Shown here: in pieces, positions 1-32,000 of the stretch | Numbering within the stretch: position 1 is the stretch's first letter | Layout of the letters: the number at the start of each line of letters is the position of its first letter | Origin: Paracoccus suum | Lineage (GTDB): Bacteria > Pseudomonadota > Alphaproteobacteria > Rhodobacterales > Rhodobacteraceae | Length of the DNA stretch: 32,000 nucleotides | Assembly: GCF_003324675.1 (NCBI RefSeq) | Contig: NZ_CP030918.1 | Coordinates: 1,710,001-1,742,000 of the forward strand | Direction: 5' to 3' | The notes under the pieces: generated by a model | Database searches by the model: none | What the model was told of the DNA's origin: nothing | What the model saw: the letters and a program-made list of their open reading frames with translations, nothing else | Position numbers and translations under genes: made by a program

Positions 1-510
1 TACCACCTGCCGGTTTGCCACGCCGGCACCATCGGCGGCGCGAGCAAGCTGGAGGAAATGGTCTGCCCCGAGGGATCAGAGGCATTCAACTATCACTTCA
101 TCCTCAAGGACGATTCGGTGCCGCTGGCTCTGGCGCACCCCTCGAACACACAGTTGGTCGGCGATCAGCGCCGCACCACCTGGCTGCTTGCAATCTATCC
201 CTCGCTGCTGATCACGCTGACGCCGGGCTATTTCTGGTATCTCAGCCTGACCCCGACCGAGGATCCGGGGCAGGTCGATGTCATGTTCGGCGGCGGCATG
301 TCGCCCGAATGGCTGGCCGACCCCGCCGCCGAGGCACATCTGGCCAAAGTCCGCGCGCTGCTGGACGACGTCAACATCGAGGACAAGGGTTGCACCGAAA
401 AGGTCTATCGCGGCCTGCAATCGGGCATGGCCTCGCCCGGATCGCTGAGCCATCTCGAGCGGCCGAACTTCGAGTTCGCCCAATATCTGGCCCGGCGGGT
501 GGCCGGGTAA
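1..510 (+). CDS. Rieske-type aromatic ring-hydroxylating oxygenase alpha subunit, C-terminal catalytic domain (5' end outside the window)
   Basis: Frame 1 is open from base 1 (YHLPVCHAGTIGG...), continuous with the 58..510 ORF and ending at TAA 508-510. The YH-x4-H motif resembles the mononuclear-iron ligands of this family. GC3-rich codon usage. Confidence 0.55.
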   Translation, partial: YHLPVCHAGTIGGASKLEEMVCPEGSEAFNYHFILKDDSVPLALAHPSNTQLVGDQRRTTWLLAIYPSLLITLTPGYFWYLSLTPTEDPGQVDVMFGGGMSPEWLADPAAEAHLAKVRALLDDVNIEDKGCTEKVYRGLQSGMASPGSLSHLERPNFEFAQYLARRVAG

Positions 511-886
511 CGGCACGCCCCGTCCTAGACAGTTCGGGAGACGCTGCTCGCCCGCGTGAGGGCAGGGGAGTGGTGCCGTTTGGCTCGCGGCGATGCTGGG
601 GGCGGAGGGAGCGCGAAGTGTTCGCGTCCCAGCTGGGCTGCTGACGAGCAGCGGCGCGCTCATTTGACCCAATGGGATGCTTCCGGCCGGACAAGGCGCT
701 GCGCTTGCCCAGTGGTCTGCTGATAGCGGGCACGCCTGCGTGATTTGCGGAACACTCCTGCAAGCGTGCCGCCTCGGTCGTCGCCAAGGGATACTCGAAG
801 ACGAATAGCCCGACCCCCGTCGCGCCGCCACTTCCCCCCCGGTGCCCCGGGCGCTAGAAGCGCGCGACCTCTCAACGGACACGCGC

Positions 887-2581
887 ATGGCCCGGCACCT
901 CATCACCTCTGCCATTCCCTACATCAATGGCATCAAGCATCTGGGCAATCTGGTCGGCAGCCAGCTGCCCGCCGACCTCTACGCCCGCTACCTGCGCGGC
1001 CGGGGAAACGAGGTGATGTTCCTGTGCGCCACCGACGAGCACGGCACTCCCGCCGAGCTGGCCGCCGCCAAGGCCGGCCTGCCGGTGGCCGAGTTCTGCG
1101 CCCGGATGCACGAGGTGCAATCCGACATCGCCAGCCGCTTTGGCCTGTCGTTTGACCATTTCGGCCGCTCGTCATCGGACCGCAATCGCGGGCTGACCCA
1201 GCATTTCGCGCAAAAGCTGGCCGAAAACGGCCTGATCGCCGAGGTCGAGGAGCGCCAGGTCTATTCCGTCGACGACGGCCGCTTCCTGCCCGACCGCTAT
1301 ATCGAGGGCACTTGCCCGAATTGCGGCTATGACAAGGCCCGCGGCGATCAGTGCGAGAATTGCACCAAGCAGCTTGATCCCACCGACCTGATCGACCCGC
1401 GCAGCGCCATCTCGGGCTCGACCAACCTCGAGGTCCGCACGACCAAGCACCTGTATTTGCGGCAATCCGTGCTGAAGGAGGAGATTTCCGCCTGGATTGA
1501 TTCCAAGACGGACTGGCCGATCCTGACGACGTCGATCGCGCGCAAATGGCTGAACGATGGCGATGGCCTGCGGGATCGCGGCATCACCCGCGATCTCGAC
1601 TGGGGCGTCCCGGTGCCGGGGCTGCCGGGCAAGGTGTTCTACGTCTGGTTCGACGCGCCGATCGAATATATCGCCTGCGCGGCTGAACTGGCCGACGCGA
1701 CCGGGCAGGACGATGCCTTCTGGCGCCGCTGGTGGCGCACCGACGAGGGCGCGCATGACGTCACCTACACCCAGTTCATGGGCAAGGATAACGTGCCGTT
1801 CCATACCCTCAGCTTTCCCGCGACGCTGATCGGCTCGGGCGAGCCGTGGAAGATGGTCGATTACATCAAGTCATTCAATTACCTCACTTATGACGGCGGC
1901 CAGTTCAGCACCTCGCAGGGACGCGGCGTGTTCATGGATCAGGCGCTGTCGATCCTGCCGGCCGATTACTGGCGTTGGTGGCTGCTGTCGCATGCCCCCG
2001 AGGGCAGTGATGCCGAGTTCACCTGGGACAATTTCCAGCAGTCGGTGAACAAGGACCTGGCCGACGTTCTGGGCAATTTCGTCAGCCGCATCACGAAGTT
2101 CGCGCGCAGCAAGTTTGGCGAGACCGTCCCCCAGGGCGGCGCATGGACCGAGCGCGAGACCGCCCTCGCCGCAGCGCTGACCGAGCGTCTGCGCGCCTAC
2201 GAGGATTTCATGGACCACCGCGAGGTCCGCAAGGCCGCGTCCGAGTTGCGTGCGATATGGGTGCTGGGCAACGAATACCTGCAATCCGCCGCGCCTTGGG
2301 CGACCTTCAAGACCGATCCGCAGGCAGCCGCCATGCAGGTCCGCCTCGGCCTGAACCTGATCCGGCTCTATGCGATTCTGTCGGCGCCCTTCATCCCCTT
2401 CGCCGCGCAAACGTTGCGCGAGGCGATGGGGGCAGACGCGGAATGGCCCGATGACGTTACTGCGGCCCTGACGACCCTGTCGCCCGGACATGCCTTTGCC
2501 GTTCCCGAAAACCTGTTCGCCAAGATCACCGATGAGCAGCGCGAGGAATGGCAGGAGCGGTTCAAGGGCGTGCGGGACTAG
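887..2581 (+). CDS. metG: Methionine--tRNA ligase (short form with a single zinc knuckle)
   Basis: [21 protein letters not shown] (HIGH-type motif), [17 protein letters not shown] zinc knuckle, [15 protein letters not shown]-like [12 protein letters not shown] 887 preferred over the GTG 842 of the ORF track because homologs start near [12 protein letters not shown]. Confidence 0.95.
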
Positions 2582-2645
2582 CGACGCATCGGGGAGGGTG
2601 CGCGGTCCTGCGATCTGCTGCCCGACATCAAGTGGAGTGTAGCGA

Positions 2646-2999
2646 ATGACGGGCGAGATTGACCTCAAGGCGAAGCTGGCGTCCTTTGATGATCATTGGT
2701 CGCCGCGCACCGTGGCCAGCTTCAACGGTTACGATGTCATGGTGGTCAAGGTTCAGGGCGAGTTCCGCTGGCACTCGCATCCCGACACGGATGATCTGTT
2801 CCTTGTCCTGAAAGGTGCGATTGACATCCGGTTGCGGGACCGGACCGTGACGTTGCAACAAGGCCAGATGTTCGTCGTGCCCAAAGGGGTCGAGCATTGC
2901 CCCTTTGCGCGGGAAGAGGCGCATCTGTTGCTGATCGAGCCGACCGGAACGCCCAACACCGGCGATGCCGTCACCGCCGCGACGCGCAAGGTGCTGTAA
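2646..2999 (+). CDS. Cupin-domain protein
   Basis: 117 aa with cupin motifs: HSHPDTDDLFLVLKG ... GQMFVVPKGVEHCP. Confidence 0.8.
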   Translation: MTGEIDLKAKLASFDDHWSPRTVASFNGYDVMVVKVQGEFRWHSHPDTDDLFLVLKGAIDIRLRDRTVTLQQGQMFVVPKGVEHCPFAREEAHLLLIEPTGTPNTGDAVTAATRKVL

Positions 3000-3076
3000 G
3001 GCGGCGCGGCCGGCAGCCCCTGCCGCCGCCCGCAAGAATGTCCTAAGCACAAACAATTACCTAGACGCGAGGCCCA

Positions 3077-3997
3077 ATGACCCACTGCATCCTGATAGGC
3101 GCCCCTGTGGACGAGGGGCAAAAGCGCGCCGGCTGCCTGATGGGACCGGCGGCCTACCGCGTCGCGGGCCTTGCGCGCACACTGTCCGAACTGGGCCACA
3201 CGGTCGAGGATCGCGGGGATGTCGCGCCTGCCGCCGGGCGCGGCGAGGTCTGCGACAATCCCGCCGTCCATCACCTGCCCGAGATGATCGCCTGGACCGA
3301 GGCGCTGGGCGCGGCGGCGAAATCCGCCATGACAGCCGGCATGCCGATCTTTCTGGGGGGCGATCATGCGCTGTCGCTCGGGACCGTCTCTGGCGTCGCT
3401 GCCCATGCCGCGGCGGCCCAGCGGCCGCTGTTCGTGCTGTGGCTCGACGCCCATTCCGACATCCATTCGCTGATGAGCACCCGGTCGGGCAACATCCACG
3501 GCTGCCCGGTCGGCTACCTGTCCGGTCGCGACGGGTTCGAGCCGATGCCTGCCTTTCCAGCGCCGGTGCCGGGCGCCCAGATCTGCATGTTCGGCATCCG
3601 CAGCGTCGATCCGGCGGAACATGCCGCGCTTTCCGCCTCCGAGATCGAGGTCAATGACATGCGCGTGCTGGACGAGCATGGCATCGTCGCGCCGCTGCGC
3701 GGCTTCCTCGACCGGGTGCGCGCGGCCGACGGTCTGCTGCATGTCTCGCTCGACGTCGATTTCCTCGACCCCTCGATTGCACCGGCGGTCGGCACCACCG
3801 TGCCCGGCGGCGCCACCTTCCGCGAGGCGCATCTGGTCATGGAGATGCTGCACGAGAGCGGCCTTGTCACTTCGCTCGACCTTGTCGAGCTGAACCCGTT
3901 CCTCGACGACCGGGGTCAGACCGCGCGGCTGATGGTCGATCTGGTCGGCAGCCTGATGGGCCGCAAGGTCTTTGACCGCCCGACCCGCGCCAAGTGA
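3077..3997 (+). CDS. rocF: Arginase (ureohydrolase family)
   Basis: Mn-binding signatures GGDHALSLG, WLDAHSDIHS, SLDVDFLDPSIAP, and VELNP near the C-terminus. Confidence 0.9.
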   Translation: MTHCILIGAPVDEGQKRAGCLMGPAAYRVAGLARTLSELGHTVEDRGDVAPAAGRGEVCDNPAVHHLPEMIAWTEALGAAAKSAMTAGMPIFLGGDHALSLGTVSGVAAHAAAAQRPLFVLWLDAHSDIHSLMSTRSGNIHGCPVGYLSGRDGFEPMPAFPAPVPGAQICMFGIRSVDPAEHAALSASEIEVNDMRVLDEHGIVAPLRGFLDRVRAADGLLHVSLDVDFLDPSIAPAVGTTVPGGATFREAHLVMEMLHESGLVTSLDLVELNPFLDDRGQTARLMVDLVGSLMGRKVFDRPTRAK

Positions 3998-4038
3998 GCC
4001 TTGCCCGGCCCCGGCTGGCGCACTAGTCAGGGCGCCAC

Positions 4039-4076
4039 GCGGGCGTGGCGGAATGGTAGACGCATGGGACTTAAAA
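4039..4076 (+). pseudogene. Truncated 5' half of an intronless tRNA-Leu(UAA) (acceptor 5' strand through the anticodon loop only)
   Basis: GCGGGCG-TG-GCG-GAATGGTAGA-CGC-A-TGGGA-CTTAAAA gives the acceptor strand, D-arm, 5' anticodon stem and loop with anticodon TAA. The next bases are AGTCTTTTTTCTACC, so the expected TCCCA strand, variable arm, T-arm and CCA are missing. Confidence 0.75.
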
Positions 4077-4233
4077 AGTCTTTTTTCTACCATGCTGCAA
4101 AATAGTTTGCGGAAGAGAATTGAATGGTTTTTCAATGCGCTATGAGCGCAGGGTAAGGAAGGCGAAAAAAGGCTGATTTCGTTCTAGGTGCTGCGTAGGA
4201 GCAGAGATCAAGGGCGAGAATCGGCGGCAAAGG

Positions 4234-4534
4234 GCGGACGTGGCGAAATCGGTAGACGCAGCAGACTTTAGAATTGGAGTGCCCGCGGGGAAATCCGCGG
4301 AGTAGAACCGCTCAAAGTCGGGGAACGCTAAAGGGCATCTGCCCTAAGCCAATCCCGAGCCAAGCCCCTCTTCGGGGAAGGTGTAGAGACTGGACGGGCG
4401 GCGCCTAAAGCCTTCGGGCCATGGCGAAGGGACAGTCCAGACCACGAACGCCATAAGGCGGCGGCGAAAGTCGAAGTGGTACGAAAATCTGCTTCTCTGT
4501 GAGAGTACGGGTTCGAGTCCCGTCGTCCGCACCA
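4234..4534 (+). tRNA. trnL(UAA): tRNA-Leu(UAA) interrupted by a group I intron (exon 1 4234-4268, exon 2 4484-4534)
   Basis: Joined exons fold as a class II cloverleaf. Acceptor GCGGACG/CGTCCGC. D-arm GCG-AAATCGGTAGA-CGC. Anticodon stem GCAGA/TCTGC with loop CUU+AAAA. Variable arm UCUC-UGU-GAGA. T-arm ACGGG-TTCGAGT-CCCGT. Discriminator A and an encoded CCA. Confidence 0.9.
4269..4483 (+). ncRNA. Group I self-splicing intron (IC3-like, 215 nt, no ORF) between U34 and A35 of tRNA-Leu(UAA)
   Basis: AAUCCCGAGCCAAGCC and GGAAGGUGUAGAGACUGGACGG match, from memory, the conserved core of the Azoarcus tRNA-Ile and Anabaena tRNA-Leu introns. P1 pairs ACUU|UA with UGGAGU, placing a U.G wobble at the 5' splice site. 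P2 is CCGCGG-G(GAAA)U-CCGCGG. P4 is UCGGG/CCCGA. The intron ends in G4483. Confidence 0.85.
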
Positions 4535-4872
4535 TTATCCAGCGTCACAGGGTGCCGCTGGAATCCAAGCATTAAGCGGTGGCGGATGATCTTGCATCAT
4601 AAGATCGTGTTCGGTGAGTCCGAGTCCAAAATATCGTGCGCGCCATTTGATCTTCGAACTATGAACACTACAGCCGCTGTTCCGAAGATCGAAGTGGAAC
4701 GGGCGTTAACGTTTTCGATCCTCACCCTGTGATGCAGTTCACCTAGCAACGCACCTCAAACCCCGAAATAAAATCCGCTTATGCAGCTTGCGGACGGTCC
4801 CTCTCGAATTCCTATGCAGCAGCATCCTAGAAATAGCTGCGCACTGGAGCGCCGAGGGAGCGTTCATCGCAA

Positions 4873-5034
4873 ATGGCTGGAAATAGTAGGGTCCGGAAGA
4901 ATCAGAACGAGGCGCCGCGCCCTCAGAAAGAGCCAGGGAATGGTGGGCTTGGCTTGCTGCTTGTCCTGGCGATTACCGCGATCGGCGTTGGGTATGTCGG
5001 CTACCCGCTGTCCCTCGTCTTCGGCCTGATCTAA
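4873..5034 (+). CDS. Hypothetical small membrane protein (53 aa, below the ORF-track cutoff)
   Basis: ATG..TAA ORF MAGNSRVRKNQNEAPRPQKEPGNGGLGLLLVLAITAIGVGYVGYPLSLVFGLI: a basic N-terminus followed by one TM helix. The SD is weak and distant. It lies directly upstream of another small membrane ORF. Confidence 0.25.
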   Translation: MAGNSRVRKNQNEAPRPQKEPGNGGLGLLLVLAITAIGVGYVGYPLSLVFGLI

Positions 5035-5053
5035 CGAACGATCCAGGCGTGTT

Positions 5054-5326
5054 ATGCGGTTAGACGAGCAGTCGCGAGAGCACATTGGGCGCTATGGCAT
5101 CAAGCTGGTCGTCGCTGCGGCAATCGCCTACATTCTGAAGAGCGAGAACTTCCTTGCCACATTCGCGCTGTGGACCGGCATATACGGCGTAATGGCCGTC
5201 GCTTACGCAGTTCATCGCGGCGAACGATTCGGCAAGACCAGGTTCACCTATTGGGATGAGGCTCTATGGTTGGCGGCGACGGCGTTGGGTCTCTACATTT
5301 TCAGTGGCCATCAGTTGGCCGTCTGA
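5054..5326 (+). CDS. Hypothetical membrane protein (90 aa, about 3 TM segments)
   Basis: Hydrophobic segments LVVAAAIAYIL, LATFALWTGIYGVMAVAYAV and ALWLAATALGLYIF. No recognisable family. Confidence 0.45.
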   Translation: MRLDEQSREHIGRYGIKLVVAAAIAYILKSENFLATFALWTGIYGVMAVAYAVHRGERFGKTRFTYWDEALWLAATALGLYIFSGHQLAV

Positions 5327-5344
5327 TCGGCCGCTTCTGTTGGT

Positions 5345-6169
5345 TCAAAGAAACCGTGCGGATGCGTCGCCAACGCCTGACAACTCGACCTTCAGTTCCT
5401 GACCAGGAAGGATTTGCAGCAGCATCGGGATGATCGATCCGGTTGCTACGATATCGCCGGCGCTGAGATAATTGCCTCTGGCGATCAGGTCATTCACGAG
5501 CCAGAGCGCAGAGTTGATCGGATCAACCAGCCCCTCTCCCGATGCCGACTGAAACACTGGAACGTTGTTGATCGACGCTCGCATGTCGATTCTGTCCATG
5601 GCCTCCAGGCCTGTTGGCTCATGATATTTGTCGACGATCGTCGAAACATGGAACGCATAGTCAGCAATGGCGGCCAGGTGTGGTTGCCCAGTCAGGTGAC
5701 CACGTCGCCCGACAAGACCGATAGCCGGTTGGTAGCTCAGGATCGCCTTGCAAAATTGATCGCGAGTGATGGGCCAATGGTCCGCCCCCAAGGGACCGCC
5801 TATCGTAAAGACGATTTCGCATTGTGCCCCGATGAAGCCTTGGGGAAGCCGGAACGGCCCGTGGGAGTCCTGAAGAACTGTTCCGACAGGGATCGGGCAG
5901 TAGATGGGACTGGCAAGGCCAAGCGTGCCGCGGATGGCGGGGCAAGTGCCTATCAGGGCGTAGCCTACCGCGTCATTGGCGAAGGCCGCGATTGCTGCTG
6001 ACTGCACCGCCCAGGCGTCATCCTCGCTTCGAAGCAGATCGAACGGGATATCTGAGGTAATTCCCTGCCGACGGTTTTGGCAAAGCAAGTTAGCGAGATA
6101 GTCGAGATTCTGGTCAATCATAGAAGCACACTCCCGCGCGAGAGAGGGCGCAAAGTCGTGCTCAGTCAA
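5345..6169 (-). CDS. 2-keto-4-pentenoate hydratase / 2-oxohepta-3-ene-1,7-dioate hydratase-like protein (MhpD/HpcG family)
   Basis: Pattern similar to MhpD: CEIVFTIG (compare AEIALVL), PAIGLVGRR (compare PALEVVGSR), and the C-terminal ALWLVNDLIARGNYLSAGDIVATGS (compare [25 protein letters not shown]). Confidence 0.6.
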   Translation of the reverse strand: MTEHDFAPSLARECASMIDQNLDYLANLLCQNRRQGITSDIPFDLLRSEDDAWAVQSAAIAAFANDAVGYALIGTCPAIRGTLGLASPIYCPIPVGTVLQDSHGPFRLPQGFIGAQCEIVFTIGGPLGADHWPITRDQFCKAILSYQPAIGLVGRRGHLTGQPHLAAIADYAFHVSTIVDKYHEPTGLEAMDRIDMRASINNVPVFQSASGEGLVDPINSALWLVNDLIARGNYLSAGDIVATGSIIPMLLQILPGQELKVELSGVGDASARFL

Positions 6170-6315
6170 ATAAAAATCCGACTATATAAGTACGTATATT
6201 TTTGTCAGGGCTTTTTCTTATGAAAATACTATCGCAGCGCGGCTGAGCTCCCGTCGAAATAATATGCGGCTCTATCTAGCTTGAGGGTCCCACCAAACCG
6301 GAAGGACCTGAAGGT

Positions 6316-7587
6316 ATGAAGCCGCTTAAACCGTCCCTCGCACCCGCCGCTACGGCCACGGCCGAGGCCGGTCGTCCAACAAGACCGGGGTCGGAGCGTC
6401 GGAAGACGCTTTGCCGGAGCGCGGTTGGCGCGGTCGCGATTATGGCCGGTTCGATGATGGGTCTTGGCCAGGCAGCGGCGGAACCCCTGAGCGCGCCGAG
6501 CTTTGGTGGCCCTCTGCGCCCGAACCCCGATCCGATGAGCATGGATGCGGGCCTGTTTGGTCGCCTTCATATCACCGGCCAGCTCACAGGCATCGGGAAT
6601 GCGCAGACGAACGGCATTCCCGGCGTCGATCCGCGAACGACAGATCCCCTCGTCGATATCGGCAATGCCCAAATTCAGGTGCAGACAACCGGGGCGCCTT
6701 TGACGTTCTTCGTCCAGGGCGGTGTCTACTCGCTGCCTTCTTTGGGCTCGGCCTACACCCGCGCAACCGACGTCACCGATCAGTTGTACGGGCCGGTGCC
6801 GGTTGCTTATGGCAAGCTCGAGCTGTCGCCGAATTTCTCGGTGCAGGCGGGTTTGCTGCCGACGTTGATCGGCGCGGAATCGACCTTCACCTTCCAGAAT
6901 ATGAATATCGCGCGCGGCCTGCTCTGGAACCAGGAGCCGGCGATCAGCCGCGGTGTTCAGGTGAACTATAGCAATGGACCGGTCAACGCCTCGGTGTCGG
7001 TCAATGATGGTTTCTACTCAGGGGATTACAACTGGGTATCCGGTCTCGTGTCTTATGCGGCGACGCCGTCGAGCACGATCACGCTTGTCGCCGCAGACAA
7101 CTTTGCAGAGTCCGGCAAGACCGGCGCCGCGACGCCACTGGCGCAGAACAACAGCAGCATCTTCAATGTGATCTACACCTATGTCGACGGCCCGCTGACG
7201 CTCCAGCCCTACCTGCAATACACAACGGTCCGCTCGAACAGGGACATCGGTATTGATCGCTCGGCCGAAACATTCGGCGGAGCGCTGCTGGCTCGCTATG
7301 CCATCAATGAGAATTTCTCGATCGCTGGACGTGCCGAGTACATCGCTTCAAGCGGAGGAGATTGCGGCGTCGCCGCAGACTGCGCCCCCACCAATCTGCT
7401 CTACGGGCCGAAAAGCAGGGCGTGGTCGCTGACGGTGACGCCGACCTACCAGCGCGGGATCTTCTTCGCGCGTACCGAGCTTTCGTACACCCGCATCGAT
7501 CGGGTCACCGAAGGCTACGGCTTTGGGTCCAACTTCGACAAGCGCGACCAGGTACGCGGGATGTTTGAGGCCGGGGTGCTTTTCTAG
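6316..7587 (+). CDS. Outer-membrane beta-barrel porin-like protein
   Basis: Signal-like AVGAVAIMAGSMMGLGQAAA-EP, alternating beta-strand composition rich in G/Y/N/S/T, and a terminal aromatic residue (...FEAGVLF). Confidence 0.6.
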   Translation: MKPLKPSLAPAATATAEAGRPTRPGSERRKTLCRSAVGAVAIMAGSMMGLGQAAAEPLSAPSFGGPLRPNPDPMSMDAGLFGRLHITGQLTGIGNAQTNGIPGVDPRTTDPLVDIGNAQIQVQTTGAPLTFFVQGGVYSLPSLGSAYTRATDVTDQLYGPVPVAYGKLELSPNFSVQAGLLPTLIGAESTFTFQNMNIARGLLWNQEPAISRGVQVNYSNGPVNASVSVNDGFYSGDYNWVSGLVSYAATPSSTITLVAADNFAESGKTGAATPLAQNNSSIFNVIYTYVDGPLTLQPYLQYTTVRSNRDIGIDRSAETFGGALLARYAINENFSIAGRAEYIASSGGDCGVAADCAPTNLLYGPKSRAWSLTVTPTYQRGIFFARTELSYTRIDRVTEGYGFGSNFDKRDQVRGMFEAGVLF

Positions 7588-7651
7588 GACGGGCGCGGGC
7601 GGAAATGCGGAGCCACCGGCTCCGCAAACGCACTGCGAGCTCAGGTGAAAC

Positions 7652-7960
7652 ATGGGTTTGGAACAGATCATATCGAAATTGGAGGCTCCTCAAGCCACAG
7701 CGACTGTGTATCCGGTCCTGCCCGTTCTCTGGGTCTATCGGAACTATGATGATCGCTGGACTGTGCATCTTGAAGGTGAAGACTCCGAATGGTGCCACCC
7801 GACGCGCAATGATGCGGTCGGTGCGGCAAGGCTGATAGGCGAGAGCTACGGCTGCTACCGCCTCTATCTTCAACTGACAGACGGTCGCTTCTGCCTGGAG
7901 ATGATGAACCTCAGTCGGCGGCGCGAGCCGCGTCAGATGGGGAGCGAGGGCGAAAATTGA
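7652..7960 (+). CDS. Hypothetical protein (102 aa), apparent paralog of 10106..10354
   Basis: SD-like AGGTGA upstream. Shares a D-x-R-x(0-2)-W-T-V ... DA-x(3-4)-AR core with the 82-aa ORF at 10106. Confidence 0.4.
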   Translation: MGLEQIISKLEAPQATATVYPVLPVLWVYRNYDDRWTVHLEGEDSEWCHPTRNDAVGAARLIGESYGCYRLYLQLTDGRFCLEMMNLSRRREPRQMGSEGEN

Positions 7961-8106
7961 GCCGGGCTGTACCAAGCAAGCGCCAAGTCTCCCGACACGT
8001 CTTCCGCTGCGCCGTGGAGATCATCGCTCTGGTGGTGATCGCCGGTTGCGCTGTTCTTGCTGCCGCAGGCCCCAGCATCTACCTAATGTTCAGAAATGGC
8101 GGCTGA
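7957..8106 (+). CDS. Possible translationally coupled small membrane protein (49 aa, TTG start)
   Basis: TTG 7957 overlaps the TGA 7958-7960 of the upstream ORF (ATTGA). Sequence ..VSRHVFRCAVEIIALVVIAGCAVLAAAGPSIYLMFRNGG has one TM helix. Speculative. Confidence 0.2.
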   Translation: MSRAVPSKRQVSRHVFRCAVEIIALVVIAGCAVLAAAGPSIYLMFRNGG

Positions 8107-8130
8107 ATGCAGATTTTCGGGCCGTCCTGC

Positions 8131-8538
8131 TCACCCCAGGTTGCCACGACCAAAACCGAGGTTCAGCAAACGCGAGCGACGCCGTAGATCGGAATACCTG
8201 CTTCTGATGTTTGCTGCGAGCTGTGCCGCGGTGCAGGTCGTCGCCATAGTTTTTCTGAGAGCGGAATGACACGCCCTGCGGCTCCAGATCTCCAAGCCGA
8301 CGATCCAAGGCCGGGTATCGGTGAAAGCCGTCTGGCTGCGCTGCCAGGCCTGAGGACGCAGTTGGTGATGGCTCGGGTCCTCAAGGAGCACCACATCTGG
8401 CTGGCTGTGAGGATTATCGAGGAGCGCGAAGATCAGTCGCAGTTTCGACGGCACCGCCGGCTCCGTGATCTGCTCGAAGCAAATGCCTTGCTTGAAGCGG
8501 TTCTCGAACTCGGAGCGCATCTGCAACCAACGCGGCAT
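8131..8538 (-). CDS. Hypothetical ORF, possibly a relic of a degraded gene
   Basis: 135-aa ORF. The N-terminal 60 aa have protein-like composition (MPRWLQMRSEFENRFKQGICFEQITEPAVPSKLRLIFALLDNPH). The C-terminal half is Arg/Ser-rich and looks non-coding. No family recognised. Confidence 0.2.
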   Translation of the reverse strand: MPRWLQMRSEFENRFKQGICFEQITEPAVPSKLRLIFALLDNPHSQPDVVLLEDPSHHQLRPQAWQRSQTAFTDTRPWIVGLEIWSRRACHSALRKTMATTCTAAQLAANIRSRYSDLRRRSRLLNLGFGRGNLG

Positions 8539-8726
8539 CCTTGGTCGATGGGCCGCTCGGGAGATCGTTGGCGATGTCGCGTGGCGTGGAGCGATCGAGG
8601 CAATTTACGCAGGTGCGTGGGCCGACACGACGATCTGGCCGCTGCCATGCTGATCGCATTGCTGGGCTCCCTCGATCGTCGCCAGCGCCGACCAAAAGAA
8701 CTCTCGAAACGTGGAGAAGAGGCAGC

Positions 8727-9674
8727 ATGAAACCCAGTGGCGACCCTCCGTTATTCGGCGGTCTGATGACCGCACTTGTCACCCCGTACAGGGGTGAGGC
8801 TATCGCTTTCGACGCCTTGGCGGAACTCGCCAACTGGCAGATCGACCAGGGCGTACAGGGGCTTGTCGCCTGCGGCACTACGGGCGAGGCGCCGACCCTG
8901 TCTCATCCGGAATGGGCGGCGGTGATCCGCTTGTGCGTCGAGGTCTCCAATGGCCGTGTGCCGGTGATCGCCGGCTCGGGCACCAACGACACCCGGCGTA
9001 CCGTGGAGTTGACCCGCGAGGCGGCTCGCCTTGGCGCGGATGGTGCTTTGGTCGTCACGCCTTACTATAGTCGGCCGAGCCAAGAGGGCCTGTTCCGGCA
9101 TTTCGAGAGCGTCGCGCAAGCTGCCGAGCTGCCGATCATCATCTATAACGTGCCTTCCCGGACGGCCGTCGATATCAGGATCGAAACGCTCGACCGCCTT
9201 GCGCACCTGCCCGGTCTTGTCGGCGTCAAGGACGCAAGCGGAGATCCGACGCGGGCTAGCACGATGGCCGTCCGATTCGGCGATCGTTTCACGCAGCTTT
9301 CCGGCCATGACCGATCCATGCTGGCTTTCATGGCGACTGGCGGCGACGGCGCCATTTCGGTCGTGTCGAACGTCGCCCCGATGCTGACAGCGGCGATGAT
9401 CGGCGCGGTGCGGAAGAGTGCCTATCTGGAAGCTCGGCGCATCAACGCCCATCTTTTCCCGCTGATCGAGGCGCTGGAGCTTGAAAGCAACCCATGCCCG
9501 GTCAAGTTCGCGTTGCATTGCGCGCGCGGATACTCGCCCGCCGTCCGCCTTCCGCTGGTCGAGGTCACTGAAGGCACCGCAGCAAGAATACGCGCTGCCG
9601 TGGCGGAGATCGACTCCTTGGAGATCGATACGTCTTTGGTCGCCGAGAGGTCTCTCGTCCCCCTCTCGGCCTGA
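8727..9674 (+). CDS. dapA: 4-hydroxy-tetrahydrodipicolinate synthase / DHDPS-family aldolase
   Basis: GTTGEAPTLS, YYSRPSQEG, IYNVPSRT (Tyr and Arg of the active site), and GVKDASGD (Schiff-base Lys). ATG 8727 chosen; the 8541 start of the ORF track adds a non-homologous Arg-rich extension. Confidence 0.85.
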   Translation: MKPSGDPPLFGGLMTALVTPYRGEAIAFDALAELANWQIDQGVQGLVACGTTGEAPTLSHPEWAAVIRLCVEVSNGRVPVIAGSGTNDTRRTVELTREAARLGADGALVVTPYYSRPSQEGLFRHFESVAQAAELPIIIYNVPSRTAVDIRIETLDRLAHLPGLVGVKDASGDPTRASTMAVRFGDRFTQLSGHDRSMLAFMATGGDGAISVVSNVAPMLTAAMIGAVRKSAYLEARRINAHLFPLIEALELESNPCPVKFALHCARGYSPAVRLPLVEVTEGTAARIRAAVAEIDSLEIDTSLVAERSLVPLSA

Positions 9675-9847
9675 TCGGACCGCCCTTATAAGAACAGCAT
9701 GATGCTGCTGTGTTCTCCAATGAAAATACTATGAAATCCGGCTATCCGTGAAATGGAGAACAAATCCCGACATCTTTAAATTCAACGTATCGGCAAAAGG
9801 CATCATTTGACTCGACGAGTGGAAGGGCCTGCCGATACCCAGAAAGG

Positions 9848-10051
9848 ATGTCTGCGATGTACCCTCGTGGTTACTATTTCTATGCGATGCAACAACAGAA
9901 CAAGGCCAACCCTGGGCGGACGGATGGCGAAGCCAAGGTTGCCGTGCGCTCGGATGAGCCGATGGCCGACGTTGGGATGTTCCTGCGGCTCGGAGTCGTG
10001 ATGGCCCTCGTGATTGCGGCCGTCGCCACAGTCACCGCGTTGGCTGGCTAG
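9848..10051 (+). CDS. Hypothetical small membrane-anchored protein (67 aa)
   Basis: C-terminal TM MFLRLGVVMALVIAAVATVTALAG. AAAGGA lies upstream of the start. Confidence 0.3.
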   Translation: MSAMYPRGYYFYAMQQQNKANPGRTDGEAKVAVRSDEPMADVGMFLRLGVVMALVIAAVATVTALAG

Positions 10052-10105
10052 CGCGCCAACGACGTCCACAGCTCACTCTTCAACGAACAATCAGGATCAT
10101 CCACC

Positions 10106-10354
10106 ATGGCAAGCGCCATTCAGCCGAAAGAGCCTCCCCAACCTCTGAACCATTTTTTTGTCGGCCAGGACAACCGAGGATGCTGGACCGTCCGCGATGA
10201 GCGTAACCTCGTCGGCGGCTGCTTTGTCAGCAAGGATGCGGCGATTCACTTCGCCCGTCATGAAACCAATAACGCGCCGGGGGCTGTGATCTGCATGGCC
10301 GAAAGCCAGCGCCTGAGCCTTGACCCGCTGTTTGGACGCCGGGCCGCCGCCTAG
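10106..10354 (+). CDS. Hypothetical protein (82 aa), apparent paralog of 7652..7960
   Basis: AGGA lies 9 nt upstream. Core QDNRGCWTVRDERNLVGGCFVSKDAAIHFAR. A hairpin with a T-tract follows on the same strand. Confidence 0.4.
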   Translation: MASAIQPKEPPQPLNHFFVGQDNRGCWTVRDERNLVGGCFVSKDAAIHFARHETNNAPGAVICMAESQRLSLDPLFGRRAAA

Positions 10355-10443
10355 CCGGTTGCCATCGATCCGACAGAGCCGCGTCACACTCGCTGAATTT
10401 ATCGCGACGATGGCGATGCGAAAGTAACTCTCCCAGTTAAGAT

Positions 10444-10490
10444 AAGCAAAGCTCGCCGCCTCTACCGAGTCGGCGGGCTTTTTGCTTGCC
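10444..10490 (+). terminator. Rho-independent terminator-like hairpin
   Basis: AAGCAAAGC-TCGCCGCC...GGCGGGC-TTTTTGCTT: a GC-rich stem (CCGCC/GGCGG) extended by outer AAGCAAAGC/GCTTTTTGCTT pairing, followed by a T5 run. Confidence 0.5.
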
Positions 10491-10740
10491 AATGGGCGGT
10501 TTGGCAGAAATTCCTATGGAATTTTTATGCAAGCCGCCGAAATAACTATTGGATTCCTATTTTTTGAGGCCCCGTCCTCTCTCGAACCTATATGCGGTTC
10601 GCGTCCATATTTCCGCCAAATTCCTCCTCCGGCACCCGTGCGTACGCAAGGGCGCGCTGGAAGAATTCAACCTGTGACCGGTCAGGACGATCCATCCTGG
10701 GCGGCCATTTGTACCAACAGCGGCGCCGGAGGCGAAAGCA
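10490..10740 (+). promoter_or_regulatory. Putative kdp control region (promoter and possible KdpE operator)
   Basis: AT-rich tract with the perfect inverted repeat AAATTCC-TAT-GGAATTT (10508-10524), repeated ATTCCTAT (10511 and 10553), a TTTTTATGC tract and the palindrome TGACCGGTCA (10675-10684). No TSS can be assigned from sequence alone. Confidence 0.3.
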
Positions 10741-10821
10741 ATGGATGTTCTTGTACTAGCGATAGGGTTCGGATTCTTCGCCTTGATGTTTGGATACATC
10801 AAGCTTTGCGAAAAGCTCTGA
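10741..10821 (+). CDS. Unannotated 26-aa hydrophobic peptide immediately upstream of kdpF
   Basis: GGAGG 8 nt upstream of ATG 10741. Product MDVLVLAIGFGFFALMFGYIKLCEKL is a single TM helix. TGA 10819-10821 lies 16 nt before the kdpF start. Two hairpins sit in its 3' end. Confidence 0.45.
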   Translation: MDVLVLAIGFGFFALMFGYIKLCEKL

Positions 10822-10837
10822 CCCAGGAGGCGGCAAC

Positions 10838-10927
10838 ATGATCTTGGAATATTTCCTTGGGGCAGCAGTCGCGGTGTTTATCACCGGCTACCTGCTTTAC
10901 GCCCTCGCTCGTCCCGAGCGGTTCTGA
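10838..10927 (+). CDS. kdpF: Potassium-transporting ATPase subunit F
   Basis: 29 aa, MILEYFLGAAVAVFITGYLLYALARPERF. It has the KdpF-type GYL(V/L)YAL..(P)E.F motif, AGGAGG upstream, and sits directly before kdpA. Confidence 0.85.
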   Translation: MILEYFLGAAVAVFITGYLLYALARPERF

Positions 10928-10957
10928 TCAAGGCAACAGCTCGGAAAGAAACGACCG

Positions 10958-12655
10958 ATGACAATAAATGGATGGATACAGATCCTAGTCTTTCTCGGGA
11001 TCGTCATCGCGCTGGTGAAGCCGCTCGGCGGCTACATCACGCGTGTCATGAACGGCGAGAGGACCTTCCTTTCGCCGGTTCTGGGACCCGTGGAACGCGG
11101 CCTCTATGGCATGGCCGGAACCAGTGAGAAGGAAGAGCAGCACTGGACGACCTATCTGGGCGCCATGCTGCTGTTCAACCTGGCCGGTTTCGCACTGCTT
11201 TATCTCTTGCAGCGCATCCAGGGCGGTTTGCCCTTCAATCCAGCCGGAATGGGCGCTGTAAGCGCGGATTCGTCGTTCAACACGGCGGTCAGCTTCATGA
11301 CCAACACCAACTGGCAGGGCTATGGCGGCGAAACCACCATGAGCTATCTGACACAGATGGCCGGCATCACGGTGCAGAACTTCGTGTCGGCGGCTGTGGG
11401 CGTGGCCGGGGCCATGGCGATCATTCGCGGCTTCTCTCGCGCGTCCGCCAAGACCGTCGGCAATTTCTGGGTCGATCTGACGCGGGCGACGCTCTACATC
11501 CTGATGCCGATCTGCATCGTCGGCAGCCTGGTGCTGGTGTGGCAAGGCGTTCCGCAGAACCTGAACCCCTACACCGTCGCCACGACGGTTGAAGGCGCTC
11601 AGCAGACTATCGCGCAGGGCCCTGTCGCTTCGCAGATGATCATCAAGCATCTGGGAACGAATGGCGGCGGCTTCTTCAACGCCAACTCTTCCCATCCGTT
11701 CGAGAATCCGACGGCACTGACTAACTTGATCCACATTCTGGCGATCTACTCGATCTCCTTTGCGATGCTGAACGTGTTCGGCCGTATGATCGGTAACCAG
11801 AAGCAGGGTTGGGCACTGCTTGGCGCGGTCCTCAGCATCGTTGTCGCCGGCATCAGCGTCATCTATTGGGCTGAATCCGCTGGAAACCCGCTGCTCCATG
11901 CGCTCGGCCTCGAGGGCGGCAACATGGAAGGCAAGGAGACGCGGTTCGGCATTGCGCTTTCCTCGCTCTTCGCCGTCGTAACGACGTCGGCCTCGACGGG
12001 CGCCGTCAACACTATGCATGACAGCCTCATGCCGCTTGGCGGCCTTGTGCCCCTGTTCAACATGCAGATCCCGCCGCTCGGTGGCATCGGCGCCGGTGTC
12101 TACGGCACCTTGATCTTCGCGATCCTCGCCGTCTTCATCGCCGGTCTGATGGTCGGTCGCACGCCGGAATATATCGGCAAGAAGATCGAGGCCAAGGAAG
12201 TGAAGATGAGCATCCTCGCGATGCTTGGACCGTCGCTCGCCATCTTGGCCCTGACCGCGATCGCCGTCGTTCTTCCTGTTGGCTTGTCCAGCATCCAGGA
12301 CGCTGGCCCGCATGGATTGAGCGAGGTGTTGTACGCCTTCACGTCCGGCGCCAACAACAACGGCAGCGCCTTTGCCGGTCTGAGCGCGAATACGCCCTTC
12401 TACAACATCACTATCGGTCTCGCGATGCTGATGGGGCGCTTCCTGCTCATCGTGCCGGTCCTGGCGATCGCGGGCTCGCTCGCGGCCAAGAAGAGCGTGC
12501 CGGCATCGACGGGAACACTGCCCACGACGGGACCGCTGTTCATCGGCCTTGTCGTTGGCGTGACGCTGATCGTCGGCGGCCTGACGTTCTTCCCGGTCCT
12601 GGCGCTGGGTCCGATCGTCGAGCACTTCGCCATGCTGGCGGGCCAGACGTTCTGA
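10958..12655 (+). CDS. kdpA: Potassium-transporting ATPase potassium-binding subunit A
   Basis: 565 aa polytopic protein with N-terminal [23 protein letters not shown] and [30 protein letters not shown] and [11 protein letters not shown] selectivity-filter-like motifs. Confidence 0.97.
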
Positions 12656-12663
12656 GGATCGCG

Positions 12664-12840
12664 ATGACGGCCAAATGGCTGAGATCGATCCGATTTGTCG
12701 TGAACCCTCGCTCCTGGTTTCAGAAGCGAGGGGCGGCCAGACCGCCCAGGGCATCGACGATCATTCTCGGCATGACACTGACTTTGGGGGGCGTGGTGCT
12801 CCTCGCCAAACTTATCACTGAATTGCTCGCGGCGGCGTGA
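12664..12840 (+). CDS. Candidate 58-aa tail-anchored membrane protein in the kdpA-kdpB spacer
   Basis: GAGGA 5 nt upstream of ATG 12664. Product MTAKWLRSIRFVVNPRSWFQKRGAARPPRASTIILGMTLTLGGVVLLAKLITELLAAA. It fills an otherwise unexplained 227-bp gap. The spacer could instead be structured RNA (hairpins 12705-12732 and 12732-12746). Confidence 0.35.
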   Translation: MTAKWLRSIRFVVNPRSWFQKRGAARPPRASTIILGMTLTLGGVVLLAKLITELLAAA

Positions 12841-12882
12841 CCGAGTGGTTGGCCCCCAAGAACAAACTCGCTGGAGTTTCTT

Positions 12883-14952
12883 ATGAACCAGTCCAAATCC
12901 GCGAGCATGCTGGACGCTCGCATACTTGTACCGGCCATTGGCGATGCCTTCCGGAAACTGAATCCGAAGAGCCTCGCCAAAAACCCCGTAATGTTCGTCG
13001 TCGCGGTCGTCTCGGTGCTGACGACGGTGCTGCTGTTGAAGGACATCGCGACCGGGGCCGAAAATGTCGGCTTCTCGCTGCAGATCGTGCTGTGGCTCTG
13101 GTTCACAGTGCTTTTCGCCAACTTTGCCGAAGCCGTCGCCGAAGGGCGCGGCAAGGCGCAGGCGGAATCGCTTCGGCGCACGCGCAGCGAGACCCAGGCC
13201 AAGCTGCTTTCGAACGGCGGCTCCGACTACAAAATGGTGCCCGGGGCCACGCTGAAGGTTGGTGACGTTGTTCTCGTCGAGCCCGGCGACATCATCCCCT
13301 CTGACGGCGAAGTCATCGAGGGCGTCGCGTCGGTGAACGAAGCGGCTATCACCGGCGAATCGGCCCCTGTCATCCGCGAGTCTGGTGGCGACCGCTCCGC
13401 CGTCACTGGCGGCACGCAAGTGCTCTCCGACTGGATCAAGGTCCGGATCACGGCCGCGGCTGGCTCGACCTTCATCGACAAGATGATCGCTCTCGTTGAA
13501 GGCGCCGAGCGCCAGAAAACGCCGAACGAAATCGCGCTCAATATCCTGCTTGCGGGCATGACGCTGATCTTCGTTCTGGCGGTCGTGACCATTCCGAGCT
13601 TCGCGACCTATGCGGGCGGGTATGTTCCCATCATCGTTCTGGTCGCCCTGTTCGTCACGCTGATTCCGACCACCATTGGCGCACTGCTCTCGGCCATCGG
13701 CATTGCCGGTATGGACCGGCTGGTCCGCTTCAATGTTCTGGCCATGTCCGGCCGTGCCGTTGAAGCCGCTGGCGACGTCGACACGCTGCTGCTCGACAAG
13801 ACCGGCACGATCACGCTCGGCAACCGTCAGGCGAGCGAGTTCCGGCCGATCCGGGGCGTCACCGAAAAGGAACTCGCCGATGCAGCGCAGCTTGCTTCGC
13901 TGGCCGACGAGACCCCCGAAGGCCGCTCGATCGTAGTGCTCGCCAAGGAAAAATACGGCATCCGCGCGCGCGACATGGCGAGCCTCAACGCCACCTTCGT
14001 CCCCTTCACGGCGCAGACCCGGATGAGCGGCGTCGACCTGGACGGTTCGACCATCCGCAAGGGCGCGGTCGATGCGGTTCTGAAGCACGTGGATCTCTCC
14101 ACGGTCGCGACCGGCAGCCCGCGCGCGTCCGCCGAAAGCGTTCGTGAGCTTCAGGGCATCGCCGACCAGATCGCCAAGGCAGGCGGCACGCCGCTCGCCG
14201 TGGTGAAGGATGGCCGCCTGCTCGGCGTCATCTACCTCAAGGACATCGTCAAGGGCGGCATCAAGGAACGGTTCGCCGAGCTGCGCCGCATGGGTATCCG
14301 CACGGTGATGATCACCGGCGACAACCCGATGACCGCGGCGGCCATCGCCGCCGAAGCTGGCGTCGATGACTTCCTGGCGCAGGCGACGCCGGAGAACAAG
14401 CTGGCGCTGATCCGTGAGGAGCAGGCCAAGGGCAAGCTGGTCGCCATGTGTGGTGACGGCACCAATGACGCCCCGGCGCTCGCCCAGGCGGATGTCGGCG
14501 TCGCCATGAACACCGGCACGGTCGCCGCCCGCGAGGCCGGCAACATGGTGGATCTCGACAGCGACCCGACCAAGCTGATCGAGATCGTGGAAATCGGCAA
14601 GCAGTTGCTGATGACGCGCGGCGCGCTGACGACGTTCTCGATCGCCAACGATATCGCGAAGTATTTCGCGATCATCCCGGCGATGTTCCTCGTCTTCTAT
14701 CCGCAGCTCGGCGCGCTCAACATCATGGGCCTCGCTTCGCCCGAGAGCGCGATCCTGTCGGCGATCATCTTCAACGCCCTCATCATCGTGGCGCTGATCC
14801 CGCTGTCGCTGAAAGGCGTCAAGTATCGCGCCATCGGAGCGGGTTCGCTGTTGTCCCGTAACCTCCTGATCTACGGCCTGGGCGGCATTCTCGTGCCCTT
14901 CGCCGGCATCAAACTCATCGACATGGCGATCACCGCCGTCGGTCTCGCCTAA
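12883..14952 (+). CDS. kdpB: Potassium-transporting P-type ATPase catalytic subunit B
   Basis: Near-colinear with E. coli KdpB from memory: [63 protein letters not shown]. Confidence 0.97.
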
Positions 14953-15603
<651 letters not shown>

Positions 15604-15612
15604 ATGAAGCTG

Positions 15613-15639
15613 TCAGGACGGCTATAATAGCCGTCCTGA
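15613..15639 (+). promoter_or_regulatory. Intercistronic stem-loop between kdpC and kdpD with an embedded TATAAT
   Basis: TCAGGACGGC-TATAATA-GCCGTCCTGA. The arms are perfect for 10-12 bp, the loop contains a consensus -10 hexamer (15623-15628), and no T-tract follows. Confidence 0.4.
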
Positions 15640-15661
15640 ACGTTGATCCGGAGTCAACCGA

Positions 15662-18367
15662 GTGTCTGACGACTCAATACGAGAGCAGAGCCGGCCATCG
15701 CCTGATGCATTGCTGGAAAGTGCGCAGCGGGAGACGCGGGGCCACCTCAAGATCTTTCTTGGGGCGGCGCCGGGTGTGGGCAAGACGTATGAGATGCTCA
15801 TGTCGGGCCGGGCTCAGCGGGCCGATGGCGTCGACGTGGTCATCGGGGTGGTCGAGACCCACGGGCGGGCCGAGACCGAGGCTCTGGTCGACGGGTTCGA
15901 GATCGTTCCGCGCCGCACTGTGCCGTATCGAGGGCATGTGCTCGATGAGATGAATATCGACGCAATTCTGGCGCGCAAGCCGGCGCTGGTCCTGGTGGAC
16001 GAGCTCGCCCATACCAACGCGCCGGGCAGTCGCCATCCGAAGCGCTATCTCGATGTCGAGGAACTGCTCGCCAACGGCATAGACGTCTACAGCACCCTTA
16101 ACATTCAGCACGTCGAAAGCCTCAACGACGTGGTAGCGCAGATCACACGGATCCGGGTGCGCGAGACCGTTCCGGATTCGATCATTGACCGCGCCGACGA
16201 TATCGAAATCATCGACATCACGCCGGGCGACCTGATCAAGCGCTTGAACGAGGGCAAGGTCTATCTGCCCAAAACAGCCAAGCGCGCGACGCAGAATTAT
16301 TTTTCGCCCAGCAACCTGACAGCCCTTCGTGAGTTGGCGCTGCGGCGCACAGCGCAGCGGGTCGATGACCAGTTGGTCACGCATATGCAGGCGCATGCCA
16401 TCGCCGGCCCCTGGTCGGCCGGCGAGCGCGTCCTGGTGTGCATCAACGAACGGCCCGGAGCGATGGCGCTTGTCCGCTACGGCCGCCGTCAGGCCGACCG
16501 GCTTCGTGCGCCATGGGCCGCGGTTCACGTCGAGACGAGCAAGGATGGCCGACTCTCAGAGCAGCAGAAGGACAAGATCGCCAGTGCATTGCGTCTTGCC
16601 GAGCAGCTCGGCGCCGAGGCTGTTACCCTGCCAGGCGAGAACGTTGCGCAAGAGATCCTGGCCTACGCATCGACCAACAACTATGCGCACGTCATCGTCG
16701 GCATGCCGACCTCGCCCAGGTGGCGGGAGATCTTCGCGGGCTCCGTTTCGCATGATCTGATCCGCGCCAAGACGGATGTGAGCGTGCATGTCATCTCGCC
16801 GGGCAACGGCGAGGAAACGCGATCTCCAGCGACAGTCAGCGCGCGGCCCAAACGACGAATCGACTTCGGCCACTATCTGTGGAGTTCGCTCTACGTCGCC
16901 ATGGCGCTAGGCATCGGAACGGCGCTCTCGCGCTTTCTGGACGTCCGCAACATCGCCCTCGTCTTTCTGATGGCCGTGCTGGCCTCGGCTATGGGCGGCG
17001 GCCTCTGGCCGGCGCTGTTCGCTTCCGTATTGGGCGCGCTAGTCTTCAACTTCTTTTTCCTCGAACCGCGCTACACGCTGGATATCGGCGATCCCGAGAG
17101 CGTCGTCGCCTTCGCGTTCTTTCTCGGCGTTGCGGTGATCGCCAGCAATCTTGCCGGGCGTGTTCAACGCCAGGCTGTGACAGCACGTCAGCGGGCCAAA
17201 ACGACCGAGGGCCTTTATCTGTTCAGCAAGAAGCTCGCCGGCGCCGGGACCTTGGGCGACGTTCTTTGGGCGACGGTCTATCAGATCGCCTCGATGCTTC
17301 AGGTCAGGGTCGTCGCTCTACTGCCGGAGAATGGCCGCATCGCGGTCCAGGCGGGTTTCCCGCCCGACGATACGCTCGATGACGCCGACATTGCGGCGGC
17401 CCAATGGGCCTGGGAGCATGACAAGCCTGCAGGGCGTGGAGCGGACACGCTGCCGGGTGCGAAGCGCCTCTACCTTCCCCTGAAAACCGGCAGGACACGG
17501 GTGGGCGTCATTGGTCTGGACAATGACAAGCAAGGGCCGGTTCTGACGCCCTTGGAACAGCGGCTGTTCGACTCACTGGCAGATCAGGCCGCTCTGGCGA
17601 TCGAGCGCATCCAGCTGGTCGCCGATGTCGACAATGCGCGTCTGGCCGTCGAGGCGGACAAGCTGCGCTCCGCGCTTTTGACGTCACTATCGCATGACCT
17701 CAAGACGCCTTTGGCGTCGATCCTCGGATCTGCGGGAGCGCTCAGAGACTATTCGACATCCCTGACCGATTCCGGTCGGGTCGAGTTGCTGACGACAATT
17801 GTCGAAGAGGCCGAGCGGCTGAACCGGTTCATCGCGAACCTTCTCGACATGACACGGCTGGAATCCGGCGCTGCGGCGGTGTCGCTGACGCCGCTGTTCA
17901 TCGGCGACAGCGTCGGCAGCGCCCTGCGCCGTGCCGAGAAGATATTGACTCTCCACAGGGTAGACCTTGCAGTGCCGCCCGATCTGCCGATGGTTCGGCT
18001 CGATCCGGTCCTGTTCGAACAGGTGCTGTTCAATCTGCTCGACAATGCCCGCAAATACGCACCGTCAGGGTCGCGGATCGCGCTTCGGGCGTGGGCGGAC
18101 GAGAGCCACGTCACATTGCAGGTCGTCGATGAAGGGCCCGGCATTCCGCCCGACGATCTCACCAGGATTTTCGACAGTTTCTATCGCGTCCGGAAGAAGG
18201 ACCACGTCCAGGCTGGAACCGGGCTTGGACTTTCCATCTGCAAGGGATTTGTCGAGGCGATGGGCGGAACGATTTTCGCGACCAACCGGGCCGACAGACC
18301 CGGCGCCATTTTCACGCTGCGGTTTCCGATCGGACCGGAGCCCTCGACTTTGGAAGGAAGGATATGA
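15662..18367 (+). CDS. kdpD: Sensor histidine kinase KdpD
   Basis: GTG start with GGAG 8 nt upstream. N-terminal KdpD domain with Walker A (GAAPGVGKTY), a USP-like region, 4 TM segments, a GAF-like segment, H-box LSHDLKTPL, and N/G boxes (LLDNARKY, DEGPGI, GTGLGLSICKG). Confidence 0.95.
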   Translation: MSDDSIREQSRPSPDALLESAQRETRGHLKIFLGAAPGVGKTYEMLMSGRAQRADGVDVVIGVVETHGRAETEALVDGFEIVPRRTVPYRGHVLDEMNIDAILARKPALVLVDELAHTNAPGSRHPKRYLDVEELLANGIDVYSTLNIQHVESLNDVVAQITRIRVRETVPDSIIDRADDIEIIDITPGDLIKRLNEGKVYLPKTAKRATQNYFSPSNLTALRELALRRTAQRVDDQLVTHMQAHAIAGPWSAGERVLVCINERPGAMALVRYGRRQADRLRAPWAAVHVETSKDGRLSEQQKDKIASALRLAEQLGAEAVTLPGENVAQEILAYASTNNYAHVIVGMPTSPRWREIFAGSVSHDLIRAKTDVSVHVISPGNGEETRSPATVSARPKRRIDFGHYLWSSLYVAMALGIGTALSRFLDVRNIALVFLMAVLASAMGGGLWPALFASVLGALVFNFFFLEPRYTLDIGDPESVVAFAFFLGVAVIASNLAGRVQRQAVTARQRAKTTEGLYLFSKKLAGAGTLGDVLWATVYQIASMLQVRVVALLPENGRIAVQAGFPPDDTLDDADIAAAQWAWEHDKPAGRGADTLPGAKRLYLPLKTGRTRVGVIGLDNDKQGPVLTPLEQRLFDSLADQAALAIERIQLVADVDNARLAVEADKLRSALLTSLSHDLKTPLASILGSAGALRDYSTSLTDSGRVELLTTIVEEAERLNRFIANLLDMTRLESGAAAVSLTPLFIGDSVGSALRRAEKILTLHRVDLAVPPDLPMVRLDPVLFEQVLFNLLDNARKYAPSGSRIALRAWADESHVTLQVVDEGPGIPPDDLTRIFDSFYRVRKKDHVQAGTGLGLSICKGFVEAMGGTIFATNRADRPGAIFTLRFPIGPEPSTLEGRI

Positions 18368-19059
18368 GTACGTCCGTAGTCAAGATTCTCGTCGTCGATG
18401 ACGAACCGCCGATCAGGAAGCTCCTGCGTGTCGGGCTGACAGCAGAGGGCTATGCCATGGTCGAGGCTGCAAACGGCGAGGAGGCCGTCGCGCTCCTCAC
18501 AGAGGAGAAGCCCGATCTCATTCTGCTCGATCTTGGGCTGCCCGATATCTCCGGCCATGAGCTGCTCGAAAGGTGGCGGGCCGAGCTTGTCGAGCTGCCG
18601 ATCGTGATCCTCTCCAGCCGGACCGATGAAACGGGCATCGTCAAGGCGCTGGAACTGGGCGCCGACGATTATCTGACCAAACCATTCGGGATGCGCGAGC
18701 TAGCGGCGCGCATTCGGGTGGCGCTCAGGCACAAGCTCCAGCAGCAGGGCGAACGCCCGATATTCCAGGTCGGCGATCTCTCGGTCGACCTGGTGAAGCG
18801 GATCGTCAAGGTCGCAGACAAGGAGGTGAAGCTCTCACCCAAGGAATATGAAATCCTGCGCGTTCTCGTGCAGCACGCGGGCAAGGTCATTACGCACCAG
18901 CACATCCTCCAGCATGTGTGGGGCGGCGCGACCGATGTCCAATATCTGCGGGTCTATGTCCGCCAGTTGCGGCAGAAGATCGAGGCCACGCCCGATCAAC
19001 CGCAATATATCCTGACTGAAACAGGTGTCGGTTACCGCCTCCGTGAGCCGGAGCAGTGA
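18364..19059 (+). CDS. kdpE: OmpR-family response regulator KdpE
   Basis: ATGA overlap with kdpD. Receiver domain (ILVVDDE, DLILLDLGLPD, KP) plus a winged-helix domain (LSPKEYEILRVL, YLRVYVRQLRQKIE, GVGYRL). Confidence 0.95.
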   Translation: MSTSVVKILVVDDEPPIRKLLRVGLTAEGYAMVEAANGEEAVALLTEEKPDLILLDLGLPDISGHELLERWRAELVELPIVILSSRTDETGIVKALELGADDYLTKPFGMRELAARIRVALRHKLQQQGERPIFQVGDLSVDLVKRIVKVADKEVKLSPKEYEILRVLVQHAGKVITHQHILQHVWGGATDVQYLRVYVRQLRQKIEATPDQPQYILTETGVGYRLREPEQ

Positions 19060-19105
19060 CCGCGCGCGCTCGTCCACGGGCGGGCGACTTAACGTGAGTA
19101 CTCTT

Positions 19106-19558
19106 ATGAACCTGTCATCTGCAATTGCACCAGAGGACGTGATCCTTGATCTATCCATCTCGACAAAAGCCGTCCTGATCAAGAAGCTGGCCGCGCATGC
19201 GGCCGCCCGCACGGGGCTGACCGAGGAAGCGATCCACACAGCTTTGCTGGGCCGCGAACGTCTGGGTTCGACCGGCATCGGTCATGGCGTCGCCATGCCT
19301 CATGCACCGGTCCCCGGGCTGCAGACATCCTTTGCGGCGCTGATGGTGCTGAAGAAGCCAATCGATTTCGAGTCGGTGGACGACCTTCCCGTCGATGTTG
19401 TCTTTCTGCTGCTGTCGTCCCCCGAAGGCAGCAACGAATACCTGAAGATTCTCGCGGCGGTCGCCCGTCGGACGCGCGATGAGCAGGTCATGAAAATGCT
19501 GCGCGGCGCTAAGACCGCGCCTGCCGCGTATTCGGTCCTGGTAGAACAGCCGGTATGA
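19106..19558 (+). CDS. ptsN: PTS EIIA-Ntr-like protein (PtsN paralog)
   Basis: EIIA (fructose/nitrogen-type) domain. RERLGSTGIGHGVAMPHA contains the phosphorylatable His; DVVFLLLSP-like DVVFLLLSSPEG and YLKILAAVAR also present. Same strand, 46 nt after kdpE. GTG 19094 is an alternative start. Confidence 0.85.
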   Translation: MNLSSAIAPEDVILDLSISTKAVLIKKLAAHAAARTGLTEEAIHTALLGRERLGSTGIGHGVAMPHAPVPGLQTSFAALMVLKKPIDFESVDDLPVDVVFLLLSSPEGSNEYLKILAAVARRTRDEQVMKMLRGAKTAPAAYSVLVEQPV

Positions 19559-19727
19559 GGAGGTTCCGACGGCCGGATCGACAAGAGGTCGTCGAGGTCA
19601 CCGGCGTCGCCCGAACGGCGGTGCCGGGGCTGACCGTGGTCGTCTTTTCCAAATGGGATTGTTGCCCAAGGCCGTTGGTCCTGAGGCATTTATCGCTTCC
19701 TCCGCCGATTGATTGAAGGGCGACCGG

Positions 19728-20705
19728 ATGGAGGAGGAAAACCAGGACTCAGAGGGGCCTTCTTTTCCTCCCGTGTCCACGAAGATCCCGTTTGACCTGA
19801 GTTCGCTTCAGTATGTCGTGGCGGCGGCGGACTATCGCAGCTTTCGGCGCGCTGCGGAGGCGTTGGGGCAATATCCGGCGACGGTGAGCCGGGGCGTGCA
19901 ACGCATTGAGGATGTGGTGGGCGTTTCTTTCTTCGAGCGATGCCCCTCCGGGATTCGCCTGACGCATGCCGGAGAGCAATTTGTCGCCGCCGTCCGTCCA
20001 GCGATTGAGCAGATCATGCGAGCGACCCAAACCGCCGGCGCGGCGGGCCGCGGCGAAAACGGAAGCCTTAGCATCGGCGTTCTGACGTCGCTTGCGGGCG
20101 GGTTTCTGAGGGAGCTCATCGAACAATATGCCTTGTTGCACCCGGAGGTATCCATCGAGATCAGGGATGGAGGAAGGGCCGAACACATAGCCGCACTGCG
20201 GTCCCGGCAACTGGATATCGCTTTCTTTACCGGGAATGGCGCGATCGCCGATTGTGAAACCGCCGAGCTCTGGCAAGAGCGGGTGCATGTTGCCTTCTCG
20301 GCGGATCATCATCTAGCCGAGCGTGAATCGATTGAATGGTCGTGGCTCCGCGACCAGAAATTCCTGGCGACGAAATGCGCGCCCGGACTTGAGGTCCACG
20401 ATTACATCGTTCGTCGGTTGGCGGATTACAGCAACTATCCCGCCATCAAAATCATGCCATGCAACCAGGAGACCTTGATGAACATGGTCGCTATCGGCAG
20501 AGGCATAACTGTGGTGTCGGCCGGCTGGAGCTTTGTTTCCGTCCCCCGGCTCGTACTGCGACCTCTGGTCGAGGACGAAGACATAGTCCCGTTCAGCGCA
20601 GTCTGGGCGCCTGGCCGGGATAACCCGTCACTTCGACGTTTTCTTTCGCTAGCCTCGAAACTAGCGTCCAAAGACTCTGGAGAGCGCCTGAGGCGGCTTA
20701 TCTGA
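19728..20705 (+). CDS. LysR-family transcriptional regulator
   Basis: HTH LQYVVAAADYRSFRRAAEALGQYPATVSRGVQRIEDVVGVSFFER followed by a substrate-binding domain. Start uncertain (TTG 19713 or ATG 19728). Confidence 0.85.
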   Translation: MEEENQDSEGPSFPPVSTKIPFDLSSLQYVVAAADYRSFRRAAEALGQYPATVSRGVQRIEDVVGVSFFERCPSGIRLTHAGEQFVAAVRPAIEQIMRATQTAGAAGRGENGSLSIGVLTSLAGGFLRELIEQYALLHPEVSIEIRDGGRAEHIAALRSRQLDIAFFTGNGAIADCETAELWQERVHVAFSADHHLAERESIEWSWLRDQKFLATKCAPGLEVHDYIVRRLADYSNYPAIKIMPCNQETLMNMVAIGRGITVVSAGWSFVSVPRLVLRPLVEDEDIVPFSAVWAPGRDNPSLRRFLSLASKLASKDSGERLRRLI

Positions 20706-20733
20706 TCTTGCCGGATCGGGGTCCGGGTCGCGA

Positions 20734-20955
20734 TCACTCGCGATGTCGGCGCGCTTTGGCGAACCCCCGGTCCGTCGCCATAAACCGCTCAAGCATCGGA
20801 ACAATGAGCTTTTTGGGGTCGATGACGGGTTGGCCGGATTCACGGCCAAGCGCGTCCGCATAGGCACTGAGGTCGCGGTGAAGAGCGCCGGGGAGATCCA
20901 GGGTTATCTTCACTGGCTTGTCCTCGGCGATCGGGCCGAGCTTCAGTTTGGTCAT
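20734..20955 (-). CDS. DUF2274-type protein (conserved tail gene of trb operons in ICEs)
   Basis: 73 aa, MTKLKLGPIAEDKPVKITLDLPGALHRDLSAYADALGRE... ATGA overlap with trbI. Position and sequence pattern are typical of the gene following trbI in Tn4371-like ICEs (from memory). Confidence 0.7.
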   Translation of the reverse strand: MTKLKLGPIAEDKPVKITLDLPGALHRDLSAYADALGRESGQPVIDPKKLIVPMLERFMATDRGFAKARRHRE

Positions 20956-22148
20956 TGCGCTGCTCCATAGGGTTCGAGCACCAGGTCGCGGGTGACGATC
21001 ACGCGGACCGGGAATCCCGGCCGGATTGTCAGGGTGGGCGCGACCTGCAACTGGCGGCGGATGATCTGCTGGCCAGCGTCATTGATGGTGTCCTGGGCGC
21101 CGTCGCGAATGGCGCGGATCAGACGGTCCTCATCGTCGACGGCGATCTCGGCGCCCACGGCGAGAAGGGTCGACAACCCGGCGGCTTTCGCAAGGTCCCA
21201 CCAATGGTAGTCGACGCCGTCCTCAAGGCCGGCATAACCTTGCGTGTCGGCGCCGGGCTGGCGTTCCAGGACGATAGAGCGCCCGTTCGGCAAGATCAGC
21301 CGGTTCCAGACCAAGAGCACGCGGCGCTGTCCGAAACCGACATCGTTGCTGTATTCGCCGATGATACGGGTGCCCTGGGGGACGAGCAGGATGCGGCCGG
21401 TGGGACTGTCATAGATGTGCTCGGTCACCTGCGCGGTGATCTGGCCGGGAAGGTCGGAGCGGATGCCGGTTATGAGGGCGGCGGATATCACCGCGCCGGC
21501 CTGAAGCACATAGGGCGATGCCGGGGCCATGACGCGATCTGGCGAGACCGTGCGCCGATCGACAGCAGCGTTCAGGAAAGCGCTCTGCCGCTCCTGGGCT
21601 GTTGGTGTTCCCATCTGACCCGGCAGGCCGAGGCCCGCCAGCGACGGACTGCTCATGGCTGGGGTTGCAGGCGGTGCGCCTGTTCCAGGTCCTGTTTGGA
21701 AGAACACCCGGCTCGTTCGGGCTGCTTCCTCCTCGGCGAGACGGCGTTGCTCCTCGGGATCGACCTGGGGTGTCGCCATTGCTGGCGGCACGACGGGCTG
21801 GCCGCGGTTCTGGGCGTCGAGGATCGGACCGCCGAGATCGCCTGGCAAAGGTGGGCCGAGGACCGGTCCGGTATAGTCGCGCGGCAGTCCCGCAAGACCA
21901 TCGGCAGTGGTTCTGTTCTCCGTGGAATAGAGCTCCTCGTTGCCCGGCCCGCCTTGGCGCGTCTGCAACGCATAAATCAGCGCGCTGCCGATGCCGATGC
22001 TGGCGATGAGGCCGACACCAGCCAATACCTTGCGGGACAGCCGGGTGACGCGCGGAGGCTCAGCGCGCAGCCGCATGGTCGAGGTTGACGCGACAGTGGG
22101 ACCGGCGGGCGCCAGGCCGTCATCGCGGTTATCTTCCTTGTTGCTCAT
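20952..22148 (-). CDS. trbI: Conjugal transfer protein TrbI (VirB10 family)
   Basis: N-terminal TM, a Pro-rich linker, and a conserved C-terminal domain (AGAVISAALITGIRSDLPGQITAQV..., VLLVWNRLILPNGRSI). Confidence 0.9.
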   Translation of the reverse strand: MSNKEDNRDDGLAPAGPTVASTSTMRLRAEPPRVTRLSRKVLAGVGLIASIGIGSALIYALQTRQGGPGNEELYSTENRTTADGLAGLPRDYTGPVLGPPLPGDLGGPILDAQNRGQPVVPPAMATPQVDPEEQRRLAEEEAARTSRVFFQTGPGTGAPPATPAMSSPSLAGLGLPGQMGTPTAQERQSAFLNAAVDRRTVSPDRVMAPASPYVLQAGAVISAALITGIRSDLPGQITAQVTEHIYDSPTGRILLVPQGTRIIGEYSNDVGFGQRRVLLVWNRLILPNGRSIVLERQPGADTQGYAGLEDGVDYHWWDLAKAAGLSTLLAVGAEIAVDDEDRLIRAIRDGAQDTINDAGQQIIRRQLQVAPTLTIRPGFPVRVIVTRDLVLEPYGAAQ

Positions 22149-23128
22149 GACGCTGGCCTCCCGTCGGTGCGGACAATCCTGACGGTTTGCTGGCGGTCGC
22201 CGCTGCCGAGTCTCAGCTCGGCCGCGCCGAAGAGGCGATCGACGATCAGGATGTGCTGGAAAATGCGGCTGTTGACGATTTGCGCTTCGCCATCGGAGCC
22301 AATGACGAACAGCGGCGGCATCTCGCCTTGGACGATGCCGCGCGGGAACTCGACATAGACCCGCCGCCCGTCATCATAGACCGACACGGGCCGCCAGGGC
22401 GGTGAATCACCGGTCAAGCCGTAGCGATAGTTGCGCGCCGAGGCGACGGGGATGACGGGGGTCGCCGGGACGCTCTGCCTCTGACCTGCGGACGGCTGCG
22501 GGTAGGCCCAAGCGACGGCGGGCATATAGGGCGCTTCCCCGGAGCGCAGTTCGATCATGTAAACCCGCCGATCGGTCGTGATGACGAGGTTGGTCGTGAT
22601 GTCAGCGCGACTTGGTTTGACGAGGATATGGACGCGACGGGTCGCGCCGCTGCCGCTTTCGGTATCGCCGATGATCCATCGTGCCGTGTCGCCAGCGGCG
22701 ATGGGGCCGGCTCCGGTCAGGCTCTCCCCTGGCTCCAGCGCGATATTGGTGATTTGGCCGGGCGCGGCATAGACCTGATAGAGCGCGCCTTCGCTCCAGG
22801 GATAGATCTGGATCGAGTTGAAATAGCCTTCGCGGCGAGGCTGAACGCGGGCGGCCGAGTTGGCGTTCTGGACGCGCCCCTCCGGGGTGTTGGCGGCTGT
22901 CCCCCCTCTTGCCGGCGTCCATGCCGGAGGGACATGCAATGGCCTCGGCGGCGCGTCCGTGACGACTGCCGGCACGGCGGGCAGCGGCGGCACGTCCGAA
23001 TCGTAACTGATTTGCGGCGGCCGATTGGTCGCGCAACCGGCAAGCACGGTCGCGGAAAGCAGAACGATCGCGAGGCCAGATCTGGAAAAACCCTGAAACG
23101 CGGATTTGCTCATCGGAGGGCGGCTCAT
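22145..23128 (-). CDS. trbG: Conjugal transfer protein TrbG (VirB9 family), lipoprotein
   Basis: Lipobox LLSATVLAGC. The C-terminal RRVYVEFP and LPPLFV-like motifs are typical of TrbG/VirB9. Confidence 0.9.
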   Translation of the reverse strand: MSRPPMSKSAFQGFSRSGLAIVLLSATVLAGCATNRPPQISYDSDVPPLPAVPAVVTDAPPRPLHVPPAWTPARGGTAANTPEGRVQNANSAARVQPRREGYFNSIQIYPWSEGALYQVYAAPGQITNIALEPGESLTGAGPIAAGDTARWIIGDTESGSGATRRVHILVKPSRADITTNLVITTDRRVYMIELRSGEAPYMPAVAWAYPQPSAGQRQSVPATPVIPVASARNYRYGLTGDSPPWRPVSVYDDGRRVYVEFPRGIVQGEMPPLFVIGSDGEAQIVNSRIFQHILIVDRLFGAAELRLGSGDRQQTVRIVRTDGRPAS

Positions 23129-23814
23129 TGGCTCATCTCCCGCGACCAGTTGATGGCATTGACATAGATGCCCAGAGGATTGGCGCGGAGGCGTTCTGCG
23201 TCGCGCGGCGTCTGGATGACGATGGTCAGGATGGCGGTCCAGCGTTCCGTTCGGGCGAGCTGGCCGTTTTCATAGTGACGCTCTGTCCAGGCGACACGGA
23301 AGCTATCGGGGGAAGCCCGGATCACACTTGAGACTTCTACGGCGACTTGCTGGCGGCCGACCCGTGTGAAGGGGTCGTTGGAGCGGGCGTAGTCGTTCAG
23401 CGCTGCGGCGCCGCGATCAGTGGTCCATTCATAAGCGCGAAGCCAGTTCTGGCGCACGATGATGGCGTCAGACGGAATCGCGCGGGTCTGTTCGATGAAG
23501 CGAGCAAGGTGGAAAGCGATCTGAGGGTCGTTGGGCCGATAGTCCGCGGAGGCTGGCGCGACGGTTTGCGCCTGGCCGAGATTATCGACCTGCACGACCC
23601 AAGGCACGACGGTCCCGCGAGCTGACTGCCAGACCAGGGCTGCGGCAAACCCCGCTGTGAGAATCAGGCTGCCGAACGCCATGTAGCGCCAGTTCTTCGC
23701 CTGCACGCGGGCCGAGCCGATGCGTTCGTCCCAGACCTGAGCAGCCTTCTGATAGGGCGTTTCAGGCTCGGGTGTCTTGCCATAGTGGGTTGCGGGTCGT
23801 TTGAAGAGGCTCAT
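23125..23814 (-). CDS. trbF: Conjugal transfer protein TrbF (VirB8 family)
   Basis: YQKAAQVWDERIGSARVQAKNWR, a single TM, and a VirB8-like C-terminal domain. ATGA overlaps link it to neighbouring genes. Confidence 0.9.
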   Translation of the reverse strand: MSLFKRPATHYGKTPEPETPYQKAAQVWDERIGSARVQAKNWRYMAFGSLILTAGFAAALVWQSARGTVVPWVVQVDNLGQAQTVAPASADYRPNDPQIAFHLARFIEQTRAIPSDAIIVRQNWLRAYEWTTDRGAAALNDYARSNDPFTRVGRQQVAVEVSSVIRASPDSFRVAWTERHYENGQLARTERWTAILTIVIQTPRDAERLRANPLGIYVNAINWSREMSQ

Positions 23815-25169
23815 GAGCGATCACTTTCAGAAAGGTTGACGGAAGAGCCGCCGCCATGGCTGTCGCCGGAGCGCACGGCGTGACCGGCCGCTGAGACGCC
23901 GTGGCTGAGGGCCTGGCTGCGTTTCATGCGCTTCGCCCAGTCAGGGGCTCCATCTCGCGGGGGGCTGGCGGAAGCGGCGGCAGCGTCGGCGCCGCCGATG
24001 GTCCCCATGGTCGAGGACCCGCCGGTGGCTCCGAAACCGGCCTTCGCGCCGTCGGCGAAGCTGGACTTGACGCTTTCGCCAGCTTTCGTTGCGGCGCGCT
24101 TGAGCGGCGATGCGGCAGCCGAACCTGCTGCGCGTGCGACGCCTCCGAGGCCCGAGGCCACGCCCGACGCGCCAGTCTGACCAAGAGAACCGAGACTGTA
24201 GGCCGAAGATGCGGCGCCGGCAGCGGCAGCGCCACCACGCACGGCGGCGGCTCCACCGGATATGGCGGCGGCGCCGCCTTTGACGGCCAGACCCGCTGCA
24301 CCACCTGCGGCCAGCGCCGCGCCGCCGACGGCAAGGCCCGTGCCCACAGCGGCGCCGGCGCCGAGCTGCGGACCGCCTGAGACGAGGCCGCTGGCGATGC
24401 CAGGACCGAAGATTCCCAGGCCGAGCAGCGAAAGCGCAGCGAGGACCACTGCCATGGCCTCGTCAATCGTAGGGGTCTCGCCGCCGAAGCCAGCGGTAAA
24501 CTGGGAGAAGAGGGTCGATCCGATGCCGATGATGACGGCAAGCACCAGAACCTTGATGCCGGATGACACGACATTGCCCAGCACGCGTTCGGCCATGAAG
24601 GCGGTCTTGCCGAACAGCCCGAAGGGTATCAGCACAAAGCCCGCAAGCGTCGTCAGCTTGAACTCGATCAGCGTTACGAAGAGCTGCACGGCCAGGATGA
24701 AGAAGGCGAGAAGCACCAGAGCCCATGCGAACAGCAGGCAGGCGATCTGGATGAAGTTCTCGAAGAAGGCGATCCACCCCATCAGATCGGAAATGGATTC
24801 GAGCAATGGACGGGCGGCATCGAGGCCGGTCTGCGCCACCTTGCCGGGGCGCAAAAGATCCTGAACGGTGAAGCTGGTGCCCGAACCCTTCAGACCGAGG
24901 CCGGCGAAACTGTCGAAGACGATGTTCGCCAGATTGTTCCAGTTGCCGATGATGTAGGCGAAGACGCCGACGAAAAGTGTCTTCTTTACAAGGCGCGCGA
25001 TGATGTCGTCGTCGGCTCCCCAGGACCAGAAGAGCGCGGCCAGCGTCACGTCGATGACGATGAGGGTTGTGGCGATGAAGGCGACCTCGCCGCCTAGCAG
25101 GCCGAAGCCGGAATCGATGTAGCGGGTGAAGGTGCCCAGGAATGTGTCGATGACGCCGGTGCCGCCCAT
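23811..25169 (-). CDS. trbL: Conjugal transfer protein TrbL (VirB6 family)
   Basis: GVIDTFLGTFTRYIDSGFGLLGGEV, multiple TM segments, and a long Gly/Ala-rich C-terminal tail. Confidence 0.9.
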   Translation of the reverse strand: MGGTGVIDTFLGTFTRYIDSGFGLLGGEVAFIATTLIVIDVTLAALFWSWGADDDIIARLVKKTLFVGVFAYIIGNWNNLANIVFDSFAGLGLKGSGTSFTVQDLLRPGKVAQTGLDAARPLLESISDLMGWIAFFENFIQIACLLFAWALVLLAFFILAVQLFVTLIEFKLTTLAGFVLIPFGLFGKTAFMAERVLGNVVSSGIKVLVLAVIIGIGSTLFSQFTAGFGGETPTIDEAMAVVLAALSLLGLGIFGPGIASGLVSGGPQLGAGAAVGTGLAVGGAALAAGGAAGLAVKGGAAAISGGAAAVRGGAAAAGAASSAYSLGSLGQTGASGVASGLGGVARAAGSAAASPLKRAATKAGESVKSSFADGAKAGFGATGGSSTMGTIGGADAAAASASPPRDGAPDWAKRMKRSQALSHGVSAAGHAVRSGDSHGGGSSVNLSESDRS

Positions 25170-25172
25170 GGA

Positions 25173-25460
25173 TCACTGTCCTTGATTCTGAGATGGGGCT
25201 GTGGGCGCCGGCGCACGGCCGAGGAAGCGGTCGCGGGTTTCGGCCCAGACGCGCATGCAGTCCGCATCGCTTGCGGCGCTCTGACCAAGCTGCTGGCACC
25301 AGCGTTGAGCCTCGCGCAGGGAATCTCGCACGGGCTCTGCGAGACGCGCGGGCTCCTCTGCGGGAGCTCCCTCCTTCCGGGTCATCTCGATCGCCGTCGC
25401 AGTGATCGCGATGGCGACGAAGACGACCGCGCCCAGCCGGGCCAGCAGCTTGCCATCCAT
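25173..25460 (-). CDS. trbK: Putative entry-exclusion protein TrbK-alt
   Basis: 95 aa with an N-terminal TM and two Cys (WCQQLGQSAASDADC), located between trbJ and trbL as in ICE-type trb operons. Confidence 0.5.
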   Translation of the reverse strand: MDGKLLARLGAVVFVAIAITATAIEMTRKEGAPAEEPARLAEPVRDSLREAQRWCQQLGQSAASDADCMRVWAETRDRFLGRAPAPTAPSQNQGQ

Positions 25461-25470
25461 GCTTGCGCCC

Positions 25471-26250
25471 TCAGTTGCCGTTGTTGAACATCTGGGCGTT
25501 GCCGGGCTGATAGCCGGAGCCAGGCGTCAGGAACCGGCGGCGTTGTTCGCGCCCCTGTTCGGCTGCGGCAGCCCTTTCTGCTTCGGTCAGCGCCCCGGCA
25601 CGTCCATCGGCCGCGAGCAATGCGACAAGATCGGAGAGCTGCTGCGACTGGAGAGCGAGAAGCTGGTTGCCGGCCTGGGTCGCCTGGAGCGCGCCTGTCG
25701 CCCCCTGGCTTTGGCCGAGCAGCGTCGAAACTTCGGCGCGGTTCGTGTCGATGTTGCCGACCACGCCGGCCTGGACGCGCATGGCGTCCTGCAGTCCGCC
25801 CACGGTGTTCTGCCAGCGTGAGCGTGCATCGGCGACGAGCTGTTGATCCGTCGTCGACAGTGAGACATTGCCGTATTGTTGCTGAAAGGCCCGATCGATG
25901 CTCTGAACATCGAACGCGATGTTCTGAGCCTGGCTCAGAAGCTGTTGCGTGCGCTGAAAGCCCTGTTGAAGCTGCTGGAGCGAGGAATGCGGCAGGCTCG
26001 CGAGATTGCGCGCCTGATTGATGAGCATCTGCGCTTCATTCTGGAGCTGTGTGATCTGGTTGTTGATCTGCTCCAGCGTGCGCGCGGCAGTGAGCACGTT
26101 CTGCGCGTAATTGGACGGATCATAGACGATCCGTCCGAAGCCAAATTGAGCATGCGCCGGAGAGATGAAGATCGGCGACAGGGCGACGGGCATCGCCAGC
26201 ATTGTCGCGGCCATGAATAGTGCGCGCGAGCGGGAACGATGGATGGTCAT
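25471..26250 (-). CDS. trbJ: Conjugal transfer protein TrbJ (VirB5 family)
   Basis: Signal peptide ...SPAHA-QF, then GRIVYDPSNYAQNVLTAARTLEQINNQITQLQNEAQML. ATG 26250 (ATGA overlap with trbE) preferred over the longer ORF-track start. Confidence 0.88.
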   Translation of the reverse strand: MTIHRSRSRALFMAATMLAMPVALSPIFISPAHAQFGFGRIVYDPSNYAQNVLTAARTLEQINNQITQLQNEAQMLINQARNLASLPHSSLQQLQQGFQRTQQLLSQAQNIAFDVQSIDRAFQQQYGNVSLSTTDQQLVADARSRWQNTVGGLQDAMRVQAGVVGNIDTNRAEVSTLLGQSQGATGALQATQAGNQLLALQSQQLSDLVALLAADGRAGALTEAERAAAAEQGREQRRRFLTPGSGYQPGNAQMFNNGN

Positions 26251-28703
26251 GACGTAGTCTCCTTGGGGGCTGGGGGAACGAGATTGGCGAGATCGGGGAT
26301 AAGGTCGGCGGCCCAGTCGACGCCGCGCAGGCGCAGCCATGCGGGGAGGAACCCGTCTGGCCCATGCTCGGCGAAGATCCTGGCGATGGCCGTCTGATCG
26401 GTTTTGGAAGAAGCCGCGGTGAGCGCGAGGCCCACTTCGGAGAGGCCCAGGTCGAACAAGCGATTGCCGCGTCGCGACTGGCAGTAGTAGTCCCGCTTCG
26501 GGGTGGCCCGCGCGAGGATCTCGATCTGCCGATCATTCAATCCGAAGCGACGATAGATTGCGGTGATCTGGGGCTCGATCGCCCGCTCGTTAGGCAGCAG
26601 CAGCCGAGTCGGGCAGCTTTCGATGATGGCCGGGGCGATCGCCGAGCCATCAATGTCGCTGAGCGATTGGGTGGCGAAGATGACCGATGCGTTCTTCTTG
26701 CGAAGGGTCTTCAGCCATTCGCGGAGCTGACCTGCGAAGCCTTCGTCATCGAGGGCGAGCCAGCCTTCGTCGATGATCAGCAGTGTGGGCGATCCGTCGA
26801 GGCGATCGCCGATGCGGTGAAAGAGATAGGCGAGAACGGCGGGCGCTGAGCCTGTGCCGACAAGGCCCTCGATCTCGAACGCCTGCACCGCTGCATGCCC
26901 GAGATGCTCGTTCTCGGCATCAAGAAGCCGACCATAAGGCCCGCCGACGCAATAGGACCGCAAGGCTTGCTTGAGATCGTTCGATTGCAGCAGCACGCAC
27001 AGGCCGGTGATGGTCCGTTCTTGGACAGGGGCGGAGGCGAGCGACGTTAAGGCGGACCAGAGGTGTTCCTTCACCTCTGGCGTGATCTGGATGCCTTCGC
27101 GCATGAGGATGGCGATGAGCCAGTCAGCGGCCCAGGCGCGTTCGGGCACGTCATGGACGCGCGCGAGAGGCTGAAGTGATACGGAAGACTCGGCGCCGTC
27201 CGTCAGATCACCGCCAAGGTCGTGCCAATCGCCGCCCATCGCCAATGCCGCGGCCCGAATGGAGCCGCCGAAGTCGAAGGCGAAAACCTGAGAATTTTCG
27301 TAGCGGCGGAATTGGAGCGCCATCAGCGCCAGCAGCACGGACTTGCCCGCACCAGTCGGACCGACGACGAGCGTATGGCCGACATCTCCGACATGAAGGG
27401 AAAACCGGAACGGGGTGCTTCCTTCGGTCTTGCCGAACAGCAAGGGGGGCGACCCGAAGTGCTCGTCCCGTTCCGGCCCCGCCCACACCGCTGAAAGCGG
27501 GATCATGTGGGCGAGATTGAGCGTGGAAATCGGCGGCTGCCGAACATTGGCGTAGACATTGCCCGGCAGCGAGCCGAGCCATGCGTCTACGGCGTTGATG
27601 GTCTCGGGCATGGCGGTGAAGTCGCGGCCCTGGACCACCTTCTCGACCAAACGCAGCTTTTCGTCAGCGATCCGCGGGTCGTTGTCCCAGACGGTGATGG
27701 TCGCCGTGACATAAGCCTGGCCGGCATAGTCGGCCCCTAGTTCCTGAAGTGCGAGATCGGCGTCTGCGGCCTTATTGGCTGCGTCGGTGTCAACGAGGGC
27801 GGACGCCTCGTTGGTCATGACCTCTTTCAGGATTGCGGCGATAGATTTGCGCTTGGCGAACCATTGCCGCCGGATCTTTGTCAGCAGCTTGGTGGCGTCG
27901 GTCTTGTCGAGCAGGATTGCCCGTGTCGACCAGCGATAGGGGAATGCAAGACGGTTCAGCTCGTCCAGGATTCCGGGTGTCGTCGCGGTGGGAAAGCCGA
28001 CGATAGTCAGGATGCGAAGGTCGGAATGTCCCAGACGCGGCTCAAGCCCGCCGGTAAGCGGCTGATCGGCGAGCAGCGCATCCAGATAGATCGGCGTTTC
28101 GGGGACCCGCACCCGATGACGGTTGGTTGAAACGCAGGAATGCAGATAGGTCAGTGTCTCGGCGTCATCGAGCCAGCCGCATTCCGGCATAAAGCCATCG
28201 AGCAGCGACAGCACCCGGTCGGTGCGATCGATGAAGCCGCGCAGGACCTCATGCGGATCGACGCCGCTTCGGTCGCGTCCCTCATAGAGCCATGCTTCAG
28301 TCCGCGCCGCATCTTCGGCCGGCGGGAGATAGGTGAAGGTGAGGAAGTAGCCGGAAATGAAATGGGCGCCGGCTTCCTCGAAGTCCGCCTTGCGCTCGGC
28401 ATCGACCAAGGCCGACGCCGGATCGGGAAAACGGCTCTCGGGATAGGTCGAGGCTTCGTGCCGTTGCGCTTCAACGAAGATCGCCCAGCCAGAGCCGAGC
28501 CGACGGAAGGCGTTGTTGAGGCGTCGCGCGACTGCAACCAATTCGGCCGCAACGGCACTGTCGAGGTCGGGGCCGCGGAAGCGTGCGGTACGCTGGAACG
28601 AACCGTCCTTGTTGAGGACGGCGCCCTGGCCCACCAGAGCCGCCCAAGGCAGGAAATCCGCCAGGCGGCTGGAAGTGCGGCGATATTCAGCGAGGTTCAT
28701 CAT
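26247..28703 (-). CDS. trbE: Conjugal transfer ATPase TrbE (VirB3/VirB4 family)
   Basis: MMNLAEYRR...SRLADFLPW, Walker A GPTGAGKS, and Walker B LLIIDEGW. Start at ATG 28703; the ORF-track extension is Ser/Pro-rich junk. Confidence 0.93.
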   Translation of the reverse strand: MMNLAEYRRTSSRLADFLPWAALVGQGAVLNKDGSFQRTARFRGPDLDSAVAAELVAVARRLNNAFRRLGSGWAIFVEAQRHEASTYPESRFPDPASALVDAERKADFEEAGAHFISGYFLTFTYLPPAEDAARTEAWLYEGRDRSGVDPHEVLRGFIDRTDRVLSLLDGFMPECGWLDDAETLTYLHSCVSTNRHRVRVPETPIYLDALLADQPLTGGLEPRLGHSDLRILTIVGFPTATTPGILDELNRLAFPYRWSTRAILLDKTDATKLLTKIRRQWFAKRKSIAAILKEVMTNEASALVDTDAANKAADADLALQELGADYAGQAYVTATITVWDNDPRIADEKLRLVEKVVQGRDFTAMPETINAVDAWLGSLPGNVYANVRQPPISTLNLAHMIPLSAVWAGPERDEHFGSPPLLFGKTEGSTPFRFSLHVGDVGHTLVVGPTGAGKSVLLALMALQFRRYENSQVFAFDFGGSIRAAALAMGGDWHDLGGDLTDGAESSVSLQPLARVHDVPERAWAADWLIAILMREGIQITPEVKEHLWSALTSLASAPVQERTITGLCVLLQSNDLKQALRSYCVGGPYGRLLDAENEHLGHAAVQAFEIEGLVGTGSAPAVLAYLFHRIGDRLDGSPTLLIIDEGWLALDDEGFAGQLREWLKTLRKKNASVIFATQSLSDIDGSAIAPAIIESCPTRLLLPNERAIEPQITAIYRRFGLNDRQIEILARATPKRDYYCQSRRGNRLFDLGLSEVGLALTAASSKTDQTAIARIFAEHGPDGFLPAWLRLRGVDWAADLIPDLANLVPPAPKETTS

Positions 28704-28716
28704 GAGCGCTGCTCCT

Positions 28717-28998
28717 TCAGACCGACAGGTGGCCGGGGATGCGCAGATGCCTCCGGCCGACCTCGACGAAGAGCGGGTCGCGCTTGGCGGCCCAGACGGC
28801 GGCGAAGTGGCCGACAACCCAGATGGCCAGGCCGACAAGCCAGAGGCGCAGACCGAGGCCAACGGCTCCGGCCAAAGTGCCGTTCATGATGGCGATGGAG
28901 CGCGGTGCGCCGCCGAGTAGGATGTGCTCGGTTAGCGCCCGGTGGACCTGCACGGTGAAGCCCGGCACCTCGTCGAGCTGTTCCAGCCTCCCCGCCAT
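28717..28998 (-). CDS. trbD: Conjugal transfer protein TrbD (VirB3-like)
   Basis: 93 aa: VHRALTEHILLGGAPRSIAIMNG plus a TM segment. TGATG overlap with trbC. Confidence 0.8.
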   Translation of the reverse strand: MAGRLEQLDEVPGFTVQVHRALTEHILLGGAPRSIAIMNGTLAGAVGLGLRLWLVGLAIWVVGHFAAVWAAKRDPLFVEVGRRHLRIPGHLSV

Positions 28999-29330
28999 CA
29001 CACGAGCGCCCCGCCGCCGAACGAGAAGAAGGAGAGAAAGAAGCTGGATGCGGCGAACGCGATCGACAGACCGAACACGATCTGAATCAGACGGCGGAAC
29101 CCGCCGGACGAGTCGCCGAAGGCCAGTGTGAGGCCGGTGACGATGATGATGATGACCGCGACGATCTTGGCGACCGGGCCCTCGATCGATTGCAGGATCG
29201 ATTGAAGCGGCGCTTCCCAGGGCATGGACGAACCGGAAGCGTGAGCGGCGGGGGCGAGGATCAGGGTCGCATAGGTGACGGCTGCTACTGCCGTGACATG
29301 GCGGCGGATGCGCCGGGCGTGACGGATCAT
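28998..29330 (-). CDS. trbC: Conjugal transfer pilin precursor TrbC (VirB2 family)
   Basis: 110 aa with a long signal peptide (..LAPAAHA-SG) and two hydrophobic helices. ATGA overlap with trbB. Confidence 0.8.
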   Translation of the reverse strand: MIRHARRIRRHVTAVAAVTYATLILAPAAHASGSSMPWEAPLQSILQSIEGPVAKIVAVIIIIVTGLTLAFGDSSGGFRRLIQIVFGLSIAFAASSFFLSFFSFGGGALV

Positions 29331-30316
29331 GAGGGATCTCCTGTTGGGCTTGAGGCTGAGGTTGCGGGAGTGACGCGGTAGTCGCCGTCCGGGCCGAGGC
29401 CATCGACGCACGCGAGTTCGGCGAGCCGGCGTTGCGAGCCGCGACCAGCGAGAACAGCGACGAGGTCGATGGTCTCCGCGATCAGCGCTCTTGGGACGGT
29501 GACGACGGCTTCCTGGATGAGTTGCTCGAGGCGGCGCAGCGCACCGATCCCTGTGCCGGCATGGATGGTGCCGATGCCGCCCGGATGACCCGTTCCCCAG
29601 GCCTTGAGCAGGTCGAGAGCTTCGGAGCCGCGGACCTCTCCGATCGGAATGCGGTCTGGTCGCAATCGCAGCGAGGACCGCACCAGATCCGACAAGGTGG
29701 CGACACCGTCTTTGGTGCGCATGGCGACGAGGTTGGGTGCGGAGCATTGCAGCTCGCGCGTGTCCTCGATGATGACGACGCGATCCGTGGTCTTGGAGAC
29801 CTCGGCGAGCAACGCATTGGTGAGTGTGGTCTTGCCGGTCGAGGTGCCGCCGGCGACAAGGATGTTGGCTCGGGCGGCGACCGCCCCGCGAAGCGTCTCG
29901 GCCTGGTCCGCCGACATGATTCCGGCGGCCACATAGTCGTCGAGCGTGAATACTGCGACGGCAGGTTTGCGGATCGCGAAAGCCGGCGCCGCAACAACTG
30001 GGGGCAACAGCCCCTCAAACCGCTCCCCCGTCTCGGGTAGTTCGGCCGACACCCGCGGATTGCCGGGATGGACCTCGGCGCCGACATGGTGCGCGACGAG
30101 TCGTACGATCCGTTCGCCATCTGCGGGCGCCAGACGCTCGCCTGTGTCGGACAATCCTTCGGACAGCCGGTCGATCCAGAGCCGGCCGTCAGGATTGAGC
30201 ATCACCTCGACGATCGACGAATCTTCCAGAAACCGCGCGATGGCCGGTCCAAGGGCTGTGCGCAGCATGCGTGCGCCGCGCGTGATCGCGTCCGATTTCT
30301 GGTGAGATGCCGCCAT
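29327..30316 (-). CDS. trbB: Conjugal transfer ATPase TrbB (VirB11 family)
   Basis: Walker [10 protein letters not shown], Asp box VIIEDTRE, Walker B-like [14 protein letters not shown], and His box [11 protein letters not shown]. Confidence 0.93.
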
Positions 30317-30585
30317 GTCGTCCCCTTGCGGCCAGGGACCGTTCAGCCGGCCCTGGATCGGGGACGATTAAAAGAGCCCGAAGTTGGGCTGATTCAACAA
30401 GTCTTTGTCGGAGTAGTAGCGTGGCGTGCAAATACAGGAGAATGGCGGTTAAGCTGGAAGCCGCTATGGTCTGCGCCCAGACGCCCGAATCCATACGCCA
30501 TGCGCGTTGCTATACCTACCTCTCGCCATGATCGCCCGGTTCACCGGCGTGGTCATTTGCTGAAATTGCCAAGAAAGCATCTTTG

Positions 30586-31203
30586 ATGAGCAAACTCCCT
30601 GTCGCGCCGAAAGGTTGTTCGGAGATCCCAGGCGGCCACATCGCTACCATCGTGACAAATCTTGAGATGTTGCAGAAGCCGTTGCTTCGGCCGGCAACTA
30701 TGCCGGAAGACGTCACCTTTGTGCGGATGGTCGATCCTGACCTGAGTGAATACCGGGCATTGTTTCTCAAGGTTGGCGAACGCTGGATGTGGTTCTCCCG
30801 GGTGCTGATGGAAGACGGCGCCTTGCGGGAAATTCTGACCAATCCGAAAGTAGAGAGTTTCGAGATCCGTGAGGGGAACGAGGCGATCGGCTTGCTTGAA
30901 CTCGATTTCAGTGAACTCGACCAGTGTGAGTTGTCATTTCTTGGTCTCACCGCCGCGGCGACGGGAAAAGGGCTCGGGCGCGCGATCATGAATGTCGCCG
31001 TCGAACAGGCCTGGTCTCGGCAGATCAGGCGATTCTGGGTGCATACTTGCACGTTTGATCATCCAGCAGCGCTCGAATTCTACATTCGAACGGGCTTTAC
31101 GCCCTTCAGTCGGCAACTAGAGGTGGTGCCTGACCCGCGACTGAGCGGTGTCCTACCCATGCACGCTGCACCCCACGTGCCGATCATCCAGCCGCAACCA
31201 TGA
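30586..31203 (+). CDS. GNAT-family N-acetyltransferase
   Basis: About 205 aa. The acetyl-CoA binding-type segment LTAAATGKGLGRAIMN is followed by a FYIRTGF-like motif (EFYIRTGFTPF). Confidence 0.7.
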   Translation: MSKLPVAPKGCSEIPGGHIATIVTNLEMLQKPLLRPATMPEDVTFVRMVDPDLSEYRALFLKVGERWMWFSRVLMEDGALREILTNPKVESFEIREGNEAIGLLELDFSELDQCELSFLGLTAAATGKGLGRAIMNVAVEQAWSRQIRRFWVHTCTFDHPAALEFYIRTGFTPFSRQLEVVPDPRLSGVLPMHAAPHVPIIQPQP

Positions 31204-31400
31204 CCTTCGGACGATTTCGAGCGCAGCATCATGCAACGGGACCGAATTCCCAATCGAAACTTTGTGCCTAAGGTGAGAAGATAGATGTCTGTGGGGAACC
31301 TTCTCTGATGTGGTGGGACGTATATTGCCCACGTCGCTGGAGCGCACATCGTAACCCTCAAATGCGTTGCATCATCGTCGACCTTTAAGGGAATAAGAGG

Positions 31401-32000
31401 ATGCGTTTCTCCATCCACACGCTCGGCACGCGCGGCGACTTTCAGCCTTATCTGGCGCTCTCCCGTGGGCTCAAGGCGCGCGGGCACGAGGTGCTGATTG
31501 TTGCACCAGCTCAATTCGCCGAGATGGCAGCGGCCGAGGGCGTTGCGTTTGCGCCTTTGCCAGCCGAGTTCCTGGATCTGCTCGAAACCGCCGAAGCGAA
31601 AAAGGCTATCGGCAGCTCGGGCGCTGGTTTTGCAGCCGGCTTTAAGCTGCTGCGGTATTATCGCGAGATAGGCCGAAAGCTGCTTGATGCCGAGTGAGAT
31701 GCCGCTCGCATGTTCGCTCCCGAAGCAATCTTGTTCCACCCCAAGGCGCTAGGCGCACCCCATATCGCGGCGAAGCTCGGCGTACCACTCTTCCTCGCAC
31801 CGCCGCTGCCGGGCTTCACCTATACGTCGGCTTTTCCGACACCAATCCTCCCGTTCGGTTCGCTTGGACCGCTCAATCGAATAAGTCATGCCCTGATGAT
31901 CCACGGCGGGCCCACGCTGTTTGCAAAGACGATCCGCGCATGGCGAGCCGAGGCGCTCGGGACCTCCGCTCGCGGCAAAGCGGCTCCGCTGACTGGCACA
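31401..32000 (+). pseudogene. GT1-family (MGT/UDP-glycosyltransferase-like) glycosyltransferase with an in-frame TGA at 31695-31697; 3' end outside the window
   Basis: N-terminus MRFSIHTLGTRGDFQPYLALSRGLKARGHEV is typical of GT1. After the TGA the same frame continues with homologous-looking sequence (DAARMFAPEAILFHPKALGAPHIAAKLGVPLFLAPPLPGFT...) to the window end. Confidence 0.65.

Follow-up and report, generated by a model that had tools for sequence, protein, structure and literature searches.

A large conjugative element probably splits the tRNA-Leu(UAA) gene of Paracoccus suum and carries an intron-containing replacement

In Paracoccus suum, the 5' half of a tRNA-Leu(UAA) gene stands just upstream of a complete, intron-containing gene for the same tRNA. 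How such an arrangement could arise, and which of the two sequences is native to the host, was addressed by computational analysis of a 32,000-nucleotide stretch of contig NZ_CP030918.1 (positions 1,710,001 to 1,742,000; hereafter “the window”, to which all unattributed coordinates refer). The half, at 4039-4076, reads GCGGGCGTGGCGGAATGGTAGACGCATGGGACTTAAAA, and AGTCTTTTTTCTACC follows right after the anticodon loop. An earlier note on this DNA had proposed that a mobile element disrupted the resident trnL(UAA) and carries its own intron-containing copy. This proposal is now well supported, by a junction that recurs in other hosts and by an empty site in relatives: very probably, positions 4039-4534 are the attL of a large ICE of the Tn4371/ICEMlSymR7A kind, which splits trnL(UAA) and brings a replacement with it. 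The features concerned are compiled in Table 1.

A scan of species-representative genomes with the arginase protein encoded upstream of the half yielded 80 Paracoccaceae loci (best amino acid identity 82%), across which the order metG-arginase is kept. The empty site that had been expected in relatives is present among them: in nine Paracoccus loci (L002, L004, L005, L006, L010, L013, L015, L022 and L040), an intact intronless trnL(UAA) directly follows arginase, ~45 nt 3' of its stop codon; in L007, the native gene is not located after arginase but elsewhere in the genome. Compared to the 5' part of these intact Paracoccus genes, the fragment is identical at 37 of 37 or 38 of 38 positions (L006, L007, L010 and others), which bears out its first assignment as a trnL(UAA) 5' half reaching through the anticodon loop. 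The native loops read CTTAAAC (L006) or CTTAAAA (L007, L010), so that similarity to the host gene stops at 4075 or 4076, depending on the native allele; homology indeed ends where the loop ends, as had been claimed. The fragment is single-copy in the window, and 100 shuffles gave no match with three or fewer mismatches. In none of the 80 relatives does arginase adjoin a gene that the window has to the right of the tRNA. These alignments show the host origin of the 4039-4076 half, the empty site and the position of the junction; the half is now dead and remains joined to the arginase flank.

The 3' half that is missing after the loop was not found by pattern search in the window (27.5 kb to the right of the junction), within 14 kb in L105 or within 8 kb in L114; among all loci retrieved, the search detected it in L023 only. 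At the junction, ARAGORN finds no tRNA in the window, L087, L093, L105, L114 or L116, and in none of them is the split gene regenerated by element sequence on the left side. The architecture is thus atypical compared to integration that regenerates its target, as had been suspected.

Table 1. Coordinates of the split trnL(UAA), the adjoining element arm, the carried tRNA gene and the element genes in the window
Feature	Position	Strand	Remarks
Arginase gene	3077..3997	+	Pfam Arginase, E = 3.9e-68; host flank and synteny anchor
Orphaned 5' half of resident trnL(UAA), positions 1-38	4039..4076	+	host arm of the left junction (putative attL)
Candidate crossover core ACTTAAAA	4069..4076	+	anticodon loop plus last stem base; sole stretch common to all host halves and the element
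Element arm (spacer), 157 nt, 47% G+C	4077..4233	+	blocks conserved in all variants (10 aligned, including the tRNA-Leu(CAA) sister)
Spacer block TCTACCA(T)	4086-4093	+	reverse complement of tRNA D-loop (A)TGGTAGA, 4053-4060
Spacer blocks TAGGTGC and TAGGAGCA	4185-4191 and 4196-4203		11 nt apart; alignment of 10 variants
Spacer block GAATCGG	4218-4224		alignment of 10 variants
5' exon of element trnL(UAA)	4234..4268	+	ends at U34
Group I intron, 215 nt	4269..4483	+	between U34 and A35 of the anticodon; ends in G
3' exon of element trnL(UAA)	4484..4534	+	to the CCA end
Cargo region of conjugative element	4535..20950	.	gene order beside the module is kept in further hosts
o5054	5054-5326		cargo
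FAA-hydrolase-like	5345-6169	-	cargo, Pfam
BBP2 porin	6316-7587		cargo, Pfam
DHDPS	8541-9674		cargo, Pfam
kdpABC	10958-15603		cargo, Pfam
kdpD	15662-18367		cargo, Pfam
kdpE	18364-19059		cargo, Pfam
LysR regulator	19713-20705		cargo, Pfam
trbB-C-D-E-J-K-L-F-G-I mating-pair formation operon	20951..30316	-	Pfam TrbI, CagX, VirB8, TrbL, TrbE, T2SSE

The site of the crossover can be narrowed down from the variation among hosts. The host halves vary in their anticodon-stem strands (TGGGA, AGGGA, CAGGA, CGGGA, GCAGA, AAGCA, CCGGA) as far as the last base ahead of the core; with this variation reaching the loop, the only block that all hosts share with the element is (A)CTTAAAA, which is found in 10 host halves and all element copies. 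Similarity of the plasmid and element copies to the window starts at 4067, and a repeat search of the whole window detected no second copy of core or spacer.

The junction is also symmetrical. The invariant spacer block TCTACCAT (4086-4093) is the reverse complement of the D-loop sequence ATGGTAGA (4053-4060), and AAGTC at 4076-4080 mirrors GACTT at 4068-4072; taken together, the two correspondences make the junction an imperfect palindrome of ~50 bp, centred on the anticodon loop, and the same symmetry is seen in a variant that targets tRNA-Leu(CAA). The arms of the palindrome are putative paired binding sites of a recombinase. A small hairpin followed by T6 (GACTT-AAA-AAGTC), to which the earlier note had drawn attention, is present at the junction and is weak. 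As a terminator it was rejected: it has 5 bp, of which two are G-C pairs, it fails a terminator scan, and it is absent in the CAA sister. Being weak and missing there, it is better read as part of the attachment-site symmetry. A consensus scan of positions 3900-4700 detected neither a sigma-70 promoter nor a terminator. The change in base composition that had been noticed by eye is real at the junction, but it is local only: G+C content falls from 0.658 (1-4038) to 0.471 in the spacer, amounts to 0.587 over 4077-10900, and is back to 0.651 in the trb genes.

The carried trnL(UAA) is complete and spans 4234-4534. Its joined exons form an 86-nt class II tRNA-Leu(UAA) with a normal cloverleaf, a long variable arm, A73 and CCA (ARAGORN, tRNA-Leu(taa)). 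The differences from the host half that had been listed, in the acceptor strand (GCGGGCG in the half, GCGGACG in the carried gene) and in the anticodon stem (TGGGA and GCAGA, respectively), hold, and the D-loops differ as well. Searching the entire window with ARAGORN, and with Rfam at gathering thresholds, yields no tRNA; a match to the group I intron model RF00028 at 4259-4463, covering the full model length, appears only at an E-value threshold (35.5 bits, E = 2.6e-7; gathering score 50). The splice sites lie in the contexts ...CTT/TAG... and ...TACG/AAAA, with a predicted P1 that contains U-G pairs. In a consensus fold of the whole intron-containing gene from 15 distinct sequences, 14 of 91 predicted pairs, counted over intron and tRNA arms together, still pair although both partners have changed, and covariation is seen in the variable arm and in the T stem. 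The exons are identical or nearly so in every copy linked to a conjugative element and in the plasmid copy. With its conserved exons, canonical spliced product and compensatory pairs, the carried trnL(UAA) looks functional; positions 4269-4483 are presumably self-splicing, and the carried precursor would be spliced accordingly.

The same spacer and intron-containing trnL are fused, at the same loop nucleotide, to 10 different host tRNA-Leu 5' halves, which occur in 12 flank contexts. A metagenome scan with a 20-mer across the break revealed five environmental contexts with different trnL(UAA) 5' halves, and an exact look-up of the 90-residue product of 5054-5326, which is independent of the DNA pattern, contributed six more host halves (contexts L128, L130-L132, L134 and L135); the 20-mer had no match in viral contigs. 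The D-stems of the host halves covary (GCG/CGC, ATG/CAT, GTG/CAC), and the halves therefore derive from working host genes. Judged from the sequences, a junction that recurs in this way is what conservative site-specific recombination inside the anticodon loop leaves behind.

In L137 (8980-9014), the element end lacks a tRNA half on the left side of ACTTAAAAAGTC; the flank there resembles none of the other sequences retrieved, and a copy in the same genome is truncated by IS21 next to trbB (L123). The non-tRNA left arms, namely those of L137 and of the plasmids described below, were considered as the other arm of the element; a tblastx comparison with all loci retrieved yielded no match. Their genes belong to the NOV_C/DUF3883 family or to no family.

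To the right of the junction, a mobile element had been suspected, and the comparison with other hosts supports it: the junction with the 10 host halves is continuous elsewhere with an element that carries kdp and trb genes. Window stretches 4038-5400 or 4765-5400 are found in other hosts at 94-97% nucleotide identity; in L128, L131, L132, L135 and L137, the match to 4038-5400 is unbroken at 94-95%. L105, which has another host half and flank, shares the cargo through kdpD, with proteins that are 89-100% identical at the amino acid level (kdpA 76%). The order trbBCDEJ(K)LFGI is the same in L118-L127, and the exact TrbD sequence occurs in 276 collection blocks, always in the gene order trbB-I, DUF2274, LysR, EIIA and kdpE. 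The distance from the core to trbD is 24.6 kb in the window as well as in contig Ga0180221_1000054. In related copies, the end of the module and the trb, TraG, relaxase and RepA genes reside on the same contigs, spaced as in the window. Beyond trb, the relatives encode TraG, a DUF3363 relaxase, SLT, DUF736, TraF, DUF2840, an RHH protein, ParA and RepA and, further along, a Toprim protein, a strawberry-notch helicase, ParB_N and ArdC; the relaxase, the TraG coupling protein, TraF and RepA/ParA are located outside the window, on the module-bearing contigs of these copies. The element exceeds 62 kb in CAYFEL020000006.1, where the core is located near 465,374 and ParA at 415,253. Gene content and order show that the module belongs to a conjugative element similar to Tn4371 and ICEMlSymR7A. 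No integrase was detected in the window (Pfam), which covers 28 kb of the element, or in ~62 kb of related copies. A walk towards the far end, via homologues of ParA, the strawberry-notch helicase and the Toprim protein in related genomes, met ParB_N, RadC, ArdC, AbiE, HEPN, a dnaE2-like gene, contig ends and degenerate Bradyrhizobium copies, and neither an integrase nor a junction.

Two further observations concern the DNA just 3' of the element tRNA. A 408-nt stretch of the window (4798-5205), which overlaps the small open reading frames 4781-5029 and 5054-5326, recurs with 91% identity in 25 large conjugative plasmids from Enterobacterales, Providencia and Aeromonas. In L133 (9540-9600) and L136 (7121-9600), the tRNA module is absent and a P4-like integrase abuts a tRNA-like 3' end (...GTTCGAATCGTGTCGGGCGCGCCA), in L136 with a defence island beside it; similarity to the window resumes at 4634, in a related short stretch (ATCGTGCGCGCCA; window 4600-4640). 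This arrangement suggests a further attachment site within the element.

The design is not confined to this target or to this element. In L129 (9103-9383), the break lies in the loop (CTCAAAA) of a host tRNA-Leu(CAA); behind the remaining, dead 5' half come a homologous spacer and a complete intronless tRNA-Leu(CAA), the loop of which (TTCAAAA) is one base off the crossover core; the spacer keeps the invariant blocks TCTACCA, CTAGGTGCA...TAGGTGCA and GAATCGG. By its sequence, L129 is a sister variant of the same conjugative element that targets tRNA-Leu(CAA). In L023 (5417-7863), L026 (10979-11190) and L028 (10953-11185), the trnL(UAA) after arginase is split, in its anticodon loop, by another element, of 2.35 kb, the gene content of which is limited to a tyrosine integrase and a 77-nt tRNA. 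Its left junction in L023 consists of the 5' half and CTTAAACTCCC, followed by the 77-nt tRNA with anticodon UAA; then come the tyrosine integrase (Arm-DNA-bind_3 and Phage_integrase), a non-tRNA arm, CTTAAACTCCC again and the native 3' half through CCA, so that CTTAAACTCCC is an 11-nt direct repeat at both junctions. In L026 and L028, the old halves are decayed, as expected for dead DNA. The 77-nt tRNA has a short variable arm and A73, an unusual class-I shape with a leucine anticodon. The alignments show the design again in further hosts and in two more types of element; in three designs, the carried anticodon matches the disrupted target (UAA in the window, CAA in L129, UAA in L023). This match is the main argument for regarding the carried gene as a substitute, and most likely it supplies the tRNA-Leu(UAA) that the host has lost.

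These data could be accounted for in the following manner: The element would insert by site-specific recombination inside the 7-nt loop (CTTAAAA) of the resident trnL(UAA). The host 5' half would stay on the arginase flank, and the element would start in the loop, with its 157-nt arm, which presumably bears recombinase binding sites, in place of the expected matching 3' half. The element's own complete trnL(UAA), with its intron at U34/A35, may then cover the lost tRNA-Leu(UAA). A recombinase is presumed to act, and the far junction would comprise a non-tRNA element arm, CTTAAAA and the host 3' half (TCCC..., ending CGCCCGCACCA or CGTCCGCACCA). In the strongest competing explanation, integration would be ordinary and merely mirror-imaged, the far end rebuilding a hybrid tRNA from an element-borne 5' half, the 4039-4076 fragment being no more than a displaced remnant and the intron-containing gene accessory cargo; a like layout occurs in a 10-kb element of Anabaena variabilis (bioRxiv 10.64898/2025.12.09.693284), and the available views of the large element stop short of its far end. 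We nevertheless regard this as unlikely: three independent designs carry a full tRNA that matches the target anticodon, which is hard to explain if the target is rebuilt; L023 reveals both ends, and no tRNA is formed at the far junction there; and the two junctions without a host half (the plasmids and L137) have no tRNA-like left arm.

Six Paracoccus loci have an intron-type trnL(UAA) near arginase that is ~85% identical to that of the element (L001 13166-13476, L009 13149-13459, L011 11000-11312, L012 8798-9107, L032 6061-6366 and L051 13138-13443). No 5' fragment, element spacer or element downstream sequence was found in these six loci; their gene could be native or a domesticated relic of the element.

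Such Paracoccus genomes, with an intron-type gene near arginase and neither fragment nor element, lend some credit to another view, in which some earlier event unconnected with the element left the fragment behind (decay of an island, a deletion, or illegitimate recombination upon transfer of chromosomal DNA from an intron-type Paracoccus) and the element merely lies nearby; the arginase-trnL locus is, moreover, a hot spot, the content of which varies among relatives. This view is nonetheless very improbable, since 12 unrelated flank contexts have this junction at exactly the same nucleotide, element DNA extends unbroken to the right of it, and the half in the window, unlike those in L026 and L028, is undecayed. 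Local duplication and pseudogenisation of the neighbouring gene, conceivable in view of the two tRNA-Leu(UAA)-like sequences at a distance of 195 nt, or a fortuitous resemblance to a tRNA have next to no probability and were rejected: ~7 positions distinguish the fragment from the 5' exon of its neighbour, and it is identical to the native allele of relatives, a different allele as the earlier note had held, and the shuffles contained no match.

A relic of the module is found on resistance plasmids. More than 1300 of them, from Escherichia, Klebsiella, Salmonella, Acinetobacter, Shewanella and other hosts, contain a segment with 85% identity to window positions 4067-4534. The segment has a DUF3883/NOV_C gene on one side and, on the other, tmrB plus aac(3)-IId, which directly follow it (for example in pCTX-M3, NC_004464.2, L082, 6001-6466); its exons are identical to those of the window, and its left arm contains no tRNA half. 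Among 5426 complete E. coli genomes, 646 have the relic, with only “hypothetical protein” listed under the match. The arrangement suggests that the tmrB/aac(3)-IId segment was captured from an element of this conjugative family, and through the relic, the environmental origin of an aminoglycoside resistance gene common in the clinic might be traced.

Beyond the very probable reading of 4039-4534 as an attL with a carried replacement, a wider scheme may be put forward tentatively, and we think it rather less likely than not to be correct as a whole: an essential single-copy tRNA gene is inactivated, and the host comes to depend on the copy of the element; the intron, any role of which is presumed here, would remove the 7-bp core from the element's own gene, a C32-to-T loop change taking its place in the CAA sister; and the dependence would explain the relics. 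If this is true, the element can neither recombine with, nor be invaded at, its own tRNA gene, and the mature tRNA is unchanged. The dependence would then explain the Paracoccus genomes in which the sole trnL(UAA) nearby is of the intron type, and the plasmids that carry the gene beside tmrB/aac(3)-IId.

Several consequences reach further than this locus. An abundant family, one protein of which occurs in 702 blocks of the assembly collection, breaks the rule that an island restores its tRNA, and tools that seek a rebuilt gene plus a 3' fragment will miss or mis-delimit such islands. The intron-type gene goes uncalled, since ARAGORN and Rfam return nothing in the window at default thresholds, and the only tRNA-Leu(UAA) of a host may be overlooked for the same reason. 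A group I intron on a conjugative vehicle provides a concrete route for the patchy distribution of bacterial tRNA introns, and it raises the testable idea that the intron benefits the mobile element itself.

Islands that tyrosine integrases place in tRNA genes, with the anticodon loop as one sublocation, are said to have been described by Williams in 2002. As a norm, an island restores the tRNA gene that it splits and displaces a 3' fragment of it (PMC4383910, Islander database); since the split gene is not restored at the junction, the present case lacks one of the defining features of tRNA-targeting islands (PMC4383910). In both, the target is a tRNA gene, the crossover falls within the 7-nt anticodon loop, target and element have a short block of identity in common, relatives offer an empty site and a displaced fragment lies at one end; different are the 5' half by the host flank, the absence of a rebuilt gene at the left junction and the complete gene 157 nt inside the element. 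The closest layout is that of the tRNA-Cys of Anabaena variabilis, where a 38-bp 5' fragment, a 10-kb element and a complete tRNA-Cys are found (bioRxiv 10.64898/2025.12.09.693284). There, too, the 38-bp fragment ends at the anticodon loop and lies upstream of the element, but the rebuilt gene follows 10 kb on, whereas here the element's own gene is 157 nt away, differs in both of its halves and has an intron.

The backbone of Tn4371 and ICEMlSymR7A has been described for Proteobacteria (PMC8627217, PMC11448139). It agrees with the present element in RepA, ParA, an RHH/RdfS-like protein, DUF2840, TraF (S26), DUF736, SLT, the DUF3363 relaxase, TraG and trbBCDEJKLFGI, and in the position of cargo after trbI. 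Classical Tn4371 uses a short non-tRNA site. Unlike the present element, neither is known to carry an intron-containing copy of its target. Group I introns are known from the anticodon loops of bacterial tRNAs, namely cyanobacterial and plastid tRNA-Leu(UAA), Azoarcus tRNA-Ile and Agrobacterium tRNA-Arg. The intron of the carried gene shares with the cyanobacterial one the gene and the U34/A35 insertion point, and with bacterial tRNA introns a small size (215 nt here), the absence of an open reading frame and a conserved catalytic core; it differs in its location, on an alphaproteobacterial conjugative element and an enterobacterial plasmid relic instead of a vertically inherited chromosomal gene. 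A literature search returned no description of a split tRNA gene together with a carried intron-containing copy, nor of such an intron on a conjugative element or a plasmid relic, which does not prove that none exists. The backbone and the crossover in the anticodon loop are known; the new part is the carried intron-containing substitute without restoration of the target.

Follow-up and report, generated by a model that had tools for sequence, protein, structure and literature searches.

Within the window, meaning the whole 32,000-nucleotide stretch of Paracoccus suum DNA that was analysed, the forward strand carries a tRNA-Leu(UAA) gene divided by an intron in its anticodon loop. Exon 1 (4234..4268, placed by ARAGORN on the spliced sequence) ends in C32, U33 and U34. 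It is followed by an ORF-less intron of 215 nt (4269..4483), identified as group I and IC3-type from Rfam model RF00028, its fold and covariation. Exon 2 (4484..4534) supplies A35, A36, A37 and A38, the 3' strand of the anticodon stem, a long variable arm, the T arm, and the 3' strand of the acceptor stem with an encoded CCA after it. Joining 4234-4268 to 4484-4534 gives, by ARAGORN, an 86-nt class II tRNA-Leu(taa) with the loop CUUAAAA, the ligated exons reading ...GCAGACUU up to the junction and AAAAUCUGC... beyond it. The first-pass annotation of this DNA had described such a gene, and its account of an IC3-type group I intron, whose host is a high-GC alphaproteobacterium and whose insertion point in tRNA-Leu(UAA) falls between U34 and A35, is borne out, as are the start of the intron after U34, its terminal G (4483) and its length. 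Splicing after U34 is the only choice that combines a top-scoring tRNA-Leu(taa) with a U before the intron and a G at its end. The position between U34 and A35 is the one that marks the trnL(UAA) introns of cyanobacteria and plastids.

Run with default settings, ARAGORN calls no tRNA in the whole window because it does not look for introns. Its intron mode, proposed earlier as a check, returned a tRNA-Stop, Ser or Phe, since that mode assumes position 37/38 and so misplaces the splice site; the Leu call came from the spliced sequence. By the same program the intron-bearing gene is, as had been claimed, the only intact tRNA-Leu(UAA) within the window. A search found no sigma-70 consensus promoter upstream of the gene and no terminator near it. 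In 16 window genes UUA makes up 2 of 757 leucine codons, so the demand for tRNA-Leu(UAA) is small.

The intron does contain the core strings quoted in the first pass, a P1 with a U.G pair, a P2 capped by GAAA, and a G at its end. P1 occupies 4265-4280, P2 occupies 4283-4300 with its GAAA loop at 4290-4293, and P3 pairs 4308-4313 with 4396-4401. P4-P6 span 4318-4382; P5 bears only a short P5a hairpin, and reading the sequence together with the model places a receptor-like internal loop, CUAAAGG/CCUAAG, in it. P7 pairs 4386-4392 with 4433-4438, P8 (4402-4426) contains a CCUAAA/AUGG receptor-like loop, and P9 (4441-4480) consists of two hairpins, one of them GAAA-capped (4466-4469), ahead of omega-G at 4483. 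The minimum free energy fold returns P2, P4-P6, P7, P8, P9 and the anticodon stem, with z = -2.4. The Rfam model Intron_gpI (RF00028), also suggested earlier as a check, does match at 4259-4463, over its full length (model 1-253) and with E = 2.6e-7 in a 751-nt search, but the score of 35.5 bits lies under the gathering score of 50 and the intron therefore goes unreported at the gathering threshold. The Rfam seed holds zero bacterial sequences, and the cut-off taken for bacterial tRNA introns was 18-20 bits (Williams 2020, bioRxiv 10.1101/2020.01.27.920355).

Covariation was assessed across 69 aligned trnL(UAA) introns, all of them from non-cyanobacterial genomes and the window copy among them. 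The P1-P9 model leaves 96.3% of cells paired, against 30-44% in slid controls, and both sides change in 42 of the 67 modelled pairs; none of 500 shuffles comes up to this result. P3 covaries between CG and UA (28 and 41 sequences), and P7 between GC and AU (10 and 58 sequences). The U(-1).G9 pair at the 5' splice site occurs in the window copy and in 68 of the 69 aligned introns; omega-G holds across the comparison set by construction, because boundaries were chosen to end in G. All 67 modelled pairs of the window copy are standard, and it has the expected residue at every column that is invariant across the alignment. The intron is group I, with a conserved P3-P9 core and P3/P7 pseudoknot backed by covariation. 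It belongs to subgroup IC3, being 215 nt long and without a P5abc extension, with GAAA loops, receptor-like loops and a site in the anticodon loop. As a kind it is ordinary: the site is the classical one for trnL(UAA), and IC3 introns of this class have already been surveyed in bacteria.

Two beliefs behind the first-pass annotation are not upheld. It had held that the bacterial tRNA introns known outside cyanobacteria are those of Arg-CCU and Ile-CAU only, a view outdated by a 2020 survey that mapped 5,292 intron-split bacterial tRNA genes, with one Leu class confined to Proteobacteria (bioRxiv 10.1101/2020.01.27.920355). It had also regarded the present intron as an unusual case. We scanned one genome per species with an intron core pattern that requires GGTGTAGAGACT; the matches listed had no cyanobacterial sequence. 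Locus boundaries were rescanned with a U before the intron and a G at its end required, and a few calls, such as L119, are doubtful. Among the matches listed, at least about 68 of 103 classifiable loci are trnL(UAA) genes with the intron at U34/A35, that is, at least about 68 further species with an intron at this same site. The hosts listed include Alpha-, Beta- and Gammaproteobacteria, Acidobacteriota, Eremiobacterota and others. A gammaproteobacterial trnL(UAA) intron had reportedly been found by Vepritskiy et al. in 2002.

Two groups of known introns invite comparison. The cyanobacterial and plastid trnL(UAA) introns (class 'Leu.3Ug' in bioRxiv 10.1101/2020.01.27.920355; Kuhsel et al. 1990 as cited in PMC3984707) share the host tRNA, the U34/A35 site, the U.G pair at the 5' splice site, the terminal G and a small, ORF-less, IC3-type fold, the likeness being one of site and features; unlike them, the window intron is alphaproteobacterial, lies on horizontally moving DNA, and stands beside a broken intronless resident gene. 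The IC3 introns of Azoarcus tRNA-Ile(CAU) and of alphaproteobacterial tRNA-Arg(CCU) (Reinhold-Hurek and Shub 1992, cited in PMC4033280) have the core strings AGCCAAGC and AAGGTGTAGAGACTNGACGG in common with the window intron, together with GAAA tetraloops on P2 and P9 and receptor-like loops in P8 and P5. The Arg(CCU) class is listed as IC3 (bioRxiv 10.1101/2020.01.27.920355), and over about 180 nt its members in Mesorhizobium and Rhodobacter share 82-83% identity with the window intron. Both the Ile(CAU) and the Arg(CCU) introns, however, are sited after position 36, and the window intron differs in its branched P9 with two hairpins.

Just upstream, at 4039..4076 on the same strand, lies a second tRNA-Leu(UAA) sequence, noted in the first pass as a truncated copy, and real. 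It consists of 38 nt, covering the 5' strand of the acceptor, the D arm and the 5' strand of the anticodon stem; it keeps the full intronless loop CTTAAAA and stops exactly at the boundary of loop and stem. Its acceptor strand, GCGGGCG, does not pair with CGTCCGC at the 3' end of the full gene downstream. Four Paracoccus relatives show the gene order metG-arginase-intact intronless trnL(UAA)-DUF4170-kdtA-lpxK. All 38 nt of the remnant recur unchanged in the intact tRNA-Leu(UAA) found after arginase in the closest of them (L124), and 37 nt do so in the tRNA-Leu(UAA) of the others (L121-L123). The window retains metG, arginase and the 38 identical tRNA nucleotides and then diverges from the relatives; its arginase matches that of P. 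suum at 100% identity; beyond the tRNA half no synteny was found between the window and L121. Compared with the stub, the full gene has a different acceptor, D-loop and anticodon stem; its variable and T arms set it apart from the relatives' resident gene. On this comparison the truncated copy is the resident gene itself, cut at the anticodon loop by incoming DNA. This point was missed in the first pass, and the resident identity of the copy is the key to the nature of the locus.

The left end of the incoming DNA is a stretch of 157 nt (4077..4233, forward strand) in which the junction, reading AGTCTTTTTTCTACCATGC... and spanned by a GACTT/AAGTC inverted repeat, gives way to an AT-richer spacer upstream of the new tRNA gene. 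At about 4000, G+C drops from 0.69 to 0.55-0.60. Where the relatives have DUF4170-kdtA-lpxK, Pfam scans, G+C and synteny mark out lower-G+C DNA (4535..20950) with genes for an FAA-hydrolase-family protein, an OmpL-like porin and a DHDPS-family protein, kdpA, kdpB, kdpD, kdpE, and a LysR regulator. Next, on the reverse strand (20952..30316), are Trb-type type IV secretion (mating-pair formation) genes, namely trbI, trbG, trbF, trbL, a possible trbJ, trbE and trbB, the Pfam matches being TrbI, CagX, VirB8, TrbL, CagE_TrbE_VirB/TraG P-loop and T2SSE. These genes form the conjugation module of an integrative conjugative element, lying inside the inserted DNA that adjoins the tRNA gene. Neither an integrase nor a right-hand junction was found within the 32-kb window. 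An orphaned resident 3' half, were one present, would read ...TCCCTGGGGCG...GCCCGCACCA; regular expressions, the acceptor complement and BLAST detected no orphan tRNA-Leu 3' half in the related loci or the window.

Horizontal acquisition, raised as a possibility in the first pass, is supported for the tRNA gene and its spacer, which are 95% identical to a Bradyrhizobiaceae MAG and 85% to a Novosphingobium MAG, with flanks unmatched. The same module is 85% identical to sequence on enterobacterial plasmids, again between unrelated flanks. Across the window, L022, L034 and pCTX-M3 the exons do not differ at all; the spacer is kept with the tRNA in L022 (95%) and more weakly in L034 and pCTX-M3. 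Similarity among these ends exactly at CCA, and the genes beyond differ: a Trb element with kdp genes, arsH-ACR3, or tmrB-aac(3)-IId. The module recurs in unrelated bacteria, each time behind a truncated 5' half of host type, and the sequence of that stub varies by host, tracking host taxonomy. In at least eight independent lineages the break falls directly after CTTAAAA, within about 2 nt. A phage origin of the window module is not supported, a collection of phage records giving just three weak matches; IMG/VR contigs do hold many other intron-split trnL genes.

A large family of tyrosine-integrase islands has this layout too. In L002, L045 and L070 the stub is separated from the intron-bearing tRNA by a tyrosine integrase gene (PF00589). 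By tblastn, this integrase or its remnant is directly upstream in 11 of 69 trnL-intron loci, versus 0 of 35 loci with introns in other tRNAs, among the loci listed. When integrase homologues were picked regardless of introns, five of six showed the order stub, integrase, intron-split trnL(UAA) and cargo; the sixth keeps merely a 17-nt 3' tRNA remnant. This architecture of integrase and intron-bearing tRNA is conserved. A cut host gene followed by a whole intron-split copy was seen in the window and in ten other loci (L022, L034, L002, L045, L070, L131, L132, L134, L256 and L258). The island tRNA of L130 and L131 is followed first by a type III restriction-modification block and then by a degraded repeat of the tRNA's own 3' part, which shows that insertion or recombination has happened again at that tRNA.

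We favor a reading, with a probability of roughly 0.72, in which the foreign, intron-split tRNA-Leu(UAA) stands in for a resident gene cut by integration. Through site-specific recombination at the loop, foreign DNA would have become linked to the resident Paracoccus tRNA-Leu(UAA) precisely where the anticodon loop ends on its 3' side, leaving the first 38 nt of that gene as a dead stub, apart from the remainder. The resident 5' half ends at the loop and runs into non-tRNA sequence, so the host gene is cut and not rebuilt at the adjoining junction. The incoming DNA brings its own tRNA-Leu(UAA), the same isoacceptor, 157 nt inside its left end, and this carried copy most likely supplies the function lost by integration. 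To release the tRNA, the ribozyme would excise itself from the precursor by guanosine attack after the U.G pair of P1, followed by exon ligation at omega-G. It is probably the carriage of tRNA genes by islands, conjugative elements, plasmids and phages, and not a homing endonuclease, that moves the intron about as a passenger.

Under a different reading, which we regard as unlikely, the intron-bearing tRNA would be an accessory passenger, and a working hybrid tRNA-Leu(UAA) would be rebuilt at the far junction from an element 5' half and the resident 3' half; the extra copy would have some other use, for example in boosting the reading of UUA for lower-GC cargo or in evading a tRNA-directed defence. 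The phage tRNA arrays of IMG/VR often include an intron-split trnL(UAA) with no sign of integration at that tRNA, so mobile elements can carry the gene for other reasons, and UUA is very rare in the window genes. No far junction was found in the related loci or the window, which leaves room for such a hybrid. Against it, the carried tRNA is always the isoacceptor of the cut gene, in two unrelated classes of element and in five of the six loci picked by integrase, a rule that complementation predicts and codon supply by a passenger does not. Elements that restore a tRNA normally supply its 3' part, not a 5' part with the promoter (PMC10865867). A rebuilt hybrid in the style of archaeal pNOB8, with an element 5' half and a resident intron and 3' half, was rejected: within the full gene the two halves are each other's pairing partners, which the stub is not, and neither half agrees with the resident gene of the relatives.

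Because similarity to L022, L034 and pCTX-M3 ends at CCA, with different genes beyond, the Trb element may have entered separately, integrating in the ordinary way next to the 3' end of the new tRNA gene, and would then not be what brought that gene in. A small element made up of the junction, the spacer and the intron-bearing tRNA, with a body that has since been lost or lies farther off, would have cut the resident gene earlier. The restriction-modification block before a decayed tRNA 3' part in L130 and L131 would fit such a history, which we consider a real, if lesser, possibility. Against it, neither the 3' end of the tRNA nor any other attachment-like sequence is repeated in the 27 kb that follow the tRNA, and cargo that varies next to a conserved element end is just as usual within one family of elements. 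A local tandem duplication might instead be read into the two tRNA-Leu(UAA)-like sequences, which share an orientation and are separated by 157 nt: one copy would have decayed while the other acquired an intron through reverse splicing or homing, with no mobile element involved. This is already contradicted by the differences of the full gene from the stub and from the relatives' resident gene, by the 85-95% identity of gene and spacer to loci in other orders with unmatched flanks, and by the absence from the window of the genes that follow the tRNA in the relatives; the intron also lacks a homing endonuclease ORF, and we give the idea next to no credence. It is very unlikely, finally, that the intron is a dead relic in a pseudogene, with UUA read by another tRNA. 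The Rfam score below gathering and the missing consensus promoter would agree with decay, but the fully standard pairing, the residues kept at invariant columns, the U.G pair and omega-G would not. Among four dispersed, island-borne copies, substitutions avoid paired positions (7 of 122 vary, against 18 of 93 unpaired) or are compensated: five of six variable pairs remain paired, one of them through a change from C-G to U-A.

A close parallel to complementation of a cut tRNA gene comes from actinobacteriophages, in which tRNA-dependent lysogeny was shown experimentally (Guerrero-Bustamante and Hatfull 2024, PMC10865867). In these phages a tyrosine integrase acts at a very short common core at the anticodon region, and an essential single-copy tRNA is cut and not rebuilt. 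The present cases differ in that the elements, which occur in Proteobacteria and Acidobacteriota, are genomic islands and conjugative elements and not phages, and in that tRNA-Leu(UAA) is the gene targeted. The arrangement is known here from sequence, and the gene that would complement carries its group I intron exactly where recombination would take place. A second parallel is the tRNA-Thr locus of Caldiarchaeum subterraneum (Sugahara et al. 2012, PMC3293823), with a tRNA 5' fragment, an integrase and an intron-containing tRNA of the same kind. Alike, too, is the idea put forward there of an intron that arrives with a mobile element and then keeps the site from being recombined again, and attachment-site introns were proposed to protect tRNA genes from integration (Randau and Soll, in the form cited in PMC3293823). 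Caldiarchaeum differs in being an archaeon with protein-spliced bulge-helix-bulge introns and a rebuilt hybrid tRNA, unlike the wholly foreign gene in the window. We suggest tentatively, and with well under even confidence, that the intron is retained as a shield, splitting the anticodon-loop DNA that the element's own integrase recombines; with its attachment sequence split, the carried replacement could not be a target for its own or related elements, and self-splicing of the RNA would still yield a working tRNA.

A literature search aimed at this arrangement returned no account of elements in Proteobacteria or Acidobacteriota that cut the trnL(UAA) loop and bring an intron-split copy, and the arrangement appears to be undescribed. 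Our favored reading would extend to islands and conjugative elements a strategy, disruption followed by complementation, proven only in actinophages (2024). It also suggests a reason for the persistence of the intron, namely that it interrupts a recombination site. Should the shield be true, it would give a bacterial group I intron a functional role and lend direct bacterial support to the archaeal idea that tRNA introns stem from integrating elements.

With ARAGORN finding no tRNA in the window and Rfam scoring below threshold, similar genomes seem to be without tRNA-Leu(UAA). The module lies unannotated beside aac(3)-IId in 636 of 5,426 complete E. coli genomes and, if the shield idea is true, about 12% of such genomes would carry an unannotated ribozyme gene of this kind next to that resistance gene. 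It adjoins aac(3)-IId, again unannotated, in 1,292 plasmid records. Many clinical gentamicin-resistance plasmids thus carry the module. More than 1,000 clinical plasmid records combine this ribozyme-tRNA gene with aac(3)-IId and tmrB, which offers a clue to the origin of the resistance region.

Direct reading of positions 3700-5100 places the two exons of a tRNA-Leu(UAA) gene at 4234-4268 and 4484-4534 on the + strand, exactly as the first-pass annotation had proposed. Spliced, they form an 86-nt RNA that ARAGORN identifies as tRNA-Leu(taa), with a long variable arm, the loop CUUAAAA in the anticodon arm and an encoded CCA. By default, ARAGORN calls no tRNA in the entire 32-kb window, and no Rfam family matches at gathering thresholds. 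Under permissive thresholds over 3950-4700, the full Intron_gpI model (RF00028), named beforehand as the check on the proposed group I intron, aligns to 4259-4463 with E = 2.6e-7, although its 35.5 bits fall short of the gathering score of 50. Standard tools (default ARAGORN, Rfam at gathering) overlook this gene and, because they find none in 1-32000, routine annotation probably shows no tRNA-Leu(UAA) at the locus. No consensus promoter was detected near the gene. Of the 757 leucine codons counted in 16 window genes, 2 are UUA, so the tRNA would be rarely needed.

A P1-P9 model of the intron was built by hand, intron position n being window coordinate 4268+n. P1 pairs exon ACUU plus intron UA with UGGAGU, placing U(-1).G9 at the splice site; P2 (15-21 with 26-32) is closed by GAAA; P3 joins 40-45 with 128-133, and P4 joins 50-55 with 85-90. 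P5/P5a and P6/P6a are included. P7 joins 118 and 120-124 with 165-170, with A119 bulged; P8 joins 134-137 with 155-158 and 142-144 with 149-151 around the internal loop CCUAAA/AUGG; P9 (173-177 with 208-212) is branched, with two hairpins, one of them GAAA-capped; and G215 is the omega-G. A single-sequence MFE fold independently recovers P2, P4-P6, P7, P8, P9 and the anticodon stem. When 69 trnL(UAA) introns from genomes other than cyanobacterial ones were aligned with MAFFT and the model was placed on the alignment, 96.3% of cells were paired and 42 of 67 pairs had changed on both sides; none of 500 shuffles reached any measure, and slid controls were 30-44% paired. A separate count, made on an independent alignment, is in agreement. 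This is a real fold, intact in the window copy, where all 67 modelled pairs are standard.

The core pattern AGCCAAGC-N4-34-AAGGTGTAGAGACTNGACGG, scanned over a one-genome-per-species collection, gave at least 120 matches, whose splice sites were refined by a U before the intron, a G at its end and the highest-scoring spliced tRNA. Among the matches listed, 68 of 103 classifiable loci besides the window are trnL(UAA) genes split after U34. The others include Arg(CCU) (12) and Arg(UCU) (2), CAU anticodons with the intron after position 36 (Azoarcus type, 9) or of fMet type (6), and a few other tRNAs; hosts among these matches include Alpha-, Beta- and Gammaproteobacteria, Acidobacteriota, Eremiobacterota, Nitrospirota and Chloroflexota. 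A 2020 preprint had surveyed 80,413 bacterial genomes and mapped 5,292 intron-split tRNA genes in them; the class name Leu.3Ug comes from it, and it reports the class Leu.3Cg from Proteobacteria only (bioRxiv 10.1101/2020.01.27.920355). The first-pass annotation called a proteobacterial trnL(UAA) intron unusual, as older reviews still do (PMC4033280). That view is outdated, because the scan, with at least 68 further loci, and the preprint agree: the intron truly belongs to a familiar kind and is neither a rarity nor a novelty among Proteobacteria. What the present finding adds is the context of the intron-split tRNA, not the intron itself.

In the window, metG and arginase (3077-3997; 100% identical to Paracoccus suum, the next matches being other Paracoccus species) precede the tRNA region, near the start of which, about position 4000, G+C drops from 0.69 to 0.55-0.60. 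Four Paracoccus relatives have metG, arginase, an intact intronless tRNA-Leu(UAA), DUF4170, kdtA and lpxK in that order. Window positions 4039-4076 equal the first 38 nt of the closest relative's tRNA gene, through the last base of the loop CTTAAAA, and match the first 37 nt in the other three; AGTCTTTTTT... then replaces the 3' strand of the anticodon stem. The resident 3' half and DUF4170-kdtA-lpxK are absent from the following 27.5 kb. The neighbouring intronless copy, already noted as truncated, is thus the resident gene, severed exactly where its anticodon loop ends. The full gene is self-consistent (acceptor strands GCGGACG/CGTCCGC and anticodon-stem strands GCAGA/UCUGC pair), and it differs both from this stub (GCGGGCG, UGGGA) and from the relatives' resident 3' half. 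As the stub is the start of the relatives' gene and the full gene matches neither part of it, the intron-bearing gene arrived with the inserted DNA. The junction, 4066-4086, reads GACTTAAAAAGTCTTTTTT, in which a 5-bp inverted repeat, GACTT/AAGTC, spans resident and incoming DNA, with a T run after it; this could represent a core-type integrase site or a weak terminator, and a terminator scan did not call it.

The junction, a 157-nt spacer (4077-4233) and the intron-split gene form a module that recurs in unrelated places, which bears out the suggestion of horizontal acquisition. By BLAST against the fetched loci, window 4038-4534 is 95% identical to a Bradyrhizobiaceae MAG chromosome (L022) and 85% identical to a Novosphingobium MAG (L034), and the rest of the window matches neither. 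The similar stretch runs from the truncated tRNA half precisely to the full gene's CCA; exons are identical across loci, stubs vary by host, and the genes 3' of the module differ by locus, being arsH and an ACR3-type arsenite carrier in L022. Among four dispersed copies, 7 of 122 paired intron positions vary vs 18 of 93 unpaired ones, and of six variable pairs five still pair, one of them by a double change from C-G to U-A, a pattern suggestive of selection on the intron. Three loci in high-GC surroundings (L003, Rhodovulum steppense; L094; L114) have an exon 1 identical to that of the window and introns 86-90% identical. Upstream of them there is neither a stub nor a conserved spacer; this tRNA/intron type may have its chromosomal home at such loci, or their stubs may have been lost after replacement. 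A proteobacterial MAG (L013) has two facing intron-split tRNA-Leu(UAA) genes within 800 nt, at 5516-5826 (+) and about 5990-6290 (-), one with an exon 1 identical to the window's.

Further stubs upstream of trnL-intron loci are all intronless and all end just past the loop. The stub lies about 195 nt upstream of the intron-split tRNA in the window, L022 and L034; about 1,510 nt upstream in Phenylobacterium (L002), Bradyrhizobium lablabi (L045) and Sphingomonadales (L070); 83 nt upstream in L005 and L066; and 227 nt upstream in L082. In the class of about 1,510 nt, the gap encodes a phage-integrase-family protein of about 430 aa on the + strand. Among the matches listed, 11 of 69 trnL-intron loci have this integrase or a C-terminal remnant of it upstream by tblastn, as against none of 35 loci with introns in other tRNAs. 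It ends 70-160 nt 5' of the tRNA in ten of these 11 loci; in L112, the remaining one, tblastn matches no more than a fragment of 51 residues some 1.9 kb away on the 5' side. The family comprises 6,761 proteins at E < 1e-20, in Bradyrhizobium, Afipia, Rhodopseudomonas, Bryobacteraceae and Terriglobia. Six homologues were picked solely as integrases and their loci then inspected: five have stub, integrase, intron-split trnL(UAA) and cargo in succession, and the sixth, L257, is decayed, with 17 nt of the tRNA-Leu 3' end left after the integrase. There (9800-11210) TCCCTCCGCCCGCACCA directly follows the integrase stop, IS66 genes lie nearby, and the host stub has the Leu-CAA-like loop CTCAAAA. Stub types track the host (GCGGACG...AGGGA in Bradyrhizobiaceae, GCCCGGG...ACGGA in Acidobacteriota, GCGGGCG...UGGGA in Paracoccus), whereas the intron-split genes do not track host taxonomy.

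These tRNA-linked islands look like defence islands: their cargo is mostly defence genes (AAA ATPase with S8 peptidase, Abi, type III and MmeI-like restriction-modification), with one instance of a TraG/VirD4 coupling protein. Defence-type genes dominate 3' of the island tRNA in L132, L133, L130, L131, L134, L135, L045, L256 and L258, where Abi_C, ResIII with N6_N4 methylase, DUF499/DUF1156 and a very large AAA_16 protein also occur.

The break falls at the same place in at least eight independent lineages, which points to recombination that is site-specific for the anticodon loop and does not rebuild the gene. An element would integrate in this way at the host trnL(UAA), leaving it broken, and its own intron-split tRNA-Leu(UAA) would complement the destroyed gene. 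Complementation is likely by analogy with tRNA-dependent lysogeny, established experimentally in mycobacteriophages, where an attP/attB core of about 10 bp is used, the host tRNA is destroyed and viable lysogens need a phage tRNA of the same isotype (PMC10865867); here, too, a host tRNA is cut, and the carried tRNA is always the same isoacceptor. Unlike the mycobacteriophage case, the replacement contains an intron, between U34 and A35. Because the intron splits the recombined sequence there, the replacement gene has no contiguous CTTAAAA core in DNA, and it is an attractive, unproven inference that the intron shields its site from integration. An archaeal parallel to this layout is found in Caldiarchaeum, where a fragment of tRNA-Thr accompanies an integrase and a tRNA-Thr with an intron; the proposal that introns within attachment sites prevent integration is cited there (PMC3293823). 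The context appears to be an element-borne, intron-split replacement for an integration-broken host tRNA gene, in a widespread arrangement of which we found no description from bacteria in the literature searched.

Neither an integrase nor a right junction lies within the 32-kb window, and no orphan tRNA-Leu 3' half was found in it or in related loci. After the tRNA region come about 800 nt (4535-5345) with no convincing gene in the ORF listing and G+C of about 0.55, then an FAA-hydrolase-family gene, a porin, a DHDPS-family gene, kdpA, kdpB, kdpD, kdpE and a LysR regulator, and farther on trbI, trbG, trbF, trbL, a possible trbJ, trbE and trbB on the - strand. Since similarity across module-bearing loci stops at the CCA, this Trb element may postdate the module, having inserted 3' of the new tRNA instead of carrying it in. 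L130 and L131 exemplify such secondary events at an island tRNA. Each has a second, decayed copy 4.7 kb 3' of the intact one (L131, about 6340-6535; L130, about 16150-16335), in which exon 2 is intact and two-thirds of the intron, from its 3' side, remain, carrying core mutations and a partial deletion of P7; a type III restriction-modification block lies between the copies, indicating further insertion or recombination at the island-borne tRNA.

The module has also reached clinical plasmids: 1,292 PLSDB records carry it between a hypothetical gene and tmrB-aac(3)-IId (hosts including E. coli, 493; Klebsiella, 365; Salmonella, 117; Acinetobacter, 79), for example pCTX-M3 (NC_004464.2 61656-62121; L126 5001-5466) and likewise L127, L128 and L129. 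It is 85% identical across 94% of the 496-nt query, with identical exons and the junction GGACTTAAAAAGTC kept. It is present in 636 of 5,426 complete E. coli genomes, and no annotated feature lies beneath it in those genomes or plasmid records. This suggests that an island of the same family was the source of the gentamicin-resistance region, which would have been captured from its tRNA-proximal end. A 2014 review placed all known phage group I introns in protein-coding genes (PMC3984707). The IC3 core pattern has at least 120 matches in IMG/VR viral contigs (L136-L255; for example L208 6532-6578, L143, L157 and L193), and among those listed, 65 of 85 classifiable contigs have trnL(UAA) split after U34. 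Several of the genes checked lie inside phage tRNA arrays, with 22 tRNAs in L208, and a single exon-1 sequence is repeated in more than 10 contigs.
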